Of a stretch of DNA of 38,664 nucleotides, positions 1 through 38,664 are shown piece by piece (within the stretch, counting starts at the first letter, position 1; each line of letters begins with the position of its first letter). The notes beneath the pieces were generated by a model that saw only the letters and a program-made list of their open reading frames with translations, had not been told where the DNA came from and made no database searches. This DNA is from Candidatus Falkowbacteria bacterium (GTDB lineage Bacteria; Patescibacteriota; Patescibacteriia; Patescibacteriales; Patescibacteriaceae): the NCBI GenBank assembly GCA_037130845.1, contig JBAXSE010000013.1, forward strand, positions 1 through 38,664, in the 5' to 3' direction. The position numbers were made by a program, and so were the translations under genes.

Positions 1-40
1 TTACCCCTTGATGCCTAAGCCCGCGTAGCGGGCAAGATAG

Positions 41-76
41 AAACCGCCGGCTTTGACGGCGGTTTTCATTTTTTAC
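41..76. terminator. GC-rich hairpin (ACCGCCG-gctttga-CGGCGGT) followed by T-run; probably terminates an upstream gene outside the window
   Basis: inverted repeat at 43-63 followed by TTTTCATTTTTT. Confidence 0.45.
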
Positions 77-164
77 CTGGCTTGACATTGTTATTAAAAT
101 GTGTTAAAAAAGCCATAATTATTTGAAAATTAATCAGTATTTATGCATATATGTGGAGGTTTTG

Positions 165-1553
165 ATGTTATTGCAACAGGAATATAAGCGTCTTTGCCAG
201 GTCATGACTATGACGGCGGAGCATTTTGGAGTGGACATCGTCCTACCGTCAGTCATCCCTGATGAGTGGCAGACGGAATTTGATAAGAAAAGCAAGGTGG
301 TGTTGAGCCTTGGTTCGCATCATCTGGTTATCATGAGATATCTCAATACCTTGAAGATTGAATTGGTCAGCAATGCTGCTCATAATCTTAAGGATGAATG
401 GGCGCTCAAGGTCCATGACATCGATTTTGTGACTTGGGTCTATGGCAGCTATTTTTCTGCCGATAAGGTGTTTGATTTGACCAAGACGATCGGGACGCAT
501 TATCACCCCGAGATATTTCCTGATAAACCTTGGGAATGGAAAGAGAAAGCACCAACAGAAACAAAGGCGGAAACGATCGGACAATTCCTGCATCTCGAGC
601 CGGAGGTCCCGGTGGTTCCGGATATGGTAGTTGAACCTAATTTCGGCCAGCAGCCGGTAGTTGTGGAGAAAAGGCGGAATTGTCCTCATTGCAATCATCG
701 CTTGACTGCCGAAGAAGTGGCGGATGAATGTTGCAGCAAATGCGAGGAGTATTTCTATGTTTGTCCGCGTTGTTCAGTTCTGCTAAAAGAAGACCCCGAC
801 GACCTGGAAGAGTGCCCCAAATGCCATAAGACCTATCTGCATATCGATTGCCCTAGCAATAATTGCCAAGCCGAAGTCTGGATAGATGCCAAGCACTGTC
901 CTGAGTGCAAGAAGACGTTTGAACGACAGCCTTGCCCGAGCTGTGAAAAGCCGATTATCTTTTCGGAATCACAGGAGGAGTGTCCGCATTGCGGAAATAC
1001 GCTCTATATCTGCCCGCGCTGCCATTGTTATATTGATGAAGATCCTGACGATGTTGAGGAGTGCCCCAAGTGCCATAAGACGCTAAGGATAACCGATTGT
1101 CCTGGTAATCATTGTCGTGCGGATGTTTATGCCGATGCCACGGAATGTCCGGAGTGCCATATGCCCTTTGACCTCAAGCCTTGTCCGAGCTGCGAAAAGC
1201 CGATTATCTTTTCGGAAAATCTGGATGAGTGCCCATATTGCGATACTACGCTCTATATCTGCCCATTCTGCCATGAGTATATAGATGAAGATCCTGACGA
1301 TGCCGATGAATGTCCTAAATGTAAGGCTAGTCTGCGGCAGATGGATTGTCCAAATTGCGGTGACACTATCTTTGCGGATTATAAGTCTTGCCCGGCCTGC
1401 CATACTGAATTCGATTTTATTAAGTGTCCTGTCCTGGGCTGTGAAGAGATGATTATCTTGCACCAAGATGTAGAATCTTGTCCGCATTGTGATTTTGATA
1501 TCACATATACCAAATGCCCGCATTGCGACAAAGCGTATTATGTCGTGGTTTAA
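165..1553 (+). CDS. multi-zinc-ribbon repeat protein (about 15 CPxC/CxxC pairs; unique N-terminal domain then 3 tandem about 83-aa modules)
   Basis: ORF 123..1553 begins with TTG. A better start is ATG at 165, preceded by GGAGG at 155-159. Translation shows repeated ECPKCHKT...CPxC...EDPDD modules. Confidence 0.7.
   Translation: MLLQQEYKRLCQVMTMTAEHFGVDIVLPSVIPDEWQTEFDKKSKVVLSLGSHHLVIMRYLNTLKIELVSNAAHNLKDEWALKVHDIDFVTWVYGSYFSADKVFDLTKTIGTHYHPEIFPDKPWEWKEKAPTETKAETIGQFLHLEPEVPVVPDMVVEPNFGQQPVVVEKRRNCPHCNHRLTAEEVADECCSKCEEYFYVCPRCSVLLKEDPDDLEECPKCHKTYLHIDCPSNNCQAEVWIDAKHCPECKKTFERQPCPSCEKPIIFSESQEECPHCGNTLYICPRCHCYIDEDPDDVEECPKCHKTLRITDCPGNHCRADVYADATECPECHMPFDLKPCPSCEKPIIFSENLDECPYCDTTLYICPFCHEYIDEDPDDADECPKCKASLRQMDCPNCGDTIFADYKSCPACHTEFDFIKCPVLGCEEMIILHQDVESCPHCDFDITYTKCPHCDKAYYVVV
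789..1540 (+). repeat. intragenic tandem repeat, period 249 nt x3 (GAAGA(C/T)CC(C/T)GACGA... at 789, 1038, 1287)
   Basis: direct comparison of DNA at 789-1037, 1038-1286, 1287-1540 shows roughly 70-80% identity; protein modules are in frame. Confidence 0.8.
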
Positions 1554-1762
1554 TATATATCATTCTTTTGGGATTCATATTTACCATAATTAGAAACCAT
1601 TACCATTGAGCCAATAAATAGATATTTGATGAAAATCATCATTTCGAAGCCTTGATACTAACAATATTGAGGCTTTTTATATTATTAGTGTGGGCTTGTA
1701 ATATTTTGATATTTGTGTTTTAATTGACCCACTGTACAAAAAACTAACAAAAAGGAGGCCGT

Positions 1763-2191
1763 ATGTTTGGTCGGATAGAGCCGATTGTGGAGCGTGAATA
1801 CTTGGATGAGGTAGAGCTATTGTCTGTTTGGTTTGAGAATATCAAAGTCGTCAATAATGTATTCTCGCCGGTAGCGGTGTTCTCTTCTTGGTATGCCGCA
1901 GAAAAAGTAGGGGGTAGTCTGGATTTTAAGCAGGCAGCTCTTATTGAACGCACTGGAGAAATGCTAATGAAACATCTGGACGTGGCTTGGTTGATTCAAT
2001 TTTACGCCGCCGCTCCTCGCCATCAGTCCATACTACGTGATATTATCGTCGGTCTTATCGCCGAGTTGGTAGATCGCGAAAACAACACGGGATTGTTGGA
2101 ACACTATCTCTATTATGCGCAAAGATCAAAAGCGATAATAATCCAATCGATTATTCAATACAAAATAGGTGAATTATCGCTTGCCAAGTAA
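1763..2191 (+). CDS. hypothetical protein (142 aa)
   Basis: ORF with strong RBS AAAGGAGG 8 nt upstream of ATG; no recognisable motif. Confidence 0.55.
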   Translation: MFGRIEPIVEREYLDEVELLSVWFENIKVVNNVFSPVAVFSSWYAAEKVGGSLDFKQAALIERTGEMLMKHLDVAWLIQFYAAAPRHQSILRDIIVGLIAELVDRENNTGLLEHYLYYAQRSKAIIIQSIIQYKIGELSLAK

Positions 2192-2291
2192 AGCCCAAGG
2201 TGCAATACCGCGGGCTTTTTATGTACTTTGTTTGCCAAATACAAAAGGGCTAAAATAAAGGATATTTTAGTATATAGCCTGTGGCGAGTCT

Positions 2292-2326
2292 CTCAAACCA
2301 TTGACAGAAATGCCAAAGTATGCTAT
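2292..2326 (+). promoter_or_regulatory. sigma70-like promoter TTGACA-17-TATACT
   Basis: cattgacagaaatgccaaagtatgctatactg upstream of ORF 2381. Confidence 0.6.
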
Positions 2327-2380
2327 ACTGTAAACAATCAAAAAAGTTCATTATATTATCAATAAATTTGGAGCAGCCTA

Positions 2381-2686
2381 ATGTCAGTAAATACATACGA
2401 ATTCGCCACGGAACAGCGCTACATGTTCGGTTTTAATTACAACGGCGGAGCGCCGACAGACGTTATAGTCGAAACGCCGTCGTTGATAAATGACACACAG
2501 ATACTTTTCCATTTCTTGCATGGCCATCATTCACTGGGTGAATTTATCAACAAAAGCGATATTATCGCCGTCGGCGATGATAAGAATGGCACAGTAGGAG
2601 TCAAGGGCTGGTCCGGTAAATATGTCATTTTGAACGAGAAATTGTTTAATCAGTACAAAAAGACCGGTGCTCTGGAATTGAAATAA
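2381..2686 (+). CDS. hypothetical small protein (101 aa)
   Basis: ORF between promoter and terminator; RBS-like GGAGCAG upstream. Confidence 0.55.
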   Translation: MSVNTYEFATEQRYMFGFNYNGGAPTDVIVETPSLINDTQILFHFLHGHHSLGEFINKSDIIAVGDDKNGTVGVKGWSGKYVILNEKLFNQYKKTGALELK

Positions 2687-2692
2687 GTTTAA

Positions 2693-2732
2693 TAGCCGTG
2701 TGAATGATCACCGGCTATTTTTTGTTGTAAAA
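2693..2732 (+). terminator. rho-independent terminator
   Basis: ATAGCCGTG...CACCGGCTAT hairpin followed by TTTTTTG. Confidence 0.6.
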
Positions 2733-2764
2733 TGGCTAAGATATAGGCTATTCTTGCCGTAAGC

Positions 2765-2793
2765 TTGACAAATATGGTAATCTGTGATATAAT
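2765..2793 (+). promoter_or_regulatory. perfect consensus sigma70 promoter TTGACA-17-TATAAT
   Basis: TTGACA at 2765-2770, 17-nt spacer, TATAAT at 2788-2793. Confidence 0.65.
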
Positions 2794-2838
2794 GTAGACA
2801 ATTAAAATTAATTATTGTTAATCTATTGTGGAGTTATC

Positions 2839-3402
2839 GTGAAGTTTTTTATCGTTCTTTTCGCCCTCATATTTGCTACCGTTGCTTATTCGTTTGAAAA
2901 TCAGATCGAAATCGAAAATGCCAGTTGGCCGAAGGTTTCGTCTGTGAATAGCATCAAGCTGGATGTCCTGACTCAGATCCCTGAACAGGGCCATGACTCG
3001 GTTAATATCTACGCTCATGTCGAGATAGAACAGGAAGGGGATTCGGTTAACGGCCGCAGCTTTGTCGGTCTGATCTATAGCTCATTCATGACTATTAATC
3101 TCGGGGTCGGCCTGTGGCAGCACGAACCTTCGCCTGGCGCTAATCTGGGCATCGGGTATAAGTCCGAGCATCATGAATTGGATTTCCAAGTGGATGTGTG
3201 CACGCATCTTAAGCTGAGAGGCTTCTATAACTACAAGGCCGCCGATTGGCTCAAGCTTGGTCTCTACGGCCGCAGTGAATTGGGCATAGGTCCCAGGGCT
3301 ATTATCAGAGCAAGCGAAAGCATTAGTTTAGGTCTTGCCTACAGCTACAATCCGGAAAAAAGCCATGGCTTAGCCTTGGCGCAACTAATTATAAAGTTCT
3401 AA
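2839..3402 (+). CDS. secreted beta-rich protein with N-terminal signal peptide and C-terminal aromatic (..IIKF), OMP-like
   Basis: GTG start at 2839 after GGAG at 2830-2833 (ORF frame opens at 2815). Hydrophobic N-terminus VKFFIVLFALIFATVAYS. Alternating beta-strand-like pattern ending in Phe. Confidence 0.5.
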   Translation: MKFFIVLFALIFATVAYSFENQIEIENASWPKVSSVNSIKLDVLTQIPEQGHDSVNIYAHVEIEQEGDSVNGRSFVGLIYSSFMTINLGVGLWQHEPSPGANLGIGYKSEHHELDFQVDVCTHLKLRGFYNYKAADWLKLGLYGRSELGIGPRAIIRASESISLGLAYSYNPEKSHGLALAQLIIKF

Positions 3403-3409
3403 TCTACGA

Positions 3410-3445
3410 GCCCTCTGACGCAAGTCGGAGGGCTTTTCCGTTTGT
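3410..3445 (+). terminator. rho-independent terminator
   Basis: GCCCTCTGAC-gcaa-GTCGGAGGGC then TTTTCCGTTTG. Confidence 0.7.
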
Positions 3446-3457
3446 TGTTTGTAAATT

Positions 3458-3484
3458 AAAACCCCCTTCATCGGAAGGGGGTTC
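3458..3484 (-). terminator. terminator hairpin for the histidine kinase gene
   Basis: AAACCCCC-ttcatcggaa-GGGGGTT directly after the minus-strand stop at 3489. Confidence 0.5.
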
Positions 3485-3488
3485 GTGT

Positions 3489-6386
3489 TTAGTAATACTT
3501 TTTTAACAGGCTTTCAAGTATCCGCCAGTCGATTGGCTTTTGGATATAGTCGTTACTGCCGGCTTCCAGCGCTTTTTCTTTGTCGCCTGATAAGGCGTGC
3601 GCTGTTTGTGTTATTATTATTACCTCGTGGCTGATAGATCGGATTTGTCTTATGGCGGAATAGCCGTCGAGTTTGGGCAGTTTAATATCCATTAGAATCA
3701 AGTTAATATCTTGATTTGCTTGGAAGATTTCGACAGCCTCTTTGCCATCGAATGCAAATATTATATTTGCATTCGGAATGAACTTGTTTATCGCTTTTTC
3801 TAGCAGTTTTTTTGATGCTTTGTCGTCTTCGGCGATTAGTACTAATAATTTGGAATTTATTAAATCGGACGAAGCTGATGCTTGAAGATTTGATTTTGCT
3901 TCTTTGGTGTCTGGCTTTGGGATAAATGGGATGGTGAAATAAAAAGTTGACCCTTTGTCAATCTCGCTTTCAACCCATATTTCTCCTCCTAACATCTTTA
4001 CATATGCTTGGCATATTGATAGCCCGAGTCCCGTTCCTTGCGTTGCTCTAGAATTATCCACTTGAATAAATCGATCAAAAATGGCCGTTATCATATCTTC
4101 GGGAATGCCTATTCCGCTGTCCTTGATGAAGAATTCAAGGTATTCTGATTTATTTTCGGCGTCAATTTTTTTTGCGCATCCAAACTCAATTAGGCCTTCA
4201 TCGCAGTTCTTGATAGCATTTTTTATCAAGTTTAACAGTATGGCTCGTACTTTTTCTTTGTCGGTGATAACGAGATTATCTCCATCGGCAAGCGGCTTCT
4301 TGAATATAAATCCGATATTTTTTTCTTTTGCCTCAAGCTTTAACAAGTCATAGACAAAGCCGAATTGCTCATTAACTGAGGTGACGGTTTGGTTGACATT
4401 CATTTGTCCGGCCTCGATCTTAGACAGATCGACAACGTCGTTAATGATGTCTAGCAGGTGGTTGCCGCAGTTTTTTATTATATTCAAGTATTCTCGATCT
4501 TCTGTACATGTTATATTGTCCAGCAGCAAGTTCGAAAACCCTAGAATGCCGTTCATAGGCGTTCTTATTTCGTGGCTGATATTTGCCAGAAAGGCTGACT
4601 TGAGTCGGTCGCTTTCTTGCGCTTTGTTCATGGCCTTGACCAAGTCTTCTCTCATGTGAATTTGCTCTGTAACATCAATTAGAATGCCTTGAAGGACTGG
4701 GCTCTCATGCTCTGTGTTTAAGAGACGGCTGTATACGGTAGCCGAGATAATTGTGCCATCCTTGGTTCTAAACCGATAAGTGTTATTGCCGGTCAGCACT
4801 CCTTGGATGGAATCGCTTAGATTCTTTCGGCCCCTTTCTCTGTCTTCTTCGACTATCAGATTGAAGATATTCATGCCTTGGCCGATTTCTTTTTCGGTGT
4901 AGCCGAAGACTTCAAACGATTGCTTGTTGAGCAGCGTAGCATTGCCCAGACTGTCAATCTGGAAGACTACTTCCGGCATCATTTCCAGGATGTTGCTCAT
5001 TTTTTGCTGGCTGTCTTCAAGCGCTTTTTCGATTTGTTTGCGTTGCAACGACCCTCCGATCGCGATGCTGATGCCTTCCATAAAATTAATAAACTCAAGA
5101 GTGAACTGGTTTTTTCGCAAGTCGTTTAGCTGCAATAGTCCGATTATTTCTTTGTTTATTTTGAGCGGTATCAGGGCAACCGATAAATATCCTTCGTGGA
5201 TACAACGATTGCGCGGGTTGTGCCTAGGGTCTTGTTCCGGAGAGAGGCTGAGTAAATCTAGCAAATTATTGATCCATGCGCTGCCATAATTGGTAAATAG
5301 TTGGTTATTGCTGTCTGTTTTGCCAGAAACAACTAATCCGCAAGTGCATTCGAGGCTAATTTCTCCTTGTTCGTTGTGGCAAAAAGCTTGATTTTTGCTG
5401 ATGAGCGATCTTTCTGCTATGAGAAATTTATTGTCAAAGCCTTTGCTGGCGTAATAAGGGAAGTCGTGTTCTTGTTTAAGTCTTATGCCGACAGCGCTTA
5501 TGTTTAATCTCCTTTTGATAATGCTTATAATCTTGTCGATAGTTTCTTCTAGTGAATATGTTTCATTAAGGATTTTGAGTATCTCGATAAACATTTCTTG
5601 ATTGCTTTCGTGCTTTTTCCTTTTTGTAACATCTTTGCTGATACCGCGGTAGCCTAATAATTCGCCATTTTTGTCCTGTATGGGATAGCCATTAGTCAAG
5701 AAACAGACGGGCTGTCCATTCTTATGAAGATTCCAATTCTCTAAATCAACTATGGCTTTTTTTTCTGCTGCGATGTTGTTTAGCACTTCTTTGATGCGAG
5801 CCTGTTCATTCTCCGGCATCAGATCATAGAGCGTGATGCCAATAATCTCGTTAGGTGAATACCCTAATGTATCTTCTATTTGTTTTGAACAGTAAGTGTA
5901 TTCCGAGTTTGAGTTTATCTCCCAGGCTATATTGGATGAACTAAGGACGATGTCCTTAAACCGTTGCTTGCTTTCTTGCAGCTCAAGCTGCCTCCTTATT
6001 TCCGATGTCATATCCCGAGATACAATTTGAACAAATTCGATTGCATTGCCGTTATAAATCGGTGACATAGTTGAACTGACCCACGCAATTGTGGTGTCTC
6101 CTGAGTTGATTGGCCTGTAGTTGGCTTTTGTAACAATGCCTTCTAGGCATTTGTTGAAGATTTCTCGCATATGGCCGGCAGTATCTACTTGGAAAAACGG
6201 CAACTCATAAAAGAGCTTGCCAATCAAGCTATTTTCGCCGTTTTCTTGCGTAATGGCTATTGCTTTTGAATTACAGGTAATAATTATCTCATTTCTATCG
6301 ATAATAAATATGGCGTCAGAGCTATTGAGAAAGTAATTTTGATACAGTTTGCTTAGCTCGGCTTCTCCCGGTGAGTCGTTTTTCAT
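3489..6386 (-). CDS. cytoplasmic multi-PAS hybrid sensor histidine kinase / response regulator (965 aa)
   Basis: H-box SHEIRTPMNGILG; HATPase motifs (DSGIGIP, GTGLGL); C-terminal receiver domain (LVLIAEDD...MDIKLPKLDG...); no TM segments; several PAS-like blocks. Confidence 0.85.
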   Translation of the reverse strand: MKNDSPGEAELSKLYQNYFLNSSDAIFIIDRNEIIITCNSKAIAITQENGENSLIGKLFYELPFFQVDTAGHMREIFNKCLEGIVTKANYRPINSGDTTIAWVSSTMSPIYNGNAIEFVQIVSRDMTSEIRRQLELQESKQRFKDIVLSSSNIAWEINSNSEYTYCSKQIEDTLGYSPNEIIGITLYDLMPENEQARIKEVLNNIAAEKKAIVDLENWNLHKNGQPVCFLTNGYPIQDKNGELLGYRGISKDVTKRKKHESNQEMFIEILKILNETYSLEETIDKIISIIKRRLNISAVGIRLKQEHDFPYYASKGFDNKFLIAERSLISKNQAFCHNEQGEISLECTCGLVVSGKTDSNNQLFTNYGSAWINNLLDLLSLSPEQDPRHNPRNRCIHEGYLSVALIPLKINKEIIGLLQLNDLRKNQFTLEFINFMEGISIAIGGSLQRKQIEKALEDSQQKMSNILEMMPEVVFQIDSLGNATLLNKQSFEVFGYTEKEIGQGMNIFNLIVEEDRERGRKNLSDSIQGVLTGNNTYRFRTKDGTIISATVYSRLLNTEHESPVLQGILIDVTEQIHMREDLVKAMNKAQESDRLKSAFLANISHEIRTPMNGILGFSNLLLDNITCTEDREYLNIIKNCGNHLLDIINDVVDLSKIEAGQMNVNQTVTSVNEQFGFVYDLLKLEAKEKNIGFIFKKPLADGDNLVITDKEKVRAILLNLIKNAIKNCDEGLIEFGCAKKIDAENKSEYLEFFIKDSGIGIPEDMITAIFDRFIQVDNSRATQGTGLGLSICQAYVKMLGGEIWVESEIDKGSTFYFTIPFIPKPDTKEAKSNLQASASSDLINSKLLVLIAEDDKASKKLLEKAINKFIPNANIIFAFDGKEAVEIFQANQDINLILMDIKLPKLDGYSAIRQIRSISHEVIIITQTAHALSGDKEKALEAGSNDYIQKPIDWRILESLLKKYY

Positions 6387-6647
6387 GGTTATACCTTCTG
6401 GTAAATATATTTAAATTGTTAATGAACTTTCTAAAGGTAATTATTTAAGCATTATTGTGGCTGTTTGTCAATTTTCGTCAGTATACGGCTTATAATGCTA
6501 TGTAAACATTTTGCGCGTATTTTCGTAAATCGGGAGAAGCTTGGGATTTACATGTTGAGCAAATTAATTGCGTTATTTTTAATTGCAAAATTGCATTATT
6601 TGTTGATTCGTTAGATACTGATGTTAGGATAATTAATAAAAATTTAT

Positions 6648-7784
6648 ATGGCAGACGTCTATCAAGAGTCTTTGGCCTTGCACCAGGCTCATCGCGGCAA
6701 ATTTGAAATCAAAAGCAAAGTGCCATTAGCCGATAAGCATGACTTGTCTTTGGCCTATACGCCCGGCGTGGCTGAAGTCTGCCGGGTGATTGCAGCGGAC
6801 AAATCCAGGGTGATGGACCTGACACTCAAGGGGAATACAGTGGCCGTAGTGTCCGATGGCAGCGCGATTTTGGGCTTGGGCAACCTGGGCCCGGAGGCGG
6901 CCATCCCGGTAATGGAAGGCAAGTGCCTATTGTTCAAGGAGTTTGCCGGGGTTGACGCCTTCCCCATCTGTCTGGCCACGCAAGACACAGAAGAGATTAT
7001 TAAAGCGGTCAAGCTGATTGCCCCAGTCTTCGGCGGCATCAATCTGGAAGATATTTCCGCTCCGCGCTGTTTCGAAATCGAAGAACGGCTTAAGGCCGAA
7101 TTGGATATTCCGGTGATGCACGACGATCAGCATGGTACAGCCACGGTGGTTCTGGCCGCGCTGATCAACGCTCTCAAATTGAGCGGACTAGACAAGGACA
7201 CGGCGCGCTTGGTTGTCAATGGCGCTGGCGCGGCCGGCACAGCGGTGTCGGATCTGCTGATTAAATATGGTTTTAAGAATATTATCATCTGTGATAGCAC
7301 GGGCGCAATCTATGCGGGCCGTCCTGACTTGAGCGAAGTCAAAAAGAAGTTGGCCAGCCAGACTAATCCTGAACAAATCAAAGGCTCTCTGGCCGAGGCG
7401 ATCGTAGGCGCTGATATCTTTATCGGAGTTAGCGCGCCTGGCGTACTGACGGCGGAGATGGTCAAGACGATGGGCGCCAAGCCGATTATCTTTGGTTTGG
7501 CTAATCCTGTGCCCGAGATTATGCCCGAGCTGGCCTTGGCGGCGGGCGCCTTTATCGTGGCTAGCGGCCGCAGCGATTATCCCAATCAGATTAATAATGT
7601 CCTGGCATTCCCTGGCATCTTCCGCGGGGCCTTGGACAATGAGGTCAAGCAGATTACCGACGAGATGCTGATTCGCGCGGCCGAAAATCTGGCCGGCCTG
7701 GTAGCCGACCCGAGACCGGACGAAGTCTTGCCTAATGCATTTAATAAGGATGTGGCAAAAGTTGTGGCAGCAGCTATTTTTTAA
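6648..7784 (+). CDS. maeB: NAD(P)-dependent malic enzyme, short form (378 aa)
   Basis: malic-enzyme motifs LAYTPGVA, VSDGSAILGLGNLGPEAAIPVMEGK, VVNGAGAAG Rossmann. Confidence 0.8.
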   Translation: MADVYQESLALHQAHRGKFEIKSKVPLADKHDLSLAYTPGVAEVCRVIAADKSRVMDLTLKGNTVAVVSDGSAILGLGNLGPEAAIPVMEGKCLLFKEFAGVDAFPICLATQDTEEIIKAVKLIAPVFGGINLEDISAPRCFEIEERLKAELDIPVMHDDQHGTATVVLAALINALKLSGLDKDTARLVVNGAGAAGTAVSDLLIKYGFKNIIICDSTGAIYAGRPDLSEVKKKLASQTNPEQIKGSLAEAIVGADIFIGVSAPGVLTAEMVKTMGAKPIIFGLANPVPEIMPELALAAGAFIVASGRSDYPNQINNVLAFPGIFRGALDNEVKQITDEMLIRAAENLAGLVADPRPDEVLPNAFNKDVAKVVAAAIF

Positions 7785-7811
7785 CTGCGCCTATATTTTT
7801 GTTTTCCGGCA

Positions 7812-7820
7812 TGTTATAAT
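7812..7820 (+). promoter_or_regulatory. extended -10 promoter element TGtTATAAT
   Basis: TG at 7812-7813, TATAAT at 7815-7820, upstream of the pilin gene. Confidence 0.4.
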
Positions 7821-7870
7821 ATTTGCACAAGAGGCGTCGGTTAAGCGCTTGTGTTATTGTAAAGATTTAT

Positions 7871-8953
7871 ATGCCTAAGTGCGGAAAAATTAAGTCCGGA
7901 TTTACTTTAATTGAGCTGTTGGTTGTTATTGTGATTATTGGAGTGTTGGCCAGCTTGACAATGCTGGCCTTGAATAACGCTCGAGCCAAGAGTAGGGATG
8001 CTAAGCGGGTTAATGATATTCGGCAGATTAGCACTGCTGTTGAATTGTATTATGCTGAATACGGTATTTATCCTAGTTCTATTGCTAATGCTATTATTAG
8101 CGCTGATGGCACTAAAACATATATGGCCAAGACGCCGACTAATCCCAGTCCGATGAACGATGGCAGTTGCGGCGCTGACAATTACACTTATGCTACCACC
8201 TCGGATGCTACCGATTATTCATTGAACTTTTGTTTGGCTTATGGCGCAGGCGCTTTGTCGCCCGGCATTGGTTCGGTGAGCAAAGGCGGTTTTGATACCG
8301 CTCCCGGATTGATCGGCTGGTGGAAATTTTCTGACGGCAATAGTCCGGTAATTGATAGCAGCGGTAAAAGCAATAGCGGCTCGAATAATGGAGCAACTTG
8401 GGGCGCTGACAGCGGCCAATATGGCGGAGGGGCCTACACCTTCGATGGCGTTAATGATGCCATAGCTACTAATTCAAACATCTTGAATAACGCGACCGAA
8501 TTTACAATCGCTTTTTGGACCAAGCCATTGAGTTTTGGCGGTTGGAAAGGAATGATCGGCAAAGGTACGAGCGATACTAATGTTATAACGGTGCAGGCGG
8601 ATACGGGCGGGCGCATCTATGTCGACGTTGACAACGGTGTGTCAAATTCTTTTGCCAATACTGGCTTGGGTGTTTTGTCAGTCGGCCAGTGGGCGCACGT
8701 GGCGGCCGTTTATCAGGGTAGCGGCGCTACTAATGCTGATCGGGTAAAAGTCTATGTTAATGGCGCTAACTTGGCATTAACTTTTAGCGGAACGATCCCA
8801 ACGCAAACAGCTACATCCAACGCCGGCATTCTCTATATTGGTCAGCTCGGTTATGCCAGCAATTTCTATAATGGAATTATGGATGATGTGCGTATTTACA
8901 GCCGCAGTTTATTGCCCGAAGAGATAAGCGCGTTGTATAATTTTTCTAAATAA
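7871..8953 (+). CDS. type IV pilin-like protein with C-terminal LamG/concanavalin-like domain
   Basis: prepilin leader and N-terminal helix MPKCGKIKSG|FTLIELLVVIVIIGVLAS; C-terminal half matches LamG-like fold signatures (GLIGWW, FTIAFW, VYVNG, DDVRIY); ATG 7871 is downstream of the -10 at 7815-7820. Confidence 0.75.
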   Translation: MPKCGKIKSGFTLIELLVVIVIIGVLASLTMLALNNARAKSRDAKRVNDIRQISTAVELYYAEYGIYPSSIANAIISADGTKTYMAKTPTNPSPMNDGSCGADNYTYATTSDATDYSLNFCLAYGAGALSPGIGSVSKGGFDTAPGLIGWWKFSDGNSPVIDSSGKSNSGSNNGATWGADSGQYGGGAYTFDGVNDAIATNSNILNNATEFTIAFWTKPLSFGGWKGMIGKGTSDTNVITVQADTGGRIYVDVDNGVSNSFANTGLGVLSVGQWAHVAAVYQGSGATNADRVKVYVNGANLALTFSGTIPTQTATSNAGILYIGQLGYASNFYNGIMDDVRIYSRSLLPEEISALYNFSK

Positions 8954-8958
8954 AGTTT

Positions 8959-9258
8959 GTGGCAAATGATATTTACTACATCGCCGGCATCTTGCTGGCG
9001 CTCAACCTGATCGCCTTCGCGGCGATGATGGTAGACAAGATCAAGTCGGCCAAGACAGGCAAGCGGCGCATTTCCGAAGGCATGCTGTTCTTTATGGCAA
9101 CGCTCTTCGGCAGCGTCGGCGTCTATGCCGGCATGTTCGCCTTCCGCCACAAGACCAGGAAATGGTATTTTTTGATCGGCATTCCGCTCTTGATGATCGA
9201 GAACGCCGCCTTGCTCTATCTGCTTTATTTATTTTTGAGTGGAACGGTTATTTGGTAA
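8959..9258 (+). CDS. DUF1294-family small membrane protein
   Basis: GTG start; motif DK..A..G.RRISE..L...A..GGS.GV.AGM.AFRHKTRK. Confidence 0.65.
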   Translation: MANDIYYIAGILLALNLIAFAAMMVDKIKSAKTGKRRISEGMLFFMATLFGSVGVYAGMFAFRHKTRKWYFLIGIPLLMIENAALLYLLYLFLSGTVIW

Positions 9259-9278
9259 TATTCTATGGACTAGAGGCG

Positions 9279-9306
9279 CCCAAGCAAAGGCGTCTTTTTT
9301 GTTAAA
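9279..9306 (+). terminator. rho-independent terminator
   Basis: AGGCGCC-caagcaaa-GGCGTCT + TTTTTTG. Confidence 0.55.
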
Positions 9307-9432
9307 CTTAGGCTTTTTTAGCCAAGGTGGAACATTTGACAAAGCGCCGATATAATACTATTTTAAGCATGTTCTTTGAAAAATAAATATAATTAAGAAA
9401 ACATAAATTTAAGATAAATTTTGGAGGTAGTC

Positions 9433-9876
9433 ATGTATTACGTATTCGTCGGAGTGGTGGTTGTATCCGGTGTATTCTACCACATATCACAAAAAGAAGT
9501 GCCCAAGTCGGTTAACCCGATGGCGTCGTTGGCCTTTAGCTATATCATAGCTTTGATTGGTTCTATAATTCTTTTGCCGGTTGTCTCCAGATTATCAGAA
9601 GCAAGTAAGTCTTTGAATCTGGACAAATTGACGCAGGCGGTAAATTGGCCCAGTTTCTTTGTCGGGGTCACGATAATCGGTATAGAAATCGGCGTAATGA
9701 TGGCCTATCGTTATGGCGGTAAGATGAATAATACGTCGTTGATTATTTATTCGACGATTGCGGCTGTTTTGTTTTTGGTAGGAGTCTATCATTATAATGA
9801 AACAATCTCCTGGCAAAAATTATTTGGCGCAGTATTATGTTTTGTCGGCCTCGTAGTAATGGCGTTAAGTAAATAA
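9433..9876 (+). CDS. small integral membrane protein (4 predicted TM helices)
   Basis: GGAGG at 9423-9427 then ATG 9433; hydrophobic throughout. Confidence 0.6.
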   Translation: MYYVFVGVVVVSGVFYHISQKEVPKSVNPMASLAFSYIIALIGSIILLPVVSRLSEASKSLNLDKLTQAVNWPSFFVGVTIIGIEIGVMMAYRYGGKMNNTSLIIYSTIAAVLFLVGVYHYNETISWQKLFGAVLCFVGLVVMALSK

Positions 9877-9898
9877 AGATCACGTTCAAATAATGTTT

Positions 9899-9930
9899 AG
9901 CCCCTAGAAATAGGGGCTTTATTTTATTTT
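9899..9930 (+). terminator. rho-independent terminator
   Basis: AGCCCCTA-gaaa-TAGGGGCT followed by TTATTTTATTTT. Confidence 0.75.
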
Positions 9931-10083
9931 GGCTTATGTTAGCCAAATTCAGAGAGAGCCAACCTCGATTGACAAAAGGCCCGGAAAGTCCTAGATTAAA
10001 GAGTTAAATGCACCTTAACAACAAAAAATCCTTAACCATAAATAAAATATTGGCAATTTGTATAACTATTTCGGAGATTAATA

Positions 10084-11499
10084 ATGGCAGAAGGCAACAA
10101 AGCCAAGGGCATAGTCAAACCTGAGCGTCCGGGAGGATTCCTGGATTTTTTACCGGCCGATTATCTGGCGCGGGAAAGAATCTTTGGCATCATAGCAAAA
10201 GTTTTCCGGTCTTATGGCTACGATCCGATCGAAACACCGATGGTGGAATTTGCAAAATCCCTTGTCGGCGAAGACGAAACATCGAAAAATATATTCTATA
10301 TTTCCAACAAGAATAAGAATATGACGCAAGAAGGGCAGTTGGGTTTGCGTTTTGACCACACTGTACCCTTTGCCAGATTGTTAGCGGCTAATCCATACAA
10401 CGCCGACACTAAAGAAGGCATTAAACTGCCTTGGCGCCGTATGGTGGTTGGTCCGGTGTTCAGGGGCGAAAGTCCGCAGAAAGGGCGTTACCGCCAGTTC
10501 TATCAATTCGATGTCGATATAGTCGGAGTTTCTTCCATGATGGCAGATGCTGAGATTGTGGCTATAATCTATGAAACTCTGACAGCTTTAGGGCTTGATG
10601 ATTTTGTAATCAAGATTAATAATCGCAAGTTATTAAATGGCTTGGCGGAATTATTGGATGTCCACGATAGGGCGGAAGTAAATCGAGATGATATTACCAA
10701 GGCTATTTTTAGAATCTTGGATAAATTGGATAAAATCGGCCTGGATCAGGTATTGTTTGAATTAACGCAAGAGCCTGACAGCATCTTCGATCCGGCGCCT
10801 AATTTATCGTCAGAGGCTGGAGAAAAGATCAAATCTTTTATTAATATCGATGGTGACAACTACGAGAAATTAATAAAAGCTAAAACAGTCTTTGCGGGTC
10901 TAAGTATCGCCGAAGACGGCATAAAGGAATTAGAGCAGATCTTAGGATTTACAGCTGATCTCGGCGTTCCGAGCGATAAGGTGTTAGTTGACTTTGGCGT
11001 TGCTCGCGGGCTGGATTATTATACCGGTCCGGTGATGGAGACAAGTTTGCTGACTGCGCCGGAATTCGGCAGTGTTTTCTCGGGAGGCCGTTACAACAAT
11101 CTGATGGAACGTTTTACAGGACAAGAATTGCCCGCGGTCGGCGCGTCTATCGGAGTCGATAGATTATTTGCCGCCTTAAGGCAGCTTGGTTTGTTGGACG
11201 TTAGTCGGGCTACCATTACCGATGTTTTGGTAATGCGCATTGCGGACAATCTTGATAGTGAATATCTGGAAATCGCCAAGATAATCAGGCGCTGTGGCCT
11301 GAATACGGAGGTTTCTATGCTTGAAGACAGGACTTTTAAGGCTCAATTCAATTTTGCGTTGGGTCGTGGCGTTAAATACGCCATTATTTACGGAGAAAAT
11401 GAATCAATCAAGCGCACAATCCAGATTAAGAATCTAAGCACTCGAAAACAGACAGAAATTAATTTTTCCGATTTGGAAATATATTTTAATAATATTTAA
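10084..11499 (+). CDS. hisS: histidyl-tRNA synthetase
   Basis: class II aaRS motifs RFDHTVPFAR, ESPQKGRYRQFYQ (identical core to E. coli HisRS), GGRYNNL, plus C-terminal anticodon-binding domain. Confidence 0.9.
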   Translation: MAEGNKAKGIVKPERPGGFLDFLPADYLARERIFGIIAKVFRSYGYDPIETPMVEFAKSLVGEDETSKNIFYISNKNKNMTQEGQLGLRFDHTVPFARLLAANPYNADTKEGIKLPWRRMVVGPVFRGESPQKGRYRQFYQFDVDIVGVSSMMADAEIVAIIYETLTALGLDDFVIKINNRKLLNGLAELLDVHDRAEVNRDDITKAIFRILDKLDKIGLDQVLFELTQEPDSIFDPAPNLSSEAGEKIKSFINIDGDNYEKLIKAKTVFAGLSIAEDGIKELEQILGFTADLGVPSDKVLVDFGVARGLDYYTGPVMETSLLTAPEFGSVFSGGRYNNLMERFTGQELPAVGASIGVDRLFAALRQLGLLDVSRATITDVLVMRIADNLDSEYLEIAKIIRRCGLNTEVSMLEDRTFKAQFNFALGRGVKYAIIYGENESIKRTIQIKNLSTRKQTEINFSDLEIYFNNI

Positions 11500-11513
11500 T
11501 TTAGGAGTCAGAC

Positions 11514-13169
11514 ATGGAAAGGACTATTAGTCTAGATGGTCGCACTTTAACGCTGCAAGACGTTGTCTTGATAGCTCGCGGCTATCGCGGCCAAGACGGA
11601 CATCAACATTATCCATATGTTGAGTTATCCGAACAAGCACAAGCAGATATTGGCAGTTTTCGCCACGGCCTTGATCTTCGGATCGCGGCTGGCGATATTA
11701 TCTACGGTGTCAATACCGGTTGCGGTGTCAAGAAAGGCACTATCATTGATCAGAAAGAGATCGATGCCTATCAGGCTCATTATATTCCGGCGCATTGTGT
11801 CGGTTATGGCGAACCTTTTGATGAAGAAATTGTCAGAGCCGCTCTTGTTTTGCGGGTCAACTCTTTCGCCTTGGGAAATTCCGGAATCAGGCTGGAAACC
11901 TGCAATAAATTGTTGGAAATCTACAACAAGGGCGTGATTCCCTTTGTACCCGAACAGGGTTCGGTGGGCTCCAGCGGTGATTTGTGCCCGTTGGCTCATG
12001 TTGCGGCAGTCATTACTGGCGTCGAAGGACAACAAGCATTCTACCACGGCAAATTGATGCAAGCGGCAGAAGCTTTGTCGCTTGCCGGCATCGATCCGAT
12101 AGTATTAAAAGCCAAAGAAGCGATGGGCTTGACTAACGGCGCAACCTTAACTTTAGCCATGGGCTTGCTTGCTATTCATGATAGCAAAAAATTAATAGCG
12201 TATTCCCATATGGCGGCAGCATTGTCGCTTGAGGCGATCCGCGGTGAAAAAAACGCCTTTGACCCCAGAATCCACGAGGCCAGAAAGAACCAGCATAGCG
12301 CCAGAGTAGCGAAAATCATTCGTGACCTGACCAGCGGTTCAGACCGCATGACTACGTCAGCTAGAGATGTCTGTTTGACGGATGAGAAGAAATCGAAGAA
12401 ATATCAGGACGATGCTAAATCAAGGCCGACTCCTCGGGTCCAGGATGCCTATTCTTTCCGCGCCTATGCCCAGGTGGCAGGACCGGTGGTTAAAGCATTC
12501 GAGTATGCCGAAGAAGTCTTTTTGTCGGAAATGAATGCAGCTACAGATAATCCATTGATCTTTAAGAGCGGATTCGGGGAGAATGAAAGGTTTGAAGCGA
12601 TATCCGGTGGCAATTTTCATGGCGAACCGTTGGGTCAAGCAGCTGATTTTCTTAAGATTGCCATCCAGCAGTTGGCCAACATTTCCGATCGGCGTTTCTA
12701 TGCCTTGACGATGTCCACGACCAGCTATGGCTTGCCGGATGATTTGGCTGGAGCAATTAATCGCGATCTGAATACGGGATTAATGATCCTCCAATACACG
12801 ACAGCTGCTTTGGTATCAGAGAATAAAGCATTATGTTATCCTTCGGTTATCGATTCTATTCCGACTTCTGCAAACCAAGAAGATTATGTCAGTATGTCAA
12901 CTATCGGCGCGCGTAATCTGCGCAAGGTGATAAAAAATACTTATGGCGTTATCGGTGCCGAATTATTGGCTGCTGCCCAGGGCATATCACTGACCGAAGA
13001 CCAGCTAAGGCCGCTCGAGCTTGATGGCTTGGGAAGAGAAACTACCTTTGTTTATAAGAAGGTCCGCCAGGTAGTCGCCGCAATGTATGAAGATCGTTAT
13101 ATCCACAAAGATTTCAAGGCTTTGGTCGATTTCATGATAAAGTCTGATCCTCAGGATTTCTTACCATAG
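11514..13169 (+). CDS. hutH: MIO-dependent aromatic amino-acid ammonia-lyase family (histidine ammonia-lyase-like)
   Basis: GSVGSSGDLCPLAH (MIO-forming triad region, here Ser-Ser-Gly), NTG.G, overall HAL/PAL architecture; contains an extra charged insert EKKSKKYQDDAKSRPTPR. Confidence 0.75.
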   Translation: MERTISLDGRTLTLQDVVLIARGYRGQDGHQHYPYVELSEQAQADIGSFRHGLDLRIAAGDIIYGVNTGCGVKKGTIIDQKEIDAYQAHYIPAHCVGYGEPFDEEIVRAALVLRVNSFALGNSGIRLETCNKLLEIYNKGVIPFVPEQGSVGSSGDLCPLAHVAAVITGVEGQQAFYHGKLMQAAEALSLAGIDPIVLKAKEAMGLTNGATLTLAMGLLAIHDSKKLIAYSHMAAALSLEAIRGEKNAFDPRIHEARKNQHSARVAKIIRDLTSGSDRMTTSARDVCLTDEKKSKKYQDDAKSRPTPRVQDAYSFRAYAQVAGPVVKAFEYAEEVFLSEMNAATDNPLIFKSGFGENERFEAISGGNFHGEPLGQAADFLKIAIQQLANISDRRFYALTMSTTSYGLPDDLAGAINRDLNTGLMILQYTTAALVSENKALCYPSVIDSIPTSANQEDYVSMSTIGARNLRKVIKNTYGVIGAELLAAAQGISLTEDQLRPLELDGLGRETTFVYKKVRQVVAAMYEDRYIHKDFKALVDFMIKSDPQDFLP

Positions 13170-13184
13170 TTCTGTATAGCTATC

Positions 13185-13220
13185 TTGCCGACCTTCGGAC
13201 CTGGGTCGGCTTTTTTTTGG
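13185..13220 (+). terminator. rho-independent terminator
   Basis: GCCGACC-ttcggacctgg-GTCGGC + TTTTTTTT. Confidence 0.7.
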
Positions 13221-13251
13221 CTATTCGTAGTAAAATTGGATTGGCTGGCAT

Positions 13252-13286
13252 TTGACAAAACTAGGAATCATGCTAGAATATTGAAC
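13252..13286 (+). promoter_or_regulatory. sigma70-like promoter TTGACA-16-TAGAAT
   Basis: ttgacaaaactaggaatcatgctagaat upstream of ORF 13327. Confidence 0.5.
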
Positions 13287-13326
13287 AAAATAAAAATATC
13301 AGTTCATTAATAAAAAGGGTTAAAAG

Positions 13327-13995
13327 ATGCAAAAAAATACCTGCACTTATAGGAAAATAAATAACCTTGATAATGCCGCAGAAGCTGAAAAGTTAGCGCG
13401 TTGCTATCAGGAGGTTTTTGCCGGTTATCCTTGGAATGAATACAAGAAATGCCCTGATTGCGGGGTGAGGTGGGGCAAAGAAGATGCGCCGGAAGATGGA
13501 CGTTGTTCAAAATGTGATGCTACTCCCGTTCTTGTTGATTTCTGGGCGAAGGAGGATGTTATAAATGATTTCCAAAAACAATTACAAAGCTCCAGCGGCG
13601 TGTTGTGTGTTGCGGTTAATTCCAGAGACGAGATTACGGGTTTCTGTTCCGGTTACGAAACTACTCCCGAAGAATTGGAAAAGCATTTGCAGCTTCCTGA
13701 ATTGGCCAAATGGTTGCGTTGTTATTTTCCCAATGGTGTTAGATTCGGTTATCAAGATGAGATCGGCGTTCTCGATTCGTATCGAGGGCAGAAGATTGCT
13801 ACCGAACTTTTCAAGAAAAGAATGGAAGATTTTAAGGCAAGTGGTTTGGATATAGCTGTATTAAGAACCAAGACTATGCCTCCGACCATAACCTTTAAAT
13901 GGTACCCTCGATTGGGTTATAGTGTCATCCAATGTTATCATGATGATGATTGCCGTGTAATTATGGCGACAGAAATCAAGAGTATTCAGTTGTAG
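13327..13995 (+). CDS. GNAT-family N-acetyltransferase with an embedded CxxC...CxxC zinc ribbon
   Basis: GNAT motif A GVLDSYRGQKIATELF; insert CPDCG...CSKCD. Confidence 0.6.
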   Translation: MQKNTCTYRKINNLDNAAEAEKLARCYQEVFAGYPWNEYKKCPDCGVRWGKEDAPEDGRCSKCDATPVLVDFWAKEDVINDFQKQLQSSSGVLCVAVNSRDEITGFCSGYETTPEELEKHLQLPELAKWLRCYFPNGVRFGYQDEIGVLDSYRGQKIATELFKKRMEDFKASGLDIAVLRTKTMPPTITFKWYPRLGYSVIQCYHDDDCRVIMATEIKSIQL

Positions 13996-14019
13996 AACAG
14001 TTGAGCTTTACATGCCGAT

Positions 14020-14094
14020 GGACGCGTAGCTCAGTTGGCCCAGAGCAATGGATTGTGGCTCCATTTGTCACGGGTTCGATTCCCGTCGCGTCCA
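14020..14094 (+). tRNA. tRNA-His (anticodon GTG), discriminator A73, no genomically encoded G-1, no encoded CCA
   Basis: manual cloverleaf: acceptor GGACGCG/CGCGTCC 7 bp, D-stem GCTC/GAGC, anticodon stem ATGGA/TCCAT with loop TTGTGGC, T-arm ACGGG-TTCGATT-CCCGT. Confidence 0.85.
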
Positions 14095-14097
14095 CGA

Positions 14098-14130
14098 ACG
14101 GCAATTATAATGATTGCCGTTTTTTATTTA
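14098..14130 (+). terminator. rho-independent terminator after the tRNA
   Basis: ACGGCAAT-tataatg-ATTGCCGT + TTTTTATTT. Confidence 0.65.
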
Positions 14131-14162
14131 CAAAAATGTCAGTTTGAGTCAGAATAGGATAT

Positions 14163-14975
14163 ATGAAATATGATGAGACGATAATTAAGATATCGGGCGC
14201 TAAGCCGGGCAAGACGCTGGCTGTTTTTGCCGGTGTCCATGGCAATGAAACCACGGGCATCAAGGCTCTTAAGCAAGTCGTAAAAAACATTAAAATAGAC
14301 GCTGGTACAGTATATTTTGTTTTGGCTAATCCGGAGGCGATTGGAAAGAATGTCAGGCAAGTTGATAAGAATTTAAATCGATGCTTTTTTCTCGGCAATA
14401 AAGGCAGGACGGCAGAGGATAAGCGCGCTAGAGAGCTGATGAAGCTGTTGGATAAATGCGAAGCGTTGTTAGATTTGCATGCCAGTAACAACCCCAATTC
14501 AATACCGTTCATCATCTGTGAAAAACACGCATTTCAAGCTGCCAGCATCTTTGATTTCAAAATTGTATCACATGGCTGGGATGCTTTTGAGCCCGGCGCG
14601 ACTGATGGCTACATGAATACTCAGCGCAAAATAGCCTTGTGTCTGGAGTGCGGTTCTGTACACGATAATAACGAACCATTAGCCGTTAAATCAATTATGC
14701 AGTTTCTTAAATTTTTTGGCGCAATTAAAGATGCAACTGTTAAGTATAATCATAAGAAACAAAAAATGATTAAGATTGTCAAAGCCGGTTATAAGAAATC
14801 GGAGCAGCTTGCCTTTGCCAAAAATTATAATGATTTTGCCAAGTTAAAACCCGGAGAAATATACGCCACGGATGGACCGAATAAATATAAAGCGGGGACG
14901 AACCAATGCATTATCTTTCCAAATATAAATAAAAAAATTGGCGAAGAAATATTCTTGATTGGCAGAACGATGTAA
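14163..14975 (+). CDS. succinylglutamate desuccinylase / aspartoacylase (AstE/AspA) family zinc deacylase
   Basis: diagnostic GVHGNE zinc-binding motif near N-terminus, LDLH, second His/Glu cluster. Confidence 0.65.
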   Translation: MKYDETIIKISGAKPGKTLAVFAGVHGNETTGIKALKQVVKNIKIDAGTVYFVLANPEAIGKNVRQVDKNLNRCFFLGNKGRTAEDKRARELMKLLDKCEALLDLHASNNPNSIPFIICEKHAFQAASIFDFKIVSHGWDAFEPGATDGYMNTQRKIALCLECGSVHDNNEPLAVKSIMQFLKFFGAIKDATVKYNHKKQKMIKIVKAGYKKSEQLAFAKNYNDFAKLKPGEIYATDGPNKYKAGTNQCIIFPNINKKIGEEIFLIGRTM

Positions 14976-15035
14976 TGATGATTTTGACTGGTGTTATTTT
15001 CTGTGATTTGCTAAGATTGGTTATGGAATTTAATT

Positions 15036-16115
15036 ATGACTATTACAACTTTTAATAAGGCCTTGTTATTGATTGCCGTCTGCTTGTTGCTGGCGGTATT
15101 TTTGCCTTCTGCCCACGCGGTGCATGCGCAGGTCGCCAGTGATAATGTTACGGCTGCCGGCTTTCAGGCCGATTTGGAGCTGGGCGACGAGGGGGCGGAT
15201 GTGTTGGCTTTGCAGAAGCTGCTAATCAAATCGGGGTATCTGAAGATTACCAAGCCGAGCCCTGTCTATGGTTACAAGCCTAACGGCTACTATGGCGAGC
15301 AGACCAAGGCGGCTGTGGCTAAGTGGCAGAAGTCCAAGGGCATTAAGGCCTCTGGCGTCTTTGGCCCTATTTCGCGCGCCAAGGCTAACCTGGGCTATCT
15401 GGCGATTGCCAATAGGGAAACCGCGGCTACTTCCAGCGGCACCAGCACACCCGCAGTCAGCAACGGCCGCCTTATAGCGGCTAATACTTGCACTGCTTGG
15501 ACATACACCGATTGGTCGGCGTGTTCGTCCTGGGGCAACCAGACGCGCAGTATTGTCTTTGCTTATCCGTCCGGTTGCGCAGGCGGCGCCTTTGTGTTGG
15601 CGCAGGCTTGCGGTGCTAATGCGACTTCTACCGCTACTTCAACCGCGGAGACTGTTGTTGTAAGCGCGCAGCCTTCGATCGGCACTTTTCATCCTAGCCA
15701 GCAAAGTTTAACCTTGGATGATCGCTTGTTAAGCGTTGCTTTTTCCGAAAATGGGCTCAAGGTCGGTTTGACCTGCAAGCCTTGGGTCAGCAAGGTAGTG
15801 GCTGTGGCTACCGACCAGACTCTTGCCTTGCCCACGACCAGTGATAATAATTATACTTGGAAAAACAATGCCAATGGCCGAGTACAGACCAGGGATCACT
15901 CTATACAGAACACCGGCCGCGGTGACATTATCCAGATGAACATGCTGAAGAATGATCTGCCGCATACGGCGATTGTAGTGTCTGCTACACCTGCAGGCAT
16001 GGTTTGGATCCATAGCAATTGGCAGACCAAGAAGACTGTCAGCGTCGACTTTATCACCTATGCATATTTTAATGCCACCTTCGGTCCGGATTATTCCGTC
16101 TATCATCTCCAGTAG
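15036..16115 (+). CDS. secreted peptidoglycan-binding (PG_binding_1-like) protein with C-terminal CHAP/NlpC-like Cys-His domain
   Basis: signal peptide LLLIAVCLLLAVFLPSAHA; PG-binding repeat GDEGADVLALQKLL...YGEQTKAAVAKWQ; C-terminal LTCKPWVSKV...HTAIVV. Confidence 0.55.
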   Translation: MTITTFNKALLLIAVCLLLAVFLPSAHAVHAQVASDNVTAAGFQADLELGDEGADVLALQKLLIKSGYLKITKPSPVYGYKPNGYYGEQTKAAVAKWQKSKGIKASGVFGPISRAKANLGYLAIANRETAATSSGTSTPAVSNGRLIAANTCTAWTYTDWSACSSWGNQTRSIVFAYPSGCAGGAFVLAQACGANATSTATSTAETVVVSAQPSIGTFHPSQQSLTLDDRLLSVAFSENGLKVGLTCKPWVSKVVAVATDQTLALPTTSDNNYTWKNNANGRVQTRDHSIQNTGRGDIIQMNMLKNDLPHTAIVVSATPAGMVWIHSNWQTKKTVSVDFITYAYFNATFGPDYSVYHLQ

Positions 16116-16138
16116 TCTCTGTAAATCTTAAGGGTATG

Positions 16139-16168
16139 AAAAAACTGACCGCTTGAGGGTCAGTTTTA
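16139..16168. terminator. bidirectional terminator between convergent genes
   Basis: AAAACTGACC-gcttgag-GGTCAGTTTT (A-run 5', T-run 3'). Confidence 0.7.
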
Positions 16169-16174
16169 TTAATT

Positions 16175-17494
16175 CTAATTCAAATGAATGTTGCTTGATG
16201 CCGCTTTGGCAGCAGTTGCGGTGGGCGATAAGAATCCGTGGACTCTTTTGTAATGCCTAAAGACATTTTCGAATTTTATTTTTTGCAAATGAGTAATTTG
16301 TGCAAACATATAATCTTCGGTTATCTGTCCCAGGTCAACCTGTGTTTGCAGATTGGCCAGGCAATACGGACAAAGCCGTTCTTCATCGCCATCGATTTCG
16401 TCGTCTGTCCCGTTGAGCTGTCTGAGTTGATTGATTTCCTCGACGGTTTTGGGCCATAGCTTGAGAGCCTGCAGCTGTTCTTCGTTAGCTTTCTTTTTCC
16501 TTAGCGCCAGCACTTTCTTTTTGGCTTCCAATTCGTAGCCTTGGATTTCCAGGTCAACCCTTTCTTTTTCTATCCTTAGCAATTCCTTTTCTTTGGCTAG
16601 TTGCAGGTCGGCTTTGCGCTGTTCTTCCAGTAGGTCGGCTTGCGCTTTAGCTGCCAGATCATCAGCTAATTTTTGTTTAGCTTTTTTGTCGGCTGCTTCT
16701 TTTGATTTCTTTGCGTCAGCAATTTGTTTGAGTTCTAGCTTTTCAGCTTCCTCCTTTAACTTTTTTGCATCCGTAAGCTGTTTGAGTTTAAGTTTTTCCG
16801 CTTTCTGGACTGCTGCCATATTATCGGCTGCTTTCTTTTCTTCAGCCTGTTTGGCTTTTTCAATCGCCTTGTTCTTGTCGGCAATTACCTTTAGCCTGGC
16901 CGTCTCTGTGTCTTTTTCTTGTTTGGCAAGCCAAACCAATTGCTGATTGTTCGCTTTGACCAGCCATTGTTCATCTTTAATCCTGTCTCGAACAGTTTTT
17001 TTGAGCCGATAGCTGATGGCAGCGCGTTTGATTTTTTTAACCAGGGCAATTAGTAGAAAAATACTAATGACGATTAAGGCGAAGATGATGGCAATTTTCA
17101 CTGTTCCACTCGGCAAATTGTCTAGTATGGATTTTGATTTGGCCGTTGAAGTATTTAGGTCAACGGCTTGGTAGGTGACTTTGAGTGCGGATTTGTCATC
17201 CTCTTCAATGTCGCCAATTGTAACCTTGGCGCCAAGCTTGGATAGTTTTTCGCCGAATTCTTCCGCCTTTTTCAAGGCTTCTGCTTTTTCTCTTTTTGAG
17301 GCATAGCAGCCGGTGATTTGAACCAGTATTTCCTGGTCTTTGTCAAAGGCTTTTTCTATCCTTTTTTGCCAATCGGTCATCGTTTGGTCCCAGTCTGTAT
17401 AGTCGGCCGGATAGCTGATTTTTTGTTCTTCGCCAGCCCATGCAACGCCGGCAGTTAGCAGAAAGGTAAATAAAATGATGAAAAAAGTTCTCAT
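16175..17494 (-). CDS. membrane-anchored, K/A/E-rich coiled-coil protein with C-terminal CxxC zinc-finger-like domain
   Basis: CAGGAG RBS 6 nt before ATG at 17494; signal/anchor MRTFFIILFTFLLTAGVAWA; TM IAIIFALIVISIFLLIAL; long low-complexity KAEEK/KLELKQ repeats; C-term CPYCLANL...C. Confidence 0.6.
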   Translation of the reverse strand: MRTFFIILFTFLLTAGVAWAGEEQKISYPADYTDWDQTMTDWQKRIEKAFDKDQEILVQITGCYASKREKAEALKKAEEFGEKLSKLGAKVTIGDIEEDDKSALKVTYQAVDLNTSTAKSKSILDNLPSGTVKIAIIFALIVISIFLLIALVKKIKRAAISYRLKKTVRDRIKDEQWLVKANNQQLVWLAKQEKDTETARLKVIADKNKAIEKAKQAEEKKAADNMAAVQKAEKLKLKQLTDAKKLKEEAEKLELKQIADAKKSKEAADKKAKQKLADDLAAKAQADLLEEQRKADLQLAKEKELLRIEKERVDLEIQGYELEAKKKVLALRKKKANEEQLQALKLWPKTVEEINQLRQLNGTDDEIDGDEERLCPYCLANLQTQVDLGQITEDYMFAQITHLQKIKFENVFRHYKRVHGFLSPTATAAKAASSNIHLN

Positions 17495-17605
17495 CGTAAC
17501 TCCTGTATCTTAGTTTGTAATGTACTTGTTTAAGGCTAAATTATAGCACATTTGTTGGTATTTGTCAATGATATGCTGAATTATATCTATTACATGCGTA
17601 ATATT

Positions 17606-17760
17606 AGCCCTTCGACGAGCTCAGGGCAGGCCAAATTTCTCTATTATTAGCTAAAAAAATATAAATTTTTGTAATAGATTACTAGCCTTGTTTTGTGCTT
17701 GGTATATCAAAAAAGCATGTCAAAAGACGAGAGGGCTTGCCCTGAGCATGTCGAAGGGTT
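17606..17760. repeat. about 26-bp imperfect inverted repeats flanking a roughly 100-bp AT-rich core (MITE-like or structured RNA)
   Basis: 17606-17632 AGCCCTTCGACGAGCTCAGGGCAGGCC vs reverse complement of 17733-17760 (GGGCTTGCCCTGAGCATGTCGAAGGGTT); 3 mismatches. Confidence 0.5.
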
Positions 17761-17792
17761 GACATTTACTATATTTTGTGTTATATTCTTCT
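17758..17792 (+). promoter_or_regulatory. sigma70-like promoter TTGACA-17-TATATT
   Basis: ttgacatttactatattttgtgttatatt; would give a roughly 460-nt leader before ORF 18251. Confidence 0.4.
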
Positions 17793-18250
17793 CTATTAAA
17801 TATGTTTTGTCCGCAAGGTCCATGTTTAATAAAAAATAAGAGAAAGCAAAGTACATTAACAATTAAGTATCAATTGATTGTCAATATTCAAAGATTTGAT
17901 GACTTTAATGTTGGCTGAGGGGAAGTGAGGCGTCGTCCGAACTTATCCTTGGCTAATAATTGGAGCTATGAGAGCTTTTTATGTTGGTGGTAGATTATAA
18001 ATAATTGAGTCTTTGTTTTTAAGATTTTTCGATCGAAGAGCAGATTGTCTCGCAGGTTATTCTATTATTATCAGAAACTACTTAGATATGAAGTGAGGTA
18101 CGACCAAACTGATTAATGAGCGGCCAGAAAATAAAAAAAATAATTGAAAATGCAATCCTATTGGAGTTCGAAACTTCGTCTGGAATAATGCCAGAAAATT
18201 ATGTCTGGCAAAAAATAACTTATTTTTTAATTTATACCACAGGCATAAAA

Positions 18251-19465
18251 ATGAAGAGAATATATTTAACTTTAATCGTGGCAGTTATCTTTTGCATTAT
18301 TTCCGCAAATGTTAACGCCAAAACAAAAACACGCACTACAAGCAATGCCCCAGCCGGCACCCCGATAATATACACGGTAGCCAAGGGCAATTGCTTATCC
18401 ACTATTGCAGATAAATTCGGCTTAAGCGTCGCTGAATTATATAATCTGAACAAAAGCAAAATCAGCGATAAAAGTTTGATTTATGCAGGTCAGAAATTTA
18501 TCGTCGGTTATCAGGAGACAGTCCAGCCGCAAACAACCACAGTGGTTTCTGGCGACGGCGCTGCTAATACTTTTAGCCAAAACTATTTCGGTTATCTGTT
18601 GCCTTTCTGCCTCTATGTTGCCCCATCTGATAGCACTTGCGGCCAGTCTGACCCGACGATTGCCGACAAAGAGGAATATGTCGAAGCTGATAGAATCTTG
18701 ATAGCCAAAGCTAAACTCTTGGGAATTAAATATAATACCCAGTCTAGCAAATTGTATTCAGCCAAAGAGATTATAAAAAGTTTCCAAGGCAAATTAATTT
18801 ATTGCAAGGACAAAAGTTTTGTCCTGGATAAGAACGGCGCTAAGATGTATCTTAGGCAGTCCGACAAAGATATACTGCTGTGGGCCTGTTATGGCCTGGG
18901 TATAGAATTGTATGATTGCCAGGATCCAAAGATGATTATTGAAGCTCATGAACTGGGCATCAAGTTCAATCATCCCGGCGGCCGTTATCACGATCGCGAA
19001 GAAATCGTACAGAGCATGTATGATGAAAATGGGCGCAAGAAAGTGGCCTATTCGCGGTCTATGCGTTTTCAGTGGATCAGCCGCTTGGTTTATTTGGACT
19101 GCTCCGCCTTTGCTTATTTTTTGAGCAATTGCTATGCGCAAATAGCCCCCGGCAATACTTCGCTTACTATCTTTACCGCCAAACACGGCAGGCGTCTGGT
19201 CACTTCTGTTGATCAGCTTAAGCCCGGCGATTTGGTAGGAAGGCCCGGAGTCTCTGAGGGGCACGTGGTTACTTATCTGGGTAATGGGAAATTCGCCCAT
19301 TCATCCGGAGATAAGCCGCTGTTTACCGACAAGGACCAGATCGGGCTTAAAAAAGGTTTGTTTTGCTGCCGACCGCAGCCAAACCGGGAATTGGAAAATT
19401 CCTTACTTGCTCATAACAAAATATTAAGCAAAAAATTTCCACAATCTATCGCTGGCAATAAGTAA
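18251..19465 (+). CDS. secreted LysM-domain NlpC/P60-family cell-wall hydrolase
   Basis: signal peptide MKRIYLTLIVAVIFCIISANVNA; LysM YTVAKGNCLSTIADKFGLSVAELYNLN; catalytic-like LDCSAFAYF ... GHVVTYLGNGKFAHSS. Confidence 0.65.
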   Translation: MKRIYLTLIVAVIFCIISANVNAKTKTRTTSNAPAGTPIIYTVAKGNCLSTIADKFGLSVAELYNLNKSKISDKSLIYAGQKFIVGYQETVQPQTTTVVSGDGAANTFSQNYFGYLLPFCLYVAPSDSTCGQSDPTIADKEEYVEADRILIAKAKLLGIKYNTQSSKLYSAKEIIKSFQGKLIYCKDKSFVLDKNGAKMYLRQSDKDILLWACYGLGIELYDCQDPKMIIEAHELGIKFNHPGGRYHDREEIVQSMYDENGRKKVAYSRSMRFQWISRLVYLDCSAFAYFLSNCYAQIAPGNTSLTIFTAKHGRRLVTSVDQLKPGDLVGRPGVSEGHVVTYLGNGKFAHSSGDKPLFTDKDQIGLKKGLFCCRPQPNRELENSLLAHNKILSKKFPQSIAGNK

Positions 19466-19478
19466 TAGATTTTTAAAA

Positions 19479-19512
19479 ACCAACCCCGCTCAATGCTAGC
19501 GGGGTTTTATAA
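19479..19512 (+). terminator. rho-independent terminator
   Basis: AACCCCGCT-caatgcta-GCGGGGTTTT. Confidence 0.7.
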
Positions 19513-19574
19513 TATTTAAAATAAGATTATAACCTTGCGGATAGTTTTGTTTATATTAACTATATTTAGAAAAG

Positions 19575-20393
19575 CTAGAAAGTGATAGGGTTATTATTAA
19601 AAGGCTCGACTTTGCAAAAGTCTGGAATTAAGTTTTCTTGGCTTCCTGCCTCTTGTATCCATCCGTTGCCCAGGCCCAGCTTGAGCTGATACTGGTGGAC
19701 GATGGCGAACTCTTCGGCTGTCACGGCGCGACCCAGTTCGGGGAAGCGGTCGGCCTGGTAAAGCGGGGAGTATTGGTTCATCAGGCTGATGTGCAGCTCC
19801 AAGTCGATGGCGGCCAGGGTGTCTAGCACGCCGAAGCTGTTGGTCAGCTGGTCGGGCAAGACCATGTGCCGGACTATCAGTCCCTTGGCTGCTTTATTAT
19901 TTACAATTTGCAGATTGCCGACTTGTCGGTACATCTCGGCGATAGCTGTTTGGGCGGTGGCAAAATAATCTTTGATGCCTGAGTATTTGAAGGCCAGATC
20001 GTCGTGGCTGTATTTGAAATCGGGGAGGTAGATGTCGATCAAGCCGTCCATCTCTTTGATGATGTCCGGCGATTCGTAGCCGTTGGAGTTCCAGGCGATC
20101 GGAATTTTTAGCCCTTGTCCTTTGGCGCTGATAATCGCTTCTTTGATGCACTGGTGCCAGATTGTGGGAGTGACTAGGTCGATGTTGGCTGCGCCGAGTA
20201 TTTGCAATTCTAGCATCATGCCAGCTAGTTCTTGGCTGTCAAAAAGCCGGCCCAGATACTGTTGCGAAATCTGGAAATTCTGGCAGAAGACGCAGTGCAG
20301 ATTGCAGCCGCTAAAGAAGATGCCGCCGGCCGGCAGCAGGGGTGGTTCTTCGCCCGTGTGCAGGCCATGCCAGGCGATTTTGGTTTGGGTCAT
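19575..20393 (-). CDS. radical SAM enzyme, AmmeMemoRadiSam (AmrS)/PflA-like activase family
   Basis: CNLHCVFCQN (CxxxCxxC) cluster, overall similarity pattern to AmrS-type radical SAM proteins; possible leaderless start (TATACT 8 nt upstream of ATG). Confidence 0.7.
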   Translation of the reverse strand: MTQTKIAWHGLHTGEEPPLLPAGGIFFSGCNLHCVFCQNFQISQQYLGRLFDSQELAGMMLELQILGAANIDLVTPTIWHQCIKEAIISAKGQGLKIPIAWNSNGYESPDIIKEMDGLIDIYLPDFKYSHDDLAFKYSGIKDYFATAQTAIAEMYRQVGNLQIVNNKAAKGLIVRHMVLPDQLTNSFGVLDTLAAIDLELHISLMNQYSPLYQADRFPELGRAVTAEEFAIVHQYQLKLGLGNGWIQEAGSQENLIPDFCKVEPFNNNPITF

Positions 20394-20415
20394 AGATTGG
20401 TAGTATAATCAGCAA

Positions 20416-20444
20416 TTTGACTCCTGGCAAGCTGTTTGCTATGG
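20416..20444 (+). promoter_or_regulatory. candidate promoter TTGACT-17-TATGGT for the NUDIX gene
   Basis: sequence pattern only. Confidence 0.3.
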
Positions 20445-20482
20445 TCAAGAGGATAGTTGTTTCAAATATTAGGAATTATCGT

Positions 20483-21016
20483 ATGAAAACATTGTCATCG
20501 ATCGTCAAGATTGTTCACAAGAACATCTGTGCCAGCCCGGAAGTCTATAAGGCTTTCCAATTGCGGGTGTCCGAAGGCGCGCCGACGCGGGAGCAAAATC
20601 CGATGTCTCATTTTTCTGTCTATTTTTTGCCCTATAATCCGTACAACAAAAAAGTATTCATTACGCATCACAAGAAATCCGGCCTGTGGCTATCGCCCGG
20701 CGGACATGTGGACGAAGGCGAAACTTTGTGGCAGACGGTTAATCGCGAGATCAAAGAGGAGTTGGGCGTGGCTGATTTTTTCAAGCTTGAGCCTAAGCCT
20801 TTCTTGCTGACCATCACGCCGGTGGCCAATGCCGCTCATGCCTGCAAAACGCATTATGACGTTTGGTATCTGGTGATTACTGACGGCCATGATTTTAGTA
20901 TCGATCCCAGAGAGTTCCATGCCACGCAGTGGATGGCTATCGACGATGCCAAAAAGATTGTCACCGATCCGCCTAATCTGCTGGCCTTGGACCGGGTGGC
21001 ACGACTGGCCAAATAA
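20483..21016 (+). CDS. NUDIX hydrolase
   Basis: Nudix box GGHVDEGETLWQTVNREIKEELGV; ATG 20483 with AGGA RBS (ORF frame opens at 20417). Confidence 0.75.
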   Translation: MKTLSSIVKIVHKNICASPEVYKAFQLRVSEGAPTREQNPMSHFSVYFLPYNPYNKKVFITHHKKSGLWLSPGGHVDEGETLWQTVNREIKEELGVADFFKLEPKPFLLTITPVANAAHACKTHYDVWYLVITDGHDFSIDPREFHATQWMAIDDAKKIVTDPPNLLALDRVARLAK

Positions 21017-21032
21017 TTCCAAAAAGAATAAA

Positions 21033-21078
21033 ACCCGCTCCGACTTGATGTCGGGCGGGTTTTTGATTGTTTTTCCGC
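21033..21078 (+). terminator. rho-independent terminator
   Basis: CCCGCTCCGAC-ttgat-GTCGGGCGGG + TTTTTGATTGTTTTT. Confidence 0.75.
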
Positions 21079-21263
21079 TAATGTTAAAAAAATAATTTGA
21101 TAAGTGTAATATTGCTTAATAAGGTGCTACCATCTCGCATGCTTTACAAGATATAATAATTGTGTCATACTTTGCCGGTAGCTTTTTGGATTAGATATGC
21201 ACGGGGTAGATATATCAGATTTGAGGGCTAGTAATAATTAATATTAGCCAAAAAGCTATCATT

Positions 21264-23021
21264 ATGATCACATTTAAAGAACTCGGTCTTAACGACCATA
21301 TCCAGCAAAGCCTGGAAGAATTGGGCTATATCAACCCAACGCCTATCCAAGAACAGGCGATCCCTTTTGTCTTGGAGAACGAACAAGATTTGATCGGGCT
21401 GGCGCAAACCGGCACCGGCAAGACGGCGGCCTTCGGCTTGCCGATTTTAAACAAATTGGAAAAGAATAAGGACGTGCAAGCCATCATCCTTTGTCCGACC
21501 CGCGAACTGTGCTTGCAGATCAGCAAGGAAATGACCGGCTTTGCCAAACATTCGACCAGCGTCAAAATCGCTACTATCTATGGCGGCGCGCGCGCCGATT
21601 TGCAAGTACAGCAGATTAGGGCTGGCGCCAATATCGTTGTCGGTACTCCCGGACGCGTGCATGATATGATCCGCCGCAAGGTGCTCAAGATGCACACGAT
21701 CCGTTTCGTGGTGTTGGACGAGGCTGACGAGATGCTTGATATGGGCTTCAAGGACGACCTGGATGCTATCTTGGCCGATACGCCGGAGACCAAGCAAACC
21801 TTGCTGTTCTCGGCCACCATGTCTTCGGTGATCCACAATATCGCCAAGAAGTTCATGCACGACCCGAAGGAGATCAGCGTCGGCAAGAAGAATATCGGCG
21901 CCGACAAAGTGGTCCATCAATATTATCTGGTCAAGCAAGGCCAGAAGTATGAAGCCTTGCGCCGCATCGTCGATTCTGAACCGGATATCTATGGTATCTT
22001 GTTCTGCCGCACTCGCAACGAAACCCAGGAGATCGCCGATAAGCTGAAGGAAGATCATTATTCGACCGAGGCCCTGCATGGCGAAATTTCCCAGAGCATG
22101 CGCACTCAGATTATGGAACGATTCCGCCAGCGCAAAATCCAATTGTTGGTGGCGACCGACGTGGCCGCCCGCGGCATCGATGTCAACGACCTGACCCATG
22201 TCATTAATTACAATCTGCCTGATGTCAACGAATTGTATGTCCATCGCAGCGGCCGTACCGGACGCGCTCAGAAAAGCGGCGTCTCCCTTTCTATCCTGAC
22301 CAATCGCGAGCTGCACAAAGTGCGCGAGTTGGAATACAAGACCGGCAAGACCTTTGAACAGAAGCAAGTGCCGACCGGCCAAGAAATCTGCCAGAAGCAA
22401 TTGATCGCCTTGGTCGAGAAAATGAAAGAGATTAAGGTGGATAAGAAGGAAATCGCGCCCTTTATGCCGGCTATTGAAGAGATGCTGGGCGATTTTTCCC
22501 GCGAGGAATTGCTGACTCGTTTTGTCTCGGCTGAATTCAATCATTTTTTATCATTATATAAAGACAAATCAGACTTGGCGTCCGTGCCGATGGGCCGTGA
22601 GGCTGTCGGCGGCCGTACTAACGACCGAGGCGAGCGTCGTGAACGCGGCGAGCGCCAGCCGGAGGAGAACTTTGTCAACGTGCATATCAATATCGGCCGT
22701 CGTGATAATCTGGAGGTCAAAACTTTGTTGGGCTTTATCAATTCCCAGCCGGAATTGAAGGGCGCCGAGATTGGCAAGGTCAAGATTTCCGAAGCCTTTA
22801 CCGTTTTCGGTATTGACAAGAATCGCGCTGGAGTAGTGGCTGACAGCTTCAAGACTGCTCGCTATAACGGACGCGCCTTGGAGGCTAGAGTCGTTGGCGG
22901 CGGGGGAGGAATGGAAAGACCGAGCCGCGGCGGTTATGTCGAAAAGAGTTTTGCTGACAAAAGGCGCGATACCAAATCTTCTTATAAAGCAAGCTCAACT
23001 ACCAAAAAGGGCCGTCGCTAA
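21264..23021 (+). CDS. deaD: DEAD-box ATP-dependent RNA helicase with C-terminal DbpA-type RNA-binding domain and RG-rich tail
   Basis: Q-motif, AQTGTGKT, PTRELC, DEAD(EM), SAT, HRSGRTGRAG-like (HRSGRTGRAQ); C-terminal RGG/RGER-rich region. Confidence 0.9.
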   Translation: MITFKELGLNDHIQQSLEELGYINPTPIQEQAIPFVLENEQDLIGLAQTGTGKTAAFGLPILNKLEKNKDVQAIILCPTRELCLQISKEMTGFAKHSTSVKIATIYGGARADLQVQQIRAGANIVVGTPGRVHDMIRRKVLKMHTIRFVVLDEADEMLDMGFKDDLDAILADTPETKQTLLFSATMSSVIHNIAKKFMHDPKEISVGKKNIGADKVVHQYYLVKQGQKYEALRRIVDSEPDIYGILFCRTRNETQEIADKLKEDHYSTEALHGEISQSMRTQIMERFRQRKIQLLVATDVAARGIDVNDLTHVINYNLPDVNELYVHRSGRTGRAQKSGVSLSILTNRELHKVRELEYKTGKTFEQKQVPTGQEICQKQLIALVEKMKEIKVDKKEIAPFMPAIEEMLGDFSREELLTRFVSAEFNHFLSLYKDKSDLASVPMGREAVGGRTNDRGERRERGERQPEENFVNVHINIGRRDNLEVKTLLGFINSQPELKGAEIGKVKISEAFTVFGIDKNRAGVVADSFKTARYNGRALEARVVGGGGGMERPSRGGYVEKSFADKRRDTKSSYKASSTTKKGRR

Positions 23022-23035
23022 TTATTTATAGATTG

Positions 23036-23070
23036 CAAAAACACTCTGTTAAATGGAGTGTTTTTGCTTT
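23036..23070 (+). terminator. rho-independent terminator
   Basis: AAAAACACTC-tgttaaatg-GAGTGTTTTT. Confidence 0.7.
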
Positions 23071-23143
23071 TTGCCTTGACATTATCTGCTTTTCGTACTA
23101 GCGTAAAAGAAAAATAGTTCATAAACAATTCTAAGGAGATGTA

Positions 23144-23821
23144 ATGGTAAGCAAGAATAATGTTTTTATGTTGGCTCCCGCTGAGCAACTGGCATCTTTG
23201 AGGGTGGATTTGGGCGAATTGCCTGATTTTAACCCGGACTTTATCGTCAAGCCTCTGCCGGACAAGGCAGCAAATAATTTTGTCGTGCCTCAGTGGAGCA
23301 TATTAGCGCCGACCTATCTGGAAGCTTTGGACAAGGTGCATCAGGCTTTGGCAGCTCATTTGGAGTTTACTAATGGCCTAAACCTGTCTCATGGCGAGCG
23401 CCAGGACCTCAAGTTCCTGCGTCCCCAATTTCGTACGGTTAAAGGATGGGAAAAAATGGTTCAGGCGCAGCAGTGCGGTGTAGTAATTGTGCCGGCGCAG
23501 TTTACCGGGCATTATCAGGATCTTGGCTTCCGTAATTTGTATACGGAAAAGATGAACAGGGAAGATGAGTTTGGCCTTGATCCGTATACCGTCGCCATTG
23601 TTTTGCTGTCGCATCAATATTTGTATTATGACGGTGCTGAACTTAATTTGGATATCCGTTGCGCCGGAGCGCATTATCCGCCCCGTAATCCGCCGGATGC
23701 TGACAGTAGTTCTATTTTATATTTTCTCAAGTCGCAGGAGGGTAAGCAAGAATTGTTTCTCTCTAGCAATGCCCATACTTTTAGCGATGCTGAAGGTTGG
23801 GCGACCGGCTATATTCTCTAG
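23144..23821 (+). CDS. hypothetical protein (225 aa), no recognisable domain
   Basis: strong RBS AAGGAG 6 nt before ATG. Confidence 0.6.
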   Translation: MVSKNNVFMLAPAEQLASLRVDLGELPDFNPDFIVKPLPDKAANNFVVPQWSILAPTYLEALDKVHQALAAHLEFTNGLNLSHGERQDLKFLRPQFRTVKGWEKMVQAQQCGVVIVPAQFTGHYQDLGFRNLYTEKMNREDEFGLDPYTVAIVLLSHQYLYYDGAELNLDIRCAGAHYPPRNPPDADSSSILYFLKSQEGKQELFLSSNAHTFSDAEGWATGYIL

Positions 23822-23896
23822 CCAAAAATCAAAGAATCGGGTATCAAATCCGATTCTTTTTCTTCCCTTTTTTCCTAATATTAGGCAAAAAATTAT

Positions 23897-23945
23897 ACAC
23901 CACACTTCAGTAAACTAGTTTACTGAAGTGTGGTGTGTTTTTGTA
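23897..23945 (+). terminator. very strong rho-independent terminator (perfect 18-bp stem)
   Basis: ACACCACACTTCAGTAAA-ctag-TTTACTGAAGTGTGGTGT + GTTTTTG. Confidence 0.85.
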
Positions 23946-23969
23946 AATACGGCAGGGTTATTAATTTTC

Positions 23970-23998
23970 TTGACATTTTTGGCCTTTTCTGGTATTTT
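23970..23998 (+). promoter_or_regulatory. promoter TTGACA-17-TATTTT for the RNAP-like gene
   Basis: cttgacatttttggccttttctggtatttt about 70 nt upstream of ATG 24070. Confidence 0.45.
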
Positions 23999-24069
23999 GT
24001 ATTTACTCCAATTTTTGGTCGGGAGGATAAAACATAGGATCATTTAGTACCTTTACAAAGGAATAAGCA

Positions 24070-26706
24070 ATGAATGTTGCACAATTAAACACAGAAAAGC
24101 GTCTTGCTACGGCTATTATGCCTTGGAAAGACATCAGCATCGGTTCGGCCGCTATTGTTTCTAGCACTATCGCTAATAGCGGTATTTTTACTTCTACCCA
24201 AACCTTTAAGATTCAAGTTCCGCTTAGTGTTAACGAAAGCGTAACCAGGGATTATGACGGTTATCGCTTGCCAATGGACAAGCTGGACGAAGACGGAGTA
24301 ATCCGAGTCGGCGAGAGCGTCGCCTTGGGTGATGTGCTGGTTGCCATGATTGAATATGATCCACGAGAGTATCAGCCGGAAGAAAAATTGCTCAAAGCAA
24401 TTTTTGGCGACGGTGCTACTAACGTGACCGATCGTTCGGTTACCATGTCTTTCCCTGATCCTGCTATAGTCTATAGCGTCGAAAAAAAACTCGAAGGCAA
24501 AAAAAAGCTGGTGACTGTTTATCTGGCCTTTAAACGTAAACTACGTTTGGGTGATATTCTGGTCGATAGCAAAGGTAACCAAGCAGTTGTCTCGGCTGTT
24601 GTTGCTGATAATGAAATGCCTTATCTGAAAAGCTCGCAAACCAGAGCTCAAATAGTGGTTACGCCGCTCACTGATTGCGGCGAAACGATGGTAGATCATT
24701 TGGATAAACAAAGGCTGGTTGTGGTATATGATACCGAAGATCCCAAGTTTATCCTGATAGCGCCGCCGCTTGATAGGCCAAGCAAAAATAAGAAGTGGTT
24801 ATGCAAAGATGAAGAAGCGCGTTTTGGGGCTATCGCTTGGAAAAAATTAGAACTATTGTCCGGTCAAAAGAATATCGGTTATGGCGTTCAAAGTAGATTG
24901 CGCAACGATGCCCAATTGGTGGATGGCATCAAGATCCGCCAAGAATTTATCACAAGCCTGTTGCATTACAATCTGCCGGCTGTAGCCAGAGAATTTTTGA
25001 CCGTCAAGTCTGACGATGCCAAAGGCTACGGCGATACTGTACAAGCTATTATTAATGGATGGTCTTTGCCCGCAGCGGCTGCTCCGGCTTCGCTAAAGCG
25101 CTATGAAGCGACGATCAAGGCAATGGCCTTGACTATCGGAGTCGATAACGGCAGTAGGCAAGTCGGCTTACTTGATGGCTATAATTATCCCAACCAGGAT
25201 TTGCCAGGTATTGGCGTTTCTTTGTGGGTAACTCCGCAATCAGAGATTTTGGCTCAGTCCCACGGTGAATTGACCGGTGTTGATTATATGGATGATGCTA
25301 TCAAGCAGGCTCAAGGGAAAAAGAAAACAGACAAGATAGAAGTCGGTTTGTTCAGCCAACGCATTTTCGGCCCTCTACGGGATTATGAATGCGCTTGCGG
25401 TAAATACAAGCGAGTCCGCTATAGCGGCATCGTCTGCGATCGTTGCGGTGTCTTGGTAGCGCAAAGCTCTGTGCGCAAAGAACGTTTCGGCCATATCAAC
25501 CTGGCTTTGCCTTGCGTGCATCCTTTGTTCGAAAAAGCAGTTGCCGAGTTATATAAGTCGATCGATTACACGAACACTCCGCAATATTTTGAAGAGCTGA
25601 TCGAAAAAAACTTTGATCTAGAAAAAGCCGATTATCTTTTTGAATGTTCCGAGATAATGAAAAAGTTATCGTTGCCCGAACAGCAGATTCTTAATGTCAT
25701 CCCGGTCATGCCGGCCGGTTGGCGTTCCGATTGGATGTCTTATACTAGCAGTTGGACAATGGATTTAAATTATCTATATAGCAGATTAATGACTCGTAAC
25801 AATCGATTGACTCGATTAATCGACATCAAAGCTCCTTGGATGATTATCTCCAATGAATATCGAATGCTACAAGAGGCTTTGTCTGAATTATTTAATTGCA
25901 CTCATTTGGGGAGTGAGACTCCGCCTGTCGGATTGATCCATAGCCTGCAAGCAGCCGGTCGCAATCTTTATGACAAAAAGGTTAGTTATTCCGGACGTGC
26001 GCTGGTTATCCCAGATGACCGCCTGGCAATCGACGAATGCGTTTTGCCTAGAACTCTGGCAGTCAGATTGTTTGAGCCTTTTGTGCTTCAGCGCTTGATG
26101 GCATCGCCGCCGGAAACTCCTTGCGACCCGATTTGGGACGATTCTTATCCGGATCTGCCTCCTATCTTGGCAGATGTAGTAGTAGATATTGCCGCTGGCA
26201 ATAAGACTACAGTCGATCTAAAGAAGATTGATGAAGATGAAGCTAGAGCTTATCCGGGCTATACCTACAAGACGGCTAGTGGAATGGTTAAAAATAACCA
26301 CCCCGAAGCATTGGAAAAGCTGGAAGCGATTGTTGGCGATAGGGTTGTCCTATTGAGCTCTGTCAGTCAGATAGAATTTGCCGGTTTTTGTCCACGTTTA
26401 AGTAACGAAGAAGTCATCAGACTTCATCCGCAGGCTATTAAGCTTCTTGGTATTTCTCTGGGTAAGGCTGGCAAGGCGTTAGTCTATCTACCCTTGTCTG
26501 ATGATGCTCAAGCGGAAGTCAAAGGTGTTATGTGCGGCCAAGAATGGTCGTATGTTCCTCAGACTCCGAGCGTTGGATATAGCTCTGTTCTTAATAGTAA
26601 TCTCAAGCATCTTGTTTCTAATCCTTGGTTGGATCAACCGGAGCCGGAAACCTGCAAATGGTTGCTATCCTTAAATGATCGATTTTTGCTCAATTATAGC
26701 AAATAG
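24070..26706 (+). CDS. catalytically inactive RNA polymerase beta(C-terminal)/beta-prime(N-terminal) fusion paralog (clamp + zinc-binding-domain module)
   Basis: N-half matches RpoB C-terminus ([17 protein letters not shown] ~ [36 protein letters not shown] ~ [29 protein letters not shown] ~ LTVKSDDVNG). C-half matches RpoC N-terminus ([31 protein letters not shown] ~ [44 protein letters not shown] ~ [40 protein letters not shown] ~ [37 protein letters not shown]...LFEPFV ~ RVDYSGRSVI...LFKPFI). NADFDGD is replaced by ISLGKAGK. Confidence 0.85.
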   Translation: [878 protein letters not shown]

Positions 26707-26714
26707 AAACCGAA

Positions 26715-26752
26715 GCCTCTCCGACGCCATGTCTGGGAGGTTTTTATTTGCC
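26715..26752 (+). terminator. rho-independent terminator
   Basis: CCTCTCC-gacgccatgtc-TGGGAGG + TTTTTATTT. Confidence 0.55.
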
Positions 26753-26830
26753 TTGACTGGATTAATATCTTGTAATATGATAGCGCTAAATATGTTATTA
26801 GAGTTCTTTTACTAATTTGGAGGATGGGGC

Positions 26831-27154
26831 GTGATACATTTGTTTAATTTGCATAATAAATCGACTTCTTTTGCTTGGGAGTGGTATATAGAGCGTTTGA
26901 TGCTGGTTTTGCCAATCTGGATAGTGATGGTGCTGGTTGGCATCTATGGAACCGTTTGCTATTTTCAAGTCGATATAAACCATCTGGAGAAGTATAGGGG
27001 AGACGTAAGTAATGTCCATTTGATGCTGATATTAAGCCTGGTAATCCCGACCCTAATCTTTGCTATCGACCTGCCAATCTCATATTATCTGGCGAAACGC
27101 AAAGAAAAAAGCCGTGAAAACTTAATCGAAGTTGCGCCCAAAAGCCAAAATTGA
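26831..27154 (+). CDS. small membrane protein (2 TM, 107 aa)
   Basis: GGAGGATGGGGC then GTG start; two hydrophobic helices. Confidence 0.5.
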   Translation: MIHLFNLHNKSTSFAWEWYIERLMLVLPIWIVMVLVGIYGTVCYFQVDINHLEKYRGDVSNVHLMLILSLVIPTLIFAIDLPISYYLAKRKEKSRENLIEVAPKSQN

Positions 27155-27270
27155 ACCGTTAATATAGCTGAATCAAGTAAGCTATATTTTTTATTTTTGC
27201 GTCTGCTCTGGACATTTTTTCAATTATCTGTTATGATTTAGCGATTAACAATACTAAGTATACATATTAT

Positions 27271-28722
27271 ATGGCCGAAGAAGTAATTTTGCGTTTCGAC
27301 AATGTCGATTTTGAATATCAAGAGAAAAAGCCTATCCTGGATAGCGCTTGTTTCAGCTTGCGTCGAGGCGCCAAAGTTACGCTGATGGGCCAGAATGGGG
27401 CCGGTAAAAGCACGATTTTTGGCCTAATCCGCGGGGAACTCAAGCCCAAGAATGGTAATGTGGCCATAGGCAAGGAGACTAGCGTTGGCACCGCCAGACA
27501 GATGATTGCCCGCGAGGACCTGCCTTTGAGCGTGGAAGAATACTTCGCCCGTGCCTTTAATCCCGTGCCCTACAACTTGCCGGCTCGTATCGCCAAAGTG
27601 ATGGATGCGGTAAACCTGCAGGTGCCGCTAGACCGCAAAGTAGGTGAGTTGAGCGGGGGACAGCAGGCTCGTTTGCTCTTGGCCTATGCCTTGATTGAGG
27701 ATCCTGACATCCTGCTTTTGGACGAGCCGACCAACAACTTGGACAAGGCTGGCATTGATCATCTGGTCGCCTTTTTAATCATGTATGACAAGACAGTGGT
27801 GGTTATCTCTCATGATGCAGACTTTTTAAACTGTTTTACCGAAGGCGTCATTTATCTGGATATCTTTACCAAGCAGACCGAAATCTATGTCGGCGACTAT
27901 TATACGGTGACCGAAGAGATCGCCAAGCGGGTAGAGCGTGAACAGAAAAAGAACGCCCAGCTGGAAAAGACCATCCTGGACCGCAAAGAAAAGGTCAACT
28001 TTTTCGCCAATAAGGGCGGTAAGATGCGCAAGCTGGCCAAGAAGATGCGCGATGAGATTGAGGAGTCCGAGGAAAATATGGTGGATGTTCGCCGCGAGGA
28101 CAAGACTATTCGCCGTTTTACCATTCCGGCTCAGGATATCACTGGCGCTATTGTGGATATTAATTCATTCAAAATAATCGTCAATCACGAACCGGTGCTC
28201 AAGCACAAGGAAGTGGTGTTACGTATGGGGCAAAAGATGTTGATCTCCGGCCCCAATGGTATCGGCAAGAGCACATTTTTGCGCTCCTTGGTGTCGGGCA
28301 AGAGTGAAGGCGCCAGCATATTGCCGGAGGTTAAGATCGGTTATTATAGCCAGGACTTTGCCAATCTGGATTTCGACCAGACCGTATTTGCTTCTCTCGA
28401 GAGTCTGATTGGCGATGGCTGCGACGTGCAGGATATGCGTTCTATTGCTGCCGGCTTCTTGATTACCGGCGACCTGATGGGTCATCTGGTAGGCGATCTA
28501 TCTGAAGGGCAGAAAGGTCTTTTGTCCTTTGCCCGCCTAGTGATGATGCGTCCCGGCCTGCTGATTATGGATGAACCGACCAATCATATTAATTTCCGCC
28601 ATATCCCGGTAATTGCCGAGGCTTTGGACAAATACGAAGGCGCGCTGATTATGATCAGTCATATGCCTGATTTTGTAAAAGAAATTAAATTTAATGAGTT
28701 TATTGAATTGGATAGATTATAA
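27271..28722 (+). CDS. ABC-F family ATPase (two ABC cassettes joined by a charged linker, no TM domain)
   Basis: Walker A GQNGAGKST and GPNGIGKST; signatures LSGGQQARL and LSEGQKGLL; linker EREQKKNAQLEKTILDRKEK... Confidence 0.85.
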   Translation: MAEEVILRFDNVDFEYQEKKPILDSACFSLRRGAKVTLMGQNGAGKSTIFGLIRGELKPKNGNVAIGKETSVGTARQMIAREDLPLSVEEYFARAFNPVPYNLPARIAKVMDAVNLQVPLDRKVGELSGGQQARLLLAYALIEDPDILLLDEPTNNLDKAGIDHLVAFLIMYDKTVVVISHDADFLNCFTEGVIYLDIFTKQTEIYVGDYYTVTEEIAKRVEREQKKNAQLEKTILDRKEKVNFFANKGGKMRKLAKKMRDEIEESEENMVDVRREDKTIRRFTIPAQDITGAIVDINSFKIIVNHEPVLKHKEVVLRMGQKMLISGPNGIGKSTFLRSLVSGKSEGASILPEVKIGYYSQDFANLDFDQTVFASLESLIGDGCDVQDMRSIAAGFLITGDLMGHLVGDLSEGQKGLLSFARLVMMRPGLLIMDEPTNHINFRHIPVIAEALDKYEGALIMISHMPDFVKEIKFNEFIELDRL

Positions 28723-28724
28723 TT

Positions 28725-28860
28725 AAATTTTATCCCTGCGAAGGCAGGGATCCTGGACCCGTTTTTTTATTTTTATCCCTGCCCGCCAAAGGTCGGGTTG
28801 ACTCCGGCAGGCTTGCCTCCCGTGAGGGAGAGATTATTAACCGTTTTTTGTTCATTAATT
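28725..28860. repeat. structured intergenic region: two copies of TTTTATCCCTGC, each followed by a hairpin (ATCCCTGC-gaag-GCAGGGAT + T-run; CTCCC-gtga-GGGAG)
   Basis: direct repeats at 28728-28739 and 28771-28782; first hairpin + T7 acts as terminator for the ABC-F gene. Confidence 0.6.
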
Positions 28861-28879
28861 AATAGGAGTTTGTGTGAAA

Positions 28880-29524
28880 ATGCATCAAGCTGATATCAAT
28901 TTGTTTTACAGCTGTTTTTACTCACTTGGTCTTGATAGTCGTGACAAAGGCTTTGCCGCTTTAGCCGAGTATGTAGTGAATACTTATGCTGAACCGGGCA
29001 GGCATTATCACGATTTCGGGCATATTGGTAAGATGTTGAATGTTTTGGATCAATACTTACCCGAAGCAGATAGTTTGGATGCTTTACGCATTGCGATATT
29101 GTTTCATGATCTAAGGCAAGGCCATAAACACGAGCGTGAGAGCGCTTCAATGGCTGGAATTTTGCTTAAGCCTTTCAACCATGTCTTAGGTCGAATGCTA
29201 ATCAATCGAGTTGCCGAGCTGATACTCGACACTGTCCACCCAGGCAACCCCACGACCAATGACGGCCAATTGATCCACGATATCGATCTGTATGGCTTCG
29301 GCCAGAGCTTTGAAGAGTGTCGAGATGCCAGCCGGGGAATACGATTGGAGTATGCCGATATGAATGATGAAGATTTCTATCAGGCGCAAAAAGGTTTCTT
29401 TGAACATCTATTGTCGCAAGACAGTATCTACAAGCATCCGAGCTTTGCCATCTTTGAAGACAAAGCCAGGAATAATCTCAAAAAGCTAATAAAGATCCTG
29501 CCGATCTTGAGTATAATGCCCTAA
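28880..29524 (+). CDS. putative HD-superfamily metal-dependent phosphohydrolase
   Basis: H..HD.GH motif RHYHDFGHIGKM and downstream ILFHDL; AGGAG RBS before ATG 28880 (ORF frame opens GTG 28874). Confidence 0.4.
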   Translation: MHQADINLFYSCFYSLGLDSRDKGFAALAEYVVNTYAEPGRHYHDFGHIGKMLNVLDQYLPEADSLDALRIAILFHDLRQGHKHERESASMAGILLKPFNHVLGRMLINRVAELILDTVHPGNPTTNDGQLIHDIDLYGFGQSFEECRDASRGIRLEYADMNDEDFYQAQKGFFEHLLSQDSIYKHPSFAIFEDKARNNLKKLIKILPILSIMP

Positions 29525-29525
29525 A

Positions 29526-29560
29526 GTTAAGCCGTCCTAACCGACGGCTTTTTGTTATTT
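29526..29560 (+). terminator. rho-independent terminator
   Basis: AAGCCGTC-ctaacc-GACGGCTT + TTTGTTATTTT. Confidence 0.7.
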
Positions 29561-29598
29561 TCAAACTGAACATATTGTGTTATTATTATGTAAAAGAC

Positions 29599-29880
29599 AT
29601 GAAAAAAAATATCTTCACCAAGAAATTCGATATCTTTAATAAGATCGATCGATATAGCATGCGTGACGCCGGTACTGACCATTCTTTTTTAAATGAGCTG
29701 GTTGGCTTTTGTTTCGCGCCGCTATGGTACTTGCTTGGAGGTGGAAGTAAATTTTTGCAGCGGACGCTGAAAGGTAAATTGATTTATTCGCTTATTCCGT
29801 TGCTTGCGGCCATTATCGGTATTATTATTTTTTTAATTATTATCCTGGGTGCTTTATTAATAAGCAAATTTATAAAATAA
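29599..29880 (+). CDS. small membrane protein
   Basis: ATG 29599 (MKKNIF...) in ORF that opens with TTG 29575; C-terminal TM helix IPLLAAIIGIIIFLIIILGALLI. Confidence 0.4.
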   Translation: MKKNIFTKKFDIFNKIDRYSMRDAGTDHSFLNELVGFCFAPLWYLLGGGSKFLQRTLKGKLIYSLIPLLAAIIGIIIFLIIILGALLISKFIK

Positions 29881-29890
29881 TTTTATATTT

Positions 29891-30256
29891 ATGATGAAGG
29901 AAACGAGCAAATCGCTCAAGGCATATTTTATGATTATCGGCGTGCTCGGAATGTTTTCTGGCATAATCGATGTTCTGGGTTCTCTTGACTCGATGAACGG
30001 TAAATTATTTTTTATTGGAGTAATCGAGTTGGTGATGGCTTTGCTATTTATATATTTTGGTTTTAAAATTGATCGATATCTGAGACGCTCGCCAAAAATT
30101 TTAATCGCCTTTATTGCTGTTGTGGTGGCGATCAGATGTGTCGTGGCTTTGTTGGGTAAGGGATATGCCGCAATCGTTGCCTCTTTATTGATTGGCTGGT
30201 ATCTAATCTATAATGTCAAGAAATTATCACTACTGGTTAAAGAGGTAAAAAAATAA
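29891..30256 (+). CDS. small integral membrane protein (3-4 TM)
   Basis: hydrophobic ORF; no homology recognisable. Confidence 0.45.
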   Translation: MMKETSKSLKAYFMIIGVLGMFSGIIDVLGSLDSMNGKLFFIGVIELVMALLFIYFGFKIDRYLRRSPKILIAFIAVVVAIRCVVALLGKGYAAIVASLLIGWYLIYNVKKLSLLVKEVKK

Positions 30257-30503
30257 AACCATTGACACATAATAACTTTTGTGTTTTAGCATAAAAATGA
30301 GCAATAAAAATCGTCAATTATGGCGATTTTTTGTTTTTTTACAAAAAGATATTTGACAAAAATAACAAAATATATTTTGGATAAAATTATAAGCAAATGC
30401 TATTGACAATTAAATTAAATAGTGTTAACAAGGAGACAAACTATGAGTTATAGTGATTTTCGGCAATTTTGCCAAATGTACCTTTACAGCAAAGGAAGTC
30501 TAA

Positions 30504-32876
30504 ATGTTATTAAGCATTGTCCTACAGTACATCGTTCCGATAATCGTTGCGTTCATCGTATTGATTGTCGTTATGAATTCATTCGCGAACGCCAAAGGCG
30601 ATCAGATTATTTTGTTAGAACGCCGTTGGTTCGGCAAGTCTATGCCGGACGGCCGTACAGTTGCTCTTCATAATGAAGTCGGCGTCCAGGCCAGAGTTCT
30701 GGGTCCAGGTTTCCATTGGTTGATTCCATTTATTTATAAGACAACCAAGATGCCTTTTACCACCATCCATAAGAATAAGGTCGGTGTCGTGCGTGCCATT
30801 ACTGGTGCCACTTTGCCGAGCGATAAGATTATGGCCAAGACGGTAGCTTGTGACTATTTCCAAGATGGCGAAGCCTTCTTGATGAATGGCGGACAAAAAG
30901 GTCCGCAGATTACCATACTGCCAGACGGTGAATACAAGATTAATCCGCATTTGTTCAATGTGGTAGAAGTTGAAGCCATCATGATTGATGATGATCATAT
31001 TGCAGTCGTTGAAGCCATTGCCGGTTTACCGGTCACTAGGCCCGGAGGAAACTTTGGATCGCCAGTACCCTGTGATAATTTCCAGGATGGCGAAGCTTTC
31101 TTGGCAAACGGCGGACAGAAAGGCCCGCAGGTTGCTTTTATAGAGCCAGGGTTCTATAGGATTAATACGATCATGTTTGACGTAGCGCTCATGCCTATTA
31201 CCGTAATACCAGGCGGGCATGTTGGTTTGGTTTTAGCGACTGATGGTGCCAGGATTCCTGAAGGCCGTTTGTTGGCTAACAAAGTAGAAGGACATGATAA
31301 TTTCTATAATGGCGAAGCTTTCTTGGCAAAAGGCGGCGAAAGAGGCCGTCAAATCGATACTTTGCCTCCGGGAAGATATAGGCTTAATCCAAGACTCTTT
31401 GAAATCAAAGAAAATGCTATTATCCCTTGGACGAACATTTCGGCCGATGAGGTCGGAATTGTGACAGTCAATGAAGGTAGGCCGATTATCGACGCTACCA
31501 AGATAGCTGCTGAAGAACTACCCATGGGTACGCACAATAATTTCCAGGATCCGAACGCCTTCTTGAAGGCTGGCGGACAAAAAGGTTTGCAGATTCCAGT
31601 GCTACGCGCCGGAAACTATGCAATCAATCCCTGGTTCTGTACTGTGGAAAAAGTACCGATGGTCCAGGTGGCAATCGGATTCTGCGGCGTCGTCACTAGC
31701 TATGTCGGTGAAGAGGGCAAAGATCTGACGGAAGATGATGTCAATGCCAAGATTGTCGAGAACGGCAAGAAGGGTATTTGGTCCGAACCGTTACAGCCGG
31801 GCAAACACCCCTTGAATACCAAGATCTGTAAAGTGGACATTGTGCCCACGACCCAGATATTGCTTAATTGGGCGGATAACCGTTCCAGTGCTCATGAGCT
31901 TGATACTAACTTGAAGACCATTACCTTACGTACGTCAGACGCCTTTAATGTTAATATGGATGTCTCCGTGATTATCCATATCCCAATGAAGAATGCGCCG
32001 AAGGTTATCGCCAATCTTGGATCGGTCAAGAATATGATTTCTCAGGTTCTTGAACCGGCTATCTCGTCGCACTTCCGTAATGCTGCTCAGTATATCCAGG
32101 CATTGGAATTATATACCAAGCGTAAAGAATTACAGGATACTGCTAAGGTTCATATCGATAGCGTACTTAAGGTGCACCATATCGATTCCAAGGAAACTTT
32201 GATTGCTGATGTTGTCCTGCCGCTCGAATTAACCAAGACGGTTACCGACAGGCAGATTGCCGAACAGGAAAAGAAAACCTTCTTTACTCAGAAGGAGGCA
32301 CAGGATGAAAGACGTACTCTCGAAAACGCCAAGGCCCAAGCAGATATGCAGCCTGAGGTAGTTAAATCCGAGAGGAATGTCGAAATCGCCAAGAACATCG
32401 CCGAAGGTAAGGTCAAGGAAGCGGAAGGTATGAAATCCGCCGCTATCTTGAAGGCTACCGGTGATGCCGAATCAGTCAAACTGAAAGCCAGAGCTGACGC
32501 CGAAGCAGTCACTGTGACCGCCGAAGCGAACGCCAAGAAGGTCAAGGTCACGGCTGAAGCCGATTCTGAGGCTATCATGAAAGTTGGAACATCCGAAGCT
32601 GATATCATATTAGCCAAAGGTAAATCAACTGCCGAGTCCTACAAGCTGGAAGTCGATGCCATGGGCAAAGAGGTCTTTGGACAGATCCGTGTAGTCAGAG
32701 AAATCGCAGCCAGCAAGCTGAAATTCATTCCTGAAAACTTAATTATCGGCGGTGGCAGCGGTGCTGGCAGCAGTTCGATGGAAAACATGATGGGCATTGC
32801 TTTGATGGAAAAGCTATCCGGCAGAGCATTTAGTGCTACCGAAAAAGCTGTTGAAAAAACAGAAGTAAAAGTTTAA
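30504..32876 (+). CDS. flotillin/SPFH (band-7) family membrane protein with four tandem N-terminal repeats
   Basis: N-terminal TM helix; 4x repeat (D/N)NFQDGEAFL.NGGQKGPQ...PG.Y.INP.LF.V; central SPFH-like region; C-terminal EA/K-rich flotillin-type coiled coil; RBS AAGGAAG. Confidence 0.65.
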   Translation: MLLSIVLQYIVPIIVAFIVLIVVMNSFANAKGDQIILLERRWFGKSMPDGRTVALHNEVGVQARVLGPGFHWLIPFIYKTTKMPFTTIHKNKVGVVRAITGATLPSDKIMAKTVACDYFQDGEAFLMNGGQKGPQITILPDGEYKINPHLFNVVEVEAIMIDDDHIAVVEAIAGLPVTRPGGNFGSPVPCDNFQDGEAFLANGGQKGPQVAFIEPGFYRINTIMFDVALMPITVIPGGHVGLVLATDGARIPEGRLLANKVEGHDNFYNGEAFLAKGGERGRQIDTLPPGRYRLNPRLFEIKENAIIPWTNISADEVGIVTVNEGRPIIDATKIAAEELPMGTHNNFQDPNAFLKAGGQKGLQIPVLRAGNYAINPWFCTVEKVPMVQVAIGFCGVVTSYVGEEGKDLTEDDVNAKIVENGKKGIWSEPLQPGKHPLNTKICKVDIVPTTQILLNWADNRSSAHELDTNLKTITLRTSDAFNVNMDVSVIIHIPMKNAPKVIANLGSVKNMISQVLEPAISSHFRNAAQYIQALELYTKRKELQDTAKVHIDSVLKVHHIDSKETLIADVVLPLELTKTVTDRQIAEQEKKTFFTQKEAQDERRTLENAKAQADMQPEVVKSERNVEIAKNIAEGKVKEAEGMKSAAILKATGDAESVKLKARADAEAVTVTAEANAKKVKVTAEADSEAIMKVGTSEADIILAKGKSTAESYKLEVDAMGKEVFGQIRVVREIAASKLKFIPENLIIGGGSGAGSSSMENMMGIALMEKLSGRAFSATEKAVEKTEVKV
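30850..31770 (+). repeat. intragenic tandem repeats (4 copies, period 216-240 nt)
   Basis: copies begin near 30852, 31068, 31294, 31533 (AATTTCCAGGATGGCGAAGC(T/C)TTCTTG...GGCGGACA(A/G)AAAGG). Confidence 0.7.
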
Positions 32877-32904
32877 TAATCACTGAGTTAGTCTCATTAA
32901 TATC

Positions 32905-32945
32905 ACAATCCCATTCCGATAACGGCGTGGGATTTTTATATTTTA
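32905..32945 (+). terminator. probable terminator
   Basis: ATCCCA-ttccgataacggcg-TGGGAT + TTTTATATTTT. Confidence 0.5.
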
Positions 32946-33129
32946 CGTAACTAATCAACCTTGGACCTTGACGGATTTTTGAAAGGGGGATAATATAGTG
33001 TTATATTTACACTAAGTAAAAATGCTATTGACATCGCTTAGGTAAAGTGTTTAGATAGGCTCATTATTACGATAATAAAAAGCTAATAATAGCATAAAAT
33101 TGTTCATTAATATATTTGCGGAGGATAAA

Positions 33130-33807
33130 ATGGAAAGGTCTAATAGAGTAATTATCCCGGGTTTAGGGACTATTCTCAGGCTTAAGATCGCTAGCATGCA
33201 TGTCGATGCGGAAAACGGCTTTGCGCCCCTGTGTCCGTTGGAACTGCCGGTACCGGACGGCCAGAATATTGTACACGAGCTGATAGCTCAAAATAACTTC
33301 GCCCGCTATCTGGTAGGCAGCAAAGAAGGACACTCGGACCATCCCCAATGGGCGGCCACCGAGAGCGAGCCGGCCTTTACGCCGATGACGGGCTATCCCA
33401 ATATGAATCGGCGTTGGAATGTGCATTGCGCTATCGGTACCTATGGCGGACAATTGCTGGACGGACTGCCGCCGATTAGCGGCTATGATTTTATGGTCTG
33501 GAAGGGCATTGAAGATGATATGCATCCCTATGGGGCTTGCTATCACGACCTGGCCAAGAAGCTGTCTACCGGGCTGATAGAATGGCTGACCTGCCAGAGA
33601 ATCTCGACAGTGATAGTGGGTGGTCTGGCGACTGATTACTGCGTGCTGGAAACAGTCTTGGAATTATTAGAGGCTGGTTTTGAAGTAGTAGTCAATCTGG
33701 GAGCTTGCCGCGGTGTCGCAACAGACACGACAGACACAGCTATCAAAAAGATGATTAAGCACGGCGCGATTATTATCCAGTCCAGCCAAGAACTAACGCT
33801 TGTCTAA
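33130..33807 (+). CDS. pncA: nicotinamidase (isochorismatase-family)
   Basis: HVDAENGF (VDxQNDF-type) motif, catalytic Cys in GLATDYCV, conserved Lys region; GGAGG RBS before ATG 33130. Confidence 0.75.
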   Translation: MERSNRVIIPGLGTILRLKIASMHVDAENGFAPLCPLELPVPDGQNIVHELIAQNNFARYLVGSKEGHSDHPQWAATESEPAFTPMTGYPNMNRRWNVHCAIGTYGGQLLDGLPPISGYDFMVWKGIEDDMHPYGACYHDLAKKLSTGLIEWLTCQRISTVIVGGLATDYCVLETVLELLEAGFEVVVNLGACRGVATDTTDTAIKKMIKHGAIIIQSSQELTLV

Positions 33808-33947
33808 GGGCACGATCCATCGCAAAGTCAAACAGGGGAAAGCCAGCCTTTCCCCCTACTCAAGTGGCGCTGAAAGTTTCGGCGCCAGCTGTCTAGGCAG
33901 TTCTTTAAAATTGAATAATCAAATTGTTATATTTATCAGGAGTAGAC

Positions 33948-35222
33948 ATGTATTTACCATCAAGTTTGTTCAGCTACAAGCAGGACAAAGGCATCATCCA
34001 AACGCTCATGGATGTGGACTTCTATAAGTTCACTATGGGGCAATTGGCCTTTAAGTATTATCGCAATGTGCAAGTGACCTTCAAGTTCACCAATCGCAAT
34101 AAGAATGTTAAGCTGGCCAAGATTATCGATATCGCCCGTTTGCGTGAAGAGCTGGACCATTGCCGTACCCTAAGCTTCAAGAATTCGGAGATCCATTATT
34201 TGCGCGGTACTAATGAGTATCAGCATAGGATGTTCGAGGAAGATTACTTGCAGTTCTTGGCGACCTTGCGTTTGCCAGATTATGAGCTGGAATTTGTGGG
34301 AGATGAAATTTGGCTGACCTTTACGGGCTTTTGGCCGGAAGTGACATTGTGGGAAACCCTCGCCTTGTCGATTATCAACGAGCTCTATGTTCGTGCCATG
34401 TTAGGCAAGGATACTAGCGCTTGGGAACGCAACTACGCTGTCGGAGTCACCAGGTTGTATGAGAAGATTGAAAGCTTGCGCGAATATCCGGAATTAGTCT
34501 TCACTGATTTCTGTACCCGTCGCCGTTTTAACGGCCCGTGGCAGGGATACTGCATCGAGACGACCGTGCGAGAATTACCCGGGCAGTTCCTGGGCACTTC
34601 CAACGTGATGTTCTCTCAGCAATTGGCAGACCACAATTTCGTCCCTATGGGCACATCCGCTCATGAACGTGATATGGTGTTGGCTGCTTTGCAGTTCAAT
34701 AGCGATGTGGGCATCCTTAATAGCCTCTGGCAGAGCGCGGATGAATGGTACAATCAATATGGCGAAGGCCTGTCTATCTTTTTGCCCGATACCTTCGGCA
34801 CCGATGCCTTTTTCGCCCAATTCGGGTCGGCTCGAGCCAAAAAATGGAAGGGCTCGCGGCAAGATTCCGCTGATCCATATGCCTACGGCAGAAAGTTGAT
34901 CAAGTATTATGAAGGCTATGAGATTGATCCACGAAATAAAATGTGCATCTTTAGCGATGGCTTGACGCACGAATTGATGATTTGTTTGCATATATATTTC
35001 CATCGGCAGCTCAAAGATGGTTATGGCTACGGCACGCATTTCGGCAACGACTTGCTGGTTCCGCCTTTGCCCATTGTGGTCAAAGTCGACAGCGTCAACG
35101 GCAATCCGGCTGTCAAGCTTTCTGACAATCTGGCCAAAGGCATGGGATTGCAGACTGAACAAGAGCGTTACAAAAGGATATTTGGCTACACGCGTGATTT
35201 CAGACAAGAATGTGTTGTATAA
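33948..35222 (+). CDS. pncB: nicotinate phosphoribosyltransferase
   Basis: N-terminal LMDVDFYKFTMGQ (TDxYKLTM signature), overall NAPRTase length; AGGAG RBS before ATG 33948. Confidence 0.85.
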   Translation: MYLPSSLFSYKQDKGIIQTLMDVDFYKFTMGQLAFKYYRNVQVTFKFTNRNKNVKLAKIIDIARLREELDHCRTLSFKNSEIHYLRGTNEYQHRMFEEDYLQFLATLRLPDYELEFVGDEIWLTFTGFWPEVTLWETLALSIINELYVRAMLGKDTSAWERNYAVGVTRLYEKIESLREYPELVFTDFCTRRRFNGPWQGYCIETTVRELPGQFLGTSNVMFSQQLADHNFVPMGTSAHERDMVLAALQFNSDVGILNSLWQSADEWYNQYGEGLSIFLPDTFGTDAFFAQFGSARAKKWKGSRQDSADPYAYGRKLIKYYEGYEIDPRNKMCIFSDGLTHELMICLHIYFHRQLKDGYGYGTHFGNDLLVPPLPIVVKVDSVNGNPAVKLSDNLAKGMGLQTEQERYKRIFGYTRDFRQECVV

Positions 35223-35240
35223 TTTAACTCGGAGTTTAGA

Positions 35241-36149
35241 ATGATAGTAGAAAGAAGGAAGTTCTATGGTCTGAACGGAGTGATCCAGGAAGACCGTGAG
35301 CGGTTTAAGCATATTCCTTTGTTGGAATTCTCTAAGGAAGTTATGAATAGTTTTTCTCTTGCCAGTACAAAGATACGCGACAAGGATGATCTAGAGAAAG
35401 CGGTAGCTGATATTTATTGCAAATGGACGGCAGGCTATGGTTATTATGGCGATGTCATCAATGTTAGCTGTTTTATTGCTGACGACCATTGTTATCTGCA
35501 AGTAAATTATATCGCTCGTTTGGCTTTTCCCAAGCCGAATATGGCCTCCGACCTGGTGCCTATCGTGATTGATAATCGCGGCTATGCCTTTCTGATTGCC
35601 ATTACCCGCAAATACAATCCCGGTAAAGGCGGACTTGCCTTGATAGGCGGCTTCCGAAGCGTGATCAAGAATCGCATGGAAACGTCAGTTGAAGCAGCAA
35701 TGCGAGAGGCTAGTGAAGAAGCAGTCGGTCTTGATCTAGAGTATATAGTTAATTGTCACGATGGGATATATTCTAATATAACTCCCCAAAACAGTCAGGC
35801 GATACTAGTGCTGGGCCTGCGTCATGAGATTGTCGGCGGCATCTGGCAGCAGGTGGTGAATCTGGAGTGGTTGGGTACTTATCGTACTGCTCCGGATCGA
35901 GATGAATCATACATCACTCGGCAACGAGTCGATATAACTGATGCTTATGTCCTGCCGATTCGAGTTGATCGGCTGTTGACCAAAGCAGAAATCGCCACTT
36001 GGTTTAGACCGGGCGATGATGCTGAAACGGTCGAAATTATCCGGATTGACGATGGCTACGAGCCTGCTTTTGTCTTTAACCATCATAGTGTCATCTTCAA
36101 GGAAGCTTGGAAAAAGATCGCGAATGAAGTGGCCGTTCTCTATATGTAA
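35241..36149 (+). CDS. two-domain protein: unknown N-terminal domain + C-terminal NUDIX hydrolase (likely ADP-ribose/NAD-related pyrophosphatase given context)
   Basis: Nudix box GGFRSVIKNRMETSVEAAMREASEEAVGL; GGAG RBS. Confidence 0.6.
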   Translation: MIVERRKFYGLNGVIQEDRERFKHIPLLEFSKEVMNSFSLASTKIRDKDDLEKAVADIYCKWTAGYGYYGDVINVSCFIADDHCYLQVNYIARLAFPKPNMASDLVPIVIDNRGYAFLIAITRKYNPGKGGLALIGGFRSVIKNRMETSVEAAMREASEEAVGLDLEYIVNCHDGIYSNITPQNSQAILVLGLRHEIVGGIWQQVVNLEWLGTYRTAPDRDESYITRQRVDITDAYVLPIRVDRLLTKAEIATWFRPGDDAETVEIIRIDDGYEPAFVFNHHSVIFKEAWKKIANEVAVLYM

Positions 36150-36165
36150 GCAAATTGATTATTCA

Positions 36166-36200
36166 CAGTCGACGGCTAACACGACCGTCGACTATTTATC
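36166..36200 (+). terminator. terminator hairpin
   Basis: AGTCGACGG-ctaacacga-CCGTCGACT + ATTTATCT. Confidence 0.5.
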
Positions 36201-36264
36201 TAAGCGATCAAACTCTTGATCCTTTGGATAAGTAAAGTACTTTGAAAATTTATAAGGAACAATC

Positions 36265-37002
36265 ATGAAATATTTAACCGTTTTTTCGGACAGTCTGGCT
36301 GCACAAGATCTAGCCCGCCAAGTCAAGGAAAAGCATTTGCAGGTAACCGATGATCCGCAACAAGCGGATGCGATTATCGTTGGTGGTGGAGATGGCACTA
36401 TGTTGCACGCAATTCATCAGTATTGGCAATTAAAGGTACCTTTTTTAGGAATTAATTGTGGTTCGGTCGGTTTTTTATTAAACCCTGTCGAAACGGAGAG
36501 GGATCTTTTGTTGTTATTGCATCATTTCCAAGAGGTTAAATTGAACTTAATGGAAGTGCATATAGATGCTGAAAGCGATAGCTTTACCTTGCATGCCTTC
36601 AATGACGTTTATCTAAACGTCAAACCGGGCTCCATTTGTTATGGCACGATTCAAGGCGAGCATTATCCCAGACAAAAATTTCGTGGAGACGGCCTAATAG
36701 TAGCTACCGGCCAAGGTTCAACGGCCTACAATCGTAATGCCGGCGGGTCGATATTACCTTTGCAAAATGACCTGTTGGCTATTACCGGTATTTGTACTTA
36801 TGATACGCTACGCGATGTGGTGTCTCAACAGGATCTGATTATTACTATCACTCGTGGTGAGGTGACGGCCAATGCTGACAATCAGTCGGTAGCCGGTGTC
36901 AGGTCAATCGTTATCCGTCCGGGCTTTAGCACTGTCGCCTTGGGTTTCCGCCCCGACTATAATTTCGAAAGCAAAAGATATTCATTCTATAACCAATTCT
37001 AG
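36265..37002 (+). CDS. nadK: NAD kinase
   Basis: GGDGTML, NDVYLN, DGLIVATGQGSTAYNRNAGGSILP motifs. Confidence 0.85.
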   Translation: MKYLTVFSDSLAAQDLARQVKEKHLQVTDDPQQADAIIVGGGDGTMLHAIHQYWQLKVPFLGINCGSVGFLLNPVETERDLLLLLHHFQEVKLNLMEVHIDAESDSFTLHAFNDVYLNVKPGSICYGTIQGEHYPRQKFRGDGLIVATGQGSTAYNRNAGGSILPLQNDLLAITGICTYDTLRDVVSQQDLIITITRGEVTANADNQSVAGVRSIVIRPGFSTVALGFRPDYNFESKRYSFYNQF

Positions 37003-37012
37003 GAGTGCAGTA

Positions 37013-37954
37013 ATGTATAAATTAACACAGCAACAGTTGGCTGACGTAGCAAAATACGCCAGCTCTAACCTCTACGCCTATTGCGTGAAAAATAATATCC
37101 ACCATCTGGTGGTTGGTTCTTCCGGCGGTTTGGACAGCGCGGTTACGCTTAAACTAGCTCAATTAGCCTGCAACTTAGCCGAAAAAGATGGCTATGAATT
37201 AAAGAGCATCGGCATGGTCTTGCCTTGTTTCTCCAGCCGTAGGTCGATTGATTTGGGTCGGCTAGCTATTAGGTCTGCCGGTGCTGAAGTAATCGAAATC
37301 AATCTGGATAAAGCTTTTAGTGCTTTGATGAATAATGCAGTCGAGGAAGGCATCGGGTGGCAGTTGGATGACATCGAACCTGATGTAACGGCTGCCGACT
37401 GGCGGCAAAGGCGAATCATCGCTCAGGGCAATATCAAAGCTCGTCTGCGTATGATCCATGTCTATCAGGTAGCCGGCTTGCTCAAGGGCATAGTGCTCTC
37501 GACCGATAATCTGAGCGAACTATGGATGGGCTTTTGGACCCTGCATGGGGACGTAGGCGACTACGGCATGATTCAGAATCTGCTCAAAGGCTTGGAGCTC
37601 TATGACTTGGCACGCTACTTGGGCGTACCGAAAGAGATTATCGCGGCTAAGCCGGACGACGGACTAGGCATAGGCAAAGGGGATGAAGATCAGTTGCATG
37701 CGCCTTATGACAAGATTGATGAAGTGATGATTACGTTCTATCAACAGAACGAACCGCATATCATAAACAGACGACACTCGGCAGTCCTGCCGGCTGTCGA
37801 GGGAGTGAAGCCGGAAGTAGTCTCAGAATTAGTGGCTCGCTACCAAGCGACCAATTATAAGCGTTGGGGGACGGTCAATCTGACCCGCAGCGACTTGCAT
37901 CTGCCGCCAATCAACAATATCAATCTGCGAGGCGACAGTGAAAACCAAGCTTGA
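37013..37954 (+). CDS. nadE: NH3-dependent NAD+ synthetase
   Basis: PP-loop VVGSSGGLDSAV; ATG 37013 after AGGAG (ORF frame opens 36896 overlapping nadK). Confidence 0.85.
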   Translation: MYKLTQQQLADVAKYASSNLYAYCVKNNIHHLVVGSSGGLDSAVTLKLAQLACNLAEKDGYELKSIGMVLPCFSSRRSIDLGRLAIRSAGAEVIEINLDKAFSALMNNAVEEGIGWQLDDIEPDVTAADWRQRRIIAQGNIKARLRMIHVYQVAGLLKGIVLSTDNLSELWMGFWTLHGDVGDYGMIQNLLKGLELYDLARYLGVPKEIIAAKPDDGLGIGKGDEDQLHAPYDKIDEVMITFYQQNEPHIINRRHSAVLPAVEGVKPEVVSELVARYQATNYKRWGTVNLTRSDLHLPPINNINLRGDSENQA

Positions 37955-38579
37955 TTTCATCCAAGGCTTCAAGGCCTTAACCGAACTGGCATTGGCCGCT
38001 GCCAAGCCGGTAGTAGTATTAATTGCCGGAGCCAGTGGTTCCGGCAAGAGTCATCTGGCTAAGCTGTTGTCCGCCAAGCTGCTGCAATGCGGCATTTTGA
38101 CTACCGTTATTGGACAGGATGATTATTTCCGCGATTGTTTCGATCCCGATTTGCCGCTCGATAGCCAAGGACGGGGAATCTTCGATCTGCCGGCTTCCTA
38201 TCTCGATTTGGAACTGGCTAGCGACATCCGCATGTTGCTTAGCGGCTTTACGGTCCAGGGTCCGCTTTATGACAAGAAAGTCAATCTGCGGTCGCTAACC
38301 AAGAAAACGCTGGAAGCTGCGCCTGTGGTTATTGTGGAAGGTCTCTATGCCATTTTGGCGTTGGCTGATAATGATGATATGCCTATCATCAAGATTTATG
38401 TGGAGGCCGACTCGGATATTTGTTTGCGGTCGCGAATTAGGCGTGATACCGTGGCTTTTGGCATCAGCGCCGAAAAGGTAGAGAAATTCTACAACGAACG
38501 GGTATTGCCTTATGCCAAGGAGGCCTTGACCGACCAGGCCAAGCTGGCTGACTTGATTATCGTTAATGATCACCTATAA
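37938..38579 (+). CDS. uridine kinase/phosphoribulokinase-family P-loop kinase (candidate nicotinamide-riboside or uridine kinase)
   Basis: Walker A IAGASGSGKSHLA; Udk-type blocks VIGQDDYF, PLYD, VIVEGLYA, IKIYVEADSDICLRSRIRRD; GTG start overlapping nadE by 17 nt. Confidence 0.7.
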   Translation: MKTKLDFIQGFKALTELALAAAKPVVVLIAGASGSGKSHLAKLLSAKLLQCGILTTVIGQDDYFRDCFDPDLPLDSQGRGIFDLPASYLDLELASDIRMLLSGFTVQGPLYDKKVNLRSLTKKTLEAAPVVIVEGLYAILALADNDDMPIIKIYVEADSDICLRSRIRRDTVAFGISAEKVEKFYNERVLPYAKEALTDQAKLADLIIVNDHL

Positions 38580-38586
38580 ATTATAG

Positions 38587-38620
38587 TCTGCCCATGTAAA
38601 ATGGGCAGATTTTTTATTAA
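38587..38620 (+). terminator. rho-independent terminator
   Basis: TCTGCCCAT-gtaaa-ATGGGCAGA + TTTTTTATT. Confidence 0.75.
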
Positions 38621-38625
38621 AGGAA

Positions 38626-38650
38626 AAACCGCCGGCTTTAGCCGGCGTGT
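38626..38650. terminator. second hairpin AAAACCGCCGGC-ttta-GCCGGCG, possibly terminating a downstream minus-strand gene
   Basis: palindrome with 5' A-run. Confidence 0.35.
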
Positions 38651-38664
38651 GCGTTTGATGGCGT

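Follow-up and report, generated by a model that had tools for sequence, protein, structure and literature searches.

A modular zinc-ribbon protein of Candidatus Falkowbacteria and its possible role as a scaffold or adaptor of SPFH membrane assemblies

Membrane systems built on SPFH/flotillin proteins and their NfeD partners are, to our knowledge, universal, and we know little of the clients and adaptors that they use in bacteria. Candidate-phyla-radiation (CPR) bacteria are rich in unassigned proteins. Small zinc ribbons (ZnRs) formed by the pairing of C(P)xC knuckles are the building block of the Pfam families DZR (PF12773), DZR_2 and Zn_ribbon_6, for example in Salmonella YfgJ (PDB 2jrp), and we are aware of no established function for DZR. 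One close described system is pspA-ydjGHI of Bacillus subtilis, in which YdjG, with two ZnRs, and YdjI, a band-7 protein, show mutual dependence for membrane localization (PMC11237479, PMC8581546). YdjI itself combines an SPFH/band-7 domain with a C-terminal ZnR (PMC11237479), and an SPFH+CC+ZnR architecture has been described in archaea (PMC10936438). A second relevant arrangement is the NfeD/YqiJ-flotillin operon (YuaF-FloT, YqiJ-YqiK); the literature found on these operons describes no multi-zinc-ribbon or beta-carbonic-anhydrase-like (CA-like) protein as a regular member.

The window analysed here is a 38,664-nt stretch of contig JBAXSE010000013.1 (assembly GCA_037130845.1, Candidatus Falkowbacteria bacterium). 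The zinc-ribbon gene, the parts of its product and its flanking elements are arranged as follows.

1 to 18, forward strand: end of an IS200/IS605-type TnpA gene (LPLDA and stop), upstream context outside the protein
40 to 75, forward strand: terminator-like hairpin with a T-run (10-bp stem with 6 GC pairs, then CATTTTTTAC)
72 to 100, forward strand: promoter-like site TTTACC-17-TAAAAT, a consensus match only
155 to 159, forward strand: ribosome-binding site GGAGG, 5 nt 5' of the ATG, as read from the sequence
165 to 1553, forward strand: CDS for 462 aa and a stop codon, the product being identical to NCBI entry "hypothetical protein WCO55_03925, Candidatus Falkowbacteria"
165 to 488, forward strand: N-terminal alpha/beta domain, aa 1-108, element order a-a-b-b-b-a-b-b, the family signature
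489 to 680, forward strand: Pro/Glu-rich linker, aa 109-172 (about 64 aa), mostly disordered (pLDDT below 50 at residues 109-167)
681 to 788, forward strand: leading half-module, aa 173-208, knuckles CPHC, CSKC and CPRC (module HMM positions 46-80)
789 to 1037, forward strand: module 1, internal type, aa 209-291, six knuckles (from repeat search, alignment, module HMM and module tree)
1038 to 1286, forward strand: module 2, internal type, aa 292-374, six knuckles, sister of module 1 (74% nucleotide and 67.5% amino acid identity)
1287 to 1553, forward strand: module 3 plus stop codon, ancestral terminal type, aa 375-462, six knuckles
1646 to 1686, forward strand: terminator-like hairpin with a T-run 3' of the gene

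The gene is real and conserved, and the open reading frame with a 249-nt (83-aa) periodicity described in an earlier note on this DNA is confirmed. Translation begins at ATG 165, which encodes the same Met as the start of the homologs in their alignment, and stops at 1551 to 1553; a 75%-identical ortholog (L001) has the same GGAGG-tttt-ATG arrangement. The upstream gene was recognized from an overlapping locus, L013, in which the translation of positions 1-420 is Y1-transposase-like with the C-terminus LPLDA, position 1 of the window being L013 position 403. The hairpin at 40 to 75 divides this gene from the zinc-ribbon gene, and the terminator-like hairpin beyond the latter suggests a monocistronic unit. 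In this genome the zinc-ribbon gene is solitary: it adjoins an IS200-type transposase and is flanked by a promoter-like and a terminator-like site of its own. No RNA family of Rfam was found in window positions 1-3500, and neither the protein nor any of the three genes downstream of it matched an anti-phage defence model of PADLOC or a phage model of PHROGs.

As the earlier note had it, zinc-ribbon knuckles are the dominant element of the protein, and they are set in super-modules of 83 aa produced through tandem duplication in frame. The estimate of about 15 knuckle pairs or ribbons gives way to 21 CxxC/Cx4C knuckles and about 10 ribbons: the 290 aa of the array contain 44 Cys (15% Cys), and 21 knuckles allow at most 10 complete predicted Cys4 sites with one orphan knuckle left over. 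Each full module has six knuckles, which correspond to three predicted zinc ribbons of Pfam DZR type. DZR is the sole Pfam match of the protein (score 57.2 bits, curated gathering cutoff 27.3 bits; E 1.8e-15; four stretches), and the Pfam search upholds the earlier statement that no catalytic domain is recognizable; NCBIfam was negative, and a precomputed PF12773 match is also listed for P0001. The best stretch, residues 366-412, places CPFC, CPKC, CPNC and CPAC on profile positions 1-44 of 45. In the AlphaFold2 (AF2) model every knuckle lies within a beta-hairpin (pLDDT about 90), and the DSSP string of the model fits both registers in which knuckles could be paired; the register of the DZR profile favours the last knuckle as the putative orphan. 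Sequence searches of PDB with the protein gave nothing significant (2jrp at E 0.18), and comparison of the full-length model with PDB returned only non-significant zinc-finger arrays, e.g., RBR and TRAF6. The Cys content would fit a metallothionein-like store, whereas the ribbons of the model are separate beta-hairpins, not clusters. Rubredoxins typically have knuckles separated by roughly 29 residues. The CPxC knuckle pairs of the array resemble rubredoxin ligands, and in one relative (L002) genes for desulfoferrodoxin and thioredoxin follow a short way downstream, a few genes on, as might be expected of a multi-centre electron carrier with rubredoxin-like iron sites. Such a carrier is nevertheless barely credible, since the gaps between knuckles are 6-13 residues, the Gly that follows a knuckle is mostly missing, Pfam returns no rubredoxin family match even at E up to 1, and the redox neighbours are absent from the gene set conserved at other loci.

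The N-terminal portion is more composite than the unique domain of about 200 aa that had been proposed. It consists of a folded 108-aa domain (pLDDT 94 in the AF2 model), the linker, which varies in length and sequence between homologs and is gap-rich in their alignment, and a half-module corresponding to the final part of a full module, matched at HMM positions 46-80 in every family member. The N-domain does stand without a known relative: it has no detectable fold relative, and a PDB search with its profile yielded nothing significant. A CesT/Tir-like (T3SS-chaperone-like) assignment was considered and rejected, since neither structure nor profile comparison gave a significant match with CesT/YbjN-type folds. 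The module HMM recognizes the full modules with E values of 1e-40 to 1e-47, these modules carry a conserved acidic EDPDD loop, and module 3 terminates in a conserved tail, CPxCxxx[FYH]Y[IVL].

No hydrophobic segment is present (maximum 19-residue hydropathy 1.24, not transmembrane), and the predicted protein is soluble and strongly acidic, an acidity conserved across the family. The array contains 59 D/E against 25 K/R, for a pI of 4.6, and array pI is 4.05-5.07 in every other family member except one, the paralog P0021, which is basic (pI 8.8). Nucleic acids are bound by the zinc ribbons of TFIIS, primases and topoisomerase I (cited in PMC3581485), and together with the basic paralog this gives some ground for reading the protein as a nucleic-acid-binding zinc-ribbon array, the scaffold suggested at first. 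The charge of the array makes that reading very improbable; each Zn(Cys)4 site would add further negative charge, Pfam and NCBIfam detect no HTH or other DNA-binding domain, and the neighbours of the family are membrane-scaffold proteins, not nucleic-acid enzymes.

The direct repeat has a period of 249 nt, with copies at 789, 1038 and 1287 demonstrated by repeat search, alignment and the module HMM; Tandem Repeats Finder, run on positions 1-3000, did not report the array. The DNA identity of about 75% once given for all copies holds for copies 1 and 2 (74-76%); copy 3 is 54% identical to copy 1 and 57% to copy 2. The longest exact run common to the copies is 24 nt. Copies 1 and 2 differ by a dS of 0.96 (dN/dS 0.24). 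Measured over the whole gene, the distance from the ortholog L001, which likewise has three modules in the same order, is dN 0.154 and dS 1.20. In the module tree, modules 1 and 2 group as sisters, and every one of the three copies is matched by a separate ortholog in L001. Judged from these alignments, copies 1 and 2 derive from one duplication of an internal module that predates the split from this ortholog, the division between internal and terminal modules is ancestral to the family, and this one duplication is all that the lineage has added; the module copy so gained, which brings the count to three, is under purifying selection. The previously claimed three duplications do not describe this history, and nor, in view of the dS of about 1 and an origin before the split from L001, does an evolutionarily recent expansion.

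Whether copy number changes is a separate matter. The gene is nucleotide-identical (0 mismatches, same length) in four other independent assemblies (ENA ERZ27300010, JGI 3300021605 and the two Logan runs SRR7053532 and SRR7053533), which indicates that the repeat does not stem from misassembly and is no contingency locus. Family members do differ in their number of full modules, from 1 to 4 or more, with a knuckle count that is always 3+6n; P0016 has one full module and the 62%-identical P0003 two, a difference of exactly one module. Two relatives also have reading frames disrupted within the repeats, L001 (ERZ19399218 scaffold_13306) through a TGA at 4778-4780 and L006 (JAUSEA010000122.1) through a frameshift at about 7905-7918. 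Variation of this kind is what would be expected if in-frame repeats often changed copy number within populations and so varied the protein, but such a contingency locus has next to no likelihood here, given the four invariant assemblies, the equal module number and order in the ortholog, and copies 1 and 2 that are just 74% identical, share no long exact run and escape Tandem Repeats Finder. The early suggestion that copy number can change is therefore sound at the scale of the family and fails for this locus as a contingency-prone one, and the repeat is instead old, stable and under purifying selection. The L001 TGA is improbable as a selenocysteine codon: a hairpin begins 11 nt past the UGA, folding no better than shuffled sequences (z -1.56), and Rfam finds no SECIS-type match around it.

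The family is tiny, comes from CPR bacteria, and is neither common nor characterized. Fifteen matches in 15 clusters were recovered among 1.84 billion representatives, with Pfam DZR as the only known signature (homologs also match DZR_2 and Zn_ribbon_6). A scan of GTDB species representatives with a tighter alignment found no relative, and a metagenome scan added three further loci. Compared with DZR proteins, which have two ribbons, the protein here has about ten, organized in a fixed three-ribbon super-module of 83 aa with its EDPDD loop and preceded by a family-specific N-domain. Two other proteins indicate that all-zinc-ribbon arrays are unusual yet not unique: P0015 is such an array of 339 aa with 24 knuckles and a DZR match, and it lacks both the N-domain and the 83-aa module, while L004:10338-11906 encodes a 522-aa DZR protein with a long run of CxxC knuckles, a divergent paralog beside P0014.

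An indication of function comes from the neighbourhoods of the relatives, which were sampled in nine lineages. At 7 of 9 informative loci the zinc-ribbon gene lies just upstream, on the same strand, of genes for an NfeD/YqiJ-like membrane protein and flotillin/SPFH proteins, and a beta-CA-like gene often occurs within these clusters. The gene orders are given below.

L002/L003 and L008: ZnR, NfeD-like, Band_7+Flot, Pro_CA_2 (in L002 at 8001-9002, 9173-9781, 9812-11242 and 11243-11854, respectively)
L012: NfeD-like gene begins directly after ZnR
L007: ZnR, then 8 nt further on a TM protein, NfeD_TM, flotillin
L009: ZnR carrying an inserted Pro_CA domain, ZnR paralog, N-domain-only paralog, TM protein, NfeD-like, Band_7
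L011: ZnR, two small ORFs, YqiJ_N, Band_7, NicO
L006: CA-like, ZnR, Vault_3/MVP_shoulder (a vault-shoulder-like SPFH protein)

In L009 the association extends to a fusion, with the beta-CA domain placed between the N-domain and the ribbons. These loci resemble ydjGHI in that genes for a zinc-ribbon protein, an SPFH/band-7 protein and a small membrane partner lie side by side, and the downstream genes are exactly the pair of the NfeD/YqiJ-flotillin operons, an NfeD C-terminal/YqiJ_N domain protein followed by Band_7+Flot. The Bacillus system differs from the one here in several respects. YdjG has two N-terminal ZnRs, an NTF2-like domain and a transmembrane segment, whereas the protein here has about ten C-terminal ribbons with neither an NTF2-like match nor a transmembrane segment; the membrane partner is the TPM-domain protein YdjH in Bacillus and an NfeD/YqiJ-like protein in the relatives; no pspA occurs among the predicted genes or Pfam matches of the loci inspected; and no homology to the YdjG-type system was detected outside the ribbons. 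The adjacency is absent from the window and from the Falkowbacteria relative L004. Neither an SPFH nor an NfeD gene adjoins the window gene, the one Band_7 gene present being 29 kb distant, and tblastn within the window found no paralog, NfeD-like gene or CA-like gene. The window gene stands alone, and its proposed link to SPFH proteins is drawn from its homologs. Even at linked loci adjacency need not mean co-transcription, as a promoter-like site separates the ZnR gene from nfeD in L002 and L008, in the latter accompanied by a terminator-like hairpin, and in a sample of nine lineages the SPFH adjacency may be inherited synteny.

The reading preferred here, to which a probability of roughly 45% is assigned, is that the protein is non-enzymatic and zinc-stabilized and serves SPFH membrane assemblies as a scaffold or adaptor. 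The protein would work as a bead-on-a-string adaptor at the cytoplasmic face of SPFH/NfeD assemblies, docking through the N-domain and/or the conserved C-terminal tail with its orphan knuckle. The repeated ribbons would be beads that bind proteins, the CA-like protein being the foremost candidate client, and the number of modules would set reach or valency. Zinc-ribbon ("C+") ribosomal proteins constitute a mobilizable zinc pool in Bacillus. By analogy, the main rival to the scaffold reading is a zinc reservoir, buffer or metallochaperone, in which the approximately ten predicted Cys4 sites would form a zinc stock from which zinc enzymes, for instance the co-encoded beta-CA-like proteins, are supplied; this role is considered unlikely. 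As a more specific and quite doubtful proposal, the family might be a dedicated new component of a CPR-specific membrane assembly of SPFH (flotillin/vault-shoulder-like), NfeD and beta-carbonic-anhydrase proteins, namely an acidic multi-zinc rod recruited into or onto an SPFH cage, whose terminal CxxC knuckle, always left as an orphan, would take part in a zinc site completed in trans, be it by a second chain in a zinc-hook-like dimer or by a partner protein. If so, zinc handling, or CO2/bicarbonate/pH homeostasis, would be coupled to a membrane microdomain.

The most informative features are the conserved N-domain family and the flotillin/NfeD/carbonic-anhydrase neighbourhood of its relatives. 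An N-domain with no detected relative, joined to a modular zinc-ribbon rod and recurring beside flotillin, NfeD and beta-CA-like genes, makes the protein a concrete, testable candidate partner of SPFH systems, and the family provides a clean natural example of protein length variation through the gain and loss of whole modules.

The multi-zinc-ribbon protein encoded in the window has 462 amino acids: an N-domain (residues 1-108), a linker, and a zinc-ribbon array in which a half-module precedes three full modules of 83 amino acids. ATG 165 is the biologically sensible start, given the GGAGG 5' of it at 155-159 and the same starting Met in homologs. The gene is predicted to be a solitary unit:

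40-66: terminator-like hairpin, before the gene
72-100: promoter-like site, before the gene
165-1553 (+): multi-zinc-ribbon gene, stop codon 1551-1553
789, 1038, 1287: anchor copies of a direct repeat with 249-nt spacing, from a repeat search
1646-1676: terminator-like hairpin, after the gene

The repeat register is borne out by three-way alignment of the copies, the first two being 76% identical over 228 ungapped nt. Tandem Repeats Finder did not call the array at 789-1553, because the third copy is far more diverged. An HMM made from these 83-aa units matches all three (E 1e-40 to 1e-47), which places the 249-nt/83-aa periodicity far beyond chance, and also matches the leading partial unit (residues 163-208, module positions 46-80). 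Nine contigs carry an identical 462-aa protein, and the 1389-nt gene shows 0 mismatches to the window in 4/4 independent assemblies (ENA ERZ27300010, JGI 3300021605, Logan SRR7053532, Logan SRR7053533). The 75%-identical ortholog at locus L001, from a different sample, is colinear with the same three modules. The gene is neither an artefact nor unstable, and the array described in the earlier note is real; its count and its date need revision.

The last 290 residues contain 44 Cys and 21 CxxC/Cx4C knuckles, three belonging to the half-module and six to every full module, where about 15 pairs had been reported. Since 21 is odd, no more than 10 Cys4 sites can be completed in cis, leaving one knuckle over. 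The only significant family match is Pfam DZR (57 bits), in keeping with a zinc-ribbon array that has no enzyme domain, as the earlier note had read it; no rubredoxin family came up in the Pfam search at E up to 1 and the gaps between knuckles are 6-13 residues, both of which disfavor rubredoxin-like redox chemistry. The two-ribbon DZR profile aligns to residues 366-412 with four knuckles, favoring pairing across the long gaps (10-13 residues), in which case the very last knuckle, KCPHCDKAYYVVV, would be the orphan. The sites presumably bind zinc, and the orphan may have a role. The tail of the last knuckle, CPxCxxx[FYH]Y[IVL], is kept at the C-terminus of most members. In a full-length AlphaFold2 model made with the family alignment (mean pLDDT 83), residues 1-108 and 170-462 lie near pLDDT 90 and residues 109-167 below 50, with each knuckle at a beta-hairpin tip. 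The N-domain modelled alone reaches pLDDT 94 and pTM 0.86, in the order a-a-b-b-b-a-b-b. The protein has no hydrophobic segment. The array is strongly acidic (D/E 59 vs K/R 25, pI 4.6), an acidity matched by all family members but one, and nucleic-acid binding, one of the scaffold roles first proposed, is disfavored by this composition.

A neighbor-joining tree built on every full module in the family joins query modules 1 and 2 as sisters, each paired with its L001 counterpart, and clusters module 3 with terminal modules from the remaining members. These groupings indicate that the internal-versus-terminal distinction is ancestral to the family. Tandem in-frame duplication is borne out; in place of the three duplications originally counted, the query lineage gained one extra internal module before splitting from the L001 lineage.

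Divergence between modules of the window gene
Modules 1 and 2: nt identity 74%, aa 67.5%, dS 0.96, dN/dS 0.24
Modules 1 and 3: nt identity 54%, aa 44%, dS saturated, dN/dS not computable
Modules 2 and 3: nt identity 57%, aa 47%, dS saturated, dN/dS not computable

For the whole gene against the L001 ortholog, dN is 0.154 and dS 1.20. By these estimates the duplication is old rather than recent and its copies are under purifying selection. Contingency variation of module number, also suggested earlier, is disfavored by the dS between modules 1 and 2, the lack of mismatches among assemblies, the three modules of the ortholog, and a longest exact run of 24 nt common to modules 1 and 2.

Module number does vary across the family.

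Full modules per member
One: P0016
Two: most members
Three: the query, L001, P0009, P0010/P0020, P0019, L006 (frameshift read through)
Four or more: P0014, P0024

Knuckle counts fit 3+6n, save in a few truncated or degenerate members, and P0016 and P0003 (62% identical) differ by exactly one module; evolutionary modularity is supported by these comparisons. Two reading frames are broken within the repeats. At L001:4778-4780 (ENA ERZ19399218 scaffold_13306) knuckle 8 has an in-frame TGA where the window encodes its first Cys (TGT at 981-983), so that gene calling yields a protein of only 275 aa, P0002. Past the TGA there is no further stop up to 5344, and dN/dS against the query is 0.07-0.25 in the downstream modules. 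A hairpin beginning 11 nt 3' of the UGA is no better than shuffles (z -1.56), and an Rfam search there gave no match. The TGA could be a sequencing error or very recent pseudogenization, and is improbably a selenocysteine codon. The second is L006:7001-8420 (P0012, Parcubacteria MAG GCA_030650315.1), frameshifted near 7905-7918; its +1 frame adds two complete modules, ending ...CPHCGKKHYVQNEN, so the real P0012 protein has three modules, of which the 305-aa call covers only a truncated part. Long antisense ORFs opposite the repeats (window 1083-1523 (-), L006:7905-8417 (-), L001:5015-5329 (-)), annotated as genes by gene callers in two relatives, are conserved only as a mirror of the sense strand and thus look like annotation artefacts.

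A word-indexed search of 5.8 billion proteins gave 15 matches, and an exhaustive HMMER search of 1.84 billion cluster representatives with an N-domain profile found 15 proteins; available source names are Candidatus Falkowbacteria and Parcubacteria MAGs. The N-domain has no relatives in Pfam, NCBIfam or PDB sequences, PADLOC and PHROGs searches with the protein were negative, and the literature yielded nothing on this multi-zinc-ribbon family, which is, as anticipated, uncharacterized. The window protein combines multiple DZR-type zinc ribbons, arranged in a fixed three-ribbon super-module, with an N-domain specific to its family. The N-domain also occurs without ribbons, in L009:8283-9164 (acidic linker, helical C-terminus) and P0022 (coiled-coil-like region), and so is an independent module combinable with other C-termini.

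Of nine distinct members whose flanks could be used, seven have an SPFH/NfeD-type neighborhood; the window and L004, a relative from Falkowbacteria, do not.

Genes beside the zinc-ribbon gene in relatives
L002/L003 (P0004): downstream, NfeD-like membrane protein, Band_7+Flot flotillin, Pro_CA_2-like protein
L008 (P0006): downstream, the same three types
L012 (P0008): downstream, the same NfeD-like gene starts, then contig end
L007 (P0005): after an 8-nt gap, TM protein, NfeD_TM, flotillin
L009 (P0013, P0021): downstream, zinc-ribbon paralog P0021, N-domain-only paralog, TM protein, NfeD-like, Band_7
L011 (P0020): downstream, two small ORFs, YqiJ_N, Band_7, NicO-type transporter
L006 (P0012): CA-like gene upstream, 903-aa Vault_3/MVP_shoulder protein downstream

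Identity between these members is only 30-40%, and adjacency kept at such distance suggests functional coupling. A promoter-like site separates the zinc-ribbon gene from nfeD in L002 and L008, with a terminator-like hairpin also in L008, so that in both the gene may be a neighbor that is not co-transcribed. The association with NfeD-flotillin-beta-CA-like clusters is unreported. The MVP shoulder is SPFH-related (PMC3581485); the protein at L006:8470-11181 combines it with Major-Vault-Protein repeat domains, and is uncommon for a Parcubacteria-type bacterium. The beta-CA-like proteins that accompany the cluster (L002:11243-11854, L008:4989-5636, L006:6531-6914) match Pro_CA_2; those of L002 and L008 retain the beta-CA motifs CxDxR and HxxC and carry an extra N-terminal DivIVA-like coiled coil. 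P0013 has a bona fide canonical beta-carbonic-anhydrase domain (residues 156-348, NCBIfam 3e-39) as an insertion separating its N-domain from its ribbons, a Rosetta-stone link to the CA-like neighbors. This fusion, the neighbors themselves and the NicO transporter of L011 would also suit a zinc reservoir or chaperone, the main rival explanation, which we consider unlikely.

Upstream of the window gene are the last codons (1-18; cf. L013:1-420) of an IS200/IS605-type (Y1) transposase; downstream are three small ORFs without family matches and then, in opposite orientation, a hybrid histidine kinase. Each of the four independent assemblies breaks off no more than about 570 nt ahead of the gene, presumably at the repeated element, which may explain the missing flotillin-type neighborhood. 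The only SPFH gene of the window, 29 kb away, encodes a 790-aa SPFH/Band_7 protein with an N-terminal TM segment and, ahead of the Band_7 domain, four internal repeats NF(Q/Y)DGEAFL..GG(Q/E)(K/R)G.Q. HisRS, part of a histidine-themed cluster (10084-14095), also lies ~4 kb downstream of P0014 in L004, a hint that some synteny persists within Falkowbacteria. An 878-aa protein that matches RNA-polymerase Rpb2 domain 6 at the N-terminus and Rpb1 domain 1 later in the chain strongly matches two function-unassigned PHROGs (8.5e-56 and 1e-25); it resembles a two-barrel RNA-polymerase-like protein made as a single chain, not a normal rpoB/rpoC.

Other features of the window
10084-11499: histidyl-tRNA synthetase
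11514-13169: aromatic amino-acid/histidine ammonia-lyase family enzyme
13327-13995: GNAT acetyltransferase
14020-14095: tRNA-His
24070-26706 (+): 878-aa RNA-polymerase-like protein
29575-30256: two small multi-TM ORFs ahead of the SPFH/Band_7 gene
30504-32876 (+): 790-aa SPFH/Band_7 protein

Partnership of zinc-ribbon and SPFH proteins is recurrent in published work (PMC11237479, PMC8581546, PMC10936438). In the pspA-ydjGHI system of B. subtilis YdjG bears two zinc ribbons, YdjI is a band-7 protein, and the proteins depend mutually on one another for membrane localization (PMC11237479, PMC8581546). [quoted passage not shown] Given these partnerships, the reading taken as most likely, tentatively and at a probability of about 0.45, is that the family comprises soluble, zinc-stabilized adaptors or scaffolds. 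Such a protein would act on the cytoplasmic side of NfeD/SPFH assemblies; the CA-like protein is the strongest candidate for a client, and the number of modules would set reach or valency. The analysis establishes the domain layout, the DZR membership, the acidity and conservation of the protein, and the gene neighborhood; zinc binding, docking, client proteins and a role for the orphan knuckle are inferred. The multi-zinc-ribbon family gives a good starting point for work on SPFH proteins of CPR bacteria, its mechanism still being a proposal.

What the first reader, a model, noticed from the sequence alone, without database searches (positions are those of the whole stretch)
14020..14094. tRNA-His with A73 discriminator and no encoded G-1, 2.5 kb downstream of hisS
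My manual fold gives a canonical 7-bp acceptor stem starting at G14020 with U at position -1 and A at position 73, with no encoded CCA. Almost all bacteria encode G-1 opposite C73, which is the major HisRS identity element. The A73/no-G-1 combination is known from one alphaproteobacterial clade, with a co-evolved HisRS. Eukaryotes have A73 with G-1 added by Thg1. Here the cognate hisS (10084..11499) is in the same window, so tRNA identity elements and HisRS co-variation could be examined directly. Alternatively a Thg1-like enzyme may add G-1 post-transcriptionally.
Basis: partly seen in the sequence, partly recalled or inferred. Interest (0 to 1): 0.55.

Follow-up and report, generated by a model that had tools for sequence, protein, structure and literature searches.

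The report
G-1-less histidine tRNA in Patescibacteria
A real histidine tRNA gene, sitting next to its own charging enzyme in an ultra-small (CPR/Patescibacteria) bacterium, lacks the extra 5' G and the C73 base that mark histidine tRNAs in nearly all bacteria; seven related genomes share this, pointing to a bacterial lineage, distinct from the known alphaproteobacterial one, that recognises this tRNA differently.

Summary
ARAGORN and Rfam both place tRNA-His(GUG) at 14020-14094 (+), with acceptor stem GGACGCG/CGCGUCC, U at -1, A73 and no encoded CCA, 2.5 kb downstream of hisS.

It is not a one-off. In eight lineages of one HisRS clade (named members are Patescibacteria MAGs, on contigs up to 822 kb), hisS, a histidine-ammonia-lyase-like gene and a tRNA-His are linked. 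N73 is A (5) or U (3), never C. N-1 is G in only 1 of 8. The stems show compensatory changes, so the genes are functional.

It is not the known alphaproteobacterial type. The tRNA has G1:C72 rather than G1:U72. The HisRS is about 35% identical to Sinorhizobium and Cereibacter HisRS and lacks their Gln118Gly change and insertions.

The HisRS has lost three contacts to G-1 and the tRNA 5' end: Tt Arg7, the Gly72-Gly73 pocket (invariant Glu here) and Tt Arg115. It keeps the catalytic and 3'-end contacts.

The best reading is ordinary RNase P cleavage at +1, CCA addition, and G-1-independent charging. This is inferred, not shown. Addition of G-1 by a Thg1-like enzyme, or a second canonical tRNA-His elsewhere in the genome, could not be excluded.

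I rate it a new variant of a known kind, of moderate to high interest for tRNA identity.

The parts
14020..14094 (+). tRNA-His (anticodon GUG at 14055-14057). It has a 7-bp acceptor stem GGACGCG/CGCGUCC with G1:C72, a 10-nt D-loop, a 5-nt variable loop and discriminator A73 at 14094.
   Evidence: ARAGORN. Rfam RF00005 at 69.1 bits, full-length match. Sequence read directly. Stems covary across 8 lineages.
14019..14019 (+). Position -1 is T (U-1), not the G found in nearly all bacterial tRNA-His genes. Position -2 is A.
   Evidence: Across 8 related lineages -1 is U, G, A, A, U, C, C, A.
14095..14128 (+). 3' trailer CGAA, with no encoded CCA, running straight into an intrinsic-terminator-like hairpin (GAACGGCAATTATAATGATTGCCGTTT) and a T-run. 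C74 is invariant in all 8 lineages.
   Evidence: Terminator scan: 14096-14122, 12 pairs, T-rich tail. An equivalent hairpin plus T-run follows the tRNA in all relatives. Column 86 is invariant C in alignment A3.
10084..11499 (+). hisS, histidyl-tRNA synthetase (471 aa), of a divergent family whose nearest solved structures are Nostoc, Elizabethkingia and human cytoplasmic HisRS. Motif 2 reads FRGE-S-PQKGRYRQF, with Ser where E. coli has Arg116 and T. thermophilus has Arg115. Gln-Glu replaces the Gly-Gly pocket, and Gly replaces the basic residue before the conserved N-terminal Gly.
   Evidence: TIGR00442 at 345 bits, above the cut-off. PDB search. Alignments A1 and A2 and the residue census.
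11514..13169 (+). Histidine ammonia-lyase-like gene (Lyase_aromatic family), starting 15 nt after hisS. The hisS-HAL adjacency is conserved in every member of the clade examined.
   Evidence: NF006871 at 491 bits and TIGR01225 at 474.7 bits, both just below their cut-offs. Synteny in L001, L012, L024-L029.
13327..13995 (+). 222-aa ORF with a faint GNAT (Acetyltransf_1) signal. It ends 24 nt before the tRNA, so the tRNA may be the last element of a hisS-HAL-ORF-tRNA transcription unit.
   Evidence: ORF list. Precomputed Pfam marks. The same gene order is seen in L001. Only a weak promoter-like site lies between, at 13894-13923 inside this ORF.

Best explanation
This is most likely the working tRNA-His gene of a Patescibacteria (CPR) bacterium. 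The gene comes from a clade that has given up the near-universal G-1:C73 identity element.

Proposed mechanism:
1. The tRNA is transcribed with, or just after, the hisS-HAL cluster and ends at its own terminator.
2. No conserved -1:73 pair extends the acceptor helix, so RNase P should cut at the normal +1 site and leave G1 as the 5' end.
3. The trailer is removed and CCA is added enzymatically.
4. The linked, divergent HisRS charges this G-1-less tRNA. It has lost three contacts to G-1 and the tRNA 5' end but keeps the catalytic and 3'-end contacts. Recognition presumably relies mainly on the GUG anticodon and other body features, and tolerates A or U at position 73.

Shown here: the gene anatomy, its conservation and covariation in 8 lineages, the linkage to hisS, the HisRS substitutions, and non-membership in the alphaproteobacterial type.

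Inferred: the mature 5' end, G-1-independent charging, and that this is the only tRNA-His of the genome.
For: 1. Two independent detectors agree on the boundaries: U-1, G1:C72, A73, no CCA.

2. Eight lineages of one HisRS clade carry a hisS-linked tRNA-His. N73 is A in 5 and U in 3, never C or G. N-1 is G in 1 of 8. All have G1:C72 and none encodes CCA. Rfam scores are 64.7-69.4 bits with the same ends.

3. N73 switches between A and U within each of three groupings of loci that share an identical 3' acceptor strand. These are window (A) with L001 (U), L012 (A) with L027 (U), and L024/L028/L029 (A) with L025 (U). This argues that position 73 is not a strict determinant.

4. The genes are under selection. 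93.8% of cells are paired, 9 pairs show double changes, and the covariation score is 0.347 against 0.160 in shuffles (0 of 500 reach it). The anticodon and T stems are 100% paired.

5. The -1:73 pair forms in only 4 of 8 lineages. My arithmetic from the observed base frequencies gives an expectation of about 2.75 of 8.

6. The cluster is chromosomal. It lies on 313-kb and 822-kb contigs next to LigA, TyrRS, PgpA and urocanase. Named clade members are Patescibacteria MAGs, and the window's HisRS is labelled Ca. Falkowbacteria.

7. HisRS residue census over 120 family members plus references:
- Ec Arg116 / Tt Arg115 is S/N/A/T/Q in all 10 clade members.
- The Tt Gly72-Gly73 pocket position is an invariant Glu.
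- The basic residue before the N-terminal conserved Gly (Tt Arg7) is G/A/S.
- R113, Q118, R121 and R123 are invariant.
PMC4357726 reports that Arg115 and Arg122 bind the G-1 5' phosphate, that Gly72'-Gly73' form the G-1 pocket, and that Asp-Asp there explains the G-1 independence of Caulobacter HisRS.
Against: - No RNA data exist, so the mature 5' end is unknown.
- Only 10-40 kb around each hisS could be read. A second, canonical tRNA-His or hisS elsewhere in these genomes is not excluded.
- Each of the three HisRS substitutions also occurs singly in enzymes that use G-1. Human HisRS has Asn at the Arg116 position. Nostoc HisRS has Ser before the N-terminal Gly. Bacteroidota and Nostoc HisRS lack a clean Gly-Gly. 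Only the combination is distinctive.
- The same substitutions are shared by roughly 60%-identical HisRS labelled Desulfobacterales, whose tRNA-His genes I could not retrieve. If those are canonical G-1:C73, the protein argument weakens.
- The loop holding the pocket varies in length, so its alignment is uncertain.
Confidence: 0.6

Rival explanations
1. G-1 is added after transcription. RNase P cuts at +1, and a Thg1-like 3'-5' nucleotidyltransferase encoded elsewhere in the genome adds G-1 opposite A73 or U73, as in eukaryotes. HisRS would then still see a G-1-bearing tRNA.
For: A73 without an encoded G-1 is the eukaryotic arrangement. The HisRS is closer to human cytoplasmic HisRS than to E. 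coli HisRS in the PDB search. Bacterial Thg1-like proteins exist and can add G-1 in vitro (PMC3245924, PMC3061083).
Against: - No Thg1/TLP domain appears in any window ORF scanned against Pfam or NCBIfam.
- No paper in the library links Thg1 to Patescibacteria.
- Bacterial and archaeal TLPs prefer templated addition opposite C73 and act poorly on A73 (PMC3245924). With A73 or U73, templated addition would give U-1 or A-1, not G-1.
- N73 alternating between A and U among close relatives fits poorly with an A73-specific eukaryote-type Thg1.
- The HisRS lacks the Gly-Gly pocket and the basic residue before the N-terminal Gly that G-1-dependent human HisRS retains.
Confidence: 0.15
2. An eighth acceptor base pair is kept with a different base. 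U-1 pairs with A73 (G-1 with U73 in L001), RNase P cuts between -2 and -1 as for canonical tRNA-His, and the mature tRNA carries N-1 (U-1 here), whose 5' phosphate HisRS reads.
For: -1:73 can pair in the window (U:A), L001 (G:U), L024 (U:A) and L027 (A:U). In E. coli the key feature is the position of the 5' phosphate of N-1 rather than the base itself (PMC4357726, PMC9976931).
Against: Pairing fails in L012 (A/A), L025 (C/U), L028 (C/A) and L029 (A/A). The total of 4 in 8 is close to the roughly 2.75 in 8 expected from the base frequencies. The HisRS residues that hold the N-1 phosphate are the ones that have been lost.
Confidence: 0.07
3. The hisS/tRNA-His pair is an accessory, orthogonal pair. 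It could be acquired, on a mobile element or phage, or dedicated to a non-ribosomal use of His-tRNA. The cell would also have a canonical tRNA-His and HisRS elsewhere.
For: - The tight linkage of a tRNA with its synthetase and a histidine-catabolic gene is unusual.
- The window also holds an odd fused RNA polymerase beta/beta' ORF with PHROG hits.
- The nearest HisRS relatives outside the clade are labelled Desulfobacterales, which hints at lateral transfer.
Against: - The cluster sits in ordinary chromosomal context on 313-kb and 822-kb contigs, next to LigA, TyrRS and PgpA.
- Scans of viral contigs with the HisRS and with the tRNA pattern found nothing.
- No phage structural genes were seen; the PHROG hits are generic domains.
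- Patescibacteria genomes of about 1 Mb rarely duplicate aaRS or tRNA genes (general knowledge).
- The arrangement is vertically conserved across HisRS of 56-74% identity.
Confidence: 0.13

Closest known systems
Alphaproteobacterial delta-G-1 tRNA-His/HisRS pair (Caulobacter crescentus; Rhizobiales, Rhodobacterales, Caulobacterales, Parvularculales)
   Same: - A bacterial tRNA-His gene with no encoded G-1 and a non-C discriminator (A73).
- A divergent HisRS of the LR[YF]D.T[VA]P type, with an acidic residue in place of the Gly-Gly G-1 pocket.
- Probably anticodon-driven recognition.
   Different: - tRNA: G1:C72 here against the conserved G1:U72, where U72C costs about 100-fold in Caulobacter (PMC3064791).
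- tRNA: N73 is A or U across the clade rather than a fixed A.
- tRNA: the D-loop is 8-10 nt rather than a fixed 9 with U20a.
- HisRS: only about 35% identical.
- HisRS: keeps Gln118-Lys119 where the alpha type has Gly-Pro, and has S/N/T at position 116 where the alpha type has Lys.
- HisRS: lacks the alpha-type insertions near motif 3 and in the anticodon-binding domain.
- Different phylum (Patescibacteria).
Eukaryotic cytoplasmic tRNA-His (A73, with G-1 added by Thg1)
   Same: A73 discriminator, G-1 not encoded, G1:C72. The HisRS is closer to the eukaryotic enzyme than to the E. coli enzyme in sequence.
   Different: No Thg1 is evident. U73 occurs in close relatives. The HisRS lacks the Gly-Gly pocket and the Lys-Gly N-terminal contact that human HisRS keeps.
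G-1-independent eukaryotic HisRS (Acanthamoeba castellanii cytosolic, Trypanosoma brucei)
   Same: tRNA-His with a Watson-Crick 1:72 pair and no G-1, with recognition shifted to the anticodon (PMC4338351, PMC3561963). Functionally this is the closest analogy.
   Different: A different domain of life with an independent origin.
(8/4) tRNA-His of alphaproteobacterial phages (Mukai et al., PMC5389517)
   Same: They lack G-1 and have A73 or U73.
   Different: Those have an 8/4 acceptor/T-stem geometry and are phage-borne. Here the cloverleaf is the standard 7/5 in a chromosomal context.

Membership tests
tRNA (Rfam RF00005), histidine isoacceptor | Cloverleaf matching the covariance model above the gathering score, with anticodon GUG | tested here: met
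   69.1 bits against a gathering score of 29, model positions 1-71 of 71. ARAGORN calls anticodon gtg. Stems covary across 8 lineages.
Canonical bacterial tRNA-His | G encoded at position -1 | tested here: not met
   Position 14019 is T. G is at -1 in only 1 of 8 related lineages.
Canonical bacterial tRNA-His | C73 discriminator pairing with G-1 | tested here: not met
   Position 14094 is A. The clade has A in 5 and U in 3, never C.
Alphaproteobacterial delta-G-1 tRNA-His | No G-1, and A73 | tested here: met
   U-1 and A73 in the window. Three of the eight relatives have U73.
Alphaproteobacterial delta-G-1 tRNA-His | G1:U72 wobble pair, a major identity element (PMC3064791) | tested here: not met
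   G1:C72 in the window and in all 8 lineages; columns 11 and 84 are GC in 8 of 8.
Alphaproteobacterial delta-G-1 tRNA-His | 9-nt D-loop with U20a (PMC3064791) | tested here: not met
   The window's D-loop AGUUGGCCCA is 10 nt. Relatives have 8-10 nt.
Alphaproteobacterial delta-G-1 HisRS | Gln118 to Gly in motif 2, and lineage-specific insertions including one in the anticodon-binding domain (PMC4338351, PMC3064791) | tested here: not met
   The window has PQKGRYRQF and no insertions. Sinorhizobium and Cereibacter have KPGPGRFRQF plus the insertions. Identity is 35%.
Histidyl-tRNA synthetase (TIGR00442 hisS) | Score above the equivalog cut-off, with catalytic motif 2 and motif 3 arginines present | tested here: met
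   345 bits against 286.75. R113, R121 and R123 (E. coli numbering) are invariant, and GGRY is present.
G-1-dependent HisRS (E. coli, T. thermophilus and human types) | Residues that hold G-1 and its 5' phosphate: Tt Arg7 (R/K), the Gly72'-Gly73' pocket, and Arg115 (PMC4357726) | tested here: not met
   Gly, Gln-Glu and Ser respectively in the window. In the 10-member clade these are G/A/S, an invariant Glu, and S/N/A/T/Q. Caveat: each change occurs singly in some G-1-dependent enzymes, and the pocket loop alignment is uncertain.
Eukaryote-like Thg1-dependent tRNA-His maturation | A Thg1 or Thg1-like gene in the genome | not testable with these tools
   None in the 38.7-kb window. The rest of the genome could not be fetched.
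Phage or mobile-element tRNA/aaRS cassette | Phage hallmark genes, or presence in viral contig collections | tested here: not met
   No IMG/VR hit with the HisRS or the tRNA pattern. PHROG hits are generic only. The syntenic cluster lies on 313-kb and 822-kb chromosomal contigs.

The most novel reading that the evidence does not exclude
Loss of the G-1:C73 identity system may not be a single alphaproteobacterial oddity but a widespread, repeatedly evolved state. The whole HisRS family to which this enzyme belongs shares the loss of the G-1 contacts: an acidic residue in the Gly-Gly pocket, no Arg116, and no basic residue before the N-terminal Gly. This was seen in all 120 retrieved members, which carry labels including Desulfobacterales, Magnetomorum, Electrothrix and several Patescibacteria. 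The family may therefore be G-1-independent as a whole. That would mean large parts of Desulfobacterota and the CPR charge a G-1-less tRNA-His with a flexible A/U73 discriminator. The alpha-type HisRS next to an A73, G-1-less tRNA-His in a MAG labelled Planctomycetales (L006) points the same way.
Probability: 0.3. Interest if true: 0.75.

Novelty: new variant of a known kind. Interest (0 to 1): 0.62.

Why it matters
G-1 is treated as the near-universal identity mark of tRNA-His. Reviews up to 2015, and the 2023 identity review, list one alphaproteobacterial clade as the only bacterial exception (PMC4338351, PMC9976931).

This lineage is independent: a different phylum, a different HisRS family, and different tRNA features (G1:C72, A/U73). 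It would show that this identity rule has been rewritten more than once in Bacteria.

It would also offer a natural experiment on how HisRS specificity is rebuilt, because enzyme and tRNA are encoded side by side in eight diverged versions.

Practical consequences:
- tRNA annotation and identity predictors that assume G-1:C73.
- RNase P substrate rules.
- A possible new orthogonal HisRS/tRNA-His pair for genetic-code engineering, as was proposed for the Caulobacter pair (PMC3064791).

Tried and rejected
1. **Alternative register with G-1 opposite C73.** Rejected. It would make 1:72 a G:A mismatch and displace U8 and the D stem, and both detectors agree on 14020 as position 1.

2. **Conserved eighth base pair, -1:73 (U:A or G:U).** Suggested by the window and L001. 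Rejected as a rule after six more lineages, because it forms in only 4 of 8.

3. **Membership in the alphaproteobacterial delta-G-1 system.** Rejected, see the membership tests.

4. **Huge-phage fragment mis-binned as CPR.** Considered because of the fused RNA polymerase beta/beta' ORF, the NAD-salvage cluster and the tRNA plus aaRS. Not supported:
 - Viral-contig scans were empty.
 - tblastn hits in the phage collection were mostly bacterial rpoB/rpoC junctions at about 29% identity.
 - The hisS-HAL-tRNA cluster is chromosomal in relatives.

5. **Pattern scans for the tRNA's D-arm and anticodon arm.** These gave 3 hits in the genome collection, 5 in the metagenome collection and 0 in the viral collection. 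None is a close relative. All are canonical G-1:C73 except L006.

6. **HisRS loci outside the clade.** L002 (Desulfobacterales HSG2), L003 (Patescibacteria MAG) and L014 have no tRNA within reach.

7. **Key papers.** Ardell & Andersson 2006 and Wang et al. 2007 are not held in the library.

8. **Literature searches.** Searches for tRNA-His or Thg1 in Patescibacteria or Desulfobacterales found nothing relevant.

Full report
**1. The observation**

ARAGORN finds a single tRNA in the window, tRNA-His(GTG), at 14020..14095. Rfam's tRNA model matches 14020..14094 over its full length at 69.1 bits against a gathering score of 29.

Read directly, the gene is GGACGCG-UA-GCUC-AGUUGGCCCA-GAGC-A-AUGGA-UUGUGGC-UCCAU-UUGUC-ACGGG-UUCGAUU-CCCGU-CGCGUCC-A.
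- Position -1 is U (14019) and position -2 is A.
- The 1:72 pair is G:C.
- The discriminator is A (14094).
- The trailer is CGAA, so CCA is not encoded. It runs into a terminator-like hairpin with a T-run at 14096-14122.

hisS is 10084..11499, scoring 345 bits on TIGR00442 against a cut-off of 286.75. The tRNA lies 2.5 kb downstream on the same strand, after a histidine-ammonia-lyase-like gene (11514..13169) and a 222-aa ORF that ends 24 nt before the tRNA.

The same contig, with identical tRNA and flanks, was assembled from at least five samples.

**2. What organism**

The HisRS is 100% identical to NCBI protein MEI6378793.1 from a 'Candidatus Falkowbacteria' MAG.

I suspected a mis-binned huge phage because the window holds three unusual features:
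- A fused RNA polymerase beta/beta' ORF.
- A complete NAD-salvage set.
- A tRNA together with its aaRS.

The suspicion did not hold up:
- Viral-contig scans with the HisRS and with the tRNA pattern were empty.
- PHROG hits were generic.
- The syntenic hisS-HAL-tRNA cluster lies on 313-kb and 822-kb contigs beside NAD-dependent DNA ligase, TyrRS, PgpA and urocanase.
- Named members of the same HisRS clade are 'Patescibacteria group bacterium' MAGs.

The locus is therefore chromosomal and belongs to a CPR bacterium.

**3. The feature is conserved in a clade**

A neighbour-joining tree of the 120 best HisRS homologues puts the window's enzyme in a clade of ten. For eight lineages I could read the neighbourhood, and all eight have a tRNA-His(GTG) downstream on the same strand. 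hisS is followed directly by the HAL-like gene in all of these, and also in a ninth locus (L026), whose contig ends just after the HAL-like gene.

Rfam confirms the ends in all of them, at 64.7-69.4 bits. The ends read as follows:

| Locus | -1 | 5' strand / 3' strand | N73 | Trailer |
|---|---|---|---|---|
| window | U | GGACGCG / CGCGUCC | A | CGA |
| L001 | G | GGACGCG / CGCGUCC | U | CGC |
| L012 | A | GGGUCCG / CGGGCUC | A | CGC |
| L027 | A | GGGUCCG / CGGGCUC | U | CGA |
| L024 | U | GGGUUCG / CGUUCCC | A | CGC |
| L025 | C | GGGUUCG / CGUUCCC | U | CGC |
| L028 | C | GGGUUCG / CGUUCCC | A | CUC |
| L029 | A | GGGUACG / CGUUCCC | A | CUC |

In summary:
- N73 is A in 5 and U in 3, never C.
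- It flips between A and U within groups that share the same 3' acceptor strand.
- G at -1 occurs once.
- G1:C72 is invariant.
- CCA is never encoded, but C74 always is.

The genes are functional. On the alignment with flanks (A3), 93.8% of cells pair and nine pairs show changes on both sides. The covariation score is 0.347 against 0.160 in shuffles, and 0 of 500 shuffles reach it. Slid controls collapse to 27-49% paired. The anticodon and T stems are 100% paired, with three compensatory pairs each.

A hypothetical eighth pair, -1:73, looked attractive after the first two lineages (U:A and G:U). It forms in only 4 of 8, close to the roughly 2.75 of 8 expected from the base frequencies by my arithmetic.

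**4. Comparison with the known bacterial exception**

The literature describes one bacterial group without G-1: alphaproteobacteria of the Rhizobiales, Rhodobacterales, Caulobacterales and Parvularculales clade.
- Their tRNA-His has A73, G1:U72 and a 9-nt D-loop with U20a. In Caulobacter the U72C change costs about 100-fold, and adding G-1 does not help (PMC3064791).
- Their HisRS has several insertions and Gly in place of Gln118 (PMC3245924, PMC4338351).
- In 2015 they were called 'the only exceptions ... identified to date' in Bacteria (PMC4338351).

I fetched real alpha-type hisS genes from chromid and chromosome records in PLSDB, from Sinorhizobium meliloti and Cereibacter sphaeroides, and aligned them.
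- They are 35% identical to the window's HisRS.
- They read KPGPGRFRQF in motif 2.
- They carry an insertion near motif 3 and an insertion of about 20 aa in the anticodon-binding domain.

The window's enzyme, and all 120 family members, read PQ.GR[YF]RQF and have none of these insertions. Together with G1:C72, this excludes membership in the alpha-type system.

**5. What the HisRS shows**

In the T. thermophilus HisRS-tRNA complex (PMC4357726):
- The G-1 5' phosphate is held by Arg115 and Arg122.
- Arg115 also reads G-1 and G1.
- Arg7 (Lys in other species) contacts the 5' end.
- The base sits in a pocket made by Gly72'-Gly73' of the other subunit.
- In Caulobacter, Asp-Asp fills that pocket.

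The census of 120 family members plus references gives this picture:

| Position | 10-member clade | Rest of the family |
|---|---|---|
| Ec Arg116 / Tt Arg115 | S, N, S, S, A, S, T, T, Q, N | T 52, S 22, K 16, N 12, R 6 |
| Gly-Gly pocket | invariant Glu | Asp 66, Glu 14 |
| Basic residue before the conserved N-terminal Gly | G/A/S | G in the four members inspected (not counted family-wide) |
| R113, Q118, R121, R123 | invariant | invariant |

Alpha-type and Bacteroides enzymes have P[RK]G at that N-terminal position, and E. coli has IRG. So the catalytic and 3'-end-binding apparatus is intact, while the three contacts to G-1 and the 5' end are gone.

This supports G-1-independent recognition but does not prove it.
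- Human HisRS, which depends on G-1, has Asn at the Arg116 position, though it keeps Lys-Gly and Gly-Gly.
- Nostoc HisRS has Ser before the N-terminal Gly but keeps the Arg.
- Bacteroidota enzymes have a large insertion at the pocket.
- The same three changes occur in the roughly 60%-identical HisRS labelled Desulfobacterales, whose tRNA-His I could not obtain.

**6. Most likely mechanism**

- Transcription from the hisS cluster or from a promoter in the spacer. This is not resolved: only a weak promoter-like site lies inside the upstream ORF.
- RNase P cleavage at the ordinary +1 site, because nothing conserved extends the helix.
- 3' trimming and CCA addition.
- Histidylation by the linked HisRS without G-1. 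Identity would be carried mainly by the anticodon, with a permissive A/U73.

I put this at about 0.6. The rivals are:
- Post-transcriptional G-1 addition by a Thg1-like enzyme, 0.15. No such gene is in the window. Templated TLPs would add U or A opposite A73 or U73. The A/U alternation fits an A73-specific Thg1 poorly.
- Retention of N-1 as an eighth pair, 0.07.
- An accessory orthogonal pair alongside a canonical system elsewhere, 0.13.

**7. Novelty**

I found no report of G-1-less tRNA-His in Patescibacteria or any bacterial phylum other than Alphaproteobacteria. The closest is the (8/4) tRNA-His of alphaproteobacterial phages, with A73 or U73 (PMC5389517).

The kind of thing, a bacterial tRNA-His/HisRS pair without G-1:C73, is known. 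This is a separate lineage with a different identity set and a different enzyme family, so I rate it a new variant of a known kind.

The bolder reading is that the whole HisRS family is G-1-independent, so that the exception is widespread. The evidence does not exclude it, and I put its probability at about 0.3.

**8. Side observation bearing on rarity**

One hit of the pattern scan, L006, comes from a MAG labelled Planctomycetales.
- Its tRNA-His has C1:G72, A73 and C at -1.
- It sits directly upstream of a HisRS that is 50-54% identical to the alpha-type enzymes. That HisRS has KPGKDRFREF and the alpha-type insertions.
- Next come a HisZ-like paralogue and a reverse-transcriptase-domain protein.

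So non-canonical pairs also occur outside the described alphaproteobacterial clade, or that contig is mis-binned.

Noticed in passing
window 24070-26706 (+): An 878-aa ORF fuses an RNA polymerase beta C-terminal part (Rpb2_6, aa 10-199) to a beta' N-terminal part (Rpb1_1 and Rpb1_2, aa 528-676). No beta N-terminal part lies upstream. It hits phage families of unknown function (phrog_25354 at E = 8.5e-56, phrog_24349 at 1e-25). It aligns at about 29% identity across ordinary bacterial rpoB/rpoC junctions. It may be a minimal two-barrel RNA polymerase in a CPR genome or an embedded element.
   Followed up: partly
window 10084-13169, and L001, L012, L024-L029: hisS is immediately followed by a histidine-ammonia-lyase-like gene in all nine loci of the clade where the neighbourhood could be read. 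The spacing ranges from a short overlap to about 37 nt. In L025 urocanase lies just upstream. A charging enzyme, a histidine-degrading enzyme and the tRNA thus form a conserved histidine cluster. Its regulatory logic is unknown.
   Followed up: partly
L006 1305-7934 (- strand; MAG labelled Planctomycetales HKST-UBA33): A tRNA-His with C1:G72, A73 and C at -1 (Rfam 69.2 bits) lies directly upstream of an alpha-type HisRS. That HisRS is 50-54% identical to the Cereibacter and Sinorhizobium enzymes and has the Gln118Gly change and the insertions. It is followed by a HisZ-like paralogue and a 951-aa reverse-transcriptase-domain protein. This is either an alpha-type delta-G-1 pair outside Alphaproteobacteria or a mis-binned contig. 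The C1:G72 pair is unlike the described alpha tRNA-His.
   Followed up: partly
L024 10787-10860, L025 18544-18617, L028 19111-19184, L029 10330-10403: The acceptor stems of these tRNA-His genes carry conserved U4:U69 mismatches, and U5:U68 as well in three of them. Rfam marks these as non-canonical pairs. They persist across lineages whose T stems have diverged, so they look selected rather than decayed. They may be an identity or anti-identity feature.
   Followed up: no
window 14095, and column 86 of alignment A3: C74 is encoded in all eight tRNA-His genes, although CCA is not: position 75 is G or U. The terminator hairpin starts within 2-5 nt of the discriminator. This may matter for 3' processing, either RNase Z versus exonuclease trimming or partial CCA repair.
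   Followed up: no
window 33100-38579 (+): A contiguous NAD salvage and utilisation set: an isochorismatase/nicotinamidase-like protein, nicotinate phosphoribosyltransferase, an unknown 302-aa ORF, NAD kinase, NAD synthase and a PRK/uridine-kinase-family kinase. A NUDIX hydrolase lies at 20417-21016.
   Followed up: no
window 3489-6386 (-): A 965-aa hybrid sensor kinase with multiple PAS domains, GAF, HisKA, HATPase and a receiver domain. This is unusually elaborate signalling for a small-genome Patescibacterium.
   Followed up: no
HisRS family, P0001-P0120: The entire roughly 56-74%-identity HisRS family lacks the Gly-Gly pocket and mostly lacks Arg116. It includes proteins labelled Desulfonema magnum, Ca. 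Magnetomorum, Ca. Electrothrix and Desulfobacterales. Six members (for example P0009, P0065, P0066) have regained or kept Arg at position 116. Whether their tRNA-His genes are canonical is unknown.
   Followed up: partly

Follow-up and report, generated by a model that had tools for sequence, protein, structure and literature searches.

The gene described here lies on the forward strand of a 38,664-nt window (the whole stretch of DNA that was analyzed), where an ATG-initiated open reading frame at positions 24,070 to 26,706 encodes a protein of 878 amino acids. On the basis of profile matches, alignment, and an AF2 model, it is a catalytically dead paralog in which the C-terminal part of the β subunit of RNA polymerase (RNAP) is fused to the N-terminal part of β′. 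An RBS-like AAAGGA (24,057 to 24,062, + strand), read from the sequence, precedes the ATG by 7 nt. Further upstream, a sigma-70-type promoter-like site on the same strand (23,970 to 23,998) consists of TTGACA, 17 nt, and TATTTT with an upstream TG extension, a 10/12 match. An earlier note on this DNA had assigned the gene its own promoter here; the sigma-70-like site does exist, but promoter-like sites are not enriched in the region (12 found versus 9.1 expected from shuffles), and hence the promoter is plausible but unproven. That note had also placed terminators on both flanks. Upstream, a palindromic hairpin of 18 to 20 bp with flanking A- and T-runs (23,895 to 23,938) resembles a bidirectional terminator and would insulate the gene from an upstream 225-aa ORF. 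Downstream, folding yielded an imperfect GC-rich hairpin (CCUCUCC...GGGAGG) followed by UUUUUAUUU (26,715 to 26,750, + strand), which is a weaker candidate intrinsic terminator; the hairpin at about 26,715 to 26,741 and its T-run gave −18 kcal/mol over a 61-nt stretch (z = −2.3).

The stand-alone, intact, catalytically dead β/β′ fusion proposed from the sequence was borne out by Pfam, NCBIfam, PDB, and family-profile matches, with significant similarity to both RpoB and RpoC. Pfam identified Rpb2_6 (E = 2e-23) and Rpb1_1 (E = 6e-22), with Rpb1_2 below threshold, and the match to PDB β′ chains reached an E value of 1.7e-52. A profile of the protein family aligned with Escherichia coli β 799 to 1342 (E = 3e-77) and β′ 17 to 494 (E = 1e-147). 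The top NCBIfam model was the fused ββ′ PRK09603, whose strongest stretch (aa 298 to 486 versus model positions 1311 to 1495 of 2890) spans the β/β′ junction. The content of such a fused subunit is incomplete (230 bits versus a cutoff of 5372), as are the matches to the RpoC model TIGR02386 (206 bits versus 963.5) and the RpoB model TIGR02013 (108 bits versus 801). The sequence begins at about β 800, with Pfam Rpb2_1 to Rpb2_45 absent, and stops at about β′ 510, with Rpb1_3, Rpb1_4, and Rpb1_5 absent. The β N-terminal lobe, protrusion, fork, and Rif-pocket domains are missing, and so are the β′ bridge helix, trigger loop, jaw, and secondary channel. The 878-aa protein is a stand-alone pseudo-enzyme descended from bacterial RNAP.

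The earlier note had seen two non-adjacent RNAP pieces, whereas the family-profile alignment shows a single contiguous slice across the junction of the β C terminus and the β′ N terminus. The order of RpoB and then RpoC homology held, but the boundaries moved: as the family profile aligns with E. coli β from 799, the β part begins at about residue 5 rather than about 90, and the β′ part begins at about residue 391. The β-derived module (aa 1 to 360; 24,070 to 25,149, + strand) is equivalent to E. coli β ~800 to 1342 minus lineage insertions and comprises the flap, a remnant of the β double-psi barrel, and the β C-terminal part of the clamp; the RpoB C-terminal motif quoted from the sequence was verified at aa 103 to 113. 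The β′-derived module (aa 391 to 878; 25,240 to 26,706, + strand) is equivalent to E. coli β′ ~17 to 510 and comprises the zipper, zinc-binding domain (ZBD), lid, clamp helices, and rudder, together with a switch 2 that is truncated and a double-psi barrel/dock whose active site is dead. The label of a clamp module fits the ZBD and clamp helices but is too narrow, as the β flap with its tip helix, the lid, the zipper, the dock, and remnants of both double-psi β-barrels are also present. Similarly, a reported shortening of the β′ part is real (about 55 aa versus about 140 in E. coli) but affects the interval from the ZBD to the lid and not that from the ZBD to switch 2.

An exhaustive profile search recovered 65 or more clusters (at 50% identity) that share the boundaries of the 878-aa protein, from CPR-like, Myxococcota-like, and other genomes, and the family formed one clade separate from canonical β′ in 20 of 20 bootstraps. 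For family member P0008, the β and β′ encoded in its own genome are more distant relatives than other family members are. In one case, a member is located directly downstream of rpoD, beside an intact rpoB-rpoC-dnaG-rpoD cluster; its adjacency to full-length rpoB and rpoC refutes the possibility that the gene is the remnant of an only rpoBC locus. Most of the 10 members looked up in clusters were metagenomic singletons. When GTDB species genomes were searched with an 8-member alignment, 80 loci among the matches listed were all canonical rpoB-rpoC junctions, with no family member; a protein search with the family-specific C-terminal sub-alignment gave no matches, and the full family profile drew mainly canonical β′. 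The family is thus a single old and rare lineage. It is also apparently undescribed so far: in agreement with the earlier note, whose author was not aware of such a protein, a full-text literature search did not find a description of a free-standing dead β-β′ protein.

A syntenic ortholog is intact, with 67 to 69% amino acid identity to the 878-aa protein, and the dN/dS for the pair is 0.13. AF2 folded the protein confidently with the 65-sequence alignment, while an 8-sequence alignment gave a pLDDT of 61.5. An α-CTD is fused in 11 of the 65 family members, which fall into two subclades, and two copies are present in one case; the α-CTD R265 and G296/K298 determinants survive in roughly half of the cases or more. 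The 878-aa protein has no α-CTD itself. Through its family, which includes the α-CTD-fused members, it is not a singleton.

Throughout the family, all residues that nucleotide addition requires are lost. The active-centre motifs lost in the 878-aa protein are β NFED, GRHGNKG, and NPLGVPSRMN and β′ KQGRFRQN (switch 2), NRAPTLHR, and NADFDGD. At the position of β MPWNGYNFEDS (24,112 to 24,153, + strand), the acidic pair E813/D814 is lost and KDISIGSA occupies the NFED site. At the position of the β GRHGNKG motif (24,547 to 24,591, + strand), DSKGNQAV replaces GRHGNKGV, with loss of K1065, H1070, and K1073. In the β′ part, SSVSQIEF (26,356 to 26,379, + strand) replaces NRAPTLHRL, and ISLGKAGK (aa 795 to 802; 26,452 to 26,475, + strand) replaces the Mg-binding NADFDGD, with all three aspartates lost. 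These replacements had been read correctly in the earlier note, as had the four zinc-ligand cysteines; all were verified in the sequence. Across the family, the Asp triad, the β Lys/His motif, and NFED are kept in 0 of 65 members, NRAPTLHR and the switch-2 arginines are lost in all 65, and β 1101 to 1124 is deleted in at least 70%. No conserved acidic cluster substitutes for the lost triad among the 65 members. Invariance is limited to D162, E308, F433, G434, P548, and R552, all of them at structural or lid positions.

Elements of the upstream face of RNAP were retained to a greater extent. We scored retention as the frequency at which residues invariant in canonical β/β′ occur among the 65 members. 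The ZBD had the highest score (0.82), followed by the clamp helices (0.65), the lid (0.61), the zipper (0.60), and the flap (0.54 to 0.61), whereas active-centre segments scored 0.11 to 0.34. In the 878-aa protein, the ZBD (25,360 to 25,452, + strand) keeps C441, C443, C456, and C459, and the lid-region motif (E. coli β′ VLPVLPPDLRP; 25,696 to 25,728, + strand) contains P548 and R552, both invariant in 65 of 65 members. The clamp helices (aa 565 to 609, E. coli β′ ~264 to 309; 25,762 to 25,896, + strand) keep the positions of R275, E295, and A302, residues needed for sigma-70 binding; they are kept in 82%, 91%, and 57% of family members, respectively. The flap-tip helix (E. coli β 897 to 907; 24,376 to 24,408, + strand) has its hydrophobic patch (L901/L902/I905/F906) intact, and this patch is kept in 58 to 72% of family members. 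Taken together, the alignments show preservation of the upstream face (flap with tip helix, ZBD, zipper, lid, and clamp helices) and erosion of the catalytic centre.

In RNAP, the clamp helices are the dock for sigma region 2 and for NusG, and the flap-tip helix is the dock for sigma region 4. We hypothesize, with a probability of roughly 40%, that the 878-aa protein is a noncatalytic "pseudo-core" for the docking of sigma and perhaps also of NusA or NusG. The pseudo-core would be a docking platform for factors that bind the upstream face of RNAP, above all sigma, which would bind the clamp helices through its region 2 and the flap-tip helix through its region 4. It might then compete with core RNAP for sigma, thereby buffering or sequestering it, or, together with sigma, it might occupy promoters as non-transcribing complexes; either outcome would tune transcription initiation without RNA synthesis. 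The sigma-decoy and clamp-mimic roles put forward in the earlier note would be compatible with the observations. The second outcome is conceivable because docking on the clamp helices unmasks −10 recognition by sigma, and it would best fit the α-CTD-bearing members. Clamp-helix docking raises the affinity of sigma region 2 for −10 single-stranded DNA (PMC12000874), and β′ 1-314 together with sigma melts an extended −10 promoter, according to the citation of Young 2004 in PMC4057154. Isolated flap domains and an engineered clamp have been crystallized with partners (PDB 3woe, 3tbi, and 3qqc). That such minimal fragments work alone provides a precedent for a pseudo-core. A further-reaching version, in which the family is a natural "pseudo-RNA polymerase" that holds sigma on clamp helices and flap tip, has a tethered α-CTD in some members, and recognizes and perhaps melts promoters without transcribing, seems doubtful to us. 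Several considerations temper the sigma reading. Between the two closest orthologs, conservation in the former active-site segments (0.60 to 0.73) is similar to that of the whole protein (0.67), and therefore much of the conservation could be structural. Further, the surfaces that were kept also contact NusA, NusG, nascent RNA, and phage proteins, so their retention fails to single out sigma. Exact conservation of the flap-tip patch does not exceed 58 to 72% in the family, the inspected loci share no sigma or anti-sigma neighbor, and the 878-aa protein lacks the α-CTD.

An alternative is that the protein mimics the RNA exit channel or the binding site of elongation and termination factors. It would then bind NusA through the flap tip, NusG through the clamp helices, or RNA through the exit-channel elements ZBD, lid, and flap, and would titrate factors or act in RNA processing or decay. 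The retained elements are the same as those behind the sigma reading, the best-kept one is the ZBD, which contacts RNA and DNA, and an engineered stand-alone clamp binds Spt4/5 (PDB 3qqc). Genes of RNA metabolism neighbor the family at three loci: a DEAD/DbpA helicase is a neighbor in this window and in locus L001, and RNase Y and RNase P protein genes are downstream of family member P0006. However, this association is not conserved across the family. No conserved partner gene was observed in the 12 family neighborhoods inspected, no partner was shared when the neighbor genes of the window were compared with nine family loci (tblastn), and no sigma, anti-sigma, or other gene was a conserved neighbor, rpoD being adjacent in one locus only. 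The α-CTD fusions, moreover, indicate promoter DNA or activators rather than RNA. We consider this explanation unlikely.

Many phage inhibitors bind the RNAP flap or the β′ N terminus, and the protein could hence be a decoy, sponge, or sensor for RNAP-targeting phage or toxin proteins. PADLOC gave no defense match for the 878-aa protein or its neighbors, the surroundings are housekeeping genes rather than a defense island, an effector partner is absent, and the α-CTD fusions would be left unexplained, which makes this role improbable. A phage origin, suggested in the earlier note, was likewise unsupported: besides PADLOC, only full-length β/β′-type profiles matched in PHROGs, and only generic viral RNAP subunits (at most 22% identity) matched in BFVD.

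Even less probable is a role as an assembly or structural partner that pairs with α or nascent β/β′ or replaces part of the core under some condition. The protein retains parts of the β C terminus that are close to α in core RNAP, and one member resides in the rpoB-rpoC-dnaG-rpoD cluster. However, with 800 aa of the β N terminus and about 900 aa of the β′ C terminus missing, it is unable to form a full core; the positions that it would occupy are those of the resident β/β′, with which it would collide, and no gene for the missing parts was present in the inspected neighborhoods. A working minimal two-barrel polymerase with an unconventional active site, as in YonO or QDE-1, is very improbable: such enzymes have double-psi β-barrels with a catalytic Asp triad and basic residues, a combination that the 878-aa protein lacks, and in addition to the family-wide loss of catalytic motifs, the β 1101-1124 deletion, and the lack of an alternative acidic cluster, bridge helix and trigger loop are absent. 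Finally, although the catalytic motifs are destroyed and some database relatives are plainly chimeric (e.g., P0003), a decaying duplicate, pseudogene, or assembly chimera is refuted by the intact 878-codon ORF and ortholog, the dN/dS of 0.13, the confident AF2 fold, and a single clade of at least 65 independent clusters with the same boundaries, so that the earlier view of a maintained gene stands.

The large subunits of bacterial RNAP are usually regarded as single-copy, strictly catalytic genes. A selected, free-standing, dead copy of the half of RNAP that docks sigma and elongation factors would add a new type of component to bacterial transcription control, and its occurrence is also unusual in genome-reduced CPR bacteria, for which keeping 878 codons is costly. 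If the further-reaching pseudo-RNA polymerase version is true, the family would represent a new class of global transcription regulator made from the polymerase's own large subunits. The recurrent α-CTD fusions allow the pseudo-core hypothesis to be tested directly.

Among known systems, canonical RpoB/RpoC share the flap, ZBD, lid, and clamp-helix elements and homology across the junction with the 878-aa protein, and the fused ββ′ of Helicobacter and Wolbachia (PRK09603 and PRK14844) also share a single polypeptide over the junction. Unlike the 878-aa protein, both have β 1 to ~800, β′ ~510 to the end, and the catalytic motifs; the family, in turn, forms its own clade apart from canonical β′ and coexists with canonical genes at one locus. 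The cyanobacterial and plastid γ subunit (RpoC1) is part of a functional enzyme, has retained NADFDGD, and reaches further. YonO of SPβ, QDE-1-type RdRPs, and gp66 of crAss-like phage are active enzymes that retain the metal-binding aspartates and are only very remotely related to cellular β/β′, whereas the 878-aa protein is dead but closely related to bacterial β/β′ (E = 1e-52). Inactive paralogs and mimics that regulate transcription share the proposed logic of a noncatalytic copy or mimic competing for a surface of the transcription machinery; they include archaeal TFS4 (PMC5715097). Gfh1, the anti-sigma factors Rsd and AsiA, and 6S RNA also belong here. The folds of all five are unrelated to that of the 878-aa protein, none derives from large RNAP subunits, and we infer the functional analogy. 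The recombinant archaeal clamp in the Spt4/5 complex (PDB 3qqc) is an artificial construct, unlike this natural gene. As described where PMC4057154 and PMC12000874 cite Young et al. (2001, 2004), the "minimal machinery" of β′ 1-314 and sigma is noncatalytic and contains the same β′ ZBD and coiled-coil as the 878-aa protein. The latter differs in its additional flap-tip helix and in being a natural, selected gene rather than a laboratory construct, and its sigma binding is predicted. As a natural version of such fragments, the family could serve to study sigma docking, promoter melting, and exit-channel binding apart from catalysis.

The 878-codon open reading frame at 24070-26706 (+) is intact, and the identical deposited protein is annotated as a hypothetical protein. 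Pfam assigns it Rpb2_6 (aa 10-199, E = 2e-23) and Rpb1_1 (E = 6e-22), with Rpb1_2 matching below threshold. Among NCBIfam models, PRK09603 (fused ββ′ subunit) matches best, and its best stretch spans the β/β′ junction. Solved β′ chains align with the protein in three stretches (E = 1.7e-52), placing ISLGKAGK against NADFDGD and SSVSQIEF against NRAPTLHRL. A profile built from eight relatives aligned with Escherichia coli β 799-1342 (E = 3e-77) and then with β′ 17-494 (E = 1e-147). The protein is therefore a single contiguous slice that runs from the last part of β into the first part of β′, with both outer ends trimmed, rather than the two non-adjacent segments described in the earlier note. 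All motifs quoted there are confirmed. In structure comparisons, the highest score was to β′ (16.5, with 413 residues aligned at 3.5 Å), followed by β (13.4), isolated β-flap domains crystallized with phage gp39 and T4 gp33 (12.8-13.6), an engineered stand-alone archaeal clamp with Spt4/5 (11.7), and minimal double-psi barrels (~9.5). The module is therefore broader than the clamp, which is joined by flap and RNA-exit-channel elements on two barrel remnants.

When 1.84 billion representative proteins were searched exhaustively with the eight-sequence profile (HMMER), dozens of proteins of 560 to 1035 aa covered the profile from one end to the other, and script classification yielded 65 representatives with common N-terminal (β ~800) and C-terminal (β′ ~510) boundaries. 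NADFDGD and GRHGNKG were found in none of the 65. Nearly all canonical β′ or fused ββ′ matches retain the former motif, either unchanged or as NADYDGD or NSDFDGD. In neighbor-joining trees of the β′-derived part, computed with 90 canonical β′ sequences, all 20 bootstraps recovered the family as a single clade; P0271, the only sequence that seems to intrude, is a short fusion too. A single origin is further supported by shared derived characters, namely, β M1066L (97% of the family), β′ I114P (83%), and deletions at β 1101-1124, β′ 336-338, and β′ 424-425. Composition and context separate three main groups: a high-GC, Myxococcota-like group (29 members, one named as Polyangia-related), an intermediate group (18 members) including P0008, a relative whose contig encodes a β′ most similar to a Patescibacteria β′, and a low-GC group (9 members) to which the window protein belongs. 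The clusters are mostly metagenomic singletons, and no conserved partner gene was found in 12 neighborhoods.

Retention was scored as how often the 65 members keep residues that are invariant in at least 90% of the canonical proteins (60 β/β′ pairs taken from named genomes). It was highest in the zinc-binding domain (0.82), followed by the clamp helices (0.65), lid (0.61), zipper (0.60), and flap (0.54-0.61), and was low in the β NFED segment (0.18), β NPLGVPSRMN (0.11, with 60% gaps), β′ NRAPTLHR (0.19), β′ NADFDGD (0.32), switch 2 (0.34), and β K1065-K1073 (0.34). No substitute conserved acidic cluster was found in the family. The window protein cannot polymerize RNA, as the earlier note had argued, and the upstream docking face of RNA polymerase (RNAP) is preserved. 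An active unconventional polymerase is effectively excluded. The motif PEEKLL.AIFG corresponds to the flap-tip helix (β 897-907). The flap-tip hydrophobic patch and clamp-helix residues R275, E295, and A302, which are required for sigma-70 binding, are all present in the window protein and kept by most members. Between the two closest orthologs, conservation of the former active-site segments roughly equals that of the remaining protein, and the constraint is therefore partly just structural.

Several observations show that the gene is maintained. P0002, an intact syntenic ortholog with 67 to 69% amino acid identity (67% by BLASTP; 0.69 over aligned columns), lies among the same neighbors (helicase, 225-aa ORF, 106-aa membrane ORF, and ABC-F gene). 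The dN/dS ratio for this pair is 0.13 (with dS near saturation at 1.66), versus 0.03 to 0.04 for the neighboring helicase and ABC-F genes and 0.08 to 0.15 for the small neighbors, indicating that the paralog is under purifying selection while evolving faster than core housekeeping genes. A decaying pseudogene is effectively excluded. Nor is the family a remnant of an only rpoBC locus, since P0008 directly follows full-length rpoB, rpoC, dnaG, and rpoD on a 1-Mb contig; it shares 33 to 62% full-length identity with other members and is more distant from its own genome's β′ and β. The window protein cannot be the cell's polymerase, because ~1,700 β and β′ residues are missing from it, as is every catalytic residue.

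We tentatively propose, with a probability of roughly 0.4, that the protein is a sigma-binding pseudo-core that sequesters factors or occupies promoters unproductively. Sigma region 2 would dock on its clamp helices and region 4 on its flap tip, NusA or NusG might also be bound, and the bound factors would then be sequestered or promoters held unproductively. This reading is backed by the partner-bound state of isolated flap and clamp modules in crystals, by the melting of an extended -10 promoter by β′ 1-314 and sigma alone (Young 2004, as cited in PMC4057154), and by the switching on of sigma -10 single-strand binding through clamp-helix docking (PMC12000874). A C-terminal α-CTD (PF03118) occurs in two subclades, in 11 of 65 members overall and once in two copies, and roughly half or more of these domains keep the UP-element DNA-binding residues; such fusions link the family with promoter DNA or with activators. 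The adjacency of P0008 to rpoD, at one locus, is only suggestive. The same kept surfaces would also serve an elongation-factor or RNA-exit-channel mimic, which we consider unlikely, and a decoy for phage anti-RNAP proteins, which is more doubtful still. An RNAP assembly partner, again using these surfaces, is improbable.

Although the window protein clearly derives from β, β′, fused ββ′, and two-barrel polymerases, it fails the defining tests for each of them. For this reason we regard it as a protein of a new kind, with an inferred function, and not as a variant subunit. To our knowledge, no free-standing inactive β/β′ paralog is known, and, in agreement with the earlier note, no description was found in full-text searches of literature outside subscription journals.

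Some relatives have unusual architectures. P0182 and P0210 (1269 aa each; one of high-GC-type and one of low-GC-type composition) have a common ~420-aa Cys-rich N-terminal extension with zinc-ribbon-like Cys-x-Cys and Cys-x2-Cys motifs and no Pfam match, and look like a distinct sub-architecture. Downstream of the core, P0137, P0140, P0193, P0202, and P0203 carry a Cys-rich stretch (C..C.G.P.GT.IGL.AA) resembling the second zinc site and trigger-loop base of β′; the ancestor may therefore have reached further into β′ and been shortened by internal deletions. P0177 (2031 aa, single ORF) joins α N-terminal domains (RNA_pol_L and RNA_pol_A_bac) to those of β and β′, and its active site reads NADYDGD. 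Either this α-β-β′ triple fusion occurs naturally or it is an artifact of assembly or gene calling. P0003 (1031 aa), in which the β′ N terminus (~1-440) precedes the β C-terminal part in reversal of the natural order, is probably a chimeric assembly and matches the window protein in the zinc-binding domain only (68% identity over 7% of the query). At locus L094, a 342-aa protein with Sigma70 region 4 and HARE-HTH domains (10358-11386) lies ~6 kb downstream of P0178, a single, non-adjacent case.

A promoter-like site exists at 23970-23998, but such matches around the paralog are not enriched over shuffled sequence. Upstream, a perfect palindromic hairpin of 18 to 20 bp (23895-23938), with an A-run before it and a T-run after it, looks like an intrinsic terminator from either strand; a weaker hairpin follows the gene. 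In gene content the window is ordinary chromosome: hisS, histidine ammonia-lyase, tRNA-His, DEAD/DbpA helicase, ABC-F, SPFH, and NAD-salvage genes. Neither the paralog nor its neighbors match a PADLOC defense model, and the paralog matches only full-length β/β′-type PHROG profiles. Three small ORFs around it (23144-23821, 26831-27154, and 28874-29524) keep their synteny in loci L001 and L002 and do not recur beside other family members: the 225-aa product has no family match, the 106/107-aa product is a predicted membrane protein, and the 216-aa product matches a phosphohydrolase PHROG (E = 8e-27). Elsewhere, a histidine-related cluster (10084-14095) combines histidyl-tRNA synthetase, aromatic amino acid (histidine) ammonia-lyase, a GNAT acetyltransferase, and tRNA-His(GTG) (14020-14095). 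A NAD salvage/biosynthesis run (33100-38579) encodes an isochorismatase/nicotinamidase-like protein, nicotinate phosphoribosyltransferase, NAD kinase, NAD synthase, and a PRK/uridine-kinase-family kinase, with ORFs 36265-37002 and 36896-37954 overlapping by ~100 nt. The 790-aa SPFH/Band-7 protein (30504-32876), kept in L001 and L002 at 86% identity, has a long N-terminal part with no family match, its SPFH domain beginning only at residue ~420. A 965-aa hybrid sensor (3489-6386, minus strand), with PAS, HisKA, HATPase, and receiver domains, is a large signaling protein for a CPR genome.
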